Positions 1 to 64,000 of a stretch of 64,000 nt of DNA are shown here, in pieces (the stretch's first letter is position 1; each line of letters begins with the position of its first letter). The stretch comes from Promethearchaeati archaeon (lineage in GTDB: Archaea; Asgardarchaeota; Heimdallarchaeia; Heimdallarchaeales; Heimdallarchaeaceae), in NCBI GenBank assembly GCA_013166775.1, contig JABLTJ010000027.1:1-64000 (forward strand). The letters are read 5' to 3'. The notes below the pieces were generated by a model. The model did no database searches and was not told the origin of the DNA. It saw nothing but the letters and a program-made list of their open reading frames with translations. Position numbers and translations under genes: made by a program.

Positions 1-270
1 GGATTGATTGTTAGAAGAGAAAAAACTCCTGGCAGCATTACGAGGAATCAGATAAGAACAAATATTAACTCTTGGCTTAAAAGTAAGGAATTACAAACAA
101 ATACTTTCACTGATAATGAATTGAAGAAGTCTATGCCCAATGTAATTTATAAGCTAGGTGTAAAAGAATTGATAGTTCTTGATAAAAAAGAGAAAGGAAG
201 AGCAGATTTTCTTATCTGCTTGAACGATAAAAAAGAATTCATAAAGAAAGAGATATTGCGGTTACTTTAG
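1..270 (+). CDS. 3' end of hypothetical protein (truncated at window edge)
   Basis: Open frame from the window start to TAG at 268-270; no recognisable motif. Confidence 0.6.
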   Translation, partial: GLIVRREKTPGSITRNQIRTNINSWLKSKELQTNTFTDNELKKSMPNVIYKLGVKELIVLDKKEKGRADFLICLNDKKEFIKKEILRLL

Positions 271-412
271 ATACAGTTTCTTTAATTTTAAGTAATAATC
301 CTTTGAAAAATTCATAAAAGTGGTAATTTTCCTTCATTTTTTTACAATTTTAAGACAAAAAATATTACTTAAAATATTCAGTATTTTTCTTTTCCTTGAA
401 TAAATATAGGAA

Positions 413-835
413 GTGAAAAAAATTAGTCAAAAATATTTCTGTCCTAATTGTGGAAGTTCAATAGAGCAAGAAACTAAATTCTGTGCAAATTGTGGAACTC
501 AAATAGCGGGGCAACCTCAGCAAGTCACTCAACCTCAACCAGTTCAGCCTGCTTTCGTTTCTTCACCAACTCAAACTGTTAGTCAGGTTGTTCAAGTTCA
601 TGTTCCTGGAGCTTATCCTCAGGGACCTTCACAGAAAAGCCGATTAGTTGCTTTATTACTTTGTATTTTCTTTGGTTACTTCGGAGTTCATCGTTTTTAT
701 GTTGGTAAGATTGGAACTGGTGTAATTTACCTTCTTACTGCAGGAATCTGGGGTATTGGTTGGGCAATAGATTGTCTTGTAATTTTGCTTGGCGGATTAA
801 AGGATGGTATGGGGCTCTTGATTACTGAATGGTAA
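413..835 (+). CDS. Zinc-ribbon plus TM2 domain membrane protein
   Basis: N-terminal CPNC..CANC double zinc ribbon, Q/P-rich linker, TM2 motif KSRLVALLLCIFFGYFGVHRFYVGK. Confidence 0.88.
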   Translation: MKKISQKYFCPNCGSSIEQETKFCANCGTQIAGQPQQVTQPQPVQPAFVSSPTQTVSQVVQVHVPGAYPQGPSQKSRLVALLLCIFFGYFGVHRFYVGKIGTGVIYLLTAGIWGIGWAIDCLVILLGGLKDGMGLLITEW

Positions 836-959
836 GAGGAAAAACACATAATAAAATTTTTAATTTTTTTAAAAATAAATAAGGTAGATTTTCTTTATTT
901 TTTTACATTCTTGAGACAGAAAAATGTGATTTAAATTAGATTGATACATATGTCTCTTG

Positions 960-1099
960 ATAGAGATAGAGAAGTGATGCTAGTTGATTAAGTCTAGGCT
1001 TGAAATAAATTCATGGTCACTCCGGATAGTGACAGGGAGGGAGTTAAGCTTAGGAGGGAATACTAATACTTAATCAAGTTTTGCTACTTCTATCTCTAT
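960..1099 (+). ncRNA. Candidate structured RNA or inverted-repeat element
   Basis: Nested stems: 960-975/1086-1099, TTGATTAAGT 984-993/ACTTAATCAA 1068-1077, CTAGGCTTGA 994-1003/TTAAGCTTAG 1044-1053 (2 G-U on + strand), GTCACT 1016-1021/AGTGAC 1028-1033. Confidence 0.45.
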
Positions 1100-1120
1100 T
1101 ACAAAGGAGAGTCTGGGAAG

Positions 1121-1465
1121 ATGGAGGAACATACTTCCATTGTAAGAGGAATAGATATGGGTAAAAGTTTCCAGTTTTATTGTATGGAATGTGAAATTAA
1201 TTTGATACTCTATGAAGGAATTAAGAAAAGCCCTAGTATAGCTTGTGTTAATTTCTTTTGTTTCAATTGCAACAAAATTTCGCATCATAATCAATGTATA
1301 GAATGCGGAGATATATTGTTATACACAATAAAAATACCTCAAGAACAAAAACAAAAAAGAACAGAAGAAGAAAATCACCTTGCAATAAAACTTCGTTGCC
1401 CAAAATGTGAATCTAATAATACGTTATTAACCTTATTAGGTGAGTGGGAACATCAGATTGGATAA
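1121..1465 (+). CDS. Cys-rich zinc-binding protein (four CxxC pairs)
   Basis: CMEC, CFNC, CIEC, CPKC; purine-rich AAGGAGAG upstream. Confidence 0.75.
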   Translation: MEEHTSIVRGIDMGKSFQFYCMECEINLILYEGIKKSPSIACVNFFCFNCNKISHHNQCIECGDILLYTIKIPQEQKQKRTEEENHLAIKLRCPKCESNNTLLTLLGEWEHQIG

Positions 1466-1519
1466 ATACTGGAAAGCTTAAATCTCAAATCAATATTATC
1501 TTGAATACTTCTTTAAATA

Positions 1520-2193
1520 TTGATTTTTTTCAACATTTTGCTTTTTAAAAACATTATCCCTGAATTTCAAAATTTTGATGTGACTATCACTGAACCAAAT
1601 TTGGATGAAATGTGGTATACTCTTGATAGTGGATTACACAATTATACATTTGAAGAGATTAGAACAATTGACCAATCTGCCTGGGATGCAGCTTCTGCGG
1701 GGAGTATTACACTAACGTTTTATGCTAGAGACATGATTGATATATTGGTTCTGCCGAGGTTGTTGTAATAAAAGACGTTGAAGCTCCAATTATTACAATC
1801 ATTTCACCTGATGCTGGTGATGTATTTGATAGCGATGCACCAAGTTTTAACATAACAGTTACAGAAGCTAATCTAGATACAGTATGGTATACTCTCAGTG
1901 GAAGTATTTCCTATTATATTGACTCTTTTAGCGGCACATTTAATCAAACAGTTTGATCAGCTTTAACCGAAGAAAATATTACAATTACTTTTTATGCTAA
2001 TGATAGCGCTGGAAACCTTGCATCTGAAGAAGTTAACATCACAAAGATCGTTGACACAGGACCAAATTTAACTTTGATCATCGTTCTTAGTACCACTCTG
2101 GGTGGCGCAGCTGTTAGTGCTGGAGTTATAGGGAAATTAATGTATAAAGGGAAGATAAAAAAACCAAAGTGGTTAGGAAGAAAAATGGATTAG
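1520..2193 (+). pseudogene. Remnant of Ig-like-repeat surface protein with C-terminal TM anchor
   Basis: Two repeats (F.VTITE.NLD..WYTL...ITLTFYA.D); frameshift near 1739, in-frame TGA at 1954-1956, TM helix plus KGKIKKPKW tail ending TAG 2191-2193; no signal peptide. Confidence 0.8.
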
Positions 2194-2244
2194 ACTTGAT
2201 TTCAATTTAGAAAAATCACTCCGTAGAAGAAGAAACAACTCTTG

Positions 2245-2273
2245 ATTCTAGCTTTAAGAGCTAGAATTTTTTT
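2245..2273 (+). terminator. Hairpin plus T-tract terminator
   Basis: ATTCTAGCT-ttaag-AGCTAGAAT perfect 9-bp stem followed by a T run. Confidence 0.6.
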
Positions 2274-2406
2274 CTTTATTTTTACTATCACTAATGCTAC
2301 AATAGGCACAATCTCTAAAGCTATTGGTGCAAGAATTGCTTAAAAAATAACGTTGACAAAAGATAGAAAAAGAATTAATAGAATAGTAAGATCTCTCTTT
2401 CTATTC

Positions 2407-2625
2407 CTAATATCTTGGTTTTTGCTGTTGATAGCACTCTCTACAATAAACTGGTCTAGAACCATCAGGTTTGAAAGGAACTTCTGTTTCTTGCTTGCAT
2501 TTTGCGCAAGTAGCTTTATGAAGTTCAACAGGTCTCCTTTGACCATATCCAGAACTTCTTCCTCTATTTCCACTTCTATTGTTTCGCTGTCCACTATTTC
2601 TATTGCGATTATTTCTATATGACAT
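2407..2625 (-). CDS. CxxC-x17-CxxC domain protein with R/N/G-rich N-terminus
   Basis: ATCAKCKQETEVPFKPDGSRPVYCRECY matches the family; likely start is ATG 2625 (MSYRNN). Confidence 0.9.
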   Translation of the reverse strand: MSYRNNRNRNSGQRNNRSGNRGRSSGYGQRRPVELHKATCAKCKQETEVPFKPDGSRPVYCRECYQQQKPRY

Positions 2626-3037
2626 TTTTTTTACCTTTGTTTGTATTTTGCAGCTAACCGATAGCAAAATTAGTTAATCAATTCAAATAAACTGTCGCTT
2701 TGTTCCTTTCAACCATTTATCGAAAAAATCCTAGTTCAAGCTTATCGTGTTCTCTGCAGAGCATAGAAAGAATCACTGGTATTTAAACACTAATATAGGA
2801 ATAAATTTTCAGCTGAACCAATTCTTTACTTGTAAAACCTTGTTCATGAGTAACTCTTATTCTTGTCATTTGAGACATTTAATCAACTCCAGTATTGTAG
2901 TATAATAATTCGAGTTATCTATATAAGCACCTATAAAAAGAGTGAAGAAAAAAAGTGACAAACAATTCTTCAAGCAAAGATTTTCTGATATAAAATAGAT
3001 TTCCAAAATGTGAAAAATCTACTGTAGAGAAGAATTC

Positions 3038-3448
3038 CTAATCTATTTCTTCAATATTATTGGGCTTTATTCTCTGTTTTTTAATAACTTTATTAACAGA
3101 TATTGTAATTTTTCCAAGAATAAGGCTTGCAAAAGATGTGAGTGGTGCGATCAATAAAAGGAGGATTGGTACGAATCCTCCAAAACATGTATTCTGCCAA
3201 TATTCTCTTGATACAACAGTAATAATGATAGACATTACAATAACTGTAAGCAGATAGATTTGACCTAACTTTGACAGACTCTCTACGAGGAAAAAAATAC
3301 CACACAATGCTCCTAGTGCTATAGAAGCAAAAAACCATCTATTAGTCGTACGTTCCATATCTCGTCCTATAAACAACAAAGAACAAATTAGAAGTATAGA
3401 CAAGTCACCTATGATTACCAAATATATCTTTCTAGAAGATTTTTCCAT
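3038..3448 (-). CDS. Hypothetical 4-TM membrane protein
   Basis: Four hydrophobic segments, charged C-terminus. Confidence 0.7.
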   Translation of the reverse strand: MEKSSRKIYLVIIGDLSILLICSLLFIGRDMERTTNRWFFASIALGALCGIFFLVESLSKLGQIYLLTVIVMSIIITVVSREYWQNTCFGGFVPILLLLIAPLTSFASLILGKITISVNKVIKKQRIKPNNIEEID

Positions 3449-3576
3449 ATTTTCATAATCTCCTCGTAAATACTAATAAAATTAGAACTGAGTTATTTAA
3501 GATTTTACTTGAAAGAAAATTTACAGGGATGTAAGTAGATGGTCTTTTACTATGAGTGATTTTCTTTCTTGGTTCT

Positions 3577-3732
3577 TTATTTAATAATCTTCTTAGTTGC
3601 ATTTTTTTCTATATCATCATGTAAAATATGTGCAAGATAGTGTTTTGTACAATAACACTTTCCTTCTTGAGTGTGAATTATATGACTATTAGTCATGTAT
3701 CCACAAATATTGCATTTATCCATTCTTCTCAT
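3577..3732 (-). CDS. Small zinc-finger protein (51 aa, not in ORF track)
   Basis: MRRMDKCNICGYMTNSHIIHTQEGKCYCTKHYLAHILHDDIEKNATKKIIK; C-x2-C-x17-C-x2-H; AT-rich TATA-like region upstream. Confidence 0.65.
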   Translation of the reverse strand: MRRMDKCNICGYMTNSHIIHTQEGKCYCTKHYLAHILHDDIEKNATKKIIK

Positions 3733-3872
3733 CTTCAAATTAACTTATTAAATATTTAATTAATTAGATGTTTATTAAAAGTATCTATTAATTACTTCAG
3801 ATACTTATAATTACCTAGTAATACAATTAGACACGATTCTATTCAAATCAAATTAGAAATAACAAATAGAGT

Positions 3873-5153
3873 TCAATCCAACTGTTCAGTTAAAATGGTT
3901 ATTGCTTCGATTCTCTTTTTCTCTGTCTCTTTTGTTTTTCTATTCTTTACATACACTACAAAGAATATTGTTGCTAATGCTAATAAACCTCCTCCAAAGA
4001 AGAAGGGTAAACCTAGTCGTACATCAAGTAAAGCTGTTCCTATTAATGGAGCAAATACTCTCATCAAAGCAGCTAAACCCTGATTTACACCTAAAATCCC
4101 TCCTTGTTTATCTGTTGGTGCTTTTTGAGAGAGTAAAGCTTGATTTGTTGGATTACCTGTTGAACTTCCAAAAGCAATAAAAGCTGATACCAAAATCATC
4201 CATAATAAATTGGCAACTTGTGAAAATGCTATCAATCCGATTGTTATTACTATAAAACCTGCTACCATCAGTGTACTATTAGAGAATTTCTTCGTTAGAA
4301 AACGCAAAATTATTCCTTGGGTTATAATCGATATTATTCCAACAATTAATAGCACAATACTTGAATCCTCAGCTGTTAATCCAAATCTTGCAATACCATA
4401 TGGTAATAGAGTTGAAGTATAGGATGCAAAAGCTAGAGTTAGCATTGAGAAAGTTAGAATTATTGCTAGAACTTCCTTGTTTGAAAAGATGTACTTAAAC
4501 GAATCTTTTCTCGACACAATTACCTCATCGAGATCACTATTTTTTTCTATTTTAGATTTAAGTGTTTCTGGTAAGAAAAGAAGAGCGAAGATTAGATTCA
4601 ATGCTGAAGCTCCTGAAGCAAAATAAGCTATGGTTGAATACTGACTGGTTAGTGTGTATAACCCTCCACCAATACCTGGACCTACAGCTAATCCTAAACC
4701 AAAAGCTGCTCCAATTAGACCGAAACCTTTAGCTCTCTCTTCTCCAGTAGTTGTATCACTAATGAAAGCTTGCGCTGTTGGCAATGTAGCAGAAGTAAAT
4801 ATACCTTGAAGAGCTCTAGCCATGATTAGCATTGCAAGTGAAAAGGTGAATGCAAGTAAGAAGAAGCTAACAATGCTACCAGCTATTCCTATAAGTATAA
4901 TAGGTCGCCTCCCACTTCTGTCACTTATTCTTCCCCAAATAGGAGCAAAAACAAATTGCATTAAAGAGAAAATGCTTAAGATTACTCCATAAGTAAAATT
5001 AGTTCCCCCCAAAGCATCATTCCAGAAAGGAAGAATAGGAATGATAATTCCAAAACCCAGAAGATCTATGAAAACTGAAAGAAAGAGAACGGATAGAGCT
5101 TTTCTATTGCTTGGTTTGTTATTTCTTTTCTCTTCAGTTTCAGGAACTTCCAC
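3873..5153 (-). CDS. MFS transporter, TetA/DHA1-like efflux
   Basis: FIDLLGFGIIIPILP, WGRISDRSGRRP motif A, ~12 TM; start probably GTG 5153 (ORF track opens at 5252). Confidence 0.9.
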   Translation of the reverse strand: MEVPETEEKRNNKPSNRKALSVLFLSVFIDLLGFGIIIPILPFWNDALGGTNFTYGVILSIFSLMQFVFAPIWGRISDRSGRRPIILIGIAGSIVSFFLLAFTFSLAMLIMARALQGIFTSATLPTAQAFISDTTTGEERAKGFGLIGAAFGLGLAVGPGIGGGLYTLTSQYSTIAYFASGASALNLIFALLFLPETLKSKIEKNSDLDEVIVSRKDSFKYIFSNKEVLAIILTFSMLTLAFASYTSTLLPYGIARFGLTAEDSSIVLLIVGIISIITQGIILRFLTKKFSNSTLMVAGFIVITIGLIAFSQVANLLWMILVSAFIAFGSSTGNPTNQALLSQKAPTDKQGGILGVNQGLAALMRVFAPLIGTALLDVRLGLPFFFGGGLLALATIFFVVYVKNRKTKETEKKRIEAITILTEQLD

Positions 5154-5307
5154 TTGAACAACCAAGAGGATAAATCTAAATAAGCTTAAAACAATAGCTA
5201 AAGAACAAAAAAGAGAAGGGAGAGTCGATTTTGTTTTCAACAACGAATTCAAGTTTATAGCGAGTAAGAAGAAAAAGAGAGAAAAAAAATGAAAAGTTCT
5301 AGTTCTT

Positions 5308-5982
5308 TTAGAGTTTCTTAGAAATATCTTTTAGTGTTAAAAGCATTTCTTTTAATAATTCTTCATCTGATAAAGAAGAAGCAATTTCTGAATCTGCTGT
5401 AACAGCTGCTTGTCCTTTCATTTTAGAAAGTATATTACGTATCTTTTCTGTATATTCAGTTGTATTTTCAATCCCAACAAGCTTCTGCTCAGGATGAGAT
5501 GATTGACCACCTCCCCCAGCACCACTCATTCCAGCTGTTTCAATTCCTATTGTACCAAAATCAGTTCCACCAATTAATCGATCAAAAGGTCCTCTTCGTT
5601 GATTGAAATTTGTTATATTCCTATAAGGTACTACCTTTCGACTTTTAGTAATGATTCCCTTCTCAACTATAATTTCGTGTGTTGTAAGAGTATAATCAAT
5701 CGCTTCAATGTAAATTGAAATGAAAATCATAATAAGTAAGAGTAGAGGTACACTTATTCCAAAAAACCATGGAACTCCAATAGTGATAATGTTACGGATA
5801 GATTCAGATGTTCCCCCAACTGCAACTACAAAAGAGATAAATCCGATAGTAAACACGTTTATGAGTATGTAAACAATTATTGTCTCAGTTATCCATATAG
5901 TCTTTAATCTCGGATGAGGATCAAATTGTTCAATTATTCGATGTTTCCCAATTTTTGTTAAGTCTAAATTTTCTTCGGTCAT
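5308..5982 (-). CDS. Membrane protein with bacterial PH (bPH_2, YdbS-like) domain
   Basis: 2 TM then Y.LT..EI.V.KGIITK....VPYRNITN....RGPFDR..G......IETAG. Confidence 0.85.
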   Translation of the reverse strand: MTEENLDLTKIGKHRIIEQFDPHPRLKTIWITETIIVYILINVFTIGFISFVVAVGGTSESIRNIITIGVPWFFGISVPLLLLIMIFISIYIEAIDYTLTTHEIIVEKGIITKSRKVVPYRNITNFNQRRGPFDRLIGGTDFGTIGIETAGMSGAGGGGQSSHPEQKLVGIENTTEYTEKIRNILSKMKGQAAVTADSEIASSLSDEELLKEMLLTLKDISKKL

Positions 5983-6146
5983 TTGTTTCCATGTATTTCT
6001 TCTTTATGGACTATTATAAACAATTTTGAAAAGAAAATTAGTCAAACATTTCAAATATCTTTAAATTCATAGTTTTAAATGAAATAGCAAATGACAGATT
6101 CATATTATAATTATTCAGAGGACTTTATTAAAAGGAGGAAAAATAC

Positions 6147-7082
6147 ATGTTAGTACCTGAACTCGCTCTTGAGTCAGAATGGGTGTTAAAAGCAATAACT
6201 AACGATATTAGAAGAAAAATCTTGTATTTAATTCAGGATTATTCTTTTCTTACTTATACAGATTTGTTAAGAGAATTAAACCTCTCTACAGGAAAGTTAA
6301 ACTTCCATTTAAGACAGTTAACAGGTTTAATTGAAAAGAAGGACGAGAAAGTATATACTTTATCTCCTACTGGAAAGAGAGCATTAGATGTAATAAATCA
6401 GCTTCAATCATTAAATGAAGAAACTCAAGAAATAATAGAGTTTAAATCCTTATTACATAATTTATCAATACAAAACTTTCAACCAGCGGTTGAAGTAAAG
6501 AAGAAATGGTACATAATTATATTTAGTTTCTTTATTTCTACTCTAACCCTTTGGTCTGTGTTAAGTACTGTATTAGATTCAAGAAACAATTTTTTATTTC
6601 AAAACTTGAACAAAACATCAAGAATTTTAAGTGAGATAAGTATTGGAATAGCAATTTTAGGTTTCTTATTGTTTCTTACAATTCTACTTGCACGGCTCTA
6701 TTTCAGTTATCTAAAATATGAATTACTTGACACTGAACTGACTATTGGAAAAGGAATAATAACCAAGACAAAAACAGTGATTCCTTTTAGAACTATTACC
6801 AACCTATTGATCAAAAGAGGTCCTTTAGATAGAATTTTCGGAATTTCAACCTTACTAATTCAAACAGCGGGAGAAGGTGGAACTAAAAATCCTGAAGGTA
6901 AAATCATCGGTATTTATTACCCTCACAACTTACTAGAAGAAGTATTAAACCTAGTTAGACTTCTTGATCCACCACGATATCTAAGAGAACAAATCCCAAT
7001 ATCATCTACACCAGCTTCTGTAAGTTCTCTTTACAAAGAAATTCTTAAGGAATTACAAGAAATTAAGGAAAAAATTATATAG
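6147..7082 (+). CDS. ArsR-type winged-HTH plus 2 TM plus bPH_2 domain protein
   Basis: RRKILYLI..TYTDL..LSTGKLNFHLRQL wHTH; C-terminal KGIITK..IPFRTITN..RGPLDR..IQTAG. Confidence 0.85.
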   Translation: MLVPELALESEWVLKAITNDIRRKILYLIQDYSFLTYTDLLRELNLSTGKLNFHLRQLTGLIEKKDEKVYTLSPTGKRALDVINQLQSLNEETQEIIEFKSLLHNLSIQNFQPAVEVKKKWYIIIFSFFISTLTLWSVLSTVLDSRNNFLFQNLNKTSRILSEISIGIAILGFLLFLTILLARLYFSYLKYELLDTELTIGKGIITKTKTVIPFRTITNLLIKRGPLDRIFGISTLLIQTAGEGGTKNPEGKIIGIYYPHNLLEEVLNLVRLLDPPRYLREQIPISSTPASVSSLYKEILKELQEIKEKII

Positions 7083-7330
7083 AAAGTTGAAAAATAGAAA
7101 GTCACTTTTATATTTATTTTTTTCCAAATCTCTGTTGAATATTTAGTGATTTCTACTCTTAATCAATCTAGCTCTTTCCTCTTCTACATTATAATTATCT
7201 TATACAAATTAAGTTGAAGAGGTATTTAAACTTTAAAATCAGAAATTAAATGGAAATTCATAATTTAATATCGATTTCTCTCATCAATTTGTTGTTTAAG
7301 AGGAATAAAAATGGGTGAATAGAAAAATAA

Positions 7331-10228
7331 CTAAGAGCTGTTTAGAACAGTTTTTAGATACTGACCTGTATAAGATTTAGCTACTTCAGCTACCTCTTCT
7401 GGTGTCCCTTCTGCAACTATCCACCCACCATCTTCTCCCCCCTCTGGTCCAAGATCTACCACATAATCAGCTTGTTTTACAACCTCTAAATTGTGTTCAA
7501 TAACCAAGACTGTGTTCCCTTCATCTACTAATCTGTTTATACAAAGCAACAGATTCTTAATATCATCTAAGTGCAAACCCACTGTTGGCTCATCAAGTAT
7601 GTAGAGATTATCTTTCAACCGTTTGATCTTCCCCAACTCTCGAGACAATTTTATCCTTTGTGCTTCCCCTCCACTAAGAGTAGTAGAAGATTGCCCTAGT
7701 TTTAGATACCCTAAACCTAATTCATTCATCGTTTTTAGTTTGTGGTGGATGAGTCTCACATCTTTGAAGAAAGTTATTCCTTCTTCCACGGTCATTTCTA
7801 ACACTTCAGCAATGTTCTTCCCATTGTATCGAAACTTTAAAGTTTCCTTGTTGAATCGTGCACCATTACACTCTGGACAAACAGAAACAACATCTTGCAT
7901 ATACTGTAATTCAGTTACTATTACACCCCATCCTCTACAGTGAAGGCATCTTCCTCCTTGATTATTGTTGAAACTGAATTGTTTAAGTTCATAACCACGA
8001 GCTATAGATTCTGGTAATTCACAAAATAGTTGTCGTATTTTATCATAGAATCCTACATAAGTTGCAGGATTAGATCGGGAAGTGCGTCCAATAGAAGACT
8101 GATCAATATTCCTGATATCTTTAATATTCTCATATCCTTCCATTTCTTCATGTTTCCCTGGAATGATTCTTTTATCCTTCAAGTAATAGTGTAATTTCTT
8201 GTATAGGATTTCACTCACTAAACTACTCTTACCAGAACCACTCACTCCAGTTATACAAATGAATTGACCAAGAGGAAGCTTAACATCTATGTTTTGCAAA
8301 TTATTCTCTTGAGCACCAAAAATGGAAAGATAGTGACCATTACTTTTTCTCCTTGAATCAGGGACAGTTATTTTCTTTTTTCCAGCTAAATATGCACCTG
8401 TCAAGGATTCTGTATTGTTTTTTATCTCTTCTACTGTTCCTTCGAAAGTTATCTCACCTCCATGAATTCCAGGTCCTGGACCTAATTCAATGAGATGATC
8501 TGCTGCTTCCATTGTTTCTGTATCATGCTCAACCACTATCACTGTATTTCCTAAATCACGCAACTTCTTCAGAACTTTAATCAGTTTATTCCCATCTTTT
8601 TGATGCAAACCAATTGAAGGTTCATCCAGAATATACATCATTCCCATTAACTCACTACCTATCTGTGTGGATAAAACAGTTCGTTGCATTTCCCCTCCAG
8701 ATAGTGTATCAGATCTTCGATGGAGAGTGAGATAATATAATCCTATCTCTAACATCAAATCTACCCGTTTGTTTAACTCTCGTAGAACAGGGTTACCGAG
8801 TTCAGTTTTCTTTTTAGGAATTGTTACTTTCTCTAAAAACTCCTTCAATCTTTTGAAAGGCATAGTTGAAATTTCGTGGATGTTTTTTCCATTTATCTTT
8901 ACTAATAATCTGCTTTTCTTCAGTTTCACTCCTTTGCAGTCAGGACATGTGTGTTCAACCATTAACCTAGTTTTGTGCCTGTTTTCTACTGATCCTGGGA
9001 TGTTTTGTTTAGACCAGTATTCTCTATACATTCTATTTACTCGACTGATGAGTCCAGAATATGGTAATTTCTTCCCTGTATCTCTAAATTCTTTTATAAA
9101 ATGATCTGGTGGTTGTTTTATCTCAATTTTTTCTCCTTTCGTGCCATCAAATAAAATATCTTTGATTTTCTCTTGTAAATCTTTGAAAGGAGTATCTAAA
9201 CTGAATCCATAATGTTGTGCAAGACTATAAGCGTACATATAGGTAGGATTATTAAATTTCTTGAAAGTTCGATTGTCCATGTTGAAGAATGAGTTATCAA
9301 GAGCTCCATCTCTCAAACTCAGATTCTCATCTACTATCAACAGTTGTCTTTCTGCTTGCAAGTAAGTTCCTAATCCTGAACAAGTAGGACAGGCACTTTC
9401 TGGATCATTAGCTGTAAAGTACCATGGGAGTAGTTCTCCAGTAACTGTATGATGTTCACAACATGTAATTTCATGATAAAATTCCTCAATATTTCCTTCT
9501 ACATTCTCAGGATTCAAGATTTCTAAAATAGCAAATTTCTGTCCTAGGAGAAATGCTGATTCAAGTGATTCTACTATCTGTTTATACAGATCTCCATTGA
9601 TAACGAACTTATCTATTATCGCTTCTATCTGATACTCTTTTTCTTCATCTAGTTCTACATCTTCACTAGTATCGACAATCTTTCCATCTACTCTGACTTT
9701 TCTATAACCTTGATTTCTTACTGTATCGAAAAGATATCTATAATTTTCATCATATACTTTAGTTACGATTGCACGGATTTCTATTGTTGTTTCTTTAGGG
9801 AGAGAGAGTATTTTATCTGCTATTTGATTAGAGGTTTTGATCTTTATTTCTTTGTCACAATAAGGACAATGAGCTGTTCCACCTATGGAATAAAGTAATC
9901 TTAGATAACTTCCTATATCAGTCAAAGAAGCTACTGTACTGCGTGGGTTGGCTATCCCTCTTCTTTGCTGAATACTTACTACAGGAGAAAGACCAAGTAT
10001 CATATTCACATCTGGTTTTTTCATAGTAGGTAATCTAGTCCTAGCCCAAGCTGTTAGTGATTCTAAAAATCTTCGATGTCCTTCACCAAAGAGGGTATCA
10101 AATACTAGGCTGCTTTTACCAGATCCACTTACACCTGTAACAACTGTGAATTTCTCTCTTGGTATCTTTACATTGATATTTCGAAGATTATTTTCTCTTG
10201 CTCCTATAATCTCAATATCTTTCTTCAT
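7331..10228 (-). CDS. uvrA: Excinuclease ABC subunit A (UvrA family)
   Basis: GARENNL, two GVSGSGKSS Walker A motifs, LSGGE signatures, ILDEP Walker B, NPRSTV, RSNPATY, zinc fingers, UvrB-binding insertion. Confidence 0.95.
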   Translation of the reverse strand: MKKDIEIIGARENNLRNINVKIPREKFTVVTGVSGSGKSSLVFDTLFGEGHRRFLESLTAWARTRLPTMKKPDVNMILGLSPVVSIQQRRGIANPRSTVASLTDIGSYLRLLYSIGGTAHCPYCDKEIKIKTSNQIADKILSLPKETTIEIRAIVTKVYDENYRYLFDTVRNQGYRKVRVDGKIVDTSEDVELDEEKEYQIEAIIDKFVINGDLYKQIVESLESAFLLGQKFAILEILNPENVEGNIEEFYHEITCCEHHTVTGELLPWYFTANDPESACPTCSGLGTYLQAERQLLIVDENLSLRDGALDNSFFNMDNRTFKKFNNPTYMYAYSLAQHYGFSLDTPFKDLQEKIKDILFDGTKGEKIEIKQPPDHFIKEFRDTGKKLPYSGLISRVNRMYREYWSKQNIPGSVENRHKTRLMVEHTCPDCKGVKLKKSRLLVKINGKNIHEISTMPFKRLKEFLEKVTIPKKKTELGNPVLRELNKRVDLMLEIGLYYLTLHRRSDTLSGGEMQRTVLSTQIGSELMGMMYILDEPSIGLHQKDGNKLIKVLKKLRDLGNTVIVVEHDTETMEAADHLIELGPGPGIHGGEITFEGTVEEIKNNTESLTGAYLAGKKKITVPDSRRKSNGHYLSIFGAQENNLQNIDVKLPLGQFICITGVSGSGKSSLVSEILYKKLHYYLKDKRIIPGKHEEMEGYENIKDIRNIDQSSIGRTSRSNPATYVGFYDKIRQLFCELPESIARGYELKQFSFNNNQGGRCLHCRGWGVIVTELQYMQDVVSVCPECNGARFNKETLKFRYNGKNIAEVLEMTVEEGITFFKDVRLIHHKLKTMNELGLGYLKLGQSSTTLSGGEAQRIKLSRELGKIKRLKDNLYILDEPTVGLHLDDIKNLLLCINRLVDEGNTVLVIEHNLEVVKQADYVVDLGPEGGEDGGWIVAEGTPEEVAEVAKSYTGQYLKTVLNSS

Positions 10229-11166
10229 TACTCATCTCCTCCTGTATAGGTATAAGCTATCTCATTTACCTGAATGAAGCTCTTAGATGTCAACCTTGCG
10301 GGTTGAGCAAATCTCTCCAAATATCCATACTGATGTAACCATTGACAGTAAGCTAAGGTTGCTACCTCCCACCAACTGGATTGCATCATCTTGTTCAGAT
10401 GAGTTGTAATATCCGTTATGCTTCTGACTTCTTGTTCTTCTCTGAAATAATCGATAATAATACTGAAAATAGATTCGGTTCTTTCCTCAAGATAAGTTCG
10501 GATTAATCTTATTATATCTTCCATTTTCACCTTATTTGTGGTTTCTAATATAACACTTGTAAAAATGGTATCAAAAAGCTCAGACTTGTATTTCATCGCT
10601 TGTTCTAAAACTTCCCTTTTTGGTACTTCTCCATTCAGTAATACTTCTATTTGTGCTAATCTATCAAGCAATCTTACAATAAACAGATAGCTTTGAGCAA
10701 CATCATTCTTCATTATTAGAAATTTTTCTGCCTTTTCTAAATCACCTATTACCATAGCTACTATTGTCAATATCTGCAATTCAACATCTCTTTTTCCTGG
10801 AGATTGTGCTTGTTGAATGTATTCGCTTATAGTTTCATCTTTAGAAAAAAGAATCTTGCTAGTATTGATCATGTGTTGAAACCATGAACCTGTTAATGAG
10901 CGCTCAAATTGTCTTTTGAAATTATTTCTCGAATATACAGATACTTGAAAATTTAAATCATCTTGATCTAACCAATAGAATCTGTATGGAACTTTTTCAT
11001 CATTACTTATTAAAAAGATATCAACATCCGATTTCTCCCAAACATTTCCTTCTATCAAGCTTCCAAAAAGCACTGCTGTAATTATATTTTTATCTTCTTT
11101 GATGAAATCAACAAATGTTTCAAGAGCTTCATCAAATCTTTTCTTTACATTTTTTTTCTCATTCAT
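10228..11166 (-). CDS. Pol-beta-family nucleotidyltransferase (YgxA/KNTase-like: NTase, helical domain, C-terminal wHTH)
   Basis: LFGSL..GNVWEKSDVDI (GS..DxD) motif; stop overlaps uvrA start (TAATG). Confidence 0.8.
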   Translation of the reverse strand: MNEKKNVKKRFDEALETFVDFIKEDKNIITAVLFGSLIEGNVWEKSDVDIFLISNDEKVPYRFYWLDQDDLNFQVSVYSRNNFKRQFERSLTGSWFQHMINTSKILFSKDETISEYIQQAQSPGKRDVELQILTIVAMVIGDLEKAEKFLIMKNDVAQSYLFIVRLLDRLAQIEVLLNGEVPKREVLEQAMKYKSELFDTIFTSVILETTNKVKMEDIIRLIRTYLEERTESIFSIIIDYFREEQEVRSITDITTHLNKMMQSSWWEVATLAYCQWLHQYGYLERFAQPARLTSKSFIQVNEIAYTYTGGDE

Positions 11167-11204
11167 TCTTGATTCCTCTTATTTTAAGACGATGTTGTTG
11201 CAAC

Positions 11205-11238
11205 GTATTGTTCGCGAGAAAAAATCTCACGAACATAC
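11205..11238 (-). promoter_or_regulatory. Stem-loop in leader of NTase-uvrA operon
   Basis: Minus strand GTAT-GTTCGTGAGA-TTTTT-TCTCGCGAAC-A-ATAC; the one mismatch is a G-U pair on the transcribed strand. Confidence 0.5.
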
Positions 11239-11343
11239 AAACCGGTTCAGAAAATAATTCTCTGATAGAATTATAAAATATGGTCGAAGAACTACTGTAT
11301 TCTGGTATTCCAGTTTTTATGAACAAGCGAATACTATCATCAT

Positions 11344-12042
11344 ATGGAAATGATTTTATATGGATTTTTTTCTTCTGTTTTGGAGTGGATTATCATAGTT
11401 CATGAGTTTTTTATTGCTTTGGGAATATCTTTTACAATGGTATTCACAGCAGAACTAGGTGATAAGACACAATTGTTTACTTTTCTATTAGGAACTTATT
11501 TTTCAGAAAGAAAATTATTGTTAGCTCTATCTGTTTTTACTGGGATGGGATTGGTTACACTTCTTGGAGTTGGTATAGCAAAACTCTTTCAACACTATCT
11601 AGAGATTTCCATTCTACAGATTATTGGTGGATCAGTATTTATTACCTTAGGTGTTTTAACTCTAGGAAAAGCAATCTATGATCGATTCAAAGATGAAGAA
11701 GATGAAGTGTGTGAGATTCCTGAAGAAGAGAAGACAGAAAAACGCATAATGAAGCTGCTGAAAACAAAGAATCCTTTTATTTTCGTTGGATTGTTAAGTA
11801 TTTTTTATATTTTGATGGAATTAGGAGATAAAAGCCAAATAATGATACTTATGTTACTTATTACAAATAATTGGGTAGGTGTTTTTATAGGAGCAATGAT
11901 TGCCTTTATGATTTTGAATGTATTAGGTATTTTTGCAGCTTCTTTTGTTAAAAAATTATGTGATAATAATCCATTAATAATGACTTTAATAACAGCATCA
12001 GTTTCTTTAGCATTAGGTTTATGGATGATTCTAACTAGATGA
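11344..12042 (+). CDS. GDT1/TMEM165 (UPF0016) Ca2+/Mn2+ transporter
   Basis: Two ELGDKT/SQ motifs, acidic central loop; true start may be downstream. Confidence 0.92.
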   Translation: MEMILYGFFSSVLEWIIIVHEFFIALGISFTMVFTAELGDKTQLFTFLLGTYFSERKLLLALSVFTGMGLVTLLGVGIAKLFQHYLEISILQIIGGSVFITLGVLTLGKAIYDRFKDEEDEVCEIPEEEKTEKRIMKLLKTKNPFIFVGLLSIFYILMELGDKSQIMILMLLITNNWVGVFIGAMIAFMILNVLGIFAASFVKKLCDNNPLIMTLITASVSLALGLWMILTR

Positions 12043-12103
12043 TATTATAATAACTCAACAGTCAGAAAATAATTTAAAAAAATGGTTTAATCTGGCAAAT
12101 CTG

Positions 12104-12529
12104 CTAATTAGCATCTTTTGCTTCTGATAAATGTTGCTGGCATATTCTCCAGCTTCCTTTTCGCTTTTCTAGAACTCCAGTCCATCTGATATTTTTAGAA
12201 CCCCATGGTTCTCCATCGAATTCTCCTTCATCGTCTACTATAGCAGAGAACCAAGATACATCTTTACTTTGTGAGATTACAATTCTTAGATTTCTTATTT
12301 CATATCCCTTAGCAATGTTTCGTGGATCCATCCATGAGTCCAAGAATTTTTCAAACTGATTCCAGCCTATGGCAGTACTCTTGGAGTCTGGAAAAATTGA
12401 GAAAAAATCATCATCATTTGCAAAGATACTTTCAAAGAGTGCTCTATCTTTGGTTAGAGCCCATCCAAAAGCATCATGGAGAATTTTGCTAATCTCTTGC
12501 TTAGCTTTAATCTCATTTGAAGTTGGCAA
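12104..12529 (-). CDS. SnoaL/NTF2-like protein
   Basis: DVSWFS..D..G....NIRWTGVLEKRKGSWRICQQHLS. Confidence 0.85.
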   Translation of the reverse strand: MPTSNEIKAKQEISKILHDAFGWALTKDRALFESIFANDDDFFSIFPDSKSTAIGWNQFEKFLDSWMDPRNIAKGYEIRNLRIVISQSKDVSWFSAIVDDEGEFDGEPWGSKNIRWTGVLEKRKGSWRICQQHLSEAKDAN

Positions 12530-12671
12530 ATCAAATCAACAAAGAATCTATTTCACAAACCATAATAAGAATTTTGTATTTGTGAAAAATTAATCATTAA
12601 ATGAAAGAGAATATCTACATGAAAAAAAATACACCCCTCATCTATGAAATAATCTAAATTTTTATACCAAA

Positions 12672-15086
12672 TTATTCATACAGAAGAGCTGAAACCACAT
12701 TGGTTTTTGATGCTCTAATTCCAGGATAGAGTGTACTTAATGTACCAACTATAAGGCCAATTGCTATTCCTATCAATATATCAAACGGTGATAAGATAAA
12801 ACTGCATAGTAAGTAAATATCTGATACTATTTTTACAATTAGCATTCCAAGAACAATTCCGAAAATGAAACTTCCAATAATACTAGCTATAACACCAATA
12901 AAAACACCTTCTATTAGAAAAGATGATGTAATCCAAGTTGGTTTTGAGCCTATAAGTTTCAGAAGGGAAATTTCTTTTTGTCTTTCTGATGCTGACATTA
13001 TGAAGGAATTCATTCCACCTAGAAATGATATAATAATCCCAAATACAATTACTATAGTAAAAATATTGAGCACAAAATTCATTTGGTCTTTAAATATATC
13101 TTTTATTTTTCCAATTCCATCAACATGCCAAGCTCTGGCAACTATTTCTTCATATTTCTTTAAATCACTAGTTATTTCTTCTTCTAAAGAGTTATCTTTA
13201 AGTTCAAGATAAACAGTATTTACAATGTTTGAATCACCACAAAAATCATTCATTGTACTCATTGGGATGTACATAATGTGACCATTTTGTTGTAGATCTT
13301 CGATTATTCCTACAATTGTAAAATTCCTAAATTGTTTGTTAGATTCCAATTCAATAGTTTTATGTAATCCATGATTCATCCCTGAGTGTTTTTCGATAAA
13401 GAGTCGTGTTACTACAATATTGCTAGTATTAGCATCGGCTGAAGTCAATAACCGACCTTCTACTAATCGATAAGATTCCAGAATAGAATCAGAGGGATAT
13501 ATTCCTAAAAGTGGAACATACATATGAATTCCCCAACTAGTATCATTATATCCTGCCCAGTACCATCTGATATAATGAATGGCTTTGAATTCATCAGTAT
13601 AATGAGTAGATGTATAACCATCAACAACATACTGAACTTCTGTCAAGTTTGTTTCTGGAAGATATAATGAGATATCAGTAGGTTGATTATCATACATTTC
13701 ATCAACACCTTTCAAGTAACTGTTTCTAGCAGCTGTAATTGAAACTACTAAAGCAATGGCCAAAGAAAGCATTAGAATATTCATGATTGATCTTTTCTTA
13801 TTTCTAAACAGATTTCTAAAACTGTATTTCCAAATCACAATCTTTTCCATTGCTTTGGTTTTATTTCTCTTAATCTTTAAAGGAGCATCTCTAAATGCTT
13901 CCATAGAGGTAATTTTTAAGGTTCGAAGGATTGTTGGTAATGCAAATATTACTGAAGTTGCTACAGGTATTACTATTCCTAATGCAATTGATAAAGGTGT
14001 AACCTTAAAGATAAAAGTGCTAACATTGAAAGGCGCTAATATCATTCTGATTAATAGCCTTGAAACTCCTAAAGATATCACGATTCCTAAAATAGCACCA
14101 AAAATGCCGAAAATTACTGCTTCTAAGAGATAAATAGAAAGAATATGTTTTTTTCTTCCTCCTATAACTTTTAGCAATGCAATATCTCCTTTTTCTGCAG
14201 CTACTGCCATTTGAATTGTATTAGCTGATAGTATTCCACCAGTAATTAAACTAAAAACACCCATCAAAGTTATAATAGCTCCTATTAGTCCAAGTAGCCA
14301 AGTTCTCCAATCTGTTTCTAGATTATAATAATTTGTTGCAAAAACATCTATCCCTTCATTAACTAGTGCCTTCTTTACTTTTTCAGATTCAACTGGTATA
14401 TTGTCTACATCGATTAGTTTCACGAATACACTAGTAACAACATCTTCTTTGCCAAGAAGTGTTTGAATTTGATCAATACTTATCCATATCTGTAAAATGG
14501 TTTCAAATGTATAGCTAGGAGAATAGACATTACGTGCATATCCAACTACCTTTAAGTCGATTGTATTTACAATTTCTTCTTCGTTCAAATACTTGAATTC
14601 TATAGTACTATTTAATTGGACATCAAATTCCTTAGCAGCAGAAAAATCTAACAGAATTTCATTTTTCCCTTCTTCAGGCAGCTCTCCTTCTACTAGAAAT
14701 ATCCCAGCGAGCGAAGTTAGACTTGCAATTCTTTCTATTTCAATACCTCGCAATTCTGAATTATGTATCTCTGAATTGATCTCGAACGAAGCAGAATATC
14801 GGAATGATGGTTCATAATCTTTTACTATTGGAACATTAGTCAAATAATCATCTTTCCAGATAGAAACAGTTTCATAATCAAATAGTATTTCAAAATCTGC
14901 ACTGTTTATACCATAGTCATACTCAGCTGATTCAAGTATGCTATCAGAAGTAATCATAAAACCAGTTATACTGAAAACACCGATCGCTAAACCAAATATT
15001 GTTAATATAGTTCTTAATTTCCTTTGATTAAAATCTCGCAAAATCTTAAGAAAAAGCAAATTCCTCACCTCATGACTGATTACCAT
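12672..15086 (-). CDS. ABC transporter permease (FtsX/MacB-like, duplicated)
   Basis: Two R.xLT..G.AIGV / ER..EI..LK.IG halves with extracytoplasmic domains; probable start GTG 15068. Confidence 0.92.
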   Translation of the reverse strand: MVISHEVRNLLFLKILRDFNQRKLRTILTIFGLAIGVFSITGFMITSDSILESAEYDYGINSADFEILFDYETVSIWKDDYLTNVPIVKDYEPSFRYSASFEINSEIHNSELRGIEIERIASLTSLAGIFLVEGELPEEGKNEILLDFSAAKEFDVQLNSTIEFKYLNEEEIVNTIDLKVVGYARNVYSPSYTFETILQIWISIDQIQTLLGKEDVVTSVFVKLIDVDNIPVESEKVKKALVNEGIDVFATNYYNLETDWRTWLLGLIGAIITLMGVFSLITGGILSANTIQMAVAAEKGDIALLKVIGGRKKHILSIYLLEAVIFGIFGAILGIVISLGVSRLLIRMILAPFNVSTFIFKVTPLSIALGIVIPVATSVIFALPTILRTLKITSMEAFRDAPLKIKRNKTKAMEKIVIWKYSFRNLFRNKKRSIMNILMLSLAIALVVSITAARNSYLKGVDEMYDNQPTDISLYLPETNLTEVQYVVDGYTSTHYTDEFKAIHYIRWYWAGYNDTSWGIHMYVPLLGIYPSDSILESYRLVEGRLLTSADANTSNIVVTRLFIEKHSGMNHGLHKTIELESNKQFRNFTIVGIIEDLQQNGHIMYIPMSTMNDFCGDSNIVNTVYLELKDNSLEEEITSDLKKYEEIVARAWHVDGIGKIKDIFKDQMNFVLNIFTIVIVFGIIISFLGGMNSFIMSASERQKEISLLKLIGSKPTWITSSFLIEGVFIGVIASIIGSFIFGIVLGMLIVKIVSDIYLLCSFILSPFDILIGIAIGLIVGTLSTLYPGIRASKTNVVSALLYE

Positions 15087-15843
15087 TTGATATGTGAGAG
15101 ATTATTTTTCCATCTTCGATTTCAATAATTTCTGTACAATAATCTAGAATTCTTGAATCATGACTCACCACAATAATGGTAATACCCTGTTCTAAATTTA
15201 ATTTTTTTAATAGTTCTAAAATTTCTCTTCCACTTGTACTATCTAAATTACCAGTAGGTTCATCTGCAAACAATATTTTAGGAGAATTAATTAATGCTCT
15301 CGCAATAGCAACTCTCTGCTTTTGTCCTCCTGATAATTGAGATGGTAGATGATTTACTCTGTTCTCCAATCCAACCAAAGAGAGTAATTCTAAGGCCTTA
15401 GCTTTTCTCACTTTGTCTTTAATCCCACCAAAATATCCTGCCATCATAACATTCTCTAGGACAGTTAAAGTTGGAAGAAGTCCGAAAAATTGCAACACAA
15501 AACCAACATTTCTTGCTCTAAATTCAGCTAATGAACTTTCCGTTTTTCCCAGAATAGTATAGTTATCAAGTTGTAATAATTGTTCTTCTTCTTTTGTTGG
15601 TTTATCTAAACCTGCTAATATATGTATTAAGGTAGATTTACCACTCCCTGATGGTCCTATAATAGCAACAAAAGAACCTGTTTGAATTTTTAGATCAATA
15701 TTTTGTAATGCAATTGTTTTAACGTGAGAATTATTATATACTTTTGAAAGATTCTGTGCTATAATAATTGCATCATCATTAATTGCAAATAAATCATTTT
15801 TTTGTTCAGTTCTTAACATTATTCTCGTCTCGTTATTATTCAA
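15070..15843 (-). CDS. ABC transporter ATP-binding protein (LolD/MacB-like)
   Basis: GPSGSGKST, LSGGQKQRVAIARAL, ADEPTGNLD. Confidence 0.95.
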   Translation of the reverse strand: MNNNETRIMLRTEQKNDLFAINDDAIIIAQNLSKVYNNSHVKTIALQNIDLKIQTGSFVAIIGPSGSGKSTLIHILAGLDKPTKEEEQLLQLDNYTILGKTESSLAEFRARNVGFVLQFFGLLPTLTVLENVMMAGYFGGIKDKVRKAKALELLSLVGLENRVNHLPSQLSGGQKQRVAIARALINSPKILFADEPTGNLDSTSGREILELLKKLNLEQGITIIVVSHDSRILDYCTEIIEIEDGKIISHISNGNQS

Positions 15844-16216
15844 AGTACGATATTCACAACAAGAGATAGCATTCAGAAACTTATAAATGCTCTCATTAGA
15901 TGAGAAAGATATATTATATTTTAAAATGATGTTCTCCTAAAAATAGAATGTTTTTAAGAACGCGCCTAAAGAGTTATGGATAAAGAGTAGAAAAATTGGA
16001 AAACAAGCTATTCCAAATATTTCGGATTTCCAAAATAAGGGTATTTTCAAACTAAAAGGAGATATTCGAAAATGATACCAGATTCAAGATACTGGAAAAT
16101 TATAAGCACAATATTTCTAGCTTTAATAATTGATTAGTTGGTTATACAATAATTGGGGTCATCTCGGATTTTGTAAAAAACGAGAATTTTTGAATTAAAA
16201 AAGCTCTACGTTAGTC

Positions 16217-16783
16217 ATGAAAAGGGGTTTGCTTTTTGTTTTAATATCAATAATATCTTTTTCTTCACTAAGTTCAGCTTCAACAATTTCTCATATGTTC
16301 ACTGCCGGATATGGTTCAGAATTTACATTAGAAGTTACAGTGGATAATATACAAACAGAACAGCAAGTAATCTATAATGTAACGATGAAGCTTCAAATTG
16401 ATAAATTTGGTTCCAGTGTGTCTAAAATAAACCAAGTCCGTTTATATGCAAAAATATTGGGAGAAACTTATCAGACAACCAGCTACAAGCAAGGTGAAGA
16501 AGATATACTAAAGTCACCTGGTTCTTCAAAGAGTGTAAATGCTAGCTTTTTATTTGATATAACAAACGTTACAGAAGAAGTCATAATCTACAGTGCTGCA
16601 TCATTAAACGAGTATCTCTTTGAAGATACTTTCAAAACCACATGTACTGTTTGGTTTAACGAACAAACAATAACAATGGAGCCAACGATGGAAACAAGTT
16701 ACATAGGTTATTTAACCATTGTATTTGCTATTAGCTTGTTAATAATCGTTAGATTTCATAAAAAAGAAAAGAAGAGAAGATAG
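16217..16783 (+). CDS. Secreted beta-rich protein with C-terminal TM anchor and basic tail
   Basis: Signal peptide; C-terminal YIGYLTIVFAISLLIIVRFHKKEKKRR. Confidence 0.8.
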   Translation: MKRGLLFVLISIISFSSLSSASTISHMFTAGYGSEFTLEVTVDNIQTEQQVIYNVTMKLQIDKFGSSVSKINQVRLYAKILGETYQTTSYKQGEEDILKSPGSSKSVNASFLFDITNVTEEVIIYSAASLNEYLFEDTFKTTCTVWFNEQTITMEPTMETSYIGYLTIVFAISLLIIVRFHKKEKKRR

Positions 16784-16964
16784 TTAGGTAAGGTTTCTCT
16801 TACGTCTAGCTATGTACATCTTAAAACTGATTCAAGATTTTAGCTTCCAGAGAGCTATAGATACAACATTTTTTTTTAAAGATTGATTTTAGAAATGACA
16901 ATCTCAATGAACTCCTAGACAGTTCATCAAAAGATAATTATATCACAACTGATAATTCTTATCC

Positions 16965-17912
16965 ATGCGAATAGGTTTGCATATAGGTAAATTTAACTGG
17001 CCTGGAAGCCCAATTAACATTTCTGACAAGCTAACTGAAATTGCTAAAGCTGCAGATAATGCAGGTTTCTACAGCATTTGGATCATGGATCATATTTTTC
17101 AGCTTGGAGCTCAGTATGGAGAGATACATGGGCCTGAAGAAGATGAAATGCTAGAAGCTTACACAACAGTTGCTCATTTAGCTGCAGTAACCAAAAGAAT
17201 CAAAGTAGGAGCACAAGTTACTTGTAATTTTTTCAGAAATCCTGCCCTTCTTGTTAAGATGCTTACAACAATAGATGTTTTATCAAAAGGAAGAACCTAT
17301 TTTGGAATAGGAGCTGGATGGTTTGAAAGAGAAGCAGTTGGATATGGATATGATTTTCCATCGTTAAAAATACGTTTTCAACAGCTTGAAGAATCTTTGA
17401 AGATTATCAAACACATTTGGTCTGGAAATACTCAACCTTTTGAAGGTAAATTTATCACTCTTAAAGAACCTTTGAATAATCCCCCTCCAATAACTAAACC
17501 CCATCCTCCTATTTTAATAGGTGGATCAGGTGAGAAGAAAACTCTTAGATTCGTAGCAAAATATGCTGATGCTTGCAATATTGTAATTGGAACCACACTA
17601 AAGAATGCTGGAGTATTAACAGGAGAAGATTTTACATGGGATAATGCCATGGAACGCGTAAAACACAAATATTCTGTTCTCAAGCAACACTGTAAAGATG
17701 TAGGACGACCGTATAGTCAGATAGAAAAAACTGTTACTACTTACATTCAACTCTCTCCTGATGCGATGAGTGCAGAAGATGTAATAGAGATATGTAAGAA
17801 GCTAAGCAAAATCGGATGTGAACATGTGGTATTTAACATGCCCAATGTCCATGAAATAAAACCCCTTGAGATAATGGGACAACATGTAATTCCAAAGGTT
17901 TCAGATTTCTAA
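16965..17912 (+). CDS. LLM-class (probably F420-dependent) oxidoreductase
   Basis: GFYSIWIMDH, RNPALLVKM.TTIDVLSKGR..FGIGAGW, PHPPILIGGSGEKKTLR. Confidence 0.92.
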   Translation: MRIGLHIGKFNWPGSPINISDKLTEIAKAADNAGFYSIWIMDHIFQLGAQYGEIHGPEEDEMLEAYTTVAHLAAVTKRIKVGAQVTCNFFRNPALLVKMLTTIDVLSKGRTYFGIGAGWFEREAVGYGYDFPSLKIRFQQLEESLKIIKHIWSGNTQPFEGKFITLKEPLNNPPPITKPHPPILIGGSGEKKTLRFVAKYADACNIVIGTTLKNAGVLTGEDFTWDNAMERVKHKYSVLKQHCKDVGRPYSQIEKTVTTYIQLSPDAMSAEDVIEICKKLSKIGCEHVVFNMPNVHEIKPLEIMGQHVIPKVSDF

Positions 17913-18028
17913 ACAGGTTCTAAGATAAGAAATAAAATAATAAGACTTTCAAGTATTAATCCAAGGTTTACTTCTAGAATTTTGTAAAAAGTAAGAATTT
18001 GTTTATTTAGAAAAGCTTTCCGTTCTTA

Positions 18029-18304
18029 ATGAGAAGAAAATTACTCATTGTACTAATATCATTGATATTCTTTTCTTCACTAAATTCGGCTTCTGCTGCT
18101 ACTTGTACTGATAATGGTGAGTATGGTTCATTATATACCTTAGAAGTTGAAGTAGAAGAAATTCTCAATTTAGTTCGTCTTCTTGATCCACCTATCTATC
18201 TAAAGGAGAAAGTACCACTATCTGTCACACCTACTGCAATAAGAGAACTTTACGTCAAAATATTGAATCAATTACAAGCTATTGATGAAAAAATATCTGA
18301 ATGA
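18029..18304 (+). pseudogene. Chimeric remnant ORF (secreted-protein N-terminus fused to HTH-bPH2 C-terminus)
   Basis: aa 1-40 are 23/40 identical to the N-terminus of 16217-16783; last ~48 aa are 29/48 identical to the C-terminus of 6147-7082. Confidence 0.75.
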
Positions 18305-18357
18305 TGAATCTCATATAAATTCAGAATAATATTGAAAAAAAAGAAAAAAAAAGAAAG

Positions 18358-20070
18358 TTATGTTTTGTATCTTTTACGTCTGAATCTCATCGTTAAAACT
18401 AGCATAGCAATTATTGTTAGAATACTGATGGGTATTACGAATTCTCTAATGTGTGTTATCGAATATTGGACATGCACACAATTAGATGGTGAGCTGTTGA
18501 AATGAACATTATCAGCAACAACAACATAACCATAGATTCCTACATCAGGTAAAGTGTCAATAGTTTCATTTGCACTAATTGTATATATTGGATCTAAATG
18601 ATCAACAGACCAGATAAATGATGTATCTCTATAGACATAGTATTGTCTAACACCTTTTGCTTCATTCCACTCTAGTTTTAGTGTATCTGTACTAATCTCA
18701 TCTGGAACTATAGTAGCTAATGTAGGTTCAGCAGGTGGACCTATAAATCTCTTAAAATGGATGTCAGAATCAAGACCATAGTATGATAAATTCGTATAAT
18801 CTATCCATACTATATTCACACTTCCATACTTTCCAACTGATAAAGAAGGAAATCTAGAAGTTGTAGTACTGTCTGTGGAAATAGCTTCAATTTTTGACCA
18901 AGTTTCAGTATTGGATGAGAAAAATCTATAGATAATATCTAGAAATGTATCCTCACGATCAAAAGCTGCAGAATCTTCCCATGCAACATGGATATTATCA
19001 TCCGGATCTATATCAATGGAAGGTAACCAAGAAGTGGAAACTCCAGTATCTGATATTACTTCAAGTATATTCCAACTAGCTGAATCTTTATCATAGATTC
19101 TATAGAAAATATCAGCATCTCCTACAGCTCCATCAAAAGGCATTTCGTCGTCCCAGACTATATGAACATTATCAAGAGAATCAACTGCAATATCAGGATT
19201 TAATGACATGTCGTTACTTTCATTGGATAAGACCACAGTTAGTTGCCAGATTTTTGTTGTTGCATCTAAATACTTGTAGAAAATATCGTAATCACTACCT
19301 GAACCCAAGTAGACAGTCGGATCGTACCAAATAACGTGAACGTTACCAATGGAATCAATAGCTAGTTGAGGACACAAAGAGTGATCAGTGCTTTCAGTGG
19401 AGACAACTTGAGTAGTTGACCATGATTGTTTTGTCTCGTTCCAGATTTTATAGAAAATATCAAATTCTCCACCAGCACCTAAATAATCTGTATTGTCACC
19501 CCAAACTACGTGTATATTATCCGATAAATCAACTCCAATTGAGGGATTGACTGAATTTACAGAGCTTTCAGTTGAGATGGTAGTAATACTAGACCAGCTT
19601 TGCGTAGTAGCAATCCATTGTTTATGTAGAATAACTTGATTGTTTTCATCTCACACAAAATGGACATTATCTAACGAATCAATAGCAATATCAGGAGCAA
19701 ATGATTCTGCTGTGCTTTCAGAGACAACTTCAGTAACAGTCCATGTATTTGAATCTGTTTCCCATCGTTTGTAAAAGATATCTCTATCTGTACCCGCTCC
19801 TAAATAATTTGTTGGATCCCACCAGACAATATGAAGGTTCCCTATAGAATCGGTTGTTATTTCAGAAAATTCAGAGTTTTGGGTACTCTCCTTTGATAGA
19901 ACTTCAGTATCTGTCCAAAACCAGTCAGAATCTCTGATAGATTCAAATTGTCCATTCTCTGATTTTATTTGGAGAGCATTTAGAGTTGCAAGAAGTACGA
20001 ATGAAATAAGCAAGAGAAGAAAAATAGTTCTTAGGTCTTTAATTAAACTTCCTTTTTTTATTTTTATCAC
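18358..20070 (-). pseudogene. Surface beta-propeller-repeat plus FN3-like protein with TM anchor, interrupted by one in-frame TGA
   Basis: The two track ORFs share a frame; TGA at 19651-19653 sits at the W of the P.IA.DS..NVH.VW repeat; signal peptide and C-terminal TM plus RFRRKRYK. Confidence 0.85.
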
Positions 20071-20202
20071 CTCTAGAAATTTTTATGACCTAAAATTGTA
20101 CACTGATTCATTTTGTAATAAAGATTTCTCGAATTAGGGTAATTAAACTGCTTTCATCCTTTTATTCAAAAGAATTTTAAGGAGATAATCTTTGATAGAC
20201 AT

Positions 20203-20676
20203 ATGAAAATAATAAGTTTCTTGGGAGTTAAGGAGGATTTTGAATATCAATGGTTTGACACAACAGAGAATTATACAGTGATTCAATACATTGCTTTAGA
20301 TGAACAAGGAAGATACGAGGTTCAGATTGGACAAACTGATAGAGAAGCATATGGTTTAAACAGAAAACGAGTTGTGGTTTTTATTGAAGGCTATCCCTAT
20401 GCTGAATTTGTTGCTGCTGATGATTTTGATAAAACAGGTGACCTTCTTTCAGAGATCAGATTATTACAAGAAGACAATCGCTTGGATATGTGTGAATATC
20501 CAGAAGAAGGAATCCCATCAATGTATGCGAGCTTTACTGTAGAAGGTTTACCTAACAGGATTAAAGCAAAAGGTGTCCATAATGCTTGGTCTGTGGTTGC
20601 AAATATTAGTGATCACAGAGCAATGATAGCACTAGCTTTCCTAAGAAAAAAAGAAAAAGTGATGTTTGAGAAATAA
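20203..20676 (+). CDS. Hypothetical protein
   Basis: 157-aa ORF with ATG and protein-like composition; no motif recognised. Confidence 0.75.
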   Translation: MKIISFLGVKEDFEYQWFDTTENYTVIQYIALDEQGRYEVQIGQTDREAYGLNRKRVVVFIEGYPYAEFVAADDFDKTGDLLSEIRLLQEDNRLDMCEYPEEGIPSMYASFTVEGLPNRIKAKGVHNAWSVVANISDHRAMIALAFLRKKEKVMFEK

Positions 20677-20726
20677 AAACGTTGGAAAGCTAATTTCATG
20701 TCAAAGAAGGGAATCTTCCTTATTGA

Positions 20727-20903
20727 CTATCCTGATGGTTTTCCACCTTTACCCCAATGAGATTTTGGAAGGGCATGAACAAGAACCCTAACAGCTTCTG
20801 GAGATGTACCTCTTTTCACGAAAACCTCTGTCATGTCTTCTATTATTTCTGCAACTTGTTCATCAGTTCTTCCTTCCCATAAATATACATGTACGACTGG
20901 CAT
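20727..20903 (-). CDS. 4-oxalocrotonate tautomerase family protein
   Basis: M-P1 start, PVVHVYLWEGRTDEQ, HWGKGG. Confidence 0.92.
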   Translation of the reverse strand: MPVVHVYLWEGRTDEQVAEIIEDMTEVFVKRGTSPEAVRVLVHALPKSHWGKGGKPSG

Positions 20904-20993
20904 TTTTTCACCTTTCATTTTAAATATTACTAAATCAATTAATTAACACTCAGTAATAATTCTTTCTAGAATTTGATGAACCATGATGCTTTA

Positions 20994-21401
20994 TCAAAAA
21001 CAATTTGAGCAATATGTTCCCTTTTCTACTTTCTCTGTTCTAAAGAACAACACTTCTCTTGAACATTCTTTACAATACAAACATCCACAAGTAGAACAAC
21101 GATAAACTTCGTTACCTATCTTAAATTCATTCTTGCATTTTAAGCAATGCACTTCATTTGAAACTGGTTTTTTCACTTCCATTTTCACTTTTTGTAGTAA
21201 ATCATCATTTTTTATATCTAAAACATTCTTTCCTGTTTTTTCTGTTTCTAGTATTTCGATTGCTTTTATAGAACCTGCCATGATACTGCTAAACCAAGTT
21301 GTGTGATCTGTTTCTTCATTATTAATGTAGTATTTGGTATCATCTTCCCAAATTACTTTTTCCTCATTAATCGTTTCTTTTTCACTATTATCAGTCTTCA
21401 T
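20994..21401 (-). CDS. Protein with C-terminal FYVE-like 8-Cys zinc finger
   Basis: CLKCKNEF..YRCSTCGCLYCKECS..YCSNCF. Confidence 0.75.
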   Translation of the reverse strand: MKTDNSEKETINEEKVIWEDDTKYYINNEETDHTTWFSSIMAGSIKAIEILETEKTGKNVLDIKNDDLLQKVKMEVKKPVSNEVHCLKCKNEFKIGNEVYRCSTCGCLYCKECSREVLFFRTEKVEKGTYCSNCF

Positions 21402-21522
21402 TTTAACAGTTCATGATTTTAATTTCAACTAATAAATATCTGTTGCTTCAGAATTTTAAAGGATAATAATTAATATATATAGATTTTATTCATTTTTTAT
21501 GAGGAGGAAGCCCGGTTCCTTG

Positions 21523-22026
21523 TCAATATCTTTCATAATGAACTAGATCATCTAAATTTTTTCTTCCTCGTGTAGGTTCTTCATTAGCATATCCTGTAGC
21601 GACCAAACCTAAAATGTTTAGATGTGCAGGAATTCCTAGAAGTTCCTTCATTTCTTGTTCCATAGGGGTTCCAATTACTCCTGCCCAACATGTCCCTAGA
21701 CCTATACTGTGAGCTTCAATCATATACTGCATAGTTGCTAAAGCTGTATCTGACATATGGTATTTCTGGTGTATTTCTGGATTTGTTAGTGGAATGAAAA
21801 CAACAGGACTTTCTGCAACAAATTTCGCATAAGGATGTAGCTCAGAAAGTTTCATTCTAATTGTTTCATCGGTTACAATGAGAAACTCCCAAGGTTGCTT
21901 GTTTGAAGCTGAAGGAGCCCATCTAGCAGCTTCTAGACATTTCTGAATCTTTTCTTCTTCAATAGGTGTATTTTTATATTTTCTAATACTTCTGCGTGTT
22001 TTCAAAAGATTTAATGCATCATTCAT
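21523..22026 (-). CDS. Nitroreductase family protein
   Basis: RRSIRKY, ARWAPSASNKQPWEF, GLGTCW; start MNDAL. Confidence 0.95.
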   Translation of the reverse strand: MNDALNLLKTRRSIRKYKNTPIEEEKIQKCLEAARWAPSASNKQPWEFLIVTDETIRMKLSELHPYAKFVAESPVVFIPLTNPEIHQKYHMSDTALATMQYMIEAHSIGLGTCWAGVIGTPMEQEMKELLGIPAHLNILGLVATGYANEEPTRGRKNLDDLVHYERY

Positions 22027-22101
22027 AGTTCTCCTTCTAAAATCTAACACTATATATTAAAACCTTATCTCATGTCTATTGAAATTATTCGATTAAGATT
22101 T

Positions 22102-22653
22102 CTACTTTTCCCGTTTTAGCCGTTCTCCTGCAAACGTTTGAGGATAGAGTATCATTCTTGTTATTGTTAATATTGGCATAAGTATCCATAGAAGATTTGC
22201 TAGTATCACTATATACCATTGAGAGTTCACATAATCAGTGAATTCTACAAACAGAATGATTGTAACATTTGTTAGCATTATTGATGACCAAATAATGCTT
22301 GGTATTCTTATCCAATTCTTTCCGCGGATGAATGCATAAGCTGCAACAGCATAAAATGGACCAAACAATACTATATCAATCCATATTGTTGCACGCCACC
22401 AAGTTGGTCTTTCTAGTAGGGCTGGATCGAAATTCACTCCCACCCAATGGTTTAGGTCTACAATAAACTTTGGTGGCCACGCAGGGTAGGTAAAAGCTGC
22501 TGTACCATAAGTACTGTGGTCAAGAACTACAACTTGCTCAATATCAAACATATAAGATATGAATATGAAGTTAAAGATATAAAACACTATTAGTGTTATG
22601 TCAATAATCTTTCTTGCTTTATCTCTTTCACGCAAAGGTGTTCCATTACTCAT
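22102..22653 (-). CDS. EXPERA (EBP/TMEM97/TM6SF) domain membrane protein
   Basis: DP.L...P.WW....WID..LFGPFY..AAYAF..G..WIR.P, N..W...P.L...R; 4 TM. Confidence 0.8.
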   Translation of the reverse strand: MSNGTPLRERDKARKIIDITLIVFYIFNFIFISYMFDIEQVVVLDHSTYGTAAFTYPAWPPKFIVDLNHWVGVNFDPALLERPTWWRATIWIDIVLFGPFYAVAAYAFIRGKNWIRIPSIIWSSIMLTNVTIILFVEFTDYVNSQWYIVILANLLWILMPILTITRMILYPQTFAGERLKREK

Positions 22654-22736
22654 TTTAATTCACTCTTTCAAATTGATTGAGATTTCTTGAATAAGAATTT
22701 CACTTTTTTAAAAAAGTTCCGAGAAGAATTTCACAA

Positions 22737-23597
22737 TTATTTGTTAATATGATTTTTATTTTCTCCGTACATTTTTTGCGCTACTGAGCCCATCAGTTTT
22801 ATTCTTTCTTTCGAAGACAAGAATGAATGCAAGAATCTTACAGATATCTTATTTGCAAAACCTGGAATAACTCGAGGTTTGTTTTTGACTAATCCCTTCA
22901 GTGCAAAATCAACTACTCTTTCTGGTTTCATAGGTTTGGGTTTAATCAGATCTTTGTCGATAGGTTCTGAAGAAAGATAATTGGGTGTTGCTGTAGCTCC
23001 TGCAACACATGCTGTTACATGAACATTAAAATCTTTCATCTCCAACCACAAAGATTCTGCTAAGTGCCTAGTATAAGCACGAGTTGCACCATAATGAGCA
23101 TGAATTGGTGATCCTTGTAAACCTGCCATCGAACTCATCAAAATGATACCTCCTCGACTTTTTTCTTTCATTTTACTGCAAAAATGATAAGTTAAGGTCA
23201 TTGAGCCTATACAATTTAAATTTATCACCTTCAAGTGTGTTTCAAGGGAGTGATTTGTAAACAAACCAATTGGACTTAATGCTGCGTTGTATACAAATAA
23301 TCCAACATCTAAATCTTTGGTTCTTGATTCTATTACTTCCAACATATCAGAAGAGTTCAGATCAAGAGGAAGAACAATCACTTCAACTCTATATTTTTTT
23401 TGTATGTTTTTAGAGATTTTTTGAAGTAATTTTTCTCTTCTGGCAATAAGAACTAGATTTAATCCCTTCTTTGCAAGTTCTTCAGCAAAAGCTTCTCCAA
23501 GACCTTCAGATGCACCAGCTATTAATGCCCAAGGACCATATTGATTGATGAAAGTGCTAGATTTAGAAATCATACAAATGCCTGAACCTACTAACAT
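22737..23597 (-). CDS. SDR oxidoreductase (17beta-HSD3/12-, DltE-like)
   Basis: YGPWALIAGASEGLGEAFA..LAKKGLNLVLIARR, YNAA, active site YxxxR. Confidence 0.9.
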   Translation of the reverse strand: MLVGSGICMISKSSTFINQYGPWALIAGASEGLGEAFAEELAKKGLNLVLIARREKLLQKISKNIQKKYRVEVIVLPLDLNSSDMLEVIESRTKDLDVGLFVYNAALSPIGLFTNHSLETHLKVINLNCIGSMTLTYHFCSKMKEKSRGGIILMSSMAGLQGSPIHAHYGATRAYTRHLAESLWLEMKDFNVHVTACVAGATATPNYLSSEPIDKDLIKPKPMKPERVVDFALKGLVKNKPRVIPGFANKISVRFLHSFLSSKERIKLMGSVAQKMYGENKNHINK

Positions 23598-23786
23598 TTA
23601 AAATTAATCTCAGTTTTCCAAATTAGAAGGATTACTGAATAAAATCATAACTAAGGGGATTCTCAAAGCTTACTTTGATTTAGTAAGCACTATTTAGCAT
23701 AAATCAACGGTATCAGTAACTTTCCTAAGAGAGAGGAAAAAAATGTATGAGGAAAAAAAATAATAAATTTAGAAGATAAACTGAAT

Positions 23787-24596
23787 TCATTCTGTATCTT
23801 TTATTAGTAGTGGAACACTTATCTTATATCCTTTTGCTTCACATGCTTCTAGAACTCTTTTTCTTATTTCAGAGTTAATAATGAGAATTTGCATAACGTC
23901 CTTAATGTAATAATAGAGTTTGTATTCTACAGCATAATCGTGATAATCATTAATTGTAACAAAAGGATCTTCTTCAGTTGATAGAAGTTTATAACCTTTT
24001 ATAGCATTTACTAGAGTTTCTTCAACTTCCAAATGATTTAAAGAATAATCAAGCGTAACAGAAATATCTCTCATTATAATTTCTGCACCACTTCCTAGAT
24101 TGTTGATACTTTGTCTTAAGAGTTCTTGGTTAGGTACTGCTACTATTGTTTTATCTATTAGCTGGATTTTTGTATAAATAAATTCTATATCAACAATATC
24201 TGCTAGTTTTCCTTCAAAAAATATTCTATCTCCTTTGATAAAAGGCTTACTTGTCATTATAATGATTCCAGCTATGAAATTACCTATAGTATTCATCGCT
24301 GCAAAACCAATTACAGTAGTTCCCATAAGAGTGATTAATGCTGTTAGAAAACCTGCTGTTTCTAGATATTGTACAAGTAAAACAGTAAAAATGATCAAGA
24401 GTATTAACAGCTGTAACATTCTTTGAATAGCTTTAGCACCTCTCTTTTTTATACGATTGTTTTTGACTAATCGTTTTAACTCAAAACCTATTATCCTAAT
24501 AAGTATTAAACCAATTAAAATAACTGCTGCAGAAATAATTAAATCAATCCTATTAGCTTTTAGCCAATCTAGAACAATTGAAGCCATTTTAGACAA
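23787..24596 (-). CDS. mscS: Small-conductance mechanosensitive channel (MscS family)
   Basis: IGFAAMNTIGNFIAGIII..KPFIKGDRI, VPNQ. Confidence 0.9.
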   Translation of the reverse strand: MSKMASIVLDWLKANRIDLIISAAVILIGLILIRIIGFELKRLVKNNRIKKRGAKAIQRMLQLLILLIIFTVLLVQYLETAGFLTALITLMGTTVIGFAAMNTIGNFIAGIIIMTSKPFIKGDRIFFEGKLADIVDIEFIYTKIQLIDKTIVAVPNQELLRQSINNLGSGAEIIMRDISVTLDYSLNHLEVEETLVNAIKGYKLLSTEEDPFVTINDYHDYAVEYKLYYYIKDVMQILIINSEIRKRVLEACEAKGYKISVPLLIKDTE

Positions 24597-24750
24597 GATA
24601 ATTAAGTAAAATAAGTATATTTGTTTTTCCTATAAAAGTAAAATTCTTTTATCTCACCTATTCAGTTTAATGAAAACTGAAGCTTATAACAATATTCTTG
24701 GTAAGTTTTCTTACTAATTTGCTTATTTTAAGGGAGAAGAAATAGCTTAT

Positions 24751-25730
24751 TCATTTATTAGTATGCATTATATTCCAAGCAAGCATTCCACCCATAAGAA
24801 CTAAAGGGTGTCTAAAGCCTGCTTTCATCATTATCTTAGCAGCTGTATTAGCTCTAGAACCTGATCTGCAGACTATAATTATTTCTTCTTCTTTCTTATC
24901 TTCTAGTTTATCTAAATTAGCAATTAGTTTCCCAATTGGTATATTAATCACACCATCTATATGCCCTATCCTTTGTTTTAATTCGATAGGTTCACGGACA
25001 TCAATCATAACTATATTCTCATTATTCTCAATTCTGTTAGCTAGGCTATCAGCTGTGATACTTTCAACTATTAATTCATTGACAGCACATCTTTCATCCA
25101 TTCAGCAGGTCCCAATTTCAGATCATTGAGGTAATTTACAAACTCCTGTTGGGTTCTCTCCTTTAGATGAGGATTGGTCTTCTTCTGATTTGCTAGTGTA
25201 GATGGTTTTCTATTTCTATAATCATGTGCAGGATAAACAACTAAATCCTCTGGCAGTTTCTTGAATTTTTCTAGTGTCGCCCAGTGCTTTGCTGAATCTC
25301 CTCCAGGTAAATCATCTCGTCCTGCACCACCATCATCTAAAAAGAGTGCGTCCCCTGTGAATAGTTTATCAGCCCAAATTAAGCTAATTGAATCATTGGT
25401 ATGGCCTTTAGTATCAAGAATTTCAAGTTTAATATCAGTTATCTCAATAACATCTCCTTCTTTCACTCTTTTTGTTACACATTGGGAAGGAGCGTTTTCA
25501 TGCATAATATACTCACAGTCAATACGATCTTTGAGAACAGCTGAACCAGAAATATGATCAGCATGCGAGTGGGTATCAATTACAGCAGAGATTTGAAGCT
25601 GATTCTTGTCAATATATTCAATATAATCCTCAACACCTTCCAAAACAGGGTCAATAAGTATAACTTTTGGAAGTTTACTACCTAAAATATATGTTTTACA
25701 ACTTTTATCGTTAAGTTGAGCGAATATCAT
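24751..25730 (-). pseudogene. Persulfide dioxygenase (MBL) plus rhodanese fusion, split by frameshift
   Basis: THSHADH, GHT, FTGD, YPAHDY in 25071-25730; rhodanese IDVREP..CRSGSRA..GGMLAW in 24751-25101; frames overlap at the junction. Confidence 0.75.
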
Positions 25731-25819
25731 ATTATCAAATTGAAAAGAGTGTTTAAAAGATTTATTTAATTCTAAATTTTCAAGAACAAGTATTTAAACA
25801 TTAAAAAGGATTAACAGAT

Positions 25820-26281
25820 ATGATTGAAGAATCGGATATTAAGAAAATTATAAGAGAACTATTGGCATCACAACTCTTCTGTGTTTTAACTACTAATTTA
25901 GCACAAAGTCATTTTCCTTACTCTTCCCTTGTAGCTTCTCTTAATTCTGATGACCTCAAACACATTCATTTTGCAACATCAAGAAAAACAACTAAATTCA
26001 CAAATCTCTTATCTGATCCAAAAGTCTGCATGTTCTTTGATAATCGTTCGAATGAGTTAGAAGATGTTACCAAAGCAGTTACTGCTACAGTTTTAGGGAA
26101 AGTAGAGGAGCTAGACAAAGAAACCAATAAAGAGATTTTGCGAAGGTTTATCGAAAAATATCCACAACTCAAAGATTTTGTAGAGAAACAGAGCACTGCT
26201 TTTCTACGAATAATTGTTGATGAATATATAGTAGTGCATAATTTCCATAAAACTTTGAGATTAACCTTAAGTGACAATTGA
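25820..26281 (+). CDS. Pyridoxamine 5'-phosphate oxidase-like split-barrel protein
   Basis: PYSSLV..FATSRKTTKFTNL..DPKV..FFDNR. Confidence 0.88.
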   Translation: MIEESDIKKIIRELLASQLFCVLTTNLAQSHFPYSSLVASLNSDDLKHIHFATSRKTTKFTNLLSDPKVCMFFDNRSNELEDVTKAVTATVLGKVEELDKETNKEILRRFIEKYPQLKDFVEKQSTAFLRIIVDEYIVVHNFHKTLRLTLSDN

Positions 26282-26339
26282 AGTAAGAAGTTTTTTTGTA
26301 AATCCACAACATATTTTATTCTAATCAACTAGAATTAGT

Positions 26340-26807
26340 TTGATAAAGATGATTTTTCCAGAGGTAAAAGGATCTAATTTAGAAAAGAAGAAATACAAAA
26401 TTCCTCAAGATTTAGAAGGAACTATAAACATTGTAACTGTTGCTTTTCAACAATGGCATCAAGGTTTAGTTAACACCTGGGTTCCATTTTTAGAAGAATT
26501 GAAGCAAACTCACACAGAGATTTATTTCTATGAATTTCCTACAATCAACAGAGGATATAAGGGGATGAGATTCATAATTGATGGGGGGATGAGAATGGGT
26601 ATTCCAGATAAAGAGATTCGAGATAGAACTATAACACTTTATTTAGATAAGAAAAAATTCATGCAGAATCTTACAATCGAAAATGATGAGGATATTATAA
26701 CTTATGTCCTAAACAATAAAGGTGAAATTTTCACTAAAATTGAAGGGGAATACACATCTGAAAAAGGAAACAAAATAAAGAGTCGAGTTGAAGAATTACT
26801 AAAATAG
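26340..26807 (+). CDS. Thioredoxin-like protein (ATP10-related family)
   Basis: FP.VKG.NL..IP.DL.G..VAFQQWHQ..VNTW.P, IDGGMR.GIP. Confidence 0.65.
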   Translation: MIKMIFPEVKGSNLEKKKYKIPQDLEGTINIVTVAFQQWHQGLVNTWVPFLEELKQTHTEIYFYEFPTINRGYKGMRFIIDGGMRMGIPDKEIRDRTITLYLDKKKFMQNLTIENDEDIITYVLNNKGEIFTKIEGEYTSEKGNKIKSRVEELLK

Positions 26808-26825
26808 TATATTTAGAATAGAATA

Positions 26826-27203
26826 ATGGTGATAAAAATTCCTCATGTAGTTTTAGAAGGAGAAATTAAAACACGAGAAATTAAAACACAGGATATATTT
26901 AAAGAAATTGAACCTCTCTTCATTAAGGAAGAAAACTTGCTTATTCGATCTACCAATTCATTTCTTTCACTTGATGAGTCAACTATTCTCATTGAAATCC
27001 TAGTTATAGAAAAAAATATTAAAAATCAGTTCTTTGCAATTGTTAATCAACGGGAGGATGGTGTAGTTGTTCGCATACATCCTATGGTAGAAGTGGAAAA
27101 AACTAATGGAGTCAAGAAATCTTTAGCTGAAATAGGCAAGCAAGTTCTTACAAAATTTAAAGGAACAAAAGTAGGTAAAACTAATCTTTCTGAATTTCTA
27201 TAG
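26826..27203 (+). CDS. Hypothetical protein
   Basis: 19 bp after the previous gene, co-oriented; IPHVVLEG..KTNL. Confidence 0.75.
   Translation: MVIKIPHVVLEGEIKTREIKTQDIFKEIEPLFIKEENLLIRSTNSFLSLDESTILIEILVIEKNIKNQFFAIVNQREDGVVVRIHPMVEVEKTNGVKKSLAEIGKQVLTKFKGTKVGKTNLSEFL
26860..26889 (+). repeat. Exact 15-bp tandem duplication
   Basis: GAGAAATTAAAACAC x2 (EIKTR-EIKTQ). Confidence 0.9.
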
Positions 27204-27213
27204 ATTAGAAGTT

Positions 27214-27777
27214 TTATTTTTTATGCAATTTAATTACAGAGAGTTTGTCTGCTATAAAAGAAAAATCTACAGTATTAACATCATCTTTTCTCTTTCTCCA
27301 ACCAAAGACAAATCTAGGCAATATTGGAACATTTGTTACGAACCATTTAAAGACCTTGACGATTTCTTCTTTCTCTTCAATTATCTCGAACTTAACAGGA
27401 TATTTTTTGAAACCCTTTTTAATTGAAACATCATCAGGATCAGCTTTCATGTTCCTAAACCAGTCGGCTTTATTCCCTCTACCTACAAAAATATGAATAA
27501 CTCCATCAATAATTTGATGTTCTATAGGAGTAATTCTCTCTAGACCACTCTTTCTCCCTTTAGTATAAATTAATATCAAGAATCTTCCAAGTCCAATTAA
27601 AGGAATTATTCCCATTTTGTAAAAAGGTTTAACCAGATATTTATTCATGAATTTGAAACGTTTTAGGAACTTCTTCTGTTGCTTTTTATCTGCTAAAAGA
27701 AAGCTATATTCAAAAGATCCTTTCCTTGGAAGAAAAACGTTATTATCATATTCTATCAAATCAGTCATTTCAATCAC
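27214..27777 (-). CDS. Deazaflavin (F420)-dependent nitroreductase family (DDN-like)
   Basis: LIYTKGRKSGLERITPI, ADWFRNMKADP. Confidence 0.85.
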   Translation of the reverse strand: MIEMTDLIEYDNNVFLPRKGSFEYSFLLADKKQQKKFLKRFKFMNKYLVKPFYKMGIIPLIGLGRFLILIYTKGRKSGLERITPIEHQIIDGVIHIFVGRGNKADWFRNMKADPDDVSIKKGFKKYPVKFEIIEEKEEIVKVFKWFVTNVPILPRFVFGWRKRKDDVNTVDFSFIADKLSVIKLHKK

Positions 27778-27872
27778 TAAAGATAGAAAATCTTTCTTTT
27801 AAGGTTTAGTTTTTATCAAAATAAGAGTTTTTTCGAAACGATTTATATAGCAAGAGTATTAAAAACAAAGGT

Positions 27873-28236
27873 ATGGAATGTAAAAAGATTCTGCAGAAAT
27901 CCTCTGTAATCCTTCTCATCCTTCTTCTGTACAAACCTAAGTCCTAAATTACATACTATCTCAACTGTAGATCTTCATGACTTTGATGGAGCTAGGTTAG
28001 CTGATGGTGATGTGATTTTAGCTGATAGTAATCTACTAATAAATGCCTTATTCGAATTACCATTGAATTTTGCTGATACATATGAGATTAAAGTTGGAAA
28101 TGATTATACTGGTTACTACCACTTCATTCTAAAATCAGATGTAACAACTAGTATTGGCTTTAGCTTCTCAATAATTGGAGTAGCAATTGTTGCTATTGGA
28201 ACAAGTGTTTATGTTTTAAAACGAAAGAAAAAGTAA
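27873..28236 (+). pseudogene. Frameshifted or deleted secreted protein with TM anchor
   Basis: ATG 27873 signal-like MECKKILQKSSVILLILLL stops at 27947; another frame from ~27910 runs to TM plus KRKKK. Confidence 0.6.
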
Positions 28237-28471
28237 GTTGGGAAAACTTTCTAGTTTTCCTTTTCTATTTCTCCACTAAGATTTTTTAATTATTGTTTCA
28301 GATATCATTGATATCTCAATTTTTCAAACTAAAATATTTACTCCTTACAAATTTTAAATTATATATTTTCAAAGATGATTTTGTTCAATTCAGAAAGAAC
28401 TTCTTGATTTGGTGATTGGAATATATTTAGACTCTTGTTATTGTTATTTGAAGCATAATTCAAGATTTTTT

Positions 28472-29368
28472 CTAAGGTAGCGTTGAATGTTCTTTTTTAG
28501 AAAATTCGTTAGGATTCAAGCTGCACCAAACGAAATCTGAGGTATACAATCGTGTCATAGACTTGATAGATTTTGTTTCTTGAATATCCATTGAAGGGAG
28601 GAAATCTTTTAACGTATCAAACCATGCACGTTGCTCATCTCTATAATTCGGATTATTATCTTTTGAAACTGTTTTTTCACATAATCTTAACCATTTATTC
28701 TTATCAAATTCTAAATTTACGTCTTCAGGATAATTTTTTAGTGTTAACGCTCTTAATTGGTTAAAATGCGTTGATTCATCAAATTCAATAATTTTTCCTT
28801 GATTTATGACATAAAAATTACAGGTCGGAAGCCTTGTTGTTTGCACAAAATCATTTAAACCTCTAAAAGATTGTAATAATTCATAGATATTTTTCAATGC
28901 GTCATAGTATTTAGTATTTATAAAATCCTCAGGTTTTGTACCAACAGTAACATGGTAATCAACTTTGATTTTTCCATAAATATGTTCTAAGATTCCTTTA
29001 ATAATATTCTTACATTTTAAACAATTTTCACTTGAGTGAATCTTCGTCAGTGACACTATATTCTGATTGTTCAGATATTCGAGAGTCTTTGTGTCCAATG
29101 AGCACAGATCTACTATTGTAAATCCTAAATTCTCAAGAATCGCATTACTCTCGTCTTCATCTCTTAACTTTGATTTATCTAATGTTTCCCCACTTATATA
29201 TTTGTTAGACAATGAAACAACATATTCTGGGGGGTAATAATGGTTTTTGTATTCTACGAGATACTTTTTTGAACCTCTACCATCTGGAACGCCATAATCT
29301 TTGATTTCATTAATAGATTGAACAATATGTATCATTTCTATTTGTTCTTGTATCATATTACTATTCAA
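28472..29368 (-). CDS. Putative restriction-type nuclease: McrA/McrB-like N-terminal head plus Vsr/PD-(D/E)XK-like domain
   Basis: GVP..R.SKKY...Y....YPP.YV.SL.N....G..L......E.N..L..LGF.I head; IIEFDESTHF..LR, RDEQRAWFD..KDFLP. Confidence 0.6.
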   Translation of the reverse strand: MNSNMIQEQIEMIHIVQSINEIKDYGVPDGRGSKKYLVEYKNHYYPPEYVVSLSNKYISGETLDKSKLRDEDESNAILENLGFTIVDLCSLDTKTLEYLNNQNIVSLTKIHSSENCLKCKNIIKGILEHIYGKIKVDYHVTVGTKPEDFINTKYYDALKNIYELLQSFRGLNDFVQTTRLPTCNFYVINQGKIIEFDESTHFNQLRALTLKNYPEDVNLEFDKNKWLRLCEKTVSKDNNPNYRDEQRAWFDTLKDFLPSMDIQETKSIKSMTRLYTSDFVWCSLNPNEFSKKEHSTLP

Positions 29369-29517
29369 AATTCAGAAGAAATCTATTCTTATAGTAATTG
29401 TTATTTAAATAATTAAAGTAATTTATACAAAAAGAAAAATTAGTGTTGGATTTGGTCTTTACTTCATTAAACGAAAAGAAAATAAATAGATTGGAAAAAC
29501 TCCAATCATTATTTTAG

Positions 29518-30576
29518 TCAACTAATTTCTTTCTTTTTGGCTATAGTATCGTCAACAATCGATTCGATTCTTTGTTTGAAGAGTTTTATTGCTCTGTTCT
29601 GAGCTTCCACATCGTCAAGGATTTTTTCTATTATTCTTTGTCTGTGCTTCTCTAAAATATGATTTATCAGATCTTCCTTAACCTTAATTAGGTCAACTTC
29701 TTTTACTTCAACGACTTCCTCGAGAGGTTCTGCTGCTACATCTGCAACTACCTCTTGAACAATCTCTTCTGCAGTTATCACAGGTTCTCTGTAAACTTCT
29801 TCGACAACTTCCTCTATAACTTCTTCAACGTCTTCTACTGGCTCTTCAATAACTTCCTCAGTGACTTCTTCAACAACTTCCTCAATTATTTCCTCGACAG
29901 GTTCTTCAGCAGGTTCTTCAATTACTTCCACCAAAGGTTCTTCAACTATTTCTTCAACTTCTTCTAGTTCGGCTTCTGCAATTTCTTTCTCTTCCTCAAG
30001 CACTTTCTCCATTAGATTACCGACCAGATCATCTATTCTAGAGACTGCTTCATCAACAAGTTTAGCTATAGCTTTTCCAGATAGTTCCATACCTTTTTTT
30101 CTTACTATTTCATCTGCAGGTAAAGCAGCTTCTATTTTCAGTCCTACAGTAAGTACAATGAACTTAGTTAGAGCACTCTTTACTTCGTCCAAACCTAGTT
30201 CCTTGATGGTTTCAAGATTTAAATTAACAGGTTCTAGTTCTTCCATAGCTTCTTTGATTTCTTCTTTTAATTTGTCAATCTTCTCTTGAAGTTCATTTCT
30301 ATTCTCTTCGTCAGTTTCTTCTTCCTTTTTCTTCTTCTTTTCCTCTATCTTTCGTTTATTCTTGACTATTTTCTTGTTTTTGTCTTTAACGAGTTCTTTT
30401 AATTTATCCGAATACAGTTGTATGAACCGGGGGATATATTCTTCAATTAATTCCTTAATCTCATTAATCATTGCTTCGTCAACGGGATTCTTTGGGACTT
30501 CAATATCAGGTACTTCAACATCAGGTACTTCAACATTAGGAACTTTAGGGGCTTTATCTTTTATTTTTTTAAACAT
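29518..30576 (-). CDS. Acidic coiled-coil, low-complexity protein
   Basis: VP(N/D)(V/I)E repeats, K/E coiled coil, long EEPVEEV-type linker. Confidence 0.85.
   Translation of the reverse strand: MFKKIKDKAPKVPNVEVPDVEVPDIEVPKNPVDEAMINEIKELIEEYIPRFIQLYSDKLKELVKDKNKKIVKNKRKIEEKKKKKEEETDEENRNELQEKIDKLKEEIKEAMEELEPVNLNLETIKELGLDEVKSALTKFIVLTVGLKIEAALPADEIVRKKGMELSGKAIAKLVDEAVSRIDDLVGNLMEKVLEEEKEIAEAELEEVEEIVEEPLVEVIEEPAEEPVEEIIEEVVEEVTEEVIEEPVEDVEEVIEEVVEEVYREPVITAEEIVQEVVADVAAEPLEEVVEVKEVDLIKVKEDLINHILEKHRQRIIEKILDDVEAQNRAIKLFKQRIESIVDDTIAKKKEIS
30497..30541 (-). repeat. 15-bp x3 coding tandem repeat
   Basis: ACTTCAATATCAGGT / ACTTCAACATCAGGT / ACTTCAACATTAGGA. Confidence 0.85.
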
Positions 30577-30699
30577 GCCAATTCACCTTGATTTTCATAT
30601 ATCAATCTTATAATTAAATCAAAAATAACTAGTAATTTGAATATAATAACTGTTTTGCACAAATTTACATGCTTAGTTGGTTTTTCCTTTTCTTATTTA

Positions 30700-31719
30700 C
30701 TAAACACTAAAACCTAAGATATATCTTATCAGTCGTTCAATTCCTATTCCTAATCCAGCTGATCTTTTTCCATCATTTTCCATCATGTCTAAATACCATT
30801 TGTATTCAGAGATATTTTTTCCAGATAACTTCAAATGCTCGATTATTTTATTAACTTTAATTTCTCTTTCTCCACCACTTGAAGCTTCTCCAAATCCTTC
30901 TGGGTAGATTAGATTCATTGATAATAGATTACCTGGTTTATTGGGATCTTCTCTGTAATAAAAACCTCTCGAGCCTACTGGATAGTCTACAATCCAGAAT
31001 GGTTTCTTTGCTTGTTTAGATAATTCTTCTTCAACTTCCAATGGTACTGTTTCCCCATAAATTAATGGATAATCCAAAGATGCTGCTACTTCAAAAAGCT
31101 TTGAATAAGTCATTCTTGGGAAAGGAGTTGTAGGGACATTAAACTCTCGTTCTAGTTGTTCGAGTATCCGTGCGTTAATCAATTTCACATTTTGAAATAA
31201 TCTCTCTAGAAAGACTTCCGTCTTTCTCATTACATCATAAATAGTCTTCTCTCTCATTTCTAAATCTAGCTGGTACAATTCACATAAATGACTCGAAGTG
31301 CTAGTTTTAGATAAAGGTTCCAATCTTATGTTTGGTGAAAGAGTATACACTCTATCAAAAGTACGGATTAATGCTTGCTTATAGATAAGCATGTTACTTG
31401 TCAACCAATTAGGAGCACCATAATAATCATTTGAGACTCTACCAGATCTTCTATCAAATGGATCTCTTGATGGTTTAATCACAGGAGCTAAAACTTCGAT
31501 GAAGTTTAAATCATCCAATATTCTTCTACTCTGATTGAGTACTACATGCTGAACAGAGAGAGCTGCTTTTATTTCATCTGTTATTGTTTCTATATATCTT
31601 GGAATTTCTTCTTTCTCTTTATCCAACACAATCATTATTATTCCTCCGTATGTAATCCAATTATTTCCCTCGGATACATATAAAGTATATTTCTCAGTGA
31701 GAGAATATTCTTCGAACAA
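30700..31719 (-). CDS. asnA: Archaeal-type asparagine synthetase A (AsnRS catalytic-domain paralogue)
   Basis: SPNIRLE..HLCE..QLDLE, PEGFGEASSGGERE, SAGLGIGIERL; no anticodon-binding domain; start probably ~31635. Confidence 0.85.
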   Translation of the reverse strand: MFEEYSLTEKYTLYVSEGNNWITYGGIIMIVLDKEKEEIPRYIETITDEIKAALSVQHVVLNQSRRILDDLNFIEVLAPVIKPSRDPFDRRSGRVSNDYYGAPNWLTSNMLIYKQALIRTFDRVYTLSPNIRLEPLSKTSTSSHLCELYQLDLEMREKTIYDVMRKTEVFLERLFQNVKLINARILEQLEREFNVPTTPFPRMTYSKLFEVAASLDYPLIYGETVPLEVEEELSKQAKKPFWIVDYPVGSRGFYYREDPNKPGNLLSMNLIYPEGFGEASSGGEREIKVNKIIEHLKLSGKNISEYKWYLDMMENDGKRSAGLGIGIERLIRYILGFSV

Positions 31720-31775
31720 AGAACGAAAATGAAAAAACAGAAGAAAAAAAATAAAAAAAAAACTAGCTCAAAGAG

Positions 31776-33299
31776 CTAGATATTCTTTTTCATTTTAACA
31801 TACTTCAGTATTAAAATAAGAACTATTCCTACAACTTCGATTATTATCCATATTCCAATATAGAGTCCTTTTGATAAGTACCAAGTAGGCCTAGTCATTT
31901 CGATGAAATCAGCAGGTTCATTTGTTGTTACATAGCTTACCCCAAGAGCCCATGCTTGTTGGAAGCTTAGTTTCAAATCTACCGTATAGATGTTAACCAT
32001 TATTCCAGCTTCTATGTATTCCTTGAAAATCTTGTTCGATAAGCTATAATGTGTATTTATCATATCGTATCCTTTATCATCAAAATCTTCAGGAGTAGGA
32101 GGTTCATCTCCTATGTTTAGCATTGAATTTATCTCTGGAGCTAAAGATTCTACTTGATCTAATATTGCTTCATTCGGACTTTGAACCCAGATTTGATCAT
32201 CCATATCTGCTTCAATTAACACATCTAGAACAATATCTGAAAATTGATCAAAGTATGGATGATTGTCTGATATATATTTGAGTTCAACATTAAGAAGTAG
32301 GTTAGTATCATTAACATAATCCAACAGTTCTTCCAGTGTTGGAAGCATAGCGATTTCGTAGTCATCTAGTAAATCTGTTGGTATCTTTCCTTCATTTATA
32401 GTACCATACGGATCCGTTGTCGTAAACCATGCTCCTGCATTTAATGATGTTAGCTCTGCAATTGTGAAATTATCAGCAAGGTAATTTTCTCTACTTGGAA
32501 AGACTTCTTCTGCATCAGTTGTCCTCTCCAATGTGCTATCATGTAAGAGGAAAGGAATACCATCCAAACTCAACTGAACATCTATTTCCATTCCATCTGC
32601 TCCTATCTGATTGGCATAGACTGCTGCAATAACAGTATTTTCTGGTGTATAGTGTTGTCCTCCTCTATGAGCAATGATTCCTGGTTTAGCAGGAAGATCT
32701 CCACCTAATACATACACTGGCTGAAATATCATTGGAAATGCAAACAAGAATAGATAAATGATCATTAATCCTCCTAAAATAAGAGATTTTTCAACCTTAG
32801 GACTGAAGATTTTGCTTGTAGTTTTCTTCATTAATTTGCTAATCTGAGTTGATAGCGGATAAATGAAGATGATTATACAGATAATTAAGAATAGGTAGAG
32901 GTATACACTGTAATGTGCAAGCATATTCTTTATTAGAAAAGCTTCCTCTCCGAATGTTGAGATTAGATAATAGAACAGAAATATGAAAATTGCAAATACG
33001 ATAGGTGCTATAATTTTATTAGCTAGATGGGGTTTTGCTTCTTGTGTTTTTCCGATTTTTATACCATTGTTGATTACTAAATAAGCGCTATAGATTAGTG
33101 GGATAGCTATTATTCCTATTAGAAGTGCTACATAATTTATTGATGATCCGGTTAAATCTGCAAGAAAATCATTAAACTCTTCATGTAAAGGTCTCATCAT
33201 GAAGAAGAGCATTTCAAAGAAGAGTATGAATAGAAAAAACAAACTGAATAGACTTAACCATTTTTTACCTTTGAATTCTTCAAACATCTTTGAATCCAT
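31776..33299 (-). CDS. Membrane glycerophosphodiester phosphodiesterase (5+1 TM, GDE2/3/6-like)
   Basis: IAHRGG..PENT, EIDVQLSLDGIPFLLHDSTLERTT, LNAGAWF..DP. Confidence 0.9.
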   Translation of the reverse strand: MDSKMFEEFKGKKWLSLFSLFFLFILFFEMLFFMMRPLHEEFNDFLADLTGSSINYVALLIGIIAIPLIYSAYLVINNGIKIGKTQEAKPHLANKIIAPIVFAIFIFLFYYLISTFGEEAFLIKNMLAHYSVYLYLFLIICIIIFIYPLSTQISKLMKKTTSKIFSPKVEKSLILGGLMIIYLFLFAFPMIFQPVYVLGGDLPAKPGIIAHRGGQHYTPENTVIAAVYANQIGADGMEIDVQLSLDGIPFLLHDSTLERTTDAEEVFPSRENYLADNFTIAELTSLNAGAWFTTTDPYGTINEGKIPTDLLDDYEIAMLPTLEELLDYVNDTNLLLNVELKYISDNHPYFDQFSDIVLDVLIEADMDDQIWVQSPNEAILDQVESLAPEINSMLNIGDEPPTPEDFDDKGYDMINTHYSLSNKIFKEYIEAGIMVNIYTVDLKLSFQQAWALGVSYVTTNEPADFIEMTRPTWYLSKGLYIGIWIIIEVVGIVLILILKYVKMKKNI

Positions 33300-33410
33300 A
33301 ATATAAAAAATAGCTTCTATATAAAATTAATATTGAGAAAAACTAAACTTTAAAACTGAAAAAAATAGTTTTTAAGTATAGTTGAAGAGATAAAGGAATT
33401 GACAATTTAA

Positions 33411-34673
33411 ATGACAAACCTGAATGAACCAGATAATGTATATGCAACTGAAAGTAGAAAAAACTTACCAATCATAATTATAGGTATTCTAGGTTTGTTT
33501 ACAATTGCTTCAGTAGGTATGCTACACACAAATGAAAAGGAATTCATCGAGGTTTTTCTACCATTAGCTTCCAATTTTCAAATCTCTCTCTATGATACAG
33601 TTTTATACATTTCTTATCTTATCTTTGGAATAATCACTGGAGTAATTTCCGATAGATTGGGAAAACGTAAAGTGTTTATTCTCGTTGGAAGTGCTGGTTC
33701 AGCTTTATTCTCTTGGTTACTAACCATTTCTCCCAGTTTTGCTAGCTTACTTGTCTTTAGATTTCTGCAGGGAACCTTCACTGTTTTGGTTTGGCAAATT
33801 TTCATGACTTTAGTATTAGATGTTTCTTCTCCAACTACACGAGGAAAGAATATGGGGATTTTTGGAACCTTTCTAGCTATATCAATGGGATTAAGTCCAC
33901 TGGTTGGAGGTTTTCTAGCTGATGTTGGAGTGTTTATGCCCTATTATGTGGCTGTAGGCTTTAGTGGAGCTGTGCTCATTCTTTCAATTTTCCTGATAAA
34001 AGAACCAGAAAATATCAGTAAAAGACCATCGTTAAAACAAAACTTCTCAGCTGCTGTAAATAATTCCAAACTAATTATTCCTGCAAGTTACAACTTCATC
34101 GATCGATTTCATATGGGGTTCATTCTCTTTGCGCTTCCACTGCTAATCCTAGATGTGTTGGATTTAGGTCCTAGCATGAGAGGAATAGCTTTAGCTATTT
34201 TTGGTTTACCTTTCATACTTTTACAATATCCTTTCGGTAAATTGAGTGATAAATATGGAAGATATATTTTTCTTATTACAGGTAGCATAGGTTATGGAAT
34301 TGTTCTAAGTTTGGTTGGTTTTCTAGGTTCTATCAGCTTTGCTTATCTTGTTTCAGCTCTCGTTTTCTTGGGAATTCTTTCTGGAATTACAAATCCAGCA
34401 AATATGGCTCTTGTTGCTGATTATGTTAAAAAAGAAGATCGTGCAATGGGGATGGGATTTTATAATTTTGCAGGAAATTTAGGTATTGTTTTGGGACCTG
34501 TAATCGGAGGAATTTTGTTGATAAATTCCAGCTACGTTGTGGCTTTCATCTGGATGGGAGTAATTGAATTTCTTGGAGTATTAATTAATACACTTCTGCT
34601 TAGATTTATGTTTAAGCAAAAGAAAGTATTCTCAAGGACAGAATATGTAACATTCATTGGTTCAGATGAATAA
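33411..34673 (+). CDS. MFS transporter
   Basis: GVISDRLGKRK and GKLSDKYGR motifs, ~12 TM. Confidence 0.92.
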   Translation: MTNLNEPDNVYATESRKNLPIIIIGILGLFTIASVGMLHTNEKEFIEVFLPLASNFQISLYDTVLYISYLIFGIITGVISDRLGKRKVFILVGSAGSALFSWLLTISPSFASLLVFRFLQGTFTVLVWQIFMTLVLDVSSPTTRGKNMGIFGTFLAISMGLSPLVGGFLADVGVFMPYYVAVGFSGAVLILSIFLIKEPENISKRPSLKQNFSAAVNNSKLIIPASYNFIDRFHMGFILFALPLLILDVLDLGPSMRGIALAIFGLPFILLQYPFGKLSDKYGRYIFLITGSIGYGIVLSLVGFLGSISFAYLVSALVFLGILSGITNPANMALVADYVKKEDRAMGMGFYNFAGNLGIVLGPVIGGILLINSSYVVAFIWMGVIEFLGVLINTLLLRFMFKQKKVFSRTEYVTFIGSDE

Positions 34674-34676
34674 ATC

Positions 34677-35759
34677 TCATGGTAAGTTCTTACTTGATAA
34701 ATACTGATTGAGTTTTTCCAGAGTAATATGAGCTTCTATGCTTTCTCTAAAAAACTTGAAGCCTAATCTATCGTTAATTGATAGCATAGCTGCATTAGTA
34801 GTTGCATTATCTGTACGAATTGTAGTTACTTCAGGGAAATCCTCTTTTATTTTGAGCAACATTTCTGCTTTCAACCATTTTCCCAATCCTCTTCCTCTAT
34901 ATTCTTGTTTCACTCCAGTTAGTTCTTGTGTTATTAGTGTTCTGAAATCTGGACCATAAATCATCTCTGTTAAACCGGAAATCTTTTCATCCCCCTCAAT
35001 TGTTAGAAAAACTATCCACAGTGCCCCAGTTTCTGTAAAAGCTCTTAATCGATGTCTAAAATATTCTGGAGTAAATATGATTGCTACCTCATCCAGATCT
35101 TCCCAAGGTTGCTGATTATAGATCTCAGTATATACTTTACTAAACTGCTCAATAATATCTTCAGGAATGGAATCAAGCTTAACTAACGACGTTTGAGGAG
35201 AGTGTTCTTGTCCTTCATTCATCCATTGTTCAACCATTGACCAATTTACATCTTTTAGCTGTAATCTATTTTCAATGCCAATTTCTAATTCTGCACTTAA
35301 AGCTTGTAAGAAAGCTTTACCAGTTTGATAATTTGTATCAGTAGCTAAGAGTGTTCTTTCATACTCCAAAGCTACATCACGAACTTTAGCTAAGGCTAAT
35401 GTACCTATGCCTTTACGATGGTATCCCTCCAAGATATTGATATAAAACTCCATGTAGTTTGGATTTTCTTTGTAAGTTTCAGAATTTTTACTTAGAATTG
35501 TACACAGAATATCTCCGATTTGTTTTTGAGCAATTGTGTCCATAATAGAGAAATAAACTGGATCTATTTGCGGATGTTCCATGAATAACTGCAAACTTTT
35601 TTCTATGGTTTCATGAGATGTAGTGAATGGACTATCTGGAAAACGTTGATTATGCAAAGTAGCATGATATTCATGGTATAAATTCCAGGTTTCTCTAGAA
35701 TTGCTCAAAGGATCAAATGGAATTATTTTTACATAATCTTTACTGAACTCTTTGTTCAT
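34677..35759 (-). CDS. Tandem GNAT acetyltransferase
   Basis: YHRKGIGT and TGVKQEYRGRGLGKWLKA..TDNA..NAAML.IN.RLGF. Confidence 0.9.
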   Translation of the reverse strand: MNKEFSKDYVKIIPFDPLSNSRETWNLYHEYHATLHNQRFPDSPFTTSHETIEKSLQLFMEHPQIDPVYFSIMDTIAQKQIGDILCTILSKNSETYKENPNYMEFYINILEGYHRKGIGTLALAKVRDVALEYERTLLATDTNYQTGKAFLQALSAELEIGIENRLQLKDVNWSMVEQWMNEGQEHSPQTSLVKLDSIPEDIIEQFSKVYTEIYNQQPWEDLDEVAIIFTPEYFRHRLRAFTETGALWIVFLTIEGDEKISGLTEMIYGPDFRTLITQELTGVKQEYRGRGLGKWLKAEMLLKIKEDFPEVTTIRTDNATTNAAMLSINDRLGFKFFRESIEAHITLEKLNQYLSSKNLP

Positions 35760-35843
35760 CTAATCCACTTCTTTCAGCGAATAGGATTTGAAGCCTTAAT
35801 ATACTTCATGTTTTATGAAAGAAATATTAATGGAGTATTGCTA

Positions 35844-36257
35844 TTATTCAATTTTGTTACCACAATTCATGCAGAAAATTATATCTTTTTCAAGCATGAT
35901 TCCACAATAATCACAAAATTCAGCTTTACCAGTAATAGAATTGATCAACTTTTTGGAAGGTTTAAAATCGCTCCCCACTTGCCTTATAACTGGTTTTTCA
36001 AATGTTTCATAATTCTCACTCTCTCTAAGTCCATAAGTACTTGAAGGTCTTCGATTTATTCTTGTTCTTGGTATCAATAATATACCAGATAAAGCTAAAA
36101 CTACTAAACCACCAGCAATAGCTATGAATATCCAAATTGAAGATTCATTGAAATTTAAGAAACCTTGATAAAATCCTATAGCGAACACTAATCCTAATAA
36201 TAACAATAGTCCACCAACTATTCCTTTTGTTATGTAGGTATTTCTATTTCTGTTCAT
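35844..36257 (-). CDS. 2-TM protein with C-terminal double zinc ribbon
   Basis: FCDYCG..FCMNCG; same architecture as 52103-52588. Confidence 0.8.
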   Translation of the reverse strand: MNRNRNTYITKGIVGGLLLLLGLVFAIGFYQGFLNFNESSIWIFIAIAGGLVVLALSGILLIPRTRINRRPSSTYGLRESENYETFEKPVIRQVGSDFKPSKKLINSITGKAEFCDYCGIMLEKDIIFCMNCGNKIE

Positions 36258-36334
36258 TTCAATCTAGATTATGCAAAGACACTAATAAAATAAACTAAAT
36301 GAAAGAAATAGAATTCAGGTGAATTTTCTATTTA

Positions 36335-37216
36335 TTACTGAGATTTAAGTCCTTTATCTATTAGCTCAATAATCTGTTTATATTCTGATTCATCTTCTGG
36401 TTTAATTATCGGATTCTTGATATCTGTTTTAGCTTTCAAGAAGAATTTTTTAGCTTCTTCCTCCTCTCCATCTTTTTTCAGATTTTTTGCTATATTTACC
36501 AATCCCCATCTATACATGAGTGCATGAGTATCTGTAAATCCTGTGAAATCCACATCAAGAGCCTTGAAACGCTTGATATACTCTATTGATTCATCAATGA
36601 ATTTAGTATCTTCCAGAACTATTTCATGAGCAAGGATCATCTTGTTGAATTCAATCTCCTTGTATTTCTGCAAAGTTTCAATAAATATATCTAGTTGATA
36701 CCAGTTTATTGAAGGAAGAGGACTGACAAGACTGTCACCCACCAAAAGAATTTTATCAAGTCTATCATAGCAACTTGCTGAGTCTTCAGTGTGTCCAGGA
36801 GTATGAAAGAATTCTATATCTTCAGTTTCAAAAACCAATTTCTTGCTAAAAGTCAGATTGGGGAATATTAAATTCTCAGCAGCTATTTTGTAATCTCCAT
36901 ATTTATTTAGAAGATCAAAAGTATTTTGAAAACCTTCTAAGCTTAACTCTTGACCGATAATGAGCCGTGAATCTATAACTCCATTACCTGCAATATGATC
37001 AAGATGACTGTGAGTATTGAAAATAATAACTGGTTTTGTAAGTAGATTATTTTCTTTGAGATATTTCTTAACATCTTCCATTTGATTTTCTAAAACTACG
37101 CCAGAATCAATAATAAACAGGTAATTGGGTGTATTGATACAATATATCTGGACAGAGAAAGGTTTACTTGGAAGATTAAACAGTATCCCACGCGAGCCCA
37201 TTTTTTTAACTTGCAT
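36335..37216 (-). CDS. MBL-fold metallo-hydrolase
   Basis: NTHSHLDHIAGN, TPGHTEDS, LVGD. Confidence 0.9.
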   Translation of the reverse strand: MQVKKMGSRGILFNLPSKPFSVQIYCINTPNYLFIIDSGVVLENQMEDVKKYLKENNLLTKPVIIFNTHSHLDHIAGNGVIDSRLIIGQELSLEGFQNTFDLLNKYGDYKIAAENLIFPNLTFSKKLVFETEDIEFFHTPGHTEDSASCYDRLDKILLVGDSLVSPLPSINWYQLDIFIETLQKYKEIEFNKMILAHEIVLEDTKFIDESIEYIKRFKALDVDFTGFTDTHALMYRWGLVNIAKNLKKDGEEEEAKKFFLKAKTDIKNPIIKPEDESEYKQIIELIDKGLKSQ

Positions 37217-37262
37217 GAGTTAGTTTTATATTATACACTTATATTGTTTTACAGAAGCTTTT

Positions 37263-38117
37263 TTGTTTGATTTGAGGTCATTTTTTCTTTTAAGCACAAG
37301 TTTTTATGGTTTAAGCGGTAAATATCATGATTCACATGAAAACAAAAAATTAGTCAGTGGATCGTGTTTATTGCTAATTACTATCATATGCATATCTCTC
37401 AATGTTTCAGCAGTTAAACCTATTTCTCCACCTGAAATTGAGCTATTAGTTCCAGATACTGGTATAGTTGGAGATACACAGCGTATTGTTGATGAATTTA
37501 TTAGAGATGCAGCTCTTTGTGGTATTAAGATTGTTCCAACCTATACTACATGGGGAGATGCTATAAACCGAATGTTAGCAGGTGACTTCGATATTCTCCA
37601 TTTCGCTGGACTTGTTGGTGCTTTCGAGGATTCCTTTACTTATATCTATGAAACCCTTTGTTTTCATTTCGTCTGGAATGATTTCTGGAACTATACTAGT
37701 ATGGAATTTATTGATAAAATTGAGTTAATGTACTCTTTATACTTAGGCGGTTTTATTGATGATGCCATAGAAATATTCCATGAAATTGAATTAGTAATAT
37801 ATGAAGATCAACCCTTTGCACCCATTTGCTATGAATTGCGAGATGATGGCCAAATCTATACTCGTTATCTTTTCATTAATTGTGATGAAGCAGGGCCTTT
37901 AGGGGACGCTACAATTCGAGTTGCTCTTTCATATTTAATTGATAGAGTATTATATATAGAACTATATGGAGATTATTCTATAGGGTACCCAATAGCTATT
38001 GATCATCTATTTGAATGGTCACAATATCATGATACATCACTACCTGCAATAAAACACTCGATAGGAAAAGCAGCAAGTACACTTGCTAAAGGAGGATATC
38101 TTCCAGCAAAAGTTTAA
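37263..38117 (+). CDS. Family-5 solute-binding-protein-like, truncated and circularly permuted; probable start ATG 37336 is out of frame
   Basis: GIKI..W...GDFDI..EDQPFAP precedes YLFIN..P..D..IRVALSYLIDR..KA..L..GGY. Confidence 0.7.
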   Translation: MFDLRSFFLLSTSFYGLSGKYHDSHENKKLVSGSCLLLITIICISLNVSAVKPISPPEIELLVPDTGIVGDTQRIVDEFIRDAALCGIKIVPTYTTWGDAINRMLAGDFDILHFAGLVGAFEDSFTYIYETLCFHFVWNDFWNYTSMEFIDKIELMYSLYLGGFIDDAIEIFHEIELVIYEDQPFAPICYELRDDGQIYTRYLFINCDEAGPLGDATIRVALSYLIDRVLYIELYGDYSIGYPIAIDHLFEWSQYHDTSLPAIKHSIGKAASTLAKGGYLPAKV

Positions 38118-38323
38118 TTTTTTTTTCTTTTTTCTTTTTTAACACTTAGGTTTGATAAACAAAGGAAATCTTGCTGTATTTGTTACTTCCTTTAATTCGA
38201 ATAGTTCATTGTACTCTTCACTCTCTTCTAGTTCCCATAATTCAATTAACTGAAAAAATTCGATTTTGATCAATTTCCTAAAATCACATATGTATATAAA
38301 TGTTCAAAAGGGATATTGAAAGG

Positions 38324-39501
38324 ATGGCTAACTTCAAGATCCTTGTTTAGTTTTACTATTAATACTTGGTTTTTCCCCCATAAATCCTGTTTTATCCAAT
38401 GATAGTTTTTATCCTACTGAAGAATGGCGATTTTCTTCTCTTGAGGAACAAAATTTAGATCAAAATCGGATAGAAGACATGCTAAATTGGATTGATCAAA
38501 ATAATTATCAAGACTACTATTCTCCAAGAATAGATTCACTGTTATTAGTAAGGAATGGCTTTATTGTTCTTGAAGAATACTTCAATTTCTTTAATGAAAA
38601 TATGACACATCGATTATATTCTGTAACTAAAAGCATTACCTCTGCTCTTGTTGGTATAGCTATTAGAGAGGGATTTATTGAAAGTATAAACCAACCAATC
38701 CTAGATTTCTTTCCAGAGGTAATTACACCAGAAATGAACCCAGAAAAATACAACATCACTGTAGAGCATCTGTTAACAATGACAGCTGGTCTTTTTTGGT
38801 CGGATGACTTTGAGATGATGCCTATTATGGTCTCGCAAAGCAATCCCTATTTGTATGTTTTAGGTCAAAACCTGATTCATAAACCAGGAGATGTTTTTCA
38901 ATATAGTTCAGGATTAACTCATGTACTAGCTGGAATAATCCATCGATCAACAGGCATGTTTCTATCAACTTTTGCTGAGGAATATTTGTTCAATTTTATT
39001 GGTATAGATGATTATATATGGGAAACAGATGCGACAGGAAATAGTTTAGGTGGAAGTGCTATATTCTTAGAACCCAGAGATATGGCTAAATTTGGATATT
39101 TATACCTCCAAAAAGGTAATTGGGATGGAAAACAATTAGTACCTGAGGAATGGGTAGAGAATTCCACCAGATTACATATAGATCTTGAAGGTTTTTTTCA
39201 AGAACTTGATTATGGTTGGTTATGGTGGATGATCCCAACTTCAGATAGAATAGCTTATACAGCAATGGGTCACAGAGGACAGTTCATAACTATCTTACCA
39301 GATGATAATGCAGTTTTAGTTTTTACAGGAGATTTTACTGAAAGTTATTCATATATCTTCGAGTTGATGTATGACTATATTTTTCCTCTCCTTGATAAAG
39401 CGTTAGAGACTAAATTTCCATTTAATATTGTTAGCCTTGTTAGTTTACTAGAAGTTGCTTTAATTATAATTTGGAGAAGAAAAAAGAATCGAACCATGTA
39501 A
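38324..39501 (+). CDS. Serine hydrolase, class C beta-lactamase family, TM-anchored (signal peptide disconnected by frameshift near 38348)
   Basis: SVTK, YSS, GHRGQ; intact ORF 38479-39501; frame extends upstream through LVLLLILGFSPINPVLS-NDSFYPTEEW. Confidence 0.85.
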
Positions 39502-39545
39502 ATAAATTTCACGATAGTTTTTAATTTATTACACTTCTGGAAGAT

Positions 39546-40016
39546 TCATATCTCATCATAACATTCAGATGCTGGCGAATAAATTTGCATTATTTTGTTT
39601 AAATTCGTCAGTTTTGAGAAACCTAATTTTTCATATAAACCATGAGCATCTTTTGTATGAAGTAACCAAAGACGAAGATTCTGCAGTTCTGGATGATTCT
39701 TGATACACTCCAGTAACCATTTTCCTAATCCTTTACCACGAAATTTCTTTTCAACATAAACATCTGCTAAATATGCAAAAGTTGCTTTATCTGTGATTAG
39801 TTTTGCATAACCTATGAATCTCTCTCGAGGTGAAATCAGAGAAAAGTTTAATGAATTCGTAATTCCTTTCTCAACGATTTCCTTGGGTATATTTAGAGCC
39901 CAATAAGATTCTTTTGAAAGAAAACTATGTAAAACATCAATATCAATTTTTTGAGGATCTGTTGTTACAATAAATCCCCCTTCCTTTACCCATTGATGAT
40001 TTTTCATGAAATTCAA
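39546..40016 (-). CDS. GNAT acetyltransferase
   Basis: ESYWA, TDKATFAYLADVYV..FRGKGLGKWL, TKDAHGLYEKLGF. Confidence 0.93.
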   Translation of the reverse strand: MNFMKNHQWVKEGGFIVTTDPQKIDIDVLHSFLSKESYWALNIPKEIVEKGITNSLNFSLISPRERFIGYAKLITDKATFAYLADVYVEKKFRGKGLGKWLLECIKNHPELQNLRLWLLHTKDAHGLYEKLGFSKLTNLNKIMQIYSPASECYDEI

Positions 40017-40470
40017 AATTCTGAAATATTAAAAAACATTATTAAGGAACCTTATTTTGAAATAAAATTGTTAAATAAATAGATTCATTCGTCTTAATTT
40101 TTTTCTCTTCTTTTATGTAGTAGAAGAACATTCCTAGTCCTCTATAAAATAGGAATTCCTTAAAAAATGGAATTTTCGTGATTTCAAACAATTGATAGAC
40201 CTTCTAATCTTCTGAGAAAAGATTATGGCTGTGCTATTTCAGGGCATGCTCTTGTTGTCATTCACAAAGATAAAATTCTACTCAATCATTACAAAAAATT
40301 AGCTTGAGACACATATTTTCTCAAAGATTAATTTGTGATTAGATAAGAATGTTAGATTAAAGCTAGGGAGTTTTAAAGTGAATTATAGCTTTTTATGTCA
40401 CAACTTGTGACCTCATTGTGTGAGCAAGTTATTTTTAAAGGAGGAGCTATGTCTGATTAGGTGCAAAAAA

Positions 40471-40593
40471 ATGGCTGAAAAAATTAAACGAGAAAAAACT
40501 GAAAATCAAAGTGAATGGAATTATCAAAAACTATCTGGAAAGGTTGATAAAAAGAATATTGGATACTGCTATGGACAAATCTTTACCTACTAA
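40471..40593 (+). CDS. Possible 40-aa small ORF
   Basis: MAEKIKREKTENQSEWNYQKLSGKVDKKNIGYCYGQIFTY; AGGTG SD-like motif upstream. Confidence 0.35.
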   Translation: MAEKIKREKTENQSEWNYQKLSGKVDKKNIGYCYGQIFTY

Positions 40594-40626
40594 CCTTTCT
40601 AAAACTGTTTTTATTCTTCTACTATT

Positions 40627-41025
40627 CTAAATTTCTGAATTTGTTTCTAAATTTTGCATAAACAAAAACGTCCCTACTCCTTGTATTGTATAGCCCAAGA
40701 TTATTAGAAAGTTAAAGATTGTGTGCCCAGCATGTCTTGAAATCAGAAAGAAATCTCCTTGTATTATCATTCCAATTATTATCACTATTGAATAAAGCAC
40801 AGCAGAAATAAACATTACAAGGAAAGTATAGCTACTAAGTTTGGGTACCTTTTCCTCTTTCATAAAAACTATAGTATAGAATAGAATTGCGAAGAATTGT
40901 ATAAGAGGTCCTACTGTCAACAGACCCATATGTAAATCACCTGATGTAAAACCAATCCCTATGTATATTCCACCTTGAATTATACCAAGTATAGATCCAA
41001 TGATGCTTATAATCTTCAGCTTTTT
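40627..41025 (-). pseudogene. 5'-truncated multi-TM membrane protein
   Basis: Frame stays open, with another TM (IISIIGSILGIIQGGIYIGIGF), for 32 codons upstream of ATG 40929, right up to the TAG of the upstream gene. Confidence 0.6.
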
Positions 41026-41442
41026 CTATTGAGGAGGAGCTATTGAAATGTGCCCTTGAATTATAGCCCATTTTCCTTCTGATTTCTTTACTACACCAGT
41101 CAACCTTGCAGGACTTACTATTCTTTGTTCCCCAATTCGGAGATTAACTGTTACATCTGCAGCAATCCATGCAATGGAACCATGGGAATTAATCTTTGTC
41201 CAATCAAATGATAATGAAATTTCATCAAATCGCTCTTTTTCCTTTGCTGGAGCATATTTATATTCTTCTTCATAACCAACCCATTTTTCTCCTGTACCAT
41301 AAACAACAAGGTTGGAATCTTTTGCCCATAAAGCTAAATACCTATCAATATCATCTTTTGGATATGCTTCTACAAATTCCTCAAAAAATTCTTTAACTTC
41401 AGCGATAGTTTGTGGATCATTACTCATTTTATCACTATGCAT
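41026..41442 (-). CDS. SnoaL/NTF2-like protein
   Basis: VVYGTGEKWVG, IAWIAAD..ARLTGVVKK..GKWAIIQGHIS. Confidence 0.85.
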   Translation of the reverse strand: MHSDKMSNDPQTIAEVKEFFEEFVEAYPKDDIDRYLALWAKDSNLVVYGTGEKWVGYEEEYKYAPAKEKERFDEISLSFDWTKINSHGSIAWIAADVTVNLRIGEQRIVSPARLTGVVKKSEGKWAIIQGHISIAPPQ

Positions 41443-41558
41443 AAAGGTTACCCAGAACCTTTAAATTTTACCAATATTTTATTTATGAATTATTACCCTA
41501 AAATCGTTAGGTTTATATAATAATAAGATAAGAGAATATTGAGTAATAATTCAAAAAG

Positions 41559-41897
41559 GTGAAAAAAATGGGATTTAGACAAAGAAGATTTGCACAAGGC
41601 CCAGGTAATGGAAGAGGAAGATTTTTCCAACGAGGTGGATTCGGAAGGAGATACTACAGCCCTAATTGTGACTGGTATCCTGATTTACCAAGAGGTTGGT
41701 GGGCGATGCCTGAATATCAAGATAGAGTTAGAGATGCAGGATGGGTTGCACCTCCAGTTGCAGCTAGATGGAATCCTTATGGGAAACCAAACAATCCAGA
41801 AGCAGTAGAGCATGAAATTTCTCTCATTCAGAAACAGATAGAATCTCTTCAGGATGAAATCGAATATCTGAAAGATCTGAAACTAGCTAAGGATTAG
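41559..41897 (+). CDS. DUF5320-like G/R-rich protein with C-terminal coiled coil
   Basis: GPGNGRGRF..GFGRR, PDLPRGWW, EISLIQKQIESLQDEIEYL. Confidence 0.7.
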   Translation: MKKMGFRQRRFAQGPGNGRGRFFQRGGFGRRYYSPNCDWYPDLPRGWWAMPEYQDRVRDAGWVAPPVAARWNPYGKPNNPEAVEHEISLIQKQIESLQDEIEYLKDLKLAKD

Positions 41898-41952
41898 ATT
41901 AATAGCCGAAAAATCTTTATTCTTCCTTCTTTTTCTGTAAGTAGTTGATCTT

Positions 41953-42294
41953 ATGAGTAATCGTCGTCATCCTCCAAGAGATGGTTCAGGATTTCATAGA
42001 GGTAAAGGACGGATGAGAGGTCATGGGAGAGGAAGAGGGAGAGGAAGACCAGTAATAGCTTATCCTATAGAACACGATTTAGGTAGCAGAGAAGCACAAG
42101 GAAGTGTAGAGTTATCAAGTTTTGAATTGCAGATTTTACAGATGGCAGATATTGATGGTTTAATTCAAAATGATATTGCAGAGAAATTAGAAATTTCTCA
42201 AACGTCTGTTTGGCGTTATCTGAAAGCTGTAAGAGAAAGAATTGCTATAGCTATAGCCGAGAACAATAGTATCAGAATAACTATCAAAGATTAA
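41953..42294 (+). CDS. DUF134/UPF0251-like HTH protein
   Basis: GRGRP, VELSSFELQILQMADIDGLIQ.DIAEKLEISQ.SVWR.L...R..IA.A. Confidence 0.8.
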   Translation: MSNRRHPPRDGSGFHRGKGRMRGHGRGRGRGRPVIAYPIEHDLGSREAQGSVELSSFELQILQMADIDGLIQNDIAEKLEISQTSVWRYLKAVRERIAIAIAENNSIRITIKD

Positions 42295-42368
42295 CCTTAG
42301 ATATAGTCACTTCATTCTAAATACTTACTTTTATTAATGATTTTGAAAAAATGAACAAGGTTTGAAAA

Positions 42369-42809
42369 ATGGATATAAATATCAAAGAGATTACTGCAGA
42401 GAATTGGGTAGATGCAGTAAAATTAAAGGTTAAAGAAGATCAAGAGAATTTTATTGCTTCAAATGCGGTCTCCCTAGCGCAATCGAAATTTCACCCATTC
42501 ATAGAGTGTCATGGTTTCTATGCAGGAGAGGAGATGGTTGGTTTTTCAGCTACAGGAAAAAATCCTGAAGACGGAGAAATTTGGATAGCAAGATTTATGA
42601 TAGGAGAAAAGTTCCAAGGTAAAGGTTATGGCAAGAAATGTTCTATTAAACTGCTGGAATTCTTAAAAGAAAGGCATAATTGTTTTAAAATATTCCTAGA
42701 TGTTGCACCTGAAAATGAGATAGCTATTAAGATGTATGAATCGGTTGGATTCAAGGATACTGGAAAAATTCAAGGTAAGAGTAAAGTATTCAAACTAGAC
42801 TTCGAATGA
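42369..42809 (+). CDS. GNAT (polyamine acetyltransferase-like)
   Basis: DQENFIASNA.SLAQS, RFMIGEKFQGKGYG, ENEIAIKMYESVGF. Confidence 0.9.
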   Translation: MDINIKEITAENWVDAVKLKVKEDQENFIASNAVSLAQSKFHPFIECHGFYAGEEMVGFSATGKNPEDGEIWIARFMIGEKFQGKGYGKKCSIKLLEFLKERHNCFKIFLDVAPENEIAIKMYESVGFKDTGKIQGKSKVFKLDFE

Positions 42810-42874
42810 ATCAGAGAGATTAATTCTTGGTAGAAAATTAGTTTTAAAAAGAATCTCATCAATTATACTTAGAC

Positions 42875-43273
42875 ATGAAATCTTCAAAGGAAAAATCGGA
42901 AAAGGAATGGAAGGAAGAATTAACCAAAGAGCAATTTAGAGTCTTGCGTTTAAAAGGAACAGAACTAGCCTTCACGGGAAAATACTGGAATAATAAAGAG
43001 AAAGGGACATACAAATGTGCAGGCTGTGGAAAGAAACTTTTTACATCAGAGACTAAATACGACTCAGGATGTGGTTGGCCCTCGTTTTTCACTCCGTTAG
43101 AAGACAGTAATATCAAAGAAGAAGTGGATACTTCTCATGGAATGGAAAGAACCGAGGTTCTATGCAAGAACTGCGGTGGTCATCTAGGTCATGTATTTGA
43201 TGATGGCCCCAAACCTACAGGATTACGTTATTGCATAAATTCTGTTTCTCTTGATTTTGACAAAGAAGACTAA
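42875..43273 (+). CDS. msrB: Peptide-methionine (R)-S-oxide reductase
   Basis: [31 protein letters not shown], two CxxC. Confidence 0.97.
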
Positions 43274-43777
43274 ACTCTTCAAATAAGATTCACATCAATA
43301 ATTGCAGAGATACGTAAAATAGTATTTGTCCATTTAACAAAACTTGTTACTTACTCGATGGAGTAGATACTATACTTCATTTTTATAAGCTCTCTAGACT
43401 CCACTCCGAGAAATAATAGATTGTTTGGGGGAGAGAAGAGATTACAACATAATGCAAAAACCCTCTCGAAAAACAGTAGATTTATATTACTTTTTTTTCA
43501 AAAATCATTAGTGATAGAGATGAGTACATTTCGAATCTTTCTTGTAATGGGTGCATTTCTTTAGTGTATCCGTGTCTGTTGGTGTACAAATTTCTTAGCT
43601 GAAAAGATTTTAAGCAGAATAAGAAGATACGAAGTCTCAAGCTTTCTTTTCCTCTATCAGTGATTTGCTTTATCTAAAATACTAGTATTTTCCAGCTTTT
43701 CTGAGAATAATCTTTTCTGTATGAATTCTTTCCCCCATAGCCACTATCTTTGCAAAAAGGGGTGATAAAAAAAGAAC

Positions 43778-44899
43778 GTGTCAAAATTGATTAAAATAGA
43801 AAATATTCACAAAACATATAGAAGCACTAGAAGAGAATTCCAGCTTTTTATGAAAAATGTGAAAAAGAAAGGTAAAGAAGTAAAGAAATCAGGTTCTACT
43901 TCTTCAAGCGTTAGTGAAACCAAGGTAAAGTACAATCCTTTCTTGAAGACTTCGAAGAAGCAAACAGAAGCTCTTTGTGGGATTACACTCCACATTAGTA
44001 AAGGTGAGATCTTTGGCTTATTGGGACCTAATGGAGCAGGTAAAACTACACTTACAAAAATCATTTCAACCCTCATTATTCCTGACAAGGGATCTGTAAC
44101 AGTAAATAGCTTCGACATTGTGAAGAAGGTTAAACAAGCTCGTGCATCTATTGGATTAGTTACAGGAGGAGAAAGATCTCTCTACTGGAAACTTACTCCT
44201 ATTGAAAATCTTTCTTTCTTCGGAAGAATGTACTACTTATCGAAGAAGGAATCTGTTGAAAGAGCAAAGGAACTCATAGAAATCTTCGATATGAAAGAGA
44301 AAGAAAATGAGCTTATCCAAAACCTAAGTACTGGACAGAAGATGAAAATTGCTTTCGCTCGATCTCTAATGCATGATCCTCCTATCCTACTTCTAGATGA
44401 GTATAATAGAGGATTGGATCCACAAGCATCAAAAGATCTTAGAACATATATCAAGAAACAATTACAACAAGAACAGAACAAAACTATTCTTCTTTGTACT
44501 CACGACATGAATGTAGCTGATGAACTCTCAGATAGAGTTGGATTAATTTTCCAAGGCAAAGTTGTTTCCTTAGAGACTCCTGAGAAACTAAAAAGCTCTT
44601 TAGAATACAAATCAAAAGTTACTCTGGTTACAAACAAACCAGTTGTCAAGTTGTTAACTAGTTATCAAGGATTGAACATCCTATCAACAAAACAAGCTAA
44701 TGGAGATTTCACAACCATCGTATCACTCGGGAATGGTCAAACTGGGATGGAAGTAATGGACTATATCAGAGAACAAGGATTCTTTGTAAAGAATCTCGAA
44801 GTAAACCATGCTAGTTTAGAGGATGTATTTCTTACCTATACAGGTAGAACTCTAGAAGATGATGAAATAGAGATCAGTATAAAGGAGGTTCAAACATGA
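43778..44899 (+). CDS. ABC-2-type exporter ATP-binding protein
   Basis: GPNGAGKTT, LSTGQ, LLLDE, SLEDVFL.YTGR. Confidence 0.95.
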   Translation: MSKLIKIENIHKTYRSTRREFQLFMKNVKKKGKEVKKSGSTSSSVSETKVKYNPFLKTSKKQTEALCGITLHISKGEIFGLLGPNGAGKTTLTKIISTLIIPDKGSVTVNSFDIVKKVKQARASIGLVTGGERSLYWKLTPIENLSFFGRMYYLSKKESVERAKELIEIFDMKEKENELIQNLSTGQKMKIAFARSLMHDPPILLLDEYNRGLDPQASKDLRTYIKKQLQQEQNKTILLCTHDMNVADELSDRVGLIFQGKVVSLETPEKLKSSLEYKSKVTLVTNKPVVKLLTSYQGLNILSTKQANGDFTTIVSLGNGQTGMEVMDYIREQGFFVKNLEVNHASLEDVFLTYTGRTLEDDEIEISIKEVQT

Positions 44900-45822
44900 T
44901 GTTTCATGATGTTGTACTTGTATCTCATGATAATGAAGATCAAGAAGATAAACCAAATGAGATACATGACGAGGTGCTGAAAAGAGTCAATAAATCAGGA
45001 GTAAGGAAATCGATTCATGCAATTACTACTTATGCAATTAAGAACCTAAAACATTCTCTACGCTATCCTGGATCATGGCTCTACTGGATGTTAGTTCCTA
45101 TGCTTTGGCTAGTTCCTTATGCCTTTCAAGGAAGAGCTCTCATAGAGGGGACTGAATCAGACTTCTTTAGACAGTTCGGTGGTACAGGAGATTACTTCTC
45201 CTATGTAGCTATAGGAATAATTCTTTTCAATATTGTTGATGCAGCTATATGGGGAAGTGGTAATAGACTAAGGTGGGAACAGAAAAGTGGAACATTCGAA
45301 TTCCTATGGATGTCTCCAGTTTCTCGATCCGAATTGCTTCTTGGAGCAAGTTTGTCTGAGCTTGGATGGATAGTGTTCGTTTGCACTGGTCAGTTCCTTA
45401 TTCTGAACTCCATACTCTCATGGTCCTTTACAATTGTCCAAGTACTACTAGCAATGTTAGTCATCCTTGTAACCTTGATTGGATTGTTTGGTTTCAGTTT
45501 CTTATTTGCTAGCATTATTCTTGTCTTCAAAGAACCAGGAACATTAACTGAATTAACTGAAGCAAGTTTGAATATCTTGTTACCTGTTCGATATCCTTTA
45601 CAGGTGCTACCTTCGTACATTAGATGGGTTGGATATGTCATACCATTTGCTTATGGTTTTTTGGCATTCAGAGCATTTACAATCGCGTACAATCTGAGAC
45701 TAGGAGCTCTTTACATCTCATTATTATTTCTGCTATCAGTTATAATGTGGATAGGTGGTGTAAAACTCTTTGCAAAAATCGAACATCGAACTAGAAGCAC
45801 AGGACAATTAGGAGTTTATTGA
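44896..45822 (+). CDS. ABC-2 permease
   Basis: WEQKSGTFE.LWMSPVSR, YPLQVLP; ATGA overlap with the ATPase. Confidence 0.9.
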   Translation: MMFHDVVLVSHDNEDQEDKPNEIHDEVLKRVNKSGVRKSIHAITTYAIKNLKHSLRYPGSWLYWMLVPMLWLVPYAFQGRALIEGTESDFFRQFGGTGDYFSYVAIGIILFNIVDAAIWGSGNRLRWEQKSGTFEFLWMSPVSRSELLLGASLSELGWIVFVCTGQFLILNSILSWSFTIVQVLLAMLVILVTLIGLFGFSFLFASIILVFKEPGTLTELTEASLNILLPVRYPLQVLPSYIRWVGYVIPFAYGFLAFRAFTIAYNLRLGALYISLLFLLSVIMWIGGVKLFAKIEHRTRSTGQLGVY

Positions 45823-45831
45823 GGTGAAAAC

Positions 45832-46692
45832 ATGAAGAGTAAAAATTCAATAAAAAACACTGCAAAGAACTTACTTAACGAATTGAAAGGAACTTTAGCA
45901 ATATATAATAAAGCATGGAAAATAAGGAAGAGATATCCTTTATCATTAGCTTTCTTTGCATTCGCTCCTCTCCTATGGCTTCTACCTCATTTGATTTATG
46001 GAACCGCAGTAACAGGTGGAAGATATTCAGCAAAACTGGAATCCTTAATCGGTTTTGGAGACGTATTAGTTTACACCGCTTTGGGATTAGTATTCATTGC
46101 ATTATTTCATAATACCATGTGGGGAACAGCTTACTCCATCAGAGATGAAGAGTTCTTAGGAACACTAGATAATATGTATATAGCACCCATCTCTCGATTT
46201 AGTATTATTCTAGGCAATTCCGCTTTCGCCATTTCACAAGCAGCAGTCGGTTGTACAATTCAGATGATAATAATTGGAGTTTGGTATAGAGATTCATTCA
46301 ACATAGTTAATCTACTACTCGCTACAGTCTTCATGGTATTGGCAATTATTATGGTGCAAGGAGTATCGATGGTACTTGTTTCTTTTGTCTTTTGGCAAAA
46401 GGAAGGTTGGAGATCAATCTTGATAGTTCATTCAGTGTTGATGTTCTTAACTCCAATTGCTTTCCCAATAGTTGTCTTACCTAATTACTTACAAGGAATC
46501 GCAAAACTGAATCCATTAACATTTGCTATTGAGGGATTCAGAAATGCTTTCTTATTCGGTGTCAGCTTTGAAGTAATGAGATATCTATTCATACTGATTG
46601 TAGCAGTTCCAATACTCTTGGCTCTTGGAGTAATTATTTTCCAAATAACCGAAAAACTGTTGAGAAAGAAAGCTCTTTTAGGGCAGTATTAA
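45832..46692 (+). CDS. ABC-2 permease
   Basis: EEFLGTLD...APISR, FPIVVLP..NPLTFAIEGFR; GAGGTG SD. Confidence 0.9.
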   Translation: MKSKNSIKNTAKNLLNELKGTLAIYNKAWKIRKRYPLSLAFFAFAPLLWLLPHLIYGTAVTGGRYSAKLESLIGFGDVLVYTALGLVFIALFHNTMWGTAYSIRDEEFLGTLDNMYIAPISRFSIILGNSAFAISQAAVGCTIQMIIIGVWYRDSFNIVNLLLATVFMVLAIIMVQGVSMVLVSFVFWQKEGWRSILIVHSVLMFLTPIAFPIVVLPNYLQGIAKLNPLTFAIEGFRNAFLFGVSFEVMRYLFILIVAVPILLALGVIIFQITEKLLRKKALLGQY

Positions 46693-47555
46693 AACTGCTC
46701 CCAGAACTCCTTTTCAGGATGTTCTACTTTCTCAACTAATCTTTTATCATGCCAACAGAAATCACAATAAGAATTACCTATCATGAGAGATTTTTCTCTT
46801 GTTAGAACAAAGCTTTCATTCATTCTATTTATCGTTAGAAAATCAGGATAACATCCAACCAAATAACCAAACTCTTTATCAAAGCCATTATACAAGTGCT
46901 CCAATGCTTGTTGGGTCATGCATTTTTCTATTTTTATTCCTACTTTGCCTTGATCTATTTTAAAGGCAGTAAAATTGAAGGTTTCTTTATATTCACTTTC
47001 ATACAGCTCTACCATCTGTTCAATCATTTCCATAGTTGGTTCCCTTTTCTCTCCATCTATATAGAGATATTCAAGGTATTCTTTGTAGAACTTCAGAGCT
47101 TCCTCTCTAGGCATGATTTCTTTGAGTACAACAGCCATAATGTACTTTGGAATTATTCTCCCACTCACTCTATCAAGAATTGTTATTTGCATTTTTTTGG
47201 TTCTTCTACTAACATAGTATTTCTGAAGATTCAGAGAAATCTTTGAGACTTGTATCAATTTATTTCTCAATATTCTGAAGAAATCCACAATTAACTCTTT
47301 GCCATCTCTTCTCTGTAATCTAAAATTCTTTAATAAAGATTGAACTGCTTCTGGTAGGTCTTGTTTCTCAGCTATTATTTTAGAAAATTCTTTTCCTAGT
47401 ACTCGAACATAAGGAAGAAAATAATCTGGGTGAAAATTCACCAAATATTCTAGAAAGGAATTTAGTTCGAGCAGAATCCTATTAACAAAGTTTCTAAGAT
47501 GAAATTCAACTTCGTAATTTTCATCATACTCGCTATACTTTTCTCGAATAATCAC
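46689..47555 (-). CDS. ATC-hydrolase-like (V4R-related) domain protein
   Basis: KIEKC..GCYPDF..N..FVLTREKSLM.G..YCDFCWHD. Confidence 0.8.
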   Translation of the reverse strand: MIIREKYSEYDENYEVEFHLRNFVNRILLELNSFLEYLVNFHPDYFLPYVRVLGKEFSKIIAEKQDLPEAVQSLLKNFRLQRRDGKELIVDFFRILRNKLIQVSKISLNLQKYYVSRRTKKMQITILDRVSGRIIPKYIMAVVLKEIMPREEALKFYKEYLEYLYIDGEKREPTMEMIEQMVELYESEYKETFNFTAFKIDQGKVGIKIEKCMTQQALEHLYNGFDKEFGYLVGCYPDFLTINRMNESFVLTREKSLMIGNSYCDFCWHDKRLVEKVEHPEKEFWEQF

Positions 47556-47697
47556 ATTAATTCAACCTTTAGAACACTTATTTAGTTGTTGGGTATTTGT
47601 TATACAGCACTCTGTTATTATTGTATCTGTAGTTCGATATATTTCTGTTTATTGAGGAAAGAATTTAATTGACTTCAGACTCATTGTTAATAGTATC

Positions 47698-48045
47698 ATG
47701 AATCTCATAGAAAATTATCGTTTTGGTAAGATCGTTATTAATGGTCAAAAATATAATAGAGACCTTATCGTTTTCCCGGAAGAAATTAAAACAAATTGGT
47801 GGCGTAAGGATGGCCATTCCCTTTGTCTAGAGGATTTAACAGTTCTTGATGATATCAAAACTGATTATCTTGTGGTTGGTATTGGTTCTGCTGGTGTCAT
47901 GAAGGTTCCTTCTGATGTTTTACAAAATCTGAGCCAGAAGGATATTGAAGTCATTGTTCTGAAAACCCCTGAAGCAGTTGAAGAGTATAATCGTTTAGCT
48001 AAAGAAGGGAAACAGGTAGTTGGTGCATTTCATCTAACTTGTTAA
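47698..48045 (+). CDS. Mth938-like (DUF498/AAMDC) protein
   Basis: IENYRFGKI.ING..Y..DLI..WWRKDGH..VVGIG..G.M..T.EAV..YN..GAFHLTC. Confidence 0.92.
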   Translation: MNLIENYRFGKIVINGQKYNRDLIVFPEEIKTNWWRKDGHSLCLEDLTVLDDIKTDYLVVGIGSAGVMKVPSDVLQNLSQKDIEVIVLKTPEAVEEYNRLAKEGKQVVGAFHLTC

Positions 48046-48103
48046 CATTAATCGTGGTTTGTTTTATTCAAAAATTTTTAAGTTAGTGTAAGAAAGATAA
48101 TCC

Positions 48104-48925
48104 ATGGGTTCTAAGAAAAGAGATGAGGAAGTAGTTTTGATTACTGGTGCTACTGGTGGGATAGGTACTGTTACAGCTAATCTTTTACATAACAATGGAT
48201 ACAAAGTTTATGGTACTACTCGGAATCTAAATAGTGCTCCAAAAACATCATTTAAACTTCTACAGCTTGATGTAACAGAAGATACTTCAGTAAAAGGATG
48301 TATTGAGGAAATTATATCTAAGGAAGGAAAGATCGATGTTCTAATCAATAATGCAAGTTTCTCATTATGTGGTTCGGTAACTTATCTTTCAGCCAAAGAT
48401 TTTCAAGCACAATTTGAGACAAATTTCTTTGGTGTTCATAGAATGATTTCAGAAGTTCTTCCAGGGATGTTAGAAAGAGAGGAAGGGAAAATCATCAATA
48501 TTGGTACGCTAGGTGGAAGAGCTGCAATGCCTTTTCAAGCTCCATATAGTTCAACAAAAGCAGCATTAGCAATTTACACTGATACAATCAGGATGGAATT
48601 ACAAACAAAGGGAATTAAAGTTTCATTAGTTGAACCTGGAGATATCAAAACTGATTTTCAAGCTGGAAGAAAATTCGCTAAAGGGTACGAGAATGATTTA
48701 GTAGCTCAGCAAGTAGTTGATTTGTATCATGAAAATGAAAGGAAAGGAACACCTCCAAAAAGAGTAGCAAAGAAGATTCATAAGATTATAAGAAAGAACA
48801 ATCCAAAACCAAGATATCTAGTGGGATTAATGCAAACATTCCTAGTAGGATTTCTCTTTAGATTACTTCCAATTTCCGTACAAGTATGGGGATTAATGTG
48901 GTACTTTAAAATTCCCAGAAACTGA
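48104..48925 (+). CDS. SDR oxidoreductase, candidate 3-ketodihydrosphingosine reductase
   Basis: ITGATGGIG, VYGTTR, LINNA, ETNFFG, YSSTK, VEPGDIKT; adjacent to SPT-type gene. Confidence 0.85.
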   Translation: MGSKKRDEEVVLITGATGGIGTVTANLLHNNGYKVYGTTRNLNSAPKTSFKLLQLDVTEDTSVKGCIEEIISKEGKIDVLINNASFSLCGSVTYLSAKDFQAQFETNFFGVHRMISEVLPGMLEREEGKIINIGTLGGRAAMPFQAPYSSTKAALAIYTDTIRMELQTKGIKVSLVEPGDIKTDFQAGRKFAKGYENDLVAQQVVDLYHENERKGTPPKRVAKKIHKIIRKNNPKPRYLVGLMQTFLVGFLFRLLPISVQVWGLMWYFKIPRN

Positions 48926-49032
48926 AAAGTAAAACATGAACCCTCATATTTTGCTTTTTCATCGTCTCATCTGAAATCTTTATAAAAAACCTCTTAGATT
49001 CATCAATCTAACTTCAATATGCCTAAATTGCA

Positions 49033-50256
49033 ATGGTGGAGAAAATGTCTAAATTCTTTAAAAAATGTAATCGGTATTATCGTTTTGGAGAACCAACTAT
49101 AGCCAAAAATCTTGGTATTTACCCTTATTTTCATCGTATTCATGGAGAGCAAAATCCTATTGTGCAAATGGATGATAAAGATATTATCATGCTGGGGAGT
49201 AATAATTACCTTGGTATGACTTCTCATCCCCAAGTTAAACAAGCAGCAAAAGATGCAATTGATGTATATGGGGTAGGTTCAACAGGGTCTAGATTACTCA
49301 ACGGAACCATGGATATTCACATTGAATTAGAAGAGAGATTAGCTAAATTCATGGGAACAGATGATTGTGTAGTTTTTTCAACAGGAATGCAAGCTAATCT
49401 TGGAGCTATCTCAGCGTTGCTTTCAGAAAAGGATGAATGGATCATCTCAGATCAACAAAATCATGCGTCTATAATCGATGGTATTCGTCTTGGAAGAAAT
49501 AATCCAAAAAACAAAAAAATCTACGATCATTGTAATATGGACTCATTAGCTAAATGTTTGAAAGATACACCAAAAGGTAAAGCTCTAATTGTTACTGATG
49601 GTGTTTTTTCGATGGAAGGAGATCTAGCTAAAATGAATGAAATAATGGATTTAGCTGAAGATCGTGATGCTGGTGTATACATAGATGATGCTCACGCTGT
49701 TGGAGTTATTGGTCCTCATGGGAAAGGTACAGCTGCTCATTTTGATATGGTTGATAAAGTTCATCTAACAATGGGTACTTTTTCCAAAAGTTTTGCAACA
49801 GTGGGAGGTTTTGTTGCTGCAAATGAGCAAATCTGCAATTGGCTAAGGCACAAGGCTAGATCTTTTATATTCTCAGCTAGTCCACCTCCAGCTACATGTG
49901 CTACTGTTTTAGCAATTTTAGATATCATAGAGAAAGATGATTCCTATAGGCAAAAACTTCTAGCAATAGGAGATAAAATGAGAAAAGGATTAACTGATAT
50001 AGGCTTTGATACTGGTAATTCAGTTACACCAATAATCCCACTAGTTGTTGGAGAGACTCGTCGGACAGTTAAATTTTTCAAGAAGCTGTTTGAACACAAA
50101 CCTAGAGGGATTTTTACTAACCCTGTAGTTCATCCTGCTACTCCAAAAGGAAGAGAATTAATCCGTACATCATACATAGCTACTATGACGGATGAAGTAA
50201 CCTCAGAAGCTCTGGATATTTTCGAAGTAGCTGGAAAGGACATGAAGTTGATTTAG
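49033..50256 (+). CDS. spt: PLP-dependent alpha-oxoamine synthase, serine palmitoyltransferase-type
   Basis: IYPYF, GSNNYLG, GSRLLNGT, NHASIIDG, DGVFSMEGD, DDAH, GTFSKS, FIFSAS.PP. Confidence 0.75.
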   Translation: MVEKMSKFFKKCNRYYRFGEPTIAKNLGIYPYFHRIHGEQNPIVQMDDKDIIMLGSNNYLGMTSHPQVKQAAKDAIDVYGVGSTGSRLLNGTMDIHIELEERLAKFMGTDDCVVFSTGMQANLGAISALLSEKDEWIISDQQNHASIIDGIRLGRNNPKNKKIYDHCNMDSLAKCLKDTPKGKALIVTDGVFSMEGDLAKMNEIMDLAEDRDAGVYIDDAHAVGVIGPHGKGTAAHFDMVDKVHLTMGTFSKSFATVGGFVAANEQICNWLRHKARSFIFSASPPPATCATVLAILDIIEKDDSYRQKLLAIGDKMRKGLTDIGFDTGNSVTPIIPLVVGETRRTVKFFKKLFEHKPRGIFTNPVVHPATPKGRELIRTSYIATMTDEVTSEALDIFEVAGKDMKLI

Positions 50257-50265
50257 ATATTTTTC

Positions 50266-50871
50266 TTATTTTCCTACTCTTACTGAACAGGTTAAATGCC
50301 CACCTACGTATCCAAGAAAGACGGAACAACCTAGAAGTATTAGGCTTAAAGTTATTGACCAAAGAATTTCTAAACTATTAGAATCAATTAGAAATGCTGA
50401 AACAGCAAGTAAAATTGAAAGAATTATTGCTGTACTTCCAACCATAATTTTCTGTTTAAGCATTGGAGTTGTTATTGATTTGAATCTTATCTTCCCATCA
50501 AGTATGCCAGCACTCAAAGCAGCTACAAGAACAAAAGGTAATGCCACAGATAATATTCTCAAAGCCATGAGGAAATAGGTTTGGATCGGTTCGTTAAGTA
50601 TTGCAACAAGTATTGAAATACCAAGAATAAATGGAATAAATCCTTGGGGGAAATGTACTAGAATAGGATGAATATGAAATTCTAATATCTTCATTCGTTT
50701 CTCTGAAATTGTAGGTTCATAGGGTTCAAAAGCGGATTTCTTCACTCCACAAGCAGGACATAAATCTCCCAGTTTGCTTTCCTTTATCACATATCCACAG
50801 ACTTTACATTTAACAAATTGAACCATTATATCACTCATTAAATATAGATTGAATAAAGAAAAGCAATTCAA
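50266..50871 (-). CDS. Rubredoxin-like plus DUF2231-like membrane protein
   Basis: CKVCGY..CPACGV; HIHPILVHFP; GYVGGHL. Confidence 0.8.
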   Translation of the reverse strand: MNCFSLFNLYLMSDIMVQFVKCKVCGYVIKESKLGDLCPACGVKKSAFEPYEPTISEKRMKILEFHIHPILVHFPQGFIPFILGISILVAILNEPIQTYFLMALRILSVALPFVLVAALSAGILDGKIRFKSITTPMLKQKIMVGSTAIILSILLAVSAFLIDSNSLEILWSITLSLILLGCSVFLGYVGGHLTCSVRVGK

Positions 50872-50892
50872 CTTCTATTTAATATTTGCTAA

Positions 50893-51462
50893 TTAAAGCA
50901 ACTGCAGGAATTCTTTGGCAAAATTTTCAATCTGAATCCAATCCCGAAGATCAGTTATTTCTTTGGTAGAGTCGGTTTCTAATCCAGTTTGCTTCCCAAC
51001 CATTACTAGTATTTTTTTATCAAGCCAGCTCATCCTTGATGTTTTAGATAGATCCATTAAACCTCCAAAAGCATCAAAAAGATCTACTTTTTCCACTCCT
51101 AGTTTGTTTAGTGCATCCTTTGTGTATTCTACTTTCACTTTCTCATAATGTTCTGGAACTGCAGCATAACCAGAGCTAACGAAGAACCCCAGCTTTCCCT
51201 TAAATGAGTTAAGAGCATCCTTTTTCTTTGTTATAAAATTCTTTACATGTTTTGTCCATTGACCTATTTTTATACTAGTTCCAATTAAGATTCCAGCATA
51301 ATTATCGAAGGATAAATATTCATCATTTGCAGGTGGTTTTTTCAGATCTACAACTAAAACGTCAAATTCGTTTTCACCTAGAATGCTAGCTATTCGTTCA
51401 GAGATACCTTCTGTACTTCCGTAACGTGTCCCATACAAAATCAATACTTTCTTTTTATTCAT
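50893..51462 (-). CDS. Flavodoxin-domain (HemG-like) protein
   Basis: LILYGTRYGSTEGI, FGG, DLRDWIQI..FA. Confidence 0.88.
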   Translation of the reverse strand: MNKKKVLILYGTRYGSTEGISERIASILGENEFDVLVVDLKKPPANDEYLSFDNYAGILIGTSIKIGQWTKHVKNFITKKKDALNSFKGKLGFFVSSGYAAVPEHYEKVKVEYTKDALNKLGVEKVDLFDAFGGLMDLSKTSRMSWLDKKILVMVGKQTGLETDSTKEITDLRDWIQIENFAKEFLQLL

Positions 51463-51508
51463 TATTATCTACTCACATTTCATTTTAAGATTTTAACTCA
51501 ATCTCTAT

Positions 51509-52054
51509 TTACTTATTCTTCTTAAATTTCAGACCAGGAATCCATTTAGCTACACTCTTCCTGTAATTCTCATAATCCTCTCCGAATTGAGCTAATAATA
51601 ATCTTTCTTCATAAGAGGAGATGAAATCATAGAAAATAATTATGATAATCCAAAATCCTAGGGATGCTAGAGAAAAAGTTGCAAGAAATAATCCCAAGAA
51701 TAGTAAGATAAATCCTAAATACATTGGATGTCGTACAACTGCAAATACTCCTTTTTTTATTACTCCATGTTCATCTCTTTCTTCACCAAAAACCATTCCG
51801 TGAGCTTTGAATGCTAAAAAACCAGCAAAAATCAAAGTAAAGCTTGAAAGAATTCCTCTAACATAATTAGGAACATATTGAATAAGAAAAGTAGAGAATT
51901 TAAAAACAAAGGAATCCAAAATCCAGAGGACTAGAAAACTGAAAAGCAAAATCAGTTGTCCAATATCTGAAAGTTTGTGTTCTCCAGCTAAATCAATTCT
52001 ATGTTCATATTCTTTCCTTTTGTGCCCTTTGATTTCTTCTTCTCTTTTATTCAT
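51509..52054 (-). CDS. ICMT/PEMT-family membrane methyltransferase
   Basis: GVFAVVRHPMYLG, EERLL..FGEDY..Y...V.KWIP. Confidence 0.9.
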   Translation of the reverse strand: MNKREEEIKGHKRKEYEHRIDLAGEHKLSDIGQLILLFSFLVLWILDSFVFKFSTFLIQYVPNYVRGILSSFTLIFAGFLAFKAHGMVFGEERDEHGVIKKGVFAVVRHPMYLGFILLFLGLFLATFSLASLGFWIIIIIFYDFISSYEERLLLAQFGEDYENYRKSVAKWIPGLKFKKNK

Positions 52055-52102
52055 AAAGAAAATATTGTATGTTTATTATTTATTTGTTTGTAAATACGAA
52101 GT

Positions 52103-52588
52103 TTGCATCAATCCTTAAAGTTTATTAGGTTAGGTTATAACATCTACGAGATGACAACAATCACTAAAAGCGAAACCAGGAAGAAACCAAATAGTTTTTT
52201 CAAATATCTAGCAATATTTGTAGGTCTTCTTGTAATTGGAACTTTAGTAACAGCTCTAGTTTTGATGTTCACATCATTTAGCTTTAACGGAGGAGAATTT
52301 AATATTGATAGACTGAACCTTTCAACATATTTGTTATATGGTGTTGCAGGATCATTCCCGTTAATCTTTATGCCGACAATTTTTCTATGGGTTTTTTCGA
52401 GAAGAAAAAGTATAATGAATAATGTGAAAATCAGTATGCAAGCCAGAGGAATAGGTCCTTTTGCAGCTAGCTTTCAACATCCAGGAGTAAAAAATGCTAG
52501 ATTTTGTGAATATTGTGGGTATGAAGTTAGAACAGGAGAACGAGAATGTCCAGAATGCAGTGGGCCTGTAAGAAAGTTAGATATATAA
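52103..52588 (+). CDS. 2-TM protein with C-terminal double zinc ribbon
   Basis: FCEYCGY..CPECSG; probable start ATG 52151. Confidence 0.8.
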   Translation: MHQSLKFIRLGYNIYEMTTITKSETRKKPNSFFKYLAIFVGLLVIGTLVTALVLMFTSFSFNGGEFNIDRLNLSTYLLYGVAGSFPLIFMPTIFLWVFSRRKSIMNNVKISMQARGIGPFAASFQHPGVKNARFCEYCGYEVRTGERECPECSGPVRKLDI

Positions 52589-52880
52589 TTGATAGACTTT
52601 TAAAGACTAAGCTTTTAACGAATCATTTTCTAAATATTAGAATCTACTTGTAGATTCTTACTTCATTTTGTAATCTGTTTTATTTCAAAAACAAAGCTTT
52701 TAATAAAGCAATAAACACTCTTCGTTTTGAAACCACTCTCTTGATTCACAGAAGGGAAGGGTCACAGGAAAGCGTTTAGCAAGAAAAGGAAGAAAAAATC
52801 TTTTGCTTATTGTTTTTCAGTATTTCATTTTAAGGTCGCACTATAGAAATCGATAAAAAGATAAATTTTGTAGCATAAAC

Positions 52881-53318
52881 ATGATAAGATCTCTCTACAT
52901 TATGTCACCAGGAGGTGTTCCAGTCTATTATTATGATAGGATTCTGCAGGAAGATAAGGTAGCAGATGCGATTCTCTTTACGGCATTAATTACAGCGATT
53001 AAGAATTTCATGATAGAGACCGATGTAGGAGAACCTGAAGTTTTTTCAACCAAAACAAGAGAAGTATACTTGGAATCAACGGATTGTTTTAGTGTAGCTC
53101 TAATAAAAGATGTGGATGATACTATTCATACTACAATCGTCAAAGGACTCCTTTCAGACCTTACTTCCGAACTTTATTTTGTTTTAGGTGATGATCAAGC
53201 TTGTAACGTAATAGATTTGGAACAAGCAGAGATGGTAAAAGATATAGCAGACTTGGTAATAAATGAGTGGGAGAAAAAAATAGAACTGGAAAGAAAAGAA
53301 AAAGAAGAAAAAGAATAA
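52881..53318 (+). CDS. Longin-like domain protein
   Basis: MIRSLYIM..GGVPVY..D..LFTALITAI.NF..E pattern (beta-beta-alpha-beta-beta-beta-alpha-alpha). Confidence 0.7.
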   Translation: MIRSLYIMSPGGVPVYYYDRILQEDKVADAILFTALITAIKNFMIETDVGEPEVFSTKTREVYLESTDCFSVALIKDVDDTIHTTIVKGLLSDLTSELYFVLGDDQACNVIDLEQAEMVKDIADLVINEWEKKIELERKEKEEKE

Positions 53319-53336
53319 CTTTTTTTTGGTATTTAC

Positions 53337-54185
53337 TCATCTTGATCTTTCAAGCATTACAGAAGTTGCGGCTGAAATATACATCAGTGCTTGGAAAGTT
53401 TTGTATGCATCTATCATTGTAGAAGTTGTATATTCAATATTCAATGCATCTGTTCTTTTGACAAAAGGTAAAAGTGCTATAGCATCTGCCTGATGTGTAT
53501 CCCTTAATGTTAACTTTACTTCAACTGGTGTCTTAGTTACAAGGGGTTGGACATTCTTTTCACTGAAATTGGAATGAGCTCTATTGACTGCATTTCGTAA
53601 ATCTTTCTCTATTTTCACCAAGCTTGGACTTTTCGCAGAGAGTCTGCTATATGATTGTTTGAGAGCAACCGTTTCTGACCAAGGGGCATAAGTCTTCACA
53701 TCATCCTCAAGGAGTTGTCTGTCACCTGCAACAAGAATCACAGGAACATTAAGTTCTCCAGCTACGTAAGCATTCAAAAGAAATTCACTTGACTCAACAC
53801 CATTTACCAAGATTTTGTGTACTGAACCTCCACTGTAAGTATGATCAAAAGTAGAATTCTCAGTTGCTGCTTTTGCATGATAGCCTAAGAACAGTGCTAC
53901 ATCACATTCAGCTACACCTGCAACCATACTTGTTGGTCGTAAACTACCACGAATTATTTCCACGCATTCTGGTAAATCATCAACAAGCAGATTTACCATG
54001 GGACCATGGGAATCAGCTATGATAATCTTATCAAAACCATTTTTGTGTAATTGATCTGTTACGACTAAGGTAATTTTGGTTGCAATTTTCCTTACTTCTT
54101 CGTACTGTGCACCTTTGAGGTTCAAATGACCAGGTATTACCACGTATGGCATTCCTTCTAAATCAACAGAGATAAATGCTTTCAT
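53337..54185 (-). CDS. dppA: D-aminopeptidase, M55 family
   Basis: MKAFISVDLEG, ADSHG, LGYHAKA, DHTYS, VPVILVAGD. Confidence 0.92.
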   Translation of the reverse strand: MKAFISVDLEGMPYVVIPGHLNLKGAQYEEVRKIATKITLVVTDQLHKNGFDKIIIADSHGPMVNLLVDDLPECVEIIRGSLRPTSMVAGVAECDVALFLGYHAKAATENSTFDHTYSGGSVHKILVNGVESSEFLLNAYVAGELNVPVILVAGDRQLLEDDVKTYAPWSETVALKQSYSRLSAKSPSLVKIEKDLRNAVNRAHSNFSEKNVQPLVTKTPVEVKLTLRDTHQADAIALLPFVKRTDALNIEYTTSTMIDAYKTFQALMYISAATSVMLERSR

Positions 54186-54280
54186 CTAATTCACTTCATA
54201 ATAAATTGTCGAAAACTAATTAAAGTATTTCGCACACAAACTAGTTTGTAACTAAATCATACTGACTTTGATGTGATTGT

Positions 54281-55138
54281 TTGAAAATCAAGATAAAGTG
54301 CATTTATGATAGTAATATTAGACAAATAGATAATTTTGGCTCCTTCAATGGAGTATCCTTTCTTCTTGAAACAAATAGAGGTAAAATGCTGTTTGATACT
54401 GGACTGGTCAGTTGGAGATTACTAAGAAATTTAAAAAATCTAGAAATTTCTCCTAATAGTATAGATAGAGTAGCAATTTCACATGGACACATGGATCATG
54501 TACGAGGAATCAAAGCACTCGCAAAAGTCCGATCAACTGACACGAAACTGAAGATTTTTGCTCATCCGAATATTATGGAGACAAAGAAAGCATGTTTTTA
54601 TGGAATTAAGCTTTGGAATGCAGGCTTTCCAAAAATGACAACAGAACTAATGGACAAACTGGATTTTGATTACAGCAAAGAACTTCGCGAGATTGAACCT
54701 CAAATATTTCTGTCAGGAGAAATCCCGTTTGAGAAAAGAAAGGAAGAACAGAATTTATCACAATTTTTCTGGCACAAAGTTAATGGAAATTGGAAACACG
54801 ATCCAATCATAGAAGAACAATGTATGATAATTAAGACTAGTAAGGGTTTAGTAATAATGTCTGGAGATTGCCATATAGGATTAAAAAACACTTTATTCAG
54901 GGTTAGAGAGTTATTTGATGAAAAAATTTATGCTTTTATTGGAGGACTACATTTGACTAAATCAACCACTAAGAAAATTACCAAAATTACTGAGGCGATT
55001 GAGCAAAACTTCAGTCACATAAAGTTTTACCTTAATCATACTTCAATTGTAAGAGCAATCAGTCATTTCAGAAAAAAGTTAGGTGAGGATATTATTAATA
55101 ATTTCTTTTTAGGTTCAGAATTAATTTTTGAATATTAA
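54281..55138 (+). CDS. MBL-fold hydrolase (MJ0301/MJ0448-like)
   Basis: LFDTG, ISHGHMDH, D.I.EEQ..I..KGLVI.SG.CH.G, IGGLHL. Confidence 0.85.
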   Translation: MKIKIKCIYDSNIRQIDNFGSFNGVSFLLETNRGKMLFDTGLVSWRLLRNLKNLEISPNSIDRVAISHGHMDHVRGIKALAKVRSTDTKLKIFAHPNIMETKKACFYGIKLWNAGFPKMTTELMDKLDFDYSKELREIEPQIFLSGEIPFEKRKEEQNLSQFFWHKVNGNWKHDPIIEEQCMIIKTSKGLVIMSGDCHIGLKNTLFRVRELFDEKIYAFIGGLHLTKSTTKKITKITEAIEQNFSHIKFYLNHTSIVRAISHFRKKLGEDIINNFFLGSELIFEY

Positions 55139-55151
55139 AAAAAGAAGGGAA

Positions 55152-55820
55152 TTATTTTCCCACTTCTTTAAGAATCTGTGGAATAAGATTTTTAAAATCA
55201 GCAGTTTCAGGAATTCCTTGGTAAGGATCACCCTGTCGAACAACATTCAATATAGCTACATCAGCACCATTAAAATAAGCAGAACGAATTCCACTTGGTT
55301 CTAAACCCCCAGCTACAGAAATGAAAGAATCAAACTTAGAATGTGTTTTTGCTATATCTTTATACCGTATAATCTTTCTTCTTGTGCTCTCCTCATCTCT
55401 TCCCTTATGAATTACAATAAAATCTGGTTTAGTCTTCAATGCTAAAAGATGTTTTAGTGGATTCTCTACACCAAGCATATCAACCATAGAATATATACCT
55501 CTTGAAGTACACGTTTGATTAAAGAGATCAATGGTTTCCGTAGGAGCTGAACCCATGACAGTTACTGCAGTAGCACCTGCCTGTGAAGCAAACATAACTT
55601 CATTCACGGCTCCATCTGTAACCTTCAAATCTGCTACAACAAGCCCTTTCCAATATCTTCTAATGAGTCCTACTCCAGCCATTCCAGTTAGTTTGATATA
55701 AGGTGTACCCGCTTCAATGATAATTCGTGAATCGTAAGGAATCTTTGGTAATATTCTTCGAACTTGGCTTGCATCAGAGTTAAACGCTATTTGGAGATAG
55801 CGAGTATTGGGATCTAACAA
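55152..55820 (-). CDS. 3-hexulose-6-phosphate synthase-like (OMPDC/HUMPS barrel)
   Basis: YLQIA, IIEAGTP.IK..G, ADLK..DG, VAGG. Confidence 0.82.
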   Translation of the reverse strand: MLDPNTRYLQIAFNSDASQVRRILPKIPYDSRIIIEAGTPYIKLTGMAGVGLIRRYWKGLVVADLKVTDGAVNEVMFASQAGATAVTVMGSAPTETIDLFNQTCTSRGIYSMVDMLGVENPLKHLLALKTKPDFIVIHKGRDEESTRRKIIRYKDIAKTHSKFDSFISVAGGLEPSGIRSAYFNGADVAILNVVRQGDPYQGIPETADFKNLIPQILKEVGK

Positions 55821-55831
55821 TTAACTCCCCT

Positions 55832-56611
55832 TTATTTGGTTACTTTTTTTACCGCGTCTGTTATCCCTTCAGAAATATCATTAGGCATGAATATGACAAT
55901 TTTCTCACTTGGGTCTTGAGCAATATCCCTGATAGTTTGAAGTGTTCGTAGAGCTAAAGCACCTTTTTGTTTGGATAAGTTTTCAGCAGCATCAGCGAGG
56001 TTTTGAGATGCTTTAAGTTCTCCTTCTGATTGAATGATTGCAGCTCTTTTCTCTCTTTCAGCTTCAGCTTGCTTTGCGAAAGCTCTTTTCATTTCTCCTG
56101 GTAATTCAATCTCTTGGATTTTTATACCTTGGATATCTATTCCCCACTCACTTGTTTCCTTGTCTACAATCTCTCTGATATCTTGTGCGATTTTATCTCT
56201 TTCAATTAGAACTTGATCAAGTTCCATAGTGCCCATCGTGTCACGAAGAGCTGCTTGAGTGTATTGACGAACAGCATAAACATAATTCTCGATTTTGATA
56301 ACTGCATCTGCAGGTCTTTCAACTTTGAAATAAACCACAGTATTAGCTAAAACAGGTATATTATCCTTGGTCATCACTTCTTGTCTAGGGATATCCTGAG
56401 TAATTATTCTCAAATCAACTTTTCTAGCTGATTCCACAAATGGTGTAACATAGACCAATCCTGGACCAAGAGTTCTTTTGTATCTTCCAAATCTAAAGAC
56501 TACTATTCGCTCATATTCCATTGTAATTTTTATTCCCGCTAAGAACGTAATTATTAGTACGAAAGCTAAGATAGAAACTATTACTATTACAATTGTCCAA
56601 TAAAATTCCAT
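55832..56611 (-). CDS. Stomatin/slipin (SPFH) protein
   Basis: EYERIVVFRFGR, DLR..DIP.QEVMTKDN, QAEAERE.RA.II..EGE, LRTLQT. Confidence 0.95.
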   Translation of the reverse strand: MEFYWTIVIVIVSILAFVLIITFLAGIKITMEYERIVVFRFGRYKRTLGPGLVYVTPFVESARKVDLRIITQDIPRQEVMTKDNIPVLANTVVYFKVERPADAVIKIENYVYAVRQYTQAALRDTMGTMELDQVLIERDKIAQDIREIVDKETSEWGIDIQGIKIQEIELPGEMKRAFAKQAEAEREKRAAIIQSEGELKASQNLADAAENLSKQKGALALRTLQTIRDIAQDPSEKIVIFMPNDISEGITDAVKKVTK

Positions 56612-56756
56612 TACATTGATTCTCCTTGTTAATTTAATTGTAATTTATCAAAGAGTTCTATTTAATGTTTTGTGAATACCTAAAAAATTTGAGAATGTAT
56701 TCTCAAGGAATACTTGATAATAGAACTCTTATAAGTGCATAATTAACTCAATAATT

Positions 56757-57635
56757 ATGTCAGACTACATAATAAAAAAATATGAAGAAGGATTTATTGA
56801 AGAACAAGTAAAAGTAGGAACTGAAGCTATAAAAGACTGGAAATATTTCGGTCAAACTCAAGCAGAACAACTAAAAGAAGCTTATTCTAGAGAGGATTTT
56901 GATCCTGAAACTAGATTATATTGTTTTAAAGATGATAAGATGGTTGGTTTTTTAACTGCTAGAGTAGTTGAGAGAGAGGATACAAAATTTGGTTTTCTAA
57001 GATTACCTTTCTTTTTACCAGAGCACGAAGAAGTTGCAGAATTACTATTCAATGAAGTTGTTGAGGTTTTTAAGAAAAAAGGAGTAGATAATATCAGAGC
57101 TGAAGGTTCAGAAGTTTGGGGAAACACTCTGGATTTGATAAAAAAATGGAATTTCAGAGAAAAAGAAACTAGTTTCTATACTTATGAATTAGATTTGAAA
57201 GATTTGAAAGACCTTGAAGTTGATGAAACGATAGAAGTGGTGGATTTTGATTTCGATAAAGATCTAGACCAAATGGTTAAGATTTTCATAGAAGAGTTCA
57301 GTTATACAGAGGAACAAGCAAAGCAGAATTTCGAGACAATCAAAAACTTCGAAGGTGTCTATGCTCATTTAATAGTTAAAGAAGATGATAAAATTAAGGG
57401 GAGAGCATTAGCTTATTTCACTGATGATATAAAAGTAGCAATTAATGGATACATATATGGGGAACCTAATATTCAAAAAACACTTCAGAAAGCAATTTTT
57501 GAAAAGTCTAAAGAAAAAGAAGTAGAAAGAATGCAGATGTTCTTCAATCCTAGGAATGAAAACACAATCCCGACATATGAGGAGTATGGATTTAAGCTTG
57601 GATGCAAAGGAATTGTTTTTGAGAAAGATATCTAA
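56757..57635 (+). CDS. GNAT-fold protein (tandem)
   Basis: FDPETRLYCF...KMVGF, YEEYGF. Confidence 0.75.
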   Translation: MSDYIIKKYEEGFIEEQVKVGTEAIKDWKYFGQTQAEQLKEAYSREDFDPETRLYCFKDDKMVGFLTARVVEREDTKFGFLRLPFFLPEHEEVAELLFNEVVEVFKKKGVDNIRAEGSEVWGNTLDLIKKWNFREKETSFYTYELDLKDLKDLEVDETIEVVDFDFDKDLDQMVKIFIEEFSYTEEQAKQNFETIKNFEGVYAHLIVKEDDKIKGRALAYFTDDIKVAINGYIYGEPNIQKTLQKAIFEKSKEKEVERMQMFFNPRNENTIPTYEEYGFKLGCKGIVFEKDI

Positions 57636-57882
57636 CTTATCTTCTTCCTTTCCATTTTTTTATTCTGGAGGTTTTGTAGGGATATCAGAACCATCAGGAA
57701 AAATCCATAGAAACATTTTCTTAAATGATCTCCACTGAAAACGGAGTATAATTCTTATCTCAATCTGATTATCTTTTTCACTAATAAAATCAACCTACAT
57801 TGTTTTAACTAAAGAATTATTGTCTATTATGGGCATAAAGAAAATTCGTTAACGTATTGATTTTTATTTTGAAGAAGACATT

Positions 57883-58869
57883 TCATGCATATTTATCTGG
57901 TAAATGAACAATAAAACTGCATTTTTCATCTCCTTTGAGTACAGAATCAATTACATCTACTCTAACTGGTTGGTTTAAGATGGAATCCCACTGTTGTTTA
58001 TAATAACCAGCACTGCAATAGCAGAACATAGCTGAAATGTCCATATCTCCTTTCTTTATAGAATCTCTAATCCAGGGACAATGACAATAATAATAGCTCT
58101 TCATTTTAGGATCTTTCTCAAGTAAATACTCTTTAGTCAAAAAGGGGATTTTAGTTATGATAACTTTATCTCCTTCACGTTTTCCTGACTCAATCGTCTG
58201 ATCTTTACTTACATAATCAATTACAGACTCATCAACTTCCTGTGTGTAAAATTTAGTTCCTTCTTCAAGATTCTTTGTGAGATTAGCAATAAGTCTCTGA
58301 TGCTTTTGAAAAAGAAAATCATCAAGATTTTCAGCAGCAAGGAATTGAGCCCGAAGCCTTTGCAAAGTTCCAGAACCAATGATGTGAATACCACTAGAAA
58401 GAATTTCTTTGCATTTCTCACAAGGAAGATTTTCTTCAAGGTTATCAATAATCTTCTTGGTGAAAAAAGGTTTATCTTCATGTGGTGTCCTTAAAGGAGG
58501 AAGTTCAAATCCTTCCATGGTTCTGTTGAAAGTTTCTTTGTCAACACTCTGTTGTAATTTTTCAACCAAAGTGTCTAAAACCTTAGCACCATCAAGGATA
58601 TCATAGAGGAAAAGAGTCAAATCCTCTCTTTTAGCAAAAAGGGAATAGCGAACCACAGCAGCTAGATTATCCCAAGAATCTTTTTTATTTTCAGTTAAAT
58701 TACTGATAAAGAAATCCAAATCTTCAACTGTGCATTTGTCTAATCCGTTCTTTTCTTTTTCAGTATTCAATAATGATCTAAATTCCCTTAATAAAGAGAG
58801 ATTTTGCTCAATATCCTCTGTTTTTGTTTTTAGTTTTGTACAGTATTCCACAAAAGAAAGTTCGTCCAT
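57883..58869 (-). CDS. DUF6144-like Cys-motif protein
   Basis: YYCHCPW, FCYCSAGY..PVRVDV..SVLKGD..C.F.VHLP. Confidence 0.8.
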   Translation of the reverse strand: MDELSFVEYCTKLKTKTEDIEQNLSLLREFRSLLNTEKEKNGLDKCTVEDLDFFISNLTENKKDSWDNLAAVVRYSLFAKREDLTLFLYDILDGAKVLDTLVEKLQQSVDKETFNRTMEGFELPPLRTPHEDKPFFTKKIIDNLEENLPCEKCKEILSSGIHIIGSGTLQRLRAQFLAAENLDDFLFQKHQRLIANLTKNLEEGTKFYTQEVDESVIDYVSKDQTIESGKREGDKVIITKIPFLTKEYLLEKDPKMKSYYYCHCPWIRDSIKKGDMDISAMFCYCSAGYYKQQWDSILNQPVRVDVIDSVLKGDEKCSFIVHLPDKYA

Positions 58870-59213
58870 TTATTTCATCTCATTTTATAATATGATGGTC
58901 TCAATAGTTGAGAAACTTATACGTGTTTTGGTAGGGTAAAAAGTAAAAACAGTTCTTCTGACTTGTTTTTTTTCTTACAGTAATTATTTTAAACTCATTC
59001 ATGGCATACATCTTGGTTTTTTAAATGAAAACGCCTATAGAATAAGAAACAGATAAAAAAATCCCATCCAATCGGAGAGCTTTATCTGTACTTTTTCTTT
59101 CAGTTTTAGAGATAAATAAGAATTAAATGTAGAAATATGATAAATTTTAACCTCTTTTGAAAATTCTTAAGAAAAAAAATAAAAATAAGTAAAGCTTCTT
59201 TGTTAACTTAAGA

Positions 59214-62195
59214 ATGATTCCACTTATTGTTCTCTTCAGTTTTTTTTCTTATTTATATGGTTCTATTCCTTTTGCTCTTTTCTTTACCTATGTTTTAACT
59301 AAAAAGAATTTACTTCATGAAGGAACAGGCAATGTGGGTGTTATTAATACCTTTAGAACCGGAGGAACTTTAGCAGGTTTATTAACTGTAATAGGAGAAA
59401 TTTCTAAAGCATTTGTACCATTAGTAATATCATTCTTTCTTTTCGAGAAACAATTGGGTGCATCATTCTTTAATTTCGAGGATGAGCGCTGGATAAGCTT
59501 AATGTACTTATTTTTGACTCTTCTTGGAATAAACTTTTCAATTTTTCTAAGATTTAGAGGAGGGCATGGCTCTACAATGACTTTTTTCTCTACTTTAATC
59601 TTGTCCCCCTTTTCAGCTTTAACTCTACTAGGTATAAACACTATCTTACACTTTTTATCAAGATATGATTTTAGAATAAAGAGATTATGGATTTTATTTA
59701 TCCCTGCGATAATCTATGCATTTGAAAGAAGTAGCATATATGCCTCATTTGGTGCTGCTACTGCGCTATTATTCTTAATTCAAAGTGGAGAAAGTAGAGA
59801 TGATTATGTTAGACACTTCGAAGAATATGAAATGAGTAAGAGAAAAAAACTATCAATAAGATTTCACAAATTATCTTTTTATAAACGTGTACCTTTTATT
59901 GGGAATAAGGCAAATAATCTTGAATTTTTGATATCACAGAAAGTGAAAGTTCCTACAACTTATGCTTTGGATTGGTATATGTGTTCCAAACTCGTCGATT
60001 CAGATAGTGAGATAAAGGAGAAAATTATAATATCAATACAAAAAAGAATTTCACCAACAAAATCCTATGCAATACGTTCTTCTGCTTCAATAGAGGATGA
60101 TCCTGAATTCTCATTTGCTGGACAATTCAAAACTATACTAAATGTTCAAGGAATTGATAAAATCATAAATGCAATTGAAGAAGTCTATAATTCAAAGAAA
60201 AGTAAAAACGTGCAGAAATATATCACCAAATCTAATTTGAAATATGAAAATCTCAGAATGGCTGTTATTGTCCAAGAAATGGTTAATCAAATTTTTTCTG
60301 GCGTAAGTTTCGGAAAAAATCCAATTACGGGATTAGATGAAGTCGTAATTGAAGCAGTTGAAGGGAGCGGACAATTATTATTACAGGATGGGATTACACC
60401 CTTTCACTGTGTCTATAAATGGGGGGAGATACTTACAGAATCTAAAGAAAATCCAATCCCTGTTGAAATTATTCAAATAATTGCTGAAGAGACATTGAGA
60501 ATTCAGAAAAAATATAAAAAACCTGTAGATCTCGAATGGGTTTATGATGGAAAAGAAATAAACTGGGTGCAGGTAAGACCTATATCAACATTTATAGGAT
60601 TGAATATTTATTCAAATAAGTTTTCTAAAGAATTTTTACCAGGTGTTATCAAGCCATTAATCTTTTCCATAAATATTCTTCTCATTAATTCTACTTGGAT
60701 TGATATATTAACTGAATTAATTGGAAAAAATGATTTGGATCCGTATCTGCTAGCTAAATTATTTTATTACCGAGCATATTTTAATATAGGAAAGTTTGGT
60801 CAAATATTCGAAACAGTAGGTTTTCCTAGAGAGTTGTTGGAAATTCTTGTTCTTTCCGAAGGTGAAAATAAGAAGCCTAAGTTCAAAATTACTTTCAAAA
60901 CGCTTAGACATTTACCTAGAGTTGTAAAATTTTTGATTAATAAGTTATTTTTCTTTGAAAAGAGAATTAATAGGGACTTAATCTTGTTAATGAATGAATT
61001 CGAAAAATTTGAAAATGAAAGACTTGATAATGAAACACCAAGTAAGCTTCTAATAATTATTAAGGAATTATTTGAACTAAATAGAAAAATTGCATACTTT
61101 AGTATTATTATTCCTCTTCTTAATTTCTTCTTTAATAATAGACTAACAAGAAAATTAAAGAAATATAAGCTTACTATGGAAAGTTTAAACTATCTACTTA
61201 ATTCTGAGCAAAATCTATCTGATTTCAATCCACATCTTCATTTAGAAGAACTTCATACTGAATTTAAGAACTTACCAGACAATATAAAAACTGAAATAAG
61301 AAAAGGGTCATTTGAGCAATTTCTAGAAATACCAGAAATTACGGTTTTTAAAAAGAATGTTCTGAATTTTATTGATAGATTTGGTCATCTAAGTGATAGT
61401 GGAAATGATTTTTCACTCATACACTGGAGAGAGAAACCAAAACTAATTCTTGAAATGATAATTAATTACACACTCCCAAAGAGCAAGATTGCAGATTCAG
61501 AAATTTTACCTATAAGAAAAATAAAAGGAAAAACCTTAGTGAAAAAAATTAAACGGTATAGATATTATAAAGAACAGATTAGTTTTGAATATACATATAG
61601 TTACAGTCTTTTTAGATCATATTTCTCTGCCTTAGCAAAACAATTTGTTCAAAGAGGAATATTTCAAGAAGAAAATGACATCTACTATCTAACGTTTGAG
61701 GAAATAATTGAAATAATTGAAAAGGATTTATGGAGAGAAAGTAGGCAAGAACAAGTAGATAGAATTAAGAAAGAAATAGAGAAATATAGCGATATTAAAG
61801 CACCAGCAACTATTTATGGAGATAATCCCCCTCCAATTACTTTAGATACGAAAATATATCATAAATACATAGGAACACCTTCTTCTCCTGGTTACTATTT
61901 AGGTCAAATTACTAAAGTAAAAAGCATTGATGAGTTTAACAAAATTCAAGATGGAGATGTTTTAGTTATTCCCTATTCTGATGTTTCTTGGACTCCTATC
62001 TTCTCGAAAGCTGGAGCTGTTATATCAGAAGCAGGAGGTATGCTTTCTCACTGTTCTATTATAGCTAGAGAATATCAAATCCCAGCTGTGGTTTCAGTTG
62101 ATGGAATTTTTCAGCTAAACGATGGTGATACTGTATCTGTTGATGGTTATAAAGGAGAAGTGAGTTTAGTAAAGAGGATTTCTAAAGACCACTGA
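59214..62195 (+). CDS. PlsY-like acyltransferase fused to PEP-synthase/rifampicin-phosphotransferase-like dikinase
   Basis: YLYGSIPF..GTGNVGVINTFR..F.GGHG; GNKANNL, AIRSSASIED..SFAGQF, VQEMV, DLEW..QVRPI; GGMLSHCSIIAREYQIPAV phospho-His domain. Confidence 0.88.
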   Translation: MIPLIVLFSFFSYLYGSIPFALFFTYVLTKKNLLHEGTGNVGVINTFRTGGTLAGLLTVIGEISKAFVPLVISFFLFEKQLGASFFNFEDERWISLMYLFLTLLGINFSIFLRFRGGHGSTMTFFSTLILSPFSALTLLGINTILHFLSRYDFRIKRLWILFIPAIIYAFERSSIYASFGAATALLFLIQSGESRDDYVRHFEEYEMSKRKKLSIRFHKLSFYKRVPFIGNKANNLEFLISQKVKVPTTYALDWYMCSKLVDSDSEIKEKIIISIQKRISPTKSYAIRSSASIEDDPEFSFAGQFKTILNVQGIDKIINAIEEVYNSKKSKNVQKYITKSNLKYENLRMAVIVQEMVNQIFSGVSFGKNPITGLDEVVIEAVEGSGQLLLQDGITPFHCVYKWGEILTESKENPIPVEIIQIIAEETLRIQKKYKKPVDLEWVYDGKEINWVQVRPISTFIGLNIYSNKFSKEFLPGVIKPLIFSINILLINSTWIDILTELIGKNDLDPYLLAKLFYYRAYFNIGKFGQIFETVGFPRELLEILVLSEGENKKPKFKITFKTLRHLPRVVKFLINKLFFFEKRINRDLILLMNEFEKFENERLDNETPSKLLIIIKELFELNRKIAYFSIIIPLLNFFFNNRLTRKLKKYKLTMESLNYLLNSEQNLSDFNPHLHLEELHTEFKNLPDNIKTEIRKGSFEQFLEIPEITVFKKNVLNFIDRFGHLSDSGNDFSLIHWREKPKLILEMIINYTLPKSKIADSEILPIRKIKGKTLVKKIKRYRYYKEQISFEYTYSYSLFRSYFSALAKQFVQRGIFQEENDIYYLTFEEIIEIIEKDLWRESRQEQVDRIKKEIEKYSDIKAPATIYGDNPPPITLDTKIYHKYIGTPSSPGYYLGQITKVKSIDEFNKIQDGDVLVIPYSDVSWTPIFSKAGAVISEAGGMLSHCSIIAREYQIPAVVSVDGIFQLNDGDTVSVDGYKGEVSLVKRISKDH

Positions 62196-63872
62196 TTGTG
62201 GAAGAACAAGCCATAGAAGAAGAAAAGCTAATATAAACGCTGTTAAAAAATCATTTCTTGATATTTTATTTAAAAGAATCCCAAAAAGAACAATAAAACC
62301 TAAAATAATTGAGATTTCAAAGATACTGATTATTATCCCAATGAAACCAAAGATTAATGCAAGTATAATTACAATTAGGATTAAACTAAGAATAATTCCG
62401 ATGAATCCAAGCAAATTCATGAAAAATCTCTCTTTATCTTTGGATATCATTTTTAATTGTTTTATGCTTATATAGAAACCAATTGAACTGAAAGGAGTGA
62501 GAATGACTAGCCAAAGGATTTTCCTAATAGGAAAGAAGAACCATAATCCTGTCTGAGTAAAAAAACTGATAAAAATAAGAATGACCAGAAAAACACTTAA
62601 AATTAATCCAAGATTCTTGAAATCTATTTTATTAGGTTTTTTAAAAATCGTATCTATTTGCCATTCTCCTTTAATCCCAATCATTTTACCTTTCCAGTAG
62701 AATAATAACTCTGTTATTCCAAGTCCAAAGAAAAAACCAGTGTAGCTTATCGCTAATAAAGGTAAATCCATTCCAAAAATAAGAAATAACATAGAGATTA
62801 AAATCATGATAGGAATAGACAAAAGAAATGTGATCGTCTTAGCTAGGAAAAACTTGTTTGCTTTTTGAATCTCAAAATTAAAACTATCCTTAGGTTTCTG
62901 ATTGTAAAGTTTCTTGTTATTCAACAGACTGCTACATAAGATAAAAAATGTATAAAATCCGATTATTATCATTAACCAGCTTATATTTCTCCATTTAGTT
63001 ATTGATATATAATTAACTTCTTCCAGATCCAGACCAAAAAAATTTGTAGCTCTTTCTAATGCAGTCTGAATTATCTTAGAAGAATAAATCTCATAATTGT
63101 GAAAAACTCTTTCGAAGAAGATTAATTCTCTAGATAGGTTGTTAGCACCCATATAATAAGATCCAACACTGGAATAACTATCATTGATCAATTTCTCATA
63201 TAAGAGAATAGCTCCTTTAGGGGGAAGAACATCATCCCAAATCCCGGTGAGTATCGTGATATTTGTTTTTGGGTTATTTGTTCCAAGATTTATTATCCAA
63301 TCTAATTCAAGATCTGAAACACCTGTAAAAACATCTACTTTGTTTTCAATATCTAAATTGATCTGAGCGCCTATTAGTATTAAACCAGCAACAGCTAAAG
63401 AATCAAAAGTTTGTTCTTGAAGAGCAATTCTTGCCCCATAACTCTGACCAATTAATACAATCTGAGAATCATTTAAACCAGTAAGTGATTTAAATACTCC
63501 TTTAACTTGCTGTATCTGTTGAGCTTGTATATCTGTTGCAGTGTTATTAAAATCTACAAATCCAGAACTTCTTCCATGTCCAGAATAATCAAAAGTTAAA
63601 ACATGAAAACCTTGAAGATTGAATTCCATTACAATACTTTTTATAGAAATCTGGTCACTGCTAAAACCTTGCATTACTATAACTCCGAAAGGAATAGAAC
63701 CTGAATAATAGGTGCAAACAATAGTATCTTGACTTTTTTCATCAATTATTTCAAAGGTTTCCTTATCACTGATTTTAACTTCAAAAGACAATAATAAAGC
63801 AAAAAATGAGAGTATCAATAATAAACTAACAACCATGAAAAATAGGTTGATAACTCGTCGTTTATTTTTCAT
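62166..63872 (-). CDS. Membrane alpha/beta hydrolase (N-terminal anchor plus multi-TM C-terminus)
   Basis: FDYSGHGRS, GQSYG nucleophile elbow, WDDVLP, FHNYE. Confidence 0.85.
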   Translation of the reverse strand: MKNKRRVINLFFMVVSLLLILSFFALLLSFEVKISDKETFEIIDEKSQDTIVCTYYSGSIPFGVIVMQGFSSDQISIKSIVMEFNLQGFHVLTFDYSGHGRSSGFVDFNNTATDIQAQQIQQVKGVFKSLTGLNDSQIVLIGQSYGARIALQEQTFDSLAVAGLILIGAQINLDIENKVDVFTGVSDLELDWIINLGTNNPKTNITILTGIWDDVLPPKGAILLYEKLINDSYSSVGSYYMGANNLSRELIFFERVFHNYEIYSSKIIQTALERATNFFGLDLEEVNYISITKWRNISWLMIIIGFYTFFILCSSLLNNKKLYNQKPKDSFNFEIQKANKFFLAKTITFLLSIPIMILISMLFLIFGMDLPLLAISYTGFFFGLGITELLFYWKGKMIGIKGEWQIDTIFKKPNKIDFKNLGLILSVFLVILIFISFFTQTGLWFFFPIRKILWLVILTPFSSIGFYISIKQLKMISKDKERFFMNLLGFIGIILSLILIVIILALIFGFIGIIISIFEISIILGFIVLFGILLNKISRNDFLTAFILAFLLLWLVLPQSVVFRNPLY

Positions 63873-64000
63873 ACTAAAGCTATATATTCAATAATTTACA
63901 TATAACTTTTTACTATTTTTTGTAAGTACATATCTCTAATATTCAAAAAAAATATGTTCGAAAGTAATTTTCTATTTCTTTGTTATCAAAATAGTTTTTA

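Follow-up and report, generated by a model that had tools for sequence, protein, structure and literature searches.

A serine palmitoyltransferase-like enzyme beside a candidate ketone reductase in a Heimdallarchaeaceae genome

Sphingolipids have been regarded as eukaryotic lipids and, more recently, as bacterial lipids too, and we know of no experimental demonstration that Archaea synthesize sphingosine-like bases. An initial annotation of a 64,000-nucleotide stretch of DNA (the window; contig JABLTJ010000027.1) from a Heimdallarchaeaceae MAG (GCA_013166775.1, 88.7% complete) raised the question of whether such a pathway is encoded there, as it read two adjacent genes as a serine palmitoyltransferase (SPT) and a 3-ketosphinganine reductase. 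In the literature searched, we found no paper describing SPT in Asgard archaea or Thermoplasmatota, or a module composed of a long-chain acyl-CoA ligase (FACS), an alpha-oxoamine synthase (AOS) and an SDR. Archaeal MAGs were likewise missing from the Spt-like clade of a metagenomic survey, which found no archaeal Spt-like genes (PMC11334938). The Asgard origin of the contig was borne out, as the closest homologs of both proteins among named records belong to Candidatus Heimdallarchaeaceae (with identities reaching 76% for the AOS and 59% for the SDR). Moreover, the flanking regions are syntenic with genomes of the same genus and the GC content is uniform (0.29–0.36), arguing against a bacterial or chimeric contig.

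The three co-oriented plus-strand ORFs of the initial annotation were all found. The first (47698–48045, 115 aa) is a DUF498/Mth938-type gene (PF04430, 96.6 bits) that probably lies outside the module; as it has no homolog beside the SDR or the AOS in 36 related loci, it was rejected as a module member. After a gap of 58 bp follows a classical NADP(H)-type SDR (48104–48925, 273 aa; PF00106, 148 bits), a candidate 3-keto-amine (3-ketosphinganine-like) reductase, and 107 bp further downstream the AOS (49033–50256, 407 aa; PF00155, 187 bits), a candidate long-chain-base synthase. The motifs quoted for the SDR (VYGTTR, ETNFFG, PFQAPYSSTK, and VEPGD) and for the AOS (GSRLLNGT, GTFSKS, and IYPYF) are all present in the translations. 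The true start of the AOS is probably the ATG at position 49045, giving a protein of 403 aa, since its relatives are 403 aa long and the alignment begins at residue 5. Read directly from the letters, the plus-strand spacer between the two genes (48926–49032) contains a terminator-like oligo-T tract past the SDR stop codon and, 5' of the AOS, the TATA-like box ctttataaaaaa at approximately 48979–48990. Thus, the AOS may be transcribed from its own promoter, and a single transcript with the SDR is not a given. An Rfam scan of the window yielded no matches.

The placement of the AOS among SPT-like enzymes, rather than with KBL (glycine C-acetyltransferase) or BioF, is a point on which family models, solved structures, ML trees, the AU test, and pocket residues agree. 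Its best NCBIfam model is that of the Bacteroidota SPTs (NF047600, SPT_CFB; 442 bits), followed by TIGR01825 (400), KBL (384), BioF (357), and CqsA (200), although the score lies under the curated equivalog cut-off of 640 bits, which bona fide SPTs of Parabacteroides, Bacteroides, and Prevotella surpass (649–700 bits). The best solved relative in the PDB is the SPT of Sphingobacterium multivorum (331 bits), compared to 267 bits for the T. thermophilus AONS/KBL, 237 for E. coli KBL, 203–210 for cysteate acyltransferases, and 190 for BioF. Sequence identity is 46%–47% to solved or validated SPTs (46% to a Parabacteroides SPT scoring 684 bits, above the curated cut-off) vs. 36%–38% to KBLs. The phylogeny proposed in the initial annotation was calculated with SPT, KBL, and BioF sequences, leaving aside ALAS, CqsA, cysteate acyltransferases (CFAT), and eukaryotic LCB1/LCB2. 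In a careful ML tree, 30 archaeal sequences and the bacterial SPTs form one group (support 100/99), within which the archaeal sequences have their own support of 99/96. The grouping was also recovered with a C20 mixture model after removal of the longest branches (support 99), and an alternative grouping of the archaeal sequences with KBL was rejected by the AU test (delta lnL 53.8, p = 0.0085). BioF falls into a separate clade. The archaeal clade is large, spanning Heimdall-, Loki-, and Thorarchaeota as well as Thermoplasmatota, and is sister to the known SPTs rather than nested inside them. As judged from sequence, the AOS thus belongs to a clade of Archaea that is sister to the soluble, homodimeric SPTs of bacteria.

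The genomic context of this clade shows recurrent gene linkage. In all five sampled Thermoplasmatota-type loci, which have unrelated flanks, a FACS, an AOS, and a KdsR-like SDR form an operon with gaps of 11–25 bp between the AOS and SDR genes. For each of these ligases, the nine best NCBIfam matches are long-chain-fatty-acid-CoA ligase models. The operon SDRs reach 325–333 bits with the KdsR model, approximately 50 bits more than with generic models, and are 44%–47% identical to a bona fide KdsR. In two further Heimdall genera, a FACS gene lies immediately 5' of the AOS gene. The genome studied here encodes best-match counterparts of all three operon genes, that of the FACS (50%) being located on contig C75 (30548–32251). 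The neighborhood of this ligase contains no lipid genes; a PALP enzyme and a zf-PARP protein are encoded there. The initial annotation had proposed that conservation of the SDR-AOS pair be sought across Asgard genomes, and this was found for part of one genus, with an SDR immediately 5' of the AOS in six same-genus loci in addition to the window. Overall, the two genes co-occur loosely. In this genus, approximately seven genomes encode both genes, three to four the AOS alone, and two the SDR alone. In two closed genomes the genes lie approximately 2 Mb apart, and nearly all genomes of family f6 encode the AOS and none an SDR ortholog. The neighbor of the AOS that is conserved at the genus level is a small membrane protein carrying a zinc ribbon at its C-terminus (52103–52588, plus strand, 161 aa, no Pfam family), orthologs of which (45%–54% identity) are encoded directly beside the AOS and co-oriented in eight same-genus loci; in the window, three minus-strand genes lie in between. 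Family placement, residue conservation (see below), and recurrent gene linkage are the established part of this picture.

The window SDR could not be assigned to the family of the BT_0972-type KdsRs. Its top NCBIfam model is indeed KdsR (NF049977, 227 bits), with a lead of 14 bits over the next model (PRK06182, 213 bits), but the score is far under the cut-off of 400 bits (the KdsR of P. hominis reaches 479) and the identity to bona fide KdsR is 33%–34%. The P. hominis reference was obtained by scanning the genome collection, as no bona fide KdsR was found in the plasmid collection. The best KdsR-model match of a Prevotella record (223 bits) was dropped as a reference, since its relatives in Leuconostoc, Streptomyces, and Cupriavidus mark it as a generic oxidoreductase. 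In the poorly supported SDR tree, the Heimdall SDRs form a clade (support 95) apart from a weakly supported (88) mixture of KdsRs, operon SDRs, and generic SDRs, and the clade containing the window SDR is sister to neither KdsR nor the operon SDRs. Among named bacterial proteins, those closest to it (approximately 38% identity) are generic oxidoreductases. With its GxxxGxG motif (G15/G19/G21), R40, N82, Y148, and K152, the protein is a predicted classical NADP(H)-dependent SDR, save for a threonine (Thr135) in place of the catalytic serine. Its C-terminal tail is hydrophobic (maximum KD19 of 1.84). An aromatic "YY/YF-K/G" motif at the C-terminus is common to this SDR, the AOS-linked SDRs, and KdsR; as it was spotted post hoc, after inspection of the data, we treat it as a lead only.

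The SDR could also be a generic oxidoreductase unrelated to the SPT-like AOS, with an accidental adjacency at the genus level. The ketone would then stay as it is or be reduced by a different enzyme, as in Caulobacter, where acylation comes before reduction. The limited distribution of the gene pair, the promoter-like signals in the spacer, the narrow lead of the KdsR model, and the unclear position in the SDR tree would all fit this alternative, as would the lack of a KdsR-model match in four of five isolates of SPT-bearing Bacteroidales. We nevertheless consider it unlikely, as members of this SDR subfamily, belonging to at least three of its sublineages, repeatedly adjoin AOS genes of the clade (the Thermoplasmatota operons, the genus studied here, and loci L027/L029), and the window SDR is the best match in its genome for both bona fide KdsR (34%) and the Thermoplasmatota operon SDR (41%).

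Further insight comes from the substrate pocket, for which residues were mapped from the S. multivorum SPT (PMC10196870) and tabulated over 57 archaeal sequences. The acyl-wall residues Tyr25, Tyr27, and Phe28 as well as Gly80-Ser81-Arg82, Leu84, Asn85, and Ala274 are found in 55–57 of these sequences and in the CFB SPTs, and Asn52, His138, Thr241, Ser243, and Lys244 are likewise present in the window AOS and in 55–57 of the 57 clade members. The residues contacting serine (Asn52, Gly80, and Ser243) are kept in the archaeal clade. The position of Met271 in the S. multivorum SPT is occupied by isoleucine in the archaeal clade and the CFB SPTs alike, and that of Phe83 by leucine in the window AOS. 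All 57 archaeal sequences have a threonine instead of Ala79, a residue that in the S. multivorum SPT contacts the substrate side chain via water. KBL (Val81, Ile84) and BioF deviate at several pocket positions and both lack the acyl-wall motif, whereas CFAT has Gly-Ala in place of the Gly-Ser shared by SPT and the archaeal clade. Since first-shell swaps in a related enzyme left the choice of amino acid unchanged (PMC13692747), the amino-acid substrate is not readable from these residues.

This leaves room for a non-sphingoid product. By CqsA/LqsA-like logic, it could be a signal of the alpha-hydroxyketone type or an amino alcohol with a shorter chain; it could also be a long-chain base derived from alanine, glycine, threonine, or cysteate, the last as in sulfonolipids (capnine). 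The invariant threonine at position 79 and a sulfotransferase gene that adjoins the operon in two Thermoplasmatota loci are in line with this option. However, the scores of the AOS with the CqsA model and the cysteate acyltransferase structures are far below those with the SPT model and structure, the Gly-Ser pair and the serine contacts Asn52, Gly80, and Ser243 are as in SPT, and the operon-linked ligases appear to be of the long-chain type, making a product of this kind quite improbable. A sphinganine-like amino alcohol is the most likely product.

The initial annotation also noted that the window contains no bioA, bioB, bioD, or tdh genes, and this extends to the 88.7%-complete genome: tblastn searches gave no match for BioB and BioD. 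With BioA they returned nothing beyond class-III aminotransferases of generic type, and with Tdh only a 29% match to a Zn-ADH. Although source annotations read "8-amino-7-oxononanoate synthase", the KBL and BioF models still reach 357–400 bits, and the C-terminal "PKGRELIRT" of the AOS is KBL-like, an ordinary KBL or BioF is a highly improbable identity for this enzyme, as it lacks the KBL-diagnostic residues, is separated from both families in the phylogenetic analyses, coexists with a distinct KBL-clade paralog on contig C65, and has no bio or tdh neighbors in approximately 45 related loci. The database label therefore warrants caution for the entire archaeal AOS clade. With regard to later pathway steps, tblastn queries for bCerS-like (Rubrobacter, Aureispira) and CerR-like proteins found nothing or generic epimerase-family matches (22%–27%) in this genome. 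The TLC/Lag1 ceramide synthase model (PF03798) had no match either, but as it also matched nothing in the control genomes, this result is uninformative.

In the pathway that we lean towards, the AOS would join an acyl-CoA of medium or long chain length to an amino acid (probably L-serine), and the NADP(H)-type SDR would reduce the resulting 3-keto long-chain base to a sphinganine-like 1,3-amino-diol. The acyl-CoA would be supplied by the long-chain fatty-acid-CoA ligase encoded on contig C75, the ortholog of which is the first gene of the Thermoplasmatota operon. What we infer here is the choice of substrates (serine and chain length), the reduction by the SDR, and what becomes of the product, the last because no N-acyltransferase was identified. 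Genes for hexapeptide acyltransferases and GNATs adjoin the module in some loci. The SPT relative lies beside a reductase of the type catalyzing the second step, and in related archaea an operon unites the two with an enzyme that activates fatty acids. It is therefore probable that lipid bases resembling sphingosine are synthesized by some Archaea. That Thermoplasmatota, with their tight FACS-SPT-KDSR operon, and Heimdallarchaeia, with the same three genes partly dispersed, both convert free fatty acids into sphingoid long-chain bases is a more tentative proposal, to which we give slightly less than even credence. The interpretation in the initial annotation as a whole is thus partly supported, and gains strength from the operons of related archaea, in which FACS and KdsR-like SDR genes accompany the AOS gene.

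If the conserved module works as proposed, some archaea devote fatty acyl chains to a dedicated lipid class, and fatty-acyl-derived sphingolipid-like lipids may occur in archaeal membranes or signaling, which would blur the lipid divide. Archaea would then also be a source of marine-sediment sphingolipids and may add to the large sphingolipid pools of anoxic sediments (PMC12619533). The FACS-AOS-SDR module offers a concrete three-gene set for heterologous testing. In contrast, the bearing on eukaryogenesis envisaged in the initial annotation was not upheld, as the AOS is a soluble enzyme of bacterial (Bacteroidota) type with a patchy distribution in Asgard archaea. It is nearer to bacterial SPT (331 bits) than to LCB2 of the eukaryotic LCB1/LCB2 enzyme (142–159 bits for the human, yeast, and plant proteins), and these scores revealed no specific link to eukaryotic SPT. 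For the sphingolipid metabolism of eukaryotes in general, a 2026 study reported a signal from Asgard archaea (PMC12872458).

Compared to other known systems, the AOS has the fold and the catalytic His, Asp, His, and Lys in common with the KBL/TIGR01825 enzymes (E. coli Kbl, T. thermophilus AONS/KBL), resulting in moderately high scores, but belongs to another clade and differs at the acyl-wall and Ser81/Leu84/Asn85 positions. The sulfonolipid (capnine) pathway with CFAT and 3-ketocapnine reductase (PMC13692747, PMC11211663) follows the same logic of an AOS and then an SDR leading to a long-chain amino alcohol, yet its condensing enzyme is set apart by the structure scores and the Gly-Ala pair. 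The Caulobacter-type ceramide pathway, outlined as Spt, bCerS, and CerR (Stankeviciute et al. 2022, as cited in PMC11334938), resembles the archaeal module in its soluble first enzyme and its tendency to gene clustering. It differs in that no bCerS- or CerR-like gene and no ACP was found in this genome, that a classical SDR takes the place of the NDUFA9/epimerase-type CerR, and that the acyl donor here is probably CoA-linked through the FACS. The Bacteroides KdsR (BT_0972; NF049977; PMC9278070) is, like the window SDR, a classical NADP-type enzyme of approximately 270 aa from one broad subfamily; the two are separated by their low identity, the sub-threshold model score, the tree position, and the Ser-to-Thr replacement, and the Thermoplasmatota operon SDRs (325–333 bits) are clearly nearer to KdsR than is the window SDR (227 bits). 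For the Bacteroidota SPTs (S. multivorum, PDB 3A2B/8GUH; Bacteroides BT_0870; NF047600), the differences comprise a score approximately 200 bits below the cut-off, the archaeal sister clade, the replacement of Ala79 by threonine, and the neighboring genes, which in Bacteroides include a divergent DAG-kinase-family gene that has no counterpart beside the AOS. Still, both are single soluble proteins of approximately 400 aa that share the YPYF acyl-wall motif, GSR[LF]LNGT, Ala274, the isoleucine at the Met271 position, and a common clade.

Three co-oriented open reading frames make up the locus: a DUF498/Mth938-type gene (47698–48045, + strand, 115 aa, PF04430), a classical short-chain dehydrogenase (SDR; 48104–48925, +, 273 aa, PF00106), and an alpha-oxoamine synthase (AOS; 49033–50256, +, 407 aa, PF00155), with gaps of 58 bp (DUF498 gene to SDR) and 107 bp (SDR to AOS). 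All motifs quoted in the initial annotation are present in the sequence of the window. The AOS probably starts at the ATG at 49045, because its relatives are 403 aa long and the alignment begins at residue 5. Since the SDR–AOS spacer contains a TATA-like box as well as a T tract, the two genes may be transcribed from separate promoters. The gene at 52103–52588 (+) encodes a membrane protein of 161 aa that carries a zinc ribbon at its C-terminus and matches no Pfam family; it is separated from the AOS by three genes on the minus strand (rubredoxin-DUF2231, flavodoxin, and a PEMT/ICMT-like methyltransferase). In eight same-genus loci, its orthologs directly adjoin the AOS, co-oriented. The window DNA, which was also found in marine-sediment metagenomes, is contig C78 of a 3.85 Mb assembly (115 contigs, 88.7% complete, 4.5% contaminated). 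The contig is genuinely Asgard and neither bacterial nor chimeric, as indicated by the closest named homologs of both SDR and AOS (Candidatus Heimdallarchaeaceae MAGs), 52–58% orthologs of the flanking genes (ATC-hydrolase-like, flavodoxin, and PEMT-like) near the AOS in same-genus genomes, and an even GC content.

Among NCBIfam models, the AOS best matched the Bacteroidota serine palmitoyltransferase (SPT) model NF047600 with 442 bits, not reaching the cut-off of 640, followed by TIGR01825 (400 bits), glycine C-acetyltransferase (KBL, 384 bits), and 8-amino-7-oxononanoate synthase (BioF, 357 bits). Of the solved structures, S. multivorum SPT scored highest (331 bits), ahead of T. thermophilus AONS/KBL (267), E. 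coli KBL (237), Sphingomonas SPT (220), the cysteate acyltransferases (203–210), and E. coli BioF (190). Human SPTLC2 reached 159 bits vs. the 331 bits of the S. multivorum enzyme, and the tests run thus gave no support to the previously proposed implication for eukaryogenesis. Named references for the phylogeny were taken from annotated records and validated with NCBIfam: the SPTs of Parabacteroides, B. finegoldii, and Prevotella exceed the NF047600 cut-off (649–700 bits), Sphingomonas SPT passes the alpha-type model, and the KBLs of E. coli and S. aureus and three BioF come from bio operons or are so annotated. A quick tree of 82 sequences united all bacterial SPTs with 57 archaeal sequences (SH-aLRT 100) and recovered a separate KBL clade (99). 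A careful tree of 53 sequences supported the union of bacterial SPTs and the archaeal clade with 100/99 and archaeal monophyly with 99/96, and after removal of the two longest branches, a tree under the C20 mixture model gave the same union a support of 99. Joining the archaeal clade with KBL was rejected by the AU test (delta lnL 53.8, p = 0.0085). Judged by sequence, the AOS belongs to an archaeal clade that is sister to the bacterial SPTs, and the enzyme is very probably a long-chain-base synthase.

The same genome encodes a second AOS (C65:47944–49134, corresponding to L002:1495–2757, minus strand) that scores best on KBL-type models and falls inside the KBL clade. A YegS/DAG-kinase-family lipid kinase (L002:24–794) and a GtrA-like membrane protein (L002:868–1401) are encoded nearby; in Bacteroides, a DAG-kinase-family gene adjoins the SPT instead of a KBL-clade paralog. 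The absence of biotin genes noted initially for the window extends to the whole 88.7%-complete genome for BioB and BioD, and the search for Tdh returned only a 29% Tdh-like match. A third, divergent AOS type in Heimdallarchaeaceae (L060, G074:C1:1693044–1694162; L061, G127:C9:57620–58750) has 38–39% identity to the window AOS, carries Tyr in place of Asn52, and branches separately from the SPT, KBL, and BioF groups with strong support.

The distribution of the AOS clade is patchy. In a set of 300 Asgard genomes, about half of the window's own genus, three sister genera, nearly all of family f6, and one f14 genome ("Loki" records) have clear orthologs (at least 58% identity); families f2 and f27 have relatives with 45–53% identity, and the remaining genomes only a KBL-like paralog of ~40%. 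Beyond Asgard, members of the clade are often found in Thermoplasmatota.

Gene linkage varies between lineages. Besides the window, only six same-genus loci have the SDR as the immediate upstream neighbour of the AOS; this position is taken by a co-oriented AMP-binding gene in two sister genera, and f6 and a Thor MAG have a divergent GNAT beside the AOS, often with an MFS gene downstream. PlsY-family genes are a recurring fatty-acyl lipid context, with one (G3P_acyltransf) directly upstream of the AOS in a Heimdall MAG (L164:4097–4759, contig WJIK01000077.1) and, in the window, a large ORF with a PlsY fusion (59214–62195) that follows the AOS at a distance of about 9 kb. The decisive linkage result is the Thermoplasmatota-type subclade, where all five sampled loci (L069:4277–8042, L072:4252–8054, L073:4230–8045, L165:3294–7068, and L166:655–4436) have the order AMP-binding gene (538–562 aa), AOS, SDR (271–275 aa), with unrelated flanks and AOS–SDR gaps of 11–25 bp. 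Three AMP-binding enzymes from these operons and one from the Heimdall locus L012 were compared with NCBIfam, and for each of the four the best nine matches were all long-chain-fatty-acid-CoA ligase models. The operon SDRs score 325–333 bits on the model for 3-ketodihydrosphingosine reductase (KdsR), ~50 bits above generic SDR models, and share 44–47% identity with the bona fide KdsR of Parabacteroides hominis (479 bits). In the window's genome, the operon ligase best matches C75:30548–32251 (50%; 60% to the Heimdall version), and the window SDR is the best match of both the operon SDR and bona fide KdsR. The AOS, the SDR, and a putative ligase encoded elsewhere thus match a conserved archaeal three-gene module. 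Two operon loci also contain two or three hexapeptide-repeat acyltransferases together with a sulfotransferase in divergent orientation, and one has an MFS transporter; these neighbours hint that the long-chain bases might be N-acylated or sulfated.

The window SDR has the GxxxGxG motif, Arg40 (NADP type), Asn82, Tyr148, Lys152, and a hydrophobic C-terminal tail; Thr135 occupies the position of the catalytic Ser, a replacement seen in half of its clade. Its proposed assignment to the BT_0972-type KdsR is weak: KdsR is the top model, but with 227 bits (cut-off 400; generic models follow at 213 and 210), and the identities are 33–34% to bona fide KdsR, 39–41% to operon SDRs, and 35–40% to generic oxidoreductases. 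In the SDR tree, the Heimdall SDRs form a separate clade (95), KdsR groups with operon and generic SDRs in one poorly supported mix, and the AOS-adjacent SDRs of L027 and L029 are a third lineage. AOS-linked SDRs and bona fide KdsR terminate in two aromatic residues and then K/G (KYYK, TFYKI, WYFKI, YYGV; window 48880–48925), a motif that the five named generic relatives lack and that was defined post hoc. SDR–AOS co-occurrence is loose. A BT_0972-type reductase is not universal among bacteria with this SPT either: four of five SPT-bearing Bacteroidales isolates have no KdsR-model match at E ≤ 1e-50 (G305–G308: P. distasonis, B. neonati, Porphyromonas endodontalis, and P. leei, all with bona fide SPT), and therefore different SDRs would serve 3-keto reduction even in bacteria. 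The repeated pairing of the AOS clade with one broad SDR subfamily argues for functional coupling, and for the window's own pair the support comes from adjacency and best-match status, not orthology. The SDR is a plausible candidate 3-keto reductase, and on balance we lean towards a two-step route in which AOS and SDR would form a sphingoid base.

For downstream steps, neither bCerS-like nor CerR-like ceramide genes were found in the 88.7%-complete genome; a TLC-type ceramide synthase had no match there, and its model matched no control genome either. The DAG-kinase-family lipid kinases of this genome are 22–27% identical to the Bacteroides SPT neighbour. In Rubrobacter (L050:4160–5302) and Aureispira (L043:4431–5588), two hypothetical proteins of ~380 aa, with a mutual identity of 32% and no match to any NCBIfam model, adjoin epimerase-type reductases and SPT-like genes and may be bCerS-type acyltransferases.

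Our literature search found nothing combining SPT with Asgard or linking Thermoplasmatota to sphingolipids. Eukaryotic sphingolipid metabolism as a pathway has been associated with Asgard, with SPT and KDSR not named (PMC12872458), and the only enzymes given Asgard sisters in a 2026 preprint are GBA2, SGPL1, and SGPP1. Spt-like proteins were found in no archaeal MAGs from the Black Sea (PMC11334938), consistent with an archaeal AOS clade outside the known bacterial Spt set. The initial grouping of the AOS with SPTs rather than BioF or KBL was borne out by family models, trees, the AU test, and the residues assigned roles in S. multivorum SPT (PMC10196870). The acyl-wall residues Tyr25, Tyr27, and Phe28 (S. 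multivorum numbering; Y30, Y32, and F33 in the window) are kept in 55–57 of the 57 archaeal sequences, as are Asn52, Gly80-Ser81-Arg82, Leu84, Asn85, the PLP residues, and Ala274. CFB SPTs have the same pocket residues, and Met271 of the S. multivorum enzyme is replaced by Ile in the archaeal clade and CFB SPTs alike. In contrast, KBLs have Val81 and Ile84 and lack YPYF, and the pocket positions of BioF also differ from those of the archaeal clade.

Follow-up and report, generated by a model that had tools for sequence, protein, structure and literature searches.

At positions 59214-62195 on the plus strand of the window (the whole stretch of DNA analyzed, 64,000 nt, from a Heimdall-group Asgard archaeon), a single open reading frame of 993 amino acids spans exactly these coordinates. 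The gene is confirmed as one real gene, in which a remodeled copy of PlsY is joined to a histidine-relay kinase of the rifampicin-phosphotransferase type. Its features are as follows.

59214..62195, plus strand: whole fusion gene (P0001); single open reading frame, three Pfam domains, AF2 model
59214..59798, plus strand: PlsY-derived membrane domain, aa 1-195, of the F-type (fused-type) subfamily; PF02660, Foldseek
59322..59357, plus strand: remnant of PlsY motif 1, G37-T-G-N-V-G-V-I-N-T-F-R48; alignments, roles from PMC5700162
59550..59576, plus strand: Loop 3 "phosphate hole," R113-F-R-G-G-H-G-S-T121; alignments
59799..59897, plus strand: basic linker, aa 196-228; partly low-confidence in the AF2 model
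59898..60593, plus strand: ATP-grasp (PPDK_N) nucleotide-binding domain, aa 229-460; Pfam, alignment to the RPH-Lm ATP-grasp domain
60594..61853, plus strand: helical middle (acceptor-binding) domain, aa 461-880; full-length Foldseek match to RPH-Lm
61569..61574, plus strand: K786-E787, counterpart of R666-E667 of RPH-Lm; alignment, conservation
61854..62192, plus strand: phospho-His swivel domain, aa 881-993; PF00391, alignment to the RPH-Lm swivel
62049..62051, plus strand: codon of His946, the predicted phospho-carrier (His825 of RPH-Lm); invariant in 37 sequences

Three Pfam families in all are matched at E <= 1: G3P_acyltransf (PF02660) at aa 12-188 with 88.9 bits (cut-off 24.1), PPDK_N with 129 bits, and PEP-utilizers (PF00391) at aa 911-981 with 74.7 bits. 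The PEP/pyruvate-binding barrel PF02896 is absent at that threshold. The AF2 model of the 993-aa fusion has a pLDDT of 82.5 and a pTM of 0.68. In Foldseek, the fusion matches the PlsY structures 5xj5-5xj8 with TM scores of 0.62-0.67 (0.67 for 5xj7) and RPH-Lm 5hv1 over ~900 columns (E 7e-32); the sequence match to RPH-Lm 5fbs has E 8e-38. After the hydrophobic helices comes a linker rich in K/R, with 10 K/R in aa 196-235. The domain order of the original prediction (PlsY-like part, ATP-grasp, helical middle domain, C-terminal His-swivel) is thus borne out by Pfam, the RPH-Lm alignment, and Foldseek.

The prediction had allowed that the fusion could be an assembly artefact, and several observations speak against this. 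The fusion is present at 93% identity in the Ca. Heimdallarchaeota MAG YT1_048 and in genome G020. The domain junction (~59800-59900) is bridged by Logan contigs from three runs of one study, possibly the source of this DNA, and also by a 93%-identical contig from a different study. At least 34 metagenomic homologues are fused in the same frame. The dN/dS ratio is 0.10 in the PlsY-like domain, a sign of purifying selection there, versus 0.24 in the dikinase part.

Residues of the N-terminal domain were mapped by a HMMER alignment to Aquifex PlsY (aaPlsY, 5xj5) and by family alignments. In PlsY, the G3P phosphate is clamped by S35, R45, K104, and N180, with S142 and H177 as ligands of the 2-OH; T41 and H92 are the sole side chains binding acyl-phosphate, the Loop 3 backbone forms the "phosphate hole," and N37 is a proposed oxyanion stabilizer during acyl transfer (PMC5700162). 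In the fusion, motif 1 keeps N40, N45, and R48 (N37, N42, and R45 in aaPlsY), with S35 replaced by T38 and T41 by I44; the aaPlsY mutant S35T has 17% activity remaining (PMC5700162). The DxxKG sequence is changed into EISKA (E62/K65), the GH shortly upstream of Loop 3 into GI (H92 is I106), and the GGKG of Loop 3 into GGHG (K104 is H118). Motif 3 (HxxNxxR, with H177 and N180 of aaPlsY) is absent from the fusion both in the alignment to 5xj5 and in the family alignments. Each of the substitutions first listed from the sequence, together with the missing motif 3, was verified in these alignments. The G3P phosphate clamp is broken (T38, R48, H118, and motif 3 missing), and the positions of R45 and K104 are variable within the subfamily. 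Since the G3P site is lost, G3P is an unlikely acceptor, in agreement with the proposal that the altered site implies another one. Both acyl-phosphate side chains are also replaced (I44 and I106), at positions not conserved in the subfamily, with the GGxG loop invariant: residues G116, G117, G119, and T121 of Loop 3 do not vary across the F-type subfamily. The TIGR00023 PlsY equivalog gives 63.5 bits, below its cut-off of 137.2. These comparisons show that the N-terminal domain descends from PlsY and retains a membrane-embedded GGxG-S-T phosphate-binding loop and part of motif 1; the fusion should not be scored as a normal PlsY.

The PlsY-derived partners of such dikinases fall into two lineages, the F-type (fused or split) and the A-type (adjacent). 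The GGxG loop and the D/E-x-x-K pair are common to both. Only the F-type begins motif 1 with GSGN, a start that is missing, N37 included, in the A-type; H92 is retained in the A-type only, and motif 3 in neither. A-type partners have invariant GH and GG residues (GHNWP, GGRG). The fusion described here is a fused F-type member of the PlsY-associated dikinase clade. With the side chains that bind G3P and acyl-phosphate in canonical PlsY gone, the PlsY-like part might merely tether a soluble-substrate kinase at the membrane, and most dikinases of the clade among those sampled are indeed stand-alone proteins of ~780 aa with no membrane helices (85 of the 120 matches listed; 42 of 53 tree rows). 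However, 13 positions are invariant among 23 F-type domains (mean column identity 42%), and they lie in the PlsY active-site loops, not in the generic hydrophobic helices; together with the dN/dS of 0.10, they speak against the dead anchor that the original prediction had kept in view. Unfused relatives, moreover, keep an adjacent PlsY-like gene, and an anchor does not require the GHNWP and GGRG residues of the A-type. A simple tether is, on these grounds, quite improbable.

In the dikinase part, the position of K786-E787 reads R-E in most relatives, and R666-E667 of RPH-Lm form the second phosphotransfer site (PMC4844700). The ATP-grasp columns are common to the fusion and the RPH-like clade. 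The swivel domain is C-terminal, without the central position of the PEPS/PPDK type. In the dikinase tree, the PlsY-associated clade is separate, with SH-aLRT values of 98-100, from a sister clade of RPH-like dikinases that come mostly from Actinomycetota. Of the 53 clade members, 42 have a PlsY-like gene either fused to the dikinase or next to it, versus none of the 36 sister-clade members, which supports the functional coupling of kinase and PlsY-like part that had been supposed from the fusion. Within the acceptor domain, identities across phyla are 40-45%, from archaea to CPR bacteria, and a block at aa 466-543 is clade-specific and conserved across phyla, which points to one common substrate. 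Like the fusion, RPH-Lm (5FBS/5FBT/5FBU, 5HV1; PMC4844700) has an ATP-grasp domain, a helical acceptor domain, and a C-terminal His-swivel; the fusion differs in its additional N-terminal PlsY-fold membrane domain, in its own well-supported clade, and in aa 466-543. Database names of relatives ("pyruvate, water dikinase," "phosphoenolpyruvate synthase") would suggest an ordinary PEP synthase or PPDK, or else a true rifampin phosphotransferase, that was accidentally fused. Such an origin has a negligible probability: there is no PEP/pyruvate-binding domain, the clade is separate from the RPH-like dikinases, the fusion is conserved and under selection, and the NCBIfam scores are far below their cut-offs (190 bits vs. 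999 for the RPH model NF041857, RIF_Ptrans_rph; 167-236 vs. 598-945 for the PEPS models; 162-167 vs. 1300-1350 for the PigC/RedH models).

The pair of dikinase and PlsY-like protein is spread over at least 10 bacterial phyla and, in archaea, over Asgard lineages, Bathyarchaeota, and Methanomassiliicoccaceae, usually with a MacB-type transporter. The prediction mentioned similar fusions in cyanobacteria, and the architecture is indeed carried, likewise uncharacterized, by cyanobacterium-like contigs, by a Nostoc, and by other phyla. MacB-type ABC transporters are the most frequent of the recurrent neighbors in relatives, along with chelatase-like and HupE-like membrane proteins. An operon with ABC, FtsX, dikinase, and PlsY-like genes is present at every one of the nine further Asgard loci read, and many Chloroflexota have it too. 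In a Lokiarchaeota locus, GtrA, UbiA, and GT87 genes lie immediately upstream; these families are usually linked to polyprenyl-phosphate-linked sugars. Fatty-acid or glycerolipid genes are not among the conserved neighbors of the pair, and no recurring regulator or other resistance gene was found beside it in the neighborhoods read. A complete Saccharibacteria chromosome has the fusion with canonical PlsY, PlsX, PlsC, and DegV all absent, and the enzyme is therefore independent of the phosphatidic-acid pathway.

In the Heimdall genome, the fusion stands alone as an accessory gene, and it looks horizontally acquired. It is found in 2 of 25 genomes of the genus (host included) and in ~15 of 399 of the phylum, and it forms a long isolated branch in the dikinase tree. 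No MacB_PCD/FtsX permease or ABC ATPase is adjacent to it. Orthologous FtsX partners, HupE_UreJ_2, and the long ferrochelatase-like protein were not found in this genome, where the best FtsX scores 130 bits versus 485-719 for true partners. A chelatase-like partner was rejected: the sole match lies on contig C41 (1.7 kb) and shares 95% identity with a gene from a different Asgard family, one without the dikinase. The gene is also absent from the Heimdall genus, and the copy on this contig is probably a binning contaminant. A lipase partner was rejected as well. The convergent gene at 62166-63872, for an alpha/beta-hydrolase with a transmembrane tail, adjoins the fusion only in the host and in G020; its family is patchy (28 of 399 Asgard genomes) and lies on contigs separate from the fusion in G130 and G131. 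Around the fusion, no flanking repeat pair was found, just short AT-rich matches of 66-90% identity. No insertion boundary could be drawn by synteny, because the upstream gene belongs to a multi-copy family with relatives just 33-40% identical.

The patchy distribution, which resembles horizontal transfer (2/25 in the genus, ~15/399 in the phylum, the long branch), would also suit a resistance or detoxification function, with the kinase phosphorylating a toxic membrane-inserting compound, such as a lipophilic antibiotic or a lipopeptide, captured by the PlsY-like domain. MacB/FtsX-type ABC systems, the most frequent neighbors, are often used for antimicrobial efflux, and in relatives the MacB-type pump would then expel the phosphorylated compound. 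RPH itself is an antibiotic-inactivating kinase (PMC4844700). On the other hand, the unusual conservation of the acceptor domain (40-45% identity across phyla) suits a lipid common to all cells more than any one antibiotic, no resistance gene or regulator recurs as a neighbor, and the Heimdall copy is without a pump. A role in resistance is accordingly improbable.

We tentatively favor, with a rough probability of 0.42, a membrane-bound histidine-relay dikinase acting on a membrane lipid, and not on pyruvate or a rifamycin, in which the PlsY-derived domain holds the lipid and the phosphate. To judge from the intact and conserved residues, the ATP-grasp domain would bind ATP and His946 on the swivel would accept the beta-phosphate, yielding AMP and Pi. 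The swivel domain would ferry the phosphate to the middle-domain cleft marked by K786-E787. The PlsY-derived domain would no longer acylate G3P and would provide a lipid groove and a buried site for the phosphorylated head group. The acceptor may be a common membrane lipid bearing a hydroxyl or carboxyl group (a lipid alcohol such as a polyprenol, for instance), converted into its phosphate; in most relatives, the nine further Asgard loci included, the product is probably handled by the MacB-type ABC transporter of the same operon.

The argument for such a lipid dikinase combines the invariant H946, the conserved R/K786-E787 pair, and the ATP-grasp columns common to the RPH-like clade with the absence of the PEP/pyruvate barrel. 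To these are added the separate clade (SH-aLRT 98-100) with its partners in 42/53 versus 0/36, the clade-specific conservation of aa 466-543, the GGxG and D/E-x-x-K residues kept in both partner types, and the dN/dS of 0.10 in the PlsY-like domain. The ABC-FtsX operons (nine Asgard loci besides this one, many Chloroflexota), the GtrA/UbiA/GT87 genes upstream in Lokiarchaeota, and the Saccharibacteria carrier without canonical PlsY, PlsX, PlsC, and DegV point in the same direction.

Several known enzymes can be compared with the fusion. The prodiginine ligases PigC, RedH, and HapC have a three-domain layout and hydrophobic substrates at the membrane, and in PigC/RedH phosphorylation activates a carbonyl for condensation. 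The NCBIfam models for PigC/RedH (prodigiosin/undecylprodigiosin ligases) both match the fusion, far under their cut-offs; the fusion differs in having no pigment pathway genes nearby and, as partner, a PlsY-derived membrane protein. Phenylphosphate synthase is a two-component aromatic-hydroxyl kinase comparable to HpeHI. The substrates of both systems are soluble aromatics; neither has a membrane partner, and their subunit organization differs from that of the fusion. HpeI (9GOJ) matches the ATP-grasp part of the fusion in sequence and fold, and HpeHI is described as a two-component kinase initiating hydroxyphenylethanone catabolism (PMC12167813). RPH (PMC4844700), HpeHI (PMC12167813), and PigC/RedH all act on an oxygen of hydrophobic molecules, in keeping with the lipid-dikinase reading. 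Three points weigh against that reading: the F-type keeps N40 and the motif 1 loop, which a simple head-group holder does not obviously need; the obligate fusion or adjacency is more naturally explained by the hand-over of a labile intermediate; and the polyprenol idea comes from a single Lokiarchaeota neighborhood.

The labile intermediate could be an acyl-phosphate, made by the dikinase from a free fatty acid, with the PlsY-derived domain acylating an acceptor other than G3P and releasing Pi. We regard this as possible, though doubtful. A lysolipid is one candidate acceptor, a different alcohol or an amine another, and the reaction would be independent of PlsX and FakA. The original prediction had proposed a self-contained acyl-phosphate generator and acyltransferase; the coupling part of the proposal stands (42/53 vs. 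0/36) and would fit channeling of such an intermediate, whereas its chemistry is weakened by the replacement of T41 (I44) and H92 (I106), at positions not conserved in the subfamily, by the A-type partners without the GSGN start and its N37, and by neighbors (ABC exporters, chelatase-like, HupE-like) without fatty-acid or glycerolipid genes. To our knowledge, no His-swivel dikinase phosphorylates a carboxylate, and the step would be without known precedent. Acyl transfer from acyl-phosphate is, however, the only known chemistry of PlsY (PMC5700162), and N40, T38, and Loop 3 are kept in the F-type, with R48 kept in the Heimdall fusion. The activating phosphorylation by PigC/RedH gives a further parallel, with matches far below the cut-offs.

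The lipid genes of the host and of other carriers bear on the same question. The enzymes known to provide PlsY with acyl-phosphate, FakA/FakB and PlsX, belong to families unrelated to the fusion; FakA is a Dak2-type kinase with direct transfer of the gamma-phosphate, unlike the dikinase of the fusion. If an acyl-phosphate is made, the likeness to FakA/FakB would lie in a kinase and a lipid-holding partner feeding a PlsY-type site. In favor of acyl-phosphate formation, the Heimdall genome lacks PlsX and full-length FakA, having just two 220-aa Dak2 proteins, and a fusion in a Saccharibacteria genome without PlsX, PlsY, PlsC, and DegV would suit lipid salvage. Against it, the Heimdall genome already has a canonical PlsY and 15 DegV/FakB genes. 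The fusion gene, moreover, is limited to 2 of the 25 genomes of the genus and is therefore not a general source of acyl-phosphate for the canonical PlsY. That a single polypeptide activates a fatty acid without PlsX or FakA and esterifies a non-G3P acceptor appears unlikely. With respect to aaPlsY (5XJ5-5XJ9; PMC5700162), the fusion is alike in its fold, the GSIPFA sequence of helix 1, the motif 1 loop, the D/E-x-x-K pair, and GGxG; it differs in carrying a 790-aa kinase, in lacking motif 3, and in the substitutions at S35, T41, H92, and K104.

In papers on the "lipid divide," the presence of plsY in Asgard metagenomes is taken to indicate lipid synthesis of the bacterial type (PMC6431249; PMC13400652). 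In the Heimdall genome, there are five PF02660 matches: one complete gene with all the catalytic residues checked (the canonical PlsY, contig C73:6539-7249), two without motif 3, one truncated fragment, and the fusion. With one complete PlsY among the five, simple domain counts overstate PlsY function. Literature searches found no paper on the PlsY-like/dikinase architecture, and the pair is an undescribed and unstudied grouping present in many bacteria and archaea. It is carried by a cultured organism, Ornatilinea apprima P3M-1, and is therefore directly testable; there, at locus L037, four genes form an operon, with the PlsY-like gene at 9812-10525, the dikinase at 10534-12912, the ABC ATPase at 12909-13661, and the FtsX permease at 13703-16288. 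Once its substrate is identified, the enzyme would stand either for a new lipid-phosphorylation step or for a new route to acyl-phosphate. Were acyl-phosphate the product, a His-swivel dikinase would for the first time be shown to use a carboxylate, and an Asgard archaeon, CPR bacteria, and cyanobacteria would have a hitherto undescribed way of making ester lipids or remodeling their lipids.

The gene at 59214–62195 of the forward strand is one uninterrupted reading frame of 993 amino acids. Pfam recognizes the following domains and no fourth family at E ≤ 1, the PEP/pyruvate barrel being absent:

aa 12–188: G3P_acyltransf domain (88.9 bits)
within the fusion protein: PPDK_N domain
aa 911–981: PEP-utilizers domain

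Against the sequences of solved structures, the first 205 residues align to Aquifex PlsY (5xj5) and the remainder to the rifampin phosphotransferase of Listeria, RPH-Lm (E 8e-38). With the AlphaFold2 model (37-sequence input; pLDDT 82.5, pTM 0.68), Foldseek finds RPH-Lm over ~900 columns (E 7e-32) and PlsY (TM 0.62–0.67). The domain order of the original prediction (PlsY, ATP-grasp, helical, phosphohistidine swivel) is thus borne out. In NCBIfam, hits come from the PEP synthase, rifampin phosphotransferase, PigC/RedH, and PlsY models, every one of them far under its cut-off. The fusion is a novel combination of two already known enzyme kinds; our literature searches found no paper on a PlsY-like/dikinase architecture.

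An assembly artefact is ruled out. The same fused frame occurs at 93% identity in Ca. Heimdallarchaeota MAG YT1_048 and in a congener genome (G020). The domain junction is covered by contigs of three runs from one marine-sediment study, which may itself be the origin of the window DNA, and by a ~93%-identity contig from a separate study. At least 34 metagenomic homologues (38–41% identity) have the same ~1000-aa architecture. A comparison of the two Heimdall copies gives a dN/dS of 0.20 for the whole gene, 0.10 for the PlsY-like part, and 0.24 for the kinase part.

In the kinase part, His946 (His825 in RPH-Lm) is invariant across 37 relatives, fused and unfused. The residues K786–E787 (R–E in most relatives) align with R666–E667 of RPH-Lm, needed there for the second phosphotransfer (PMC4844700), and ATP-grasp columns are common to the fusion clade and RPH-like enzymes. 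As read from the sequence, the relay from ATP through phosphohistidine to the acceptor is intact. The tree of dikinase domains (n = 89) separates two clades with SH-aLRT 98–100. The RPH-like clade (36 rows, largely Actinomycetota) has a PlsY-like neighbor in 0/36. In the second clade, 42 of the 53 rows have a PlsY-like gene, either fused or as the immediate neighbor; several of the other rows lie on short contigs or have broken frames. A PEP synthase (no barrel) and a true RPH (separate clade), both with NCBIfam scores far under cut-off, are essentially excluded.

Residues 466–543 lie at the start of the acceptor domain, and the counterpart region of RPH-Lm contains rifampin-contact residues. 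This block is strongly conserved inside the PlsY-associated clade and distinct from that of the RPH-like clade, which speaks for a single acceptor shared by the whole clade, Asgard archaea and CPR bacteria alike. A role in resistance or detoxification is improbable.

The predicted residue changes in the PlsY-like part are all real (H92 of Aquifex PlsY to I106, K104 to H118, DxxKG to E62..K65), as is the absence of motif 3 in the alignment to Aquifex PlsY and the family; S35 to T38 and T41 to I44 come in addition. In 23 aligned domains of this fused type (F-type; mean column identity 42%), P19, A21, G42, N45, G51, E62, K65, S109, F111, G116, G117, G119, and T121 are invariant. They map to helix 1, to the loop of motif 1, and to Loop 3; the last of these, here retained, is the membrane-embedded “phosphate hole” of Aquifex PlsY (PMC5700162). 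The G3P clamp (S35, R45, K104, and N180) and H177 are unconserved, so that the G3P pocket, described earlier as altered, is lost. Both T41 and H92, the sole side chains binding acyl-phosphate in PlsY (PMC5700162), are substituted. Searched against 1.84 billion representative proteins, the F-type profile matches no more than 40 clusters at E ≤ 1e-30.

In unfused relatives, the PlsY-derived partner belongs mostly to a second, distinct lineage (A-type, a separate gene adjoining the dikinase), which is monophyletic (41/41 members in one clade, SH-aLRT 100). It retains GHNWP and GGRG, with an insertion in place of the GSGN start of motif 1. The GGxG loop and the D/E-x-x-K pair are retained in the two lineages alike. 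F-type alone has the GSGN start and A-type alone H92; both lack motif 3. This retention pattern speaks against a PlsY-like part serving purely as an anchor, a reading even less probable than resistance, and also against unchanged PlsY chemistry.

The original prediction, correct on architecture, residue changes, and an altered G3P site, had the dikinase make an acyl-phosphate from which the PlsY-derived domain transfers the acyl group to an acceptor other than G3P. This chemistry is a serious rival, though rather unlikely: N37 and the motif 1 loop are retained in F-type and obligate coupling fits a labile intermediate, but the acyl-phosphate ligands T41 and H92 are both gone in F-type and the features common to F-type and A-type include no acyl-transfer-specific residue. 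Because of these last two points, and because characterized relatives of the same layout phosphorylate a hydroxyl or carbonyl oxygen, we tentatively favor a stable lipid phosphate as product (probability about 0.4). To form this lipid phosphate, ATP would be split to AMP + Pi and His946 would carry the β-phosphate to the K786–E787 cleft. The acceptor would be a membrane lipid with its tail in the PlsY-like groove and its phosphorylated head group held by Loop 3.

Here the fusion gene is monocistronic, between a divergent and a convergent gene:

57883–58869, reverse strand: upstream gene, weak C-terminal DUF6144 match
62166–63872, reverse strand: α/β-hydrolase (Hydrolase_4, N-terminal) with long multi-TM tail, 568 aa, 30-bp overlap with the fusion end

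The upstream family is multi-copy (three in this genome, one to four in 23/24 congeners) with only 33–40% identity. The hydrolase family is patchy in Asgard (28/399 genomes), and this species is the only one in which it is linked with the fusion. Our tests disagree with a lipase link to the fusion, and likewise with a module bounded by repeats. Elsewhere, the genes most often found alongside encode ABC ATPases (19 loci), MacB_PCD/FtsX permeases (at least 17), membrane-anchored chelatase-fold proteins (13), HlyD (8), DUF6512 (6), and HupE/UreJ-type proteins (6). The operon ABC–FtsX–dikinase–PlsY-like or fusion–FtsX–ABC is present in 9/9 other Asgard loci read. The chelatase-fold protein adjoins the dikinase/PlsY-like pair at the three loci listed here and 10 more, all bacterial and including one Saccharibacteria genome:

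L070:13116–14333
L040:12984–14213, reverse strand
L061:2656–3891, reverse strand

It has several predicted N-terminal TM helices and highly conserved THGEP, SNHTAEGE, and GHGQPDEWD motifs. Three fused forms (L022, L150, and L151) are accompanied by a HupE_UreJ_2 gene and by another ferrochelatase-like gene, which differs from the chelatase-fold one and is longer.

No orthologous permease, HupE, or chelatase partner was found in the source genome (88.7% complete). Its only chelatase-like match, a ferrochelatase/CbiX-like gene on contig C41 (1674 bp; L122), shares 95% identity with a gene from another Asgard family (G089), and the genus of the source genome lacks it; C41 is probably a binning contaminant. 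Two other gene pairs lie in the window:

12675–15936, reverse strand: double MacB_PCD/FtsX permease (809 aa) and adjoining ABC ATPase, at a distance of 44 kb to the fusion gene
48104–50256, forward strand: short-chain dehydrogenase, then α-oxoamine synthase-type aminotransferase (Aminotran_1_2, 187 bits; Pfam only)

The permease is the genome's best match (231 bits) to the large permeases beside bacterial dikinase pairs; as an orthologue of the Asgard partner it was rejected (98 bits vs. 485–719). A dehydrogenase with an α-oxoamine synthase-type enzyme is known from sphingoid-base synthesis.

True orthologues of the fusion occur in ~15/399 Asgard genomes, and the fusion in 2/25 of the genus, this one counted. 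Because of this sparse occurrence and the long Heimdall branch in the dikinase tree, apart from other Asgard sequences, it looks like a horizontally acquired accessory gene.

The source genome has one PF02660 fragment and the following further PF02660 genes outside the window:

C73:6539–7249: canonical PlsY (L018), all catalytic residues checked kept (GSGNMGATNVMR, GH, FKGGKS, HKANLKR)
C80:29037–29789: variant PlsY paralogue
C93:24355–25098, reverse strand: variant PlsY paralogue

Both paralogues have motifs 1 and 2 intact (GS[GK]NVGGRNV, GHNW, GG[KR]G), with SRQxxNFxKIKxGE in place of motif 3 and the H177 and N180 equivalents gone. A DegV/FakB gene (C73:9041–9922) follows the canonical PlsY 1.8 kb downstream, one of 15 DegV (FakB-type fatty-acid-binding) genes (e.g., C102:65448, C44:47893, C62:16775, and C1:243624). 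Stand-alone Dak2 proteins number only two (~220 aa; C1:227256–227735 and C75:189268–189765), and full-length FakA was not found. At 88.7% completeness, this archaeal genome gives no match to PlsX, PlsC, or PF01884 (GGGP synthase/PcrB); the PF01884 gene may be divergent or unassembled. In the complete 1.1-Mb chromosome of a Ca. Saccharibacteria (G399), the fusion (L040:9983–12919) is the sole PF02660 gene, and PlsX, PlsC, and DegV were not found, while Chloroflexota and Acidimicrobiia carriers also possess the normal PlsX/PlsY/PlsC set. Gene content thus indicates that the dikinase/PlsY-like pair is an add-on, independent of phosphatidic-acid synthesis.
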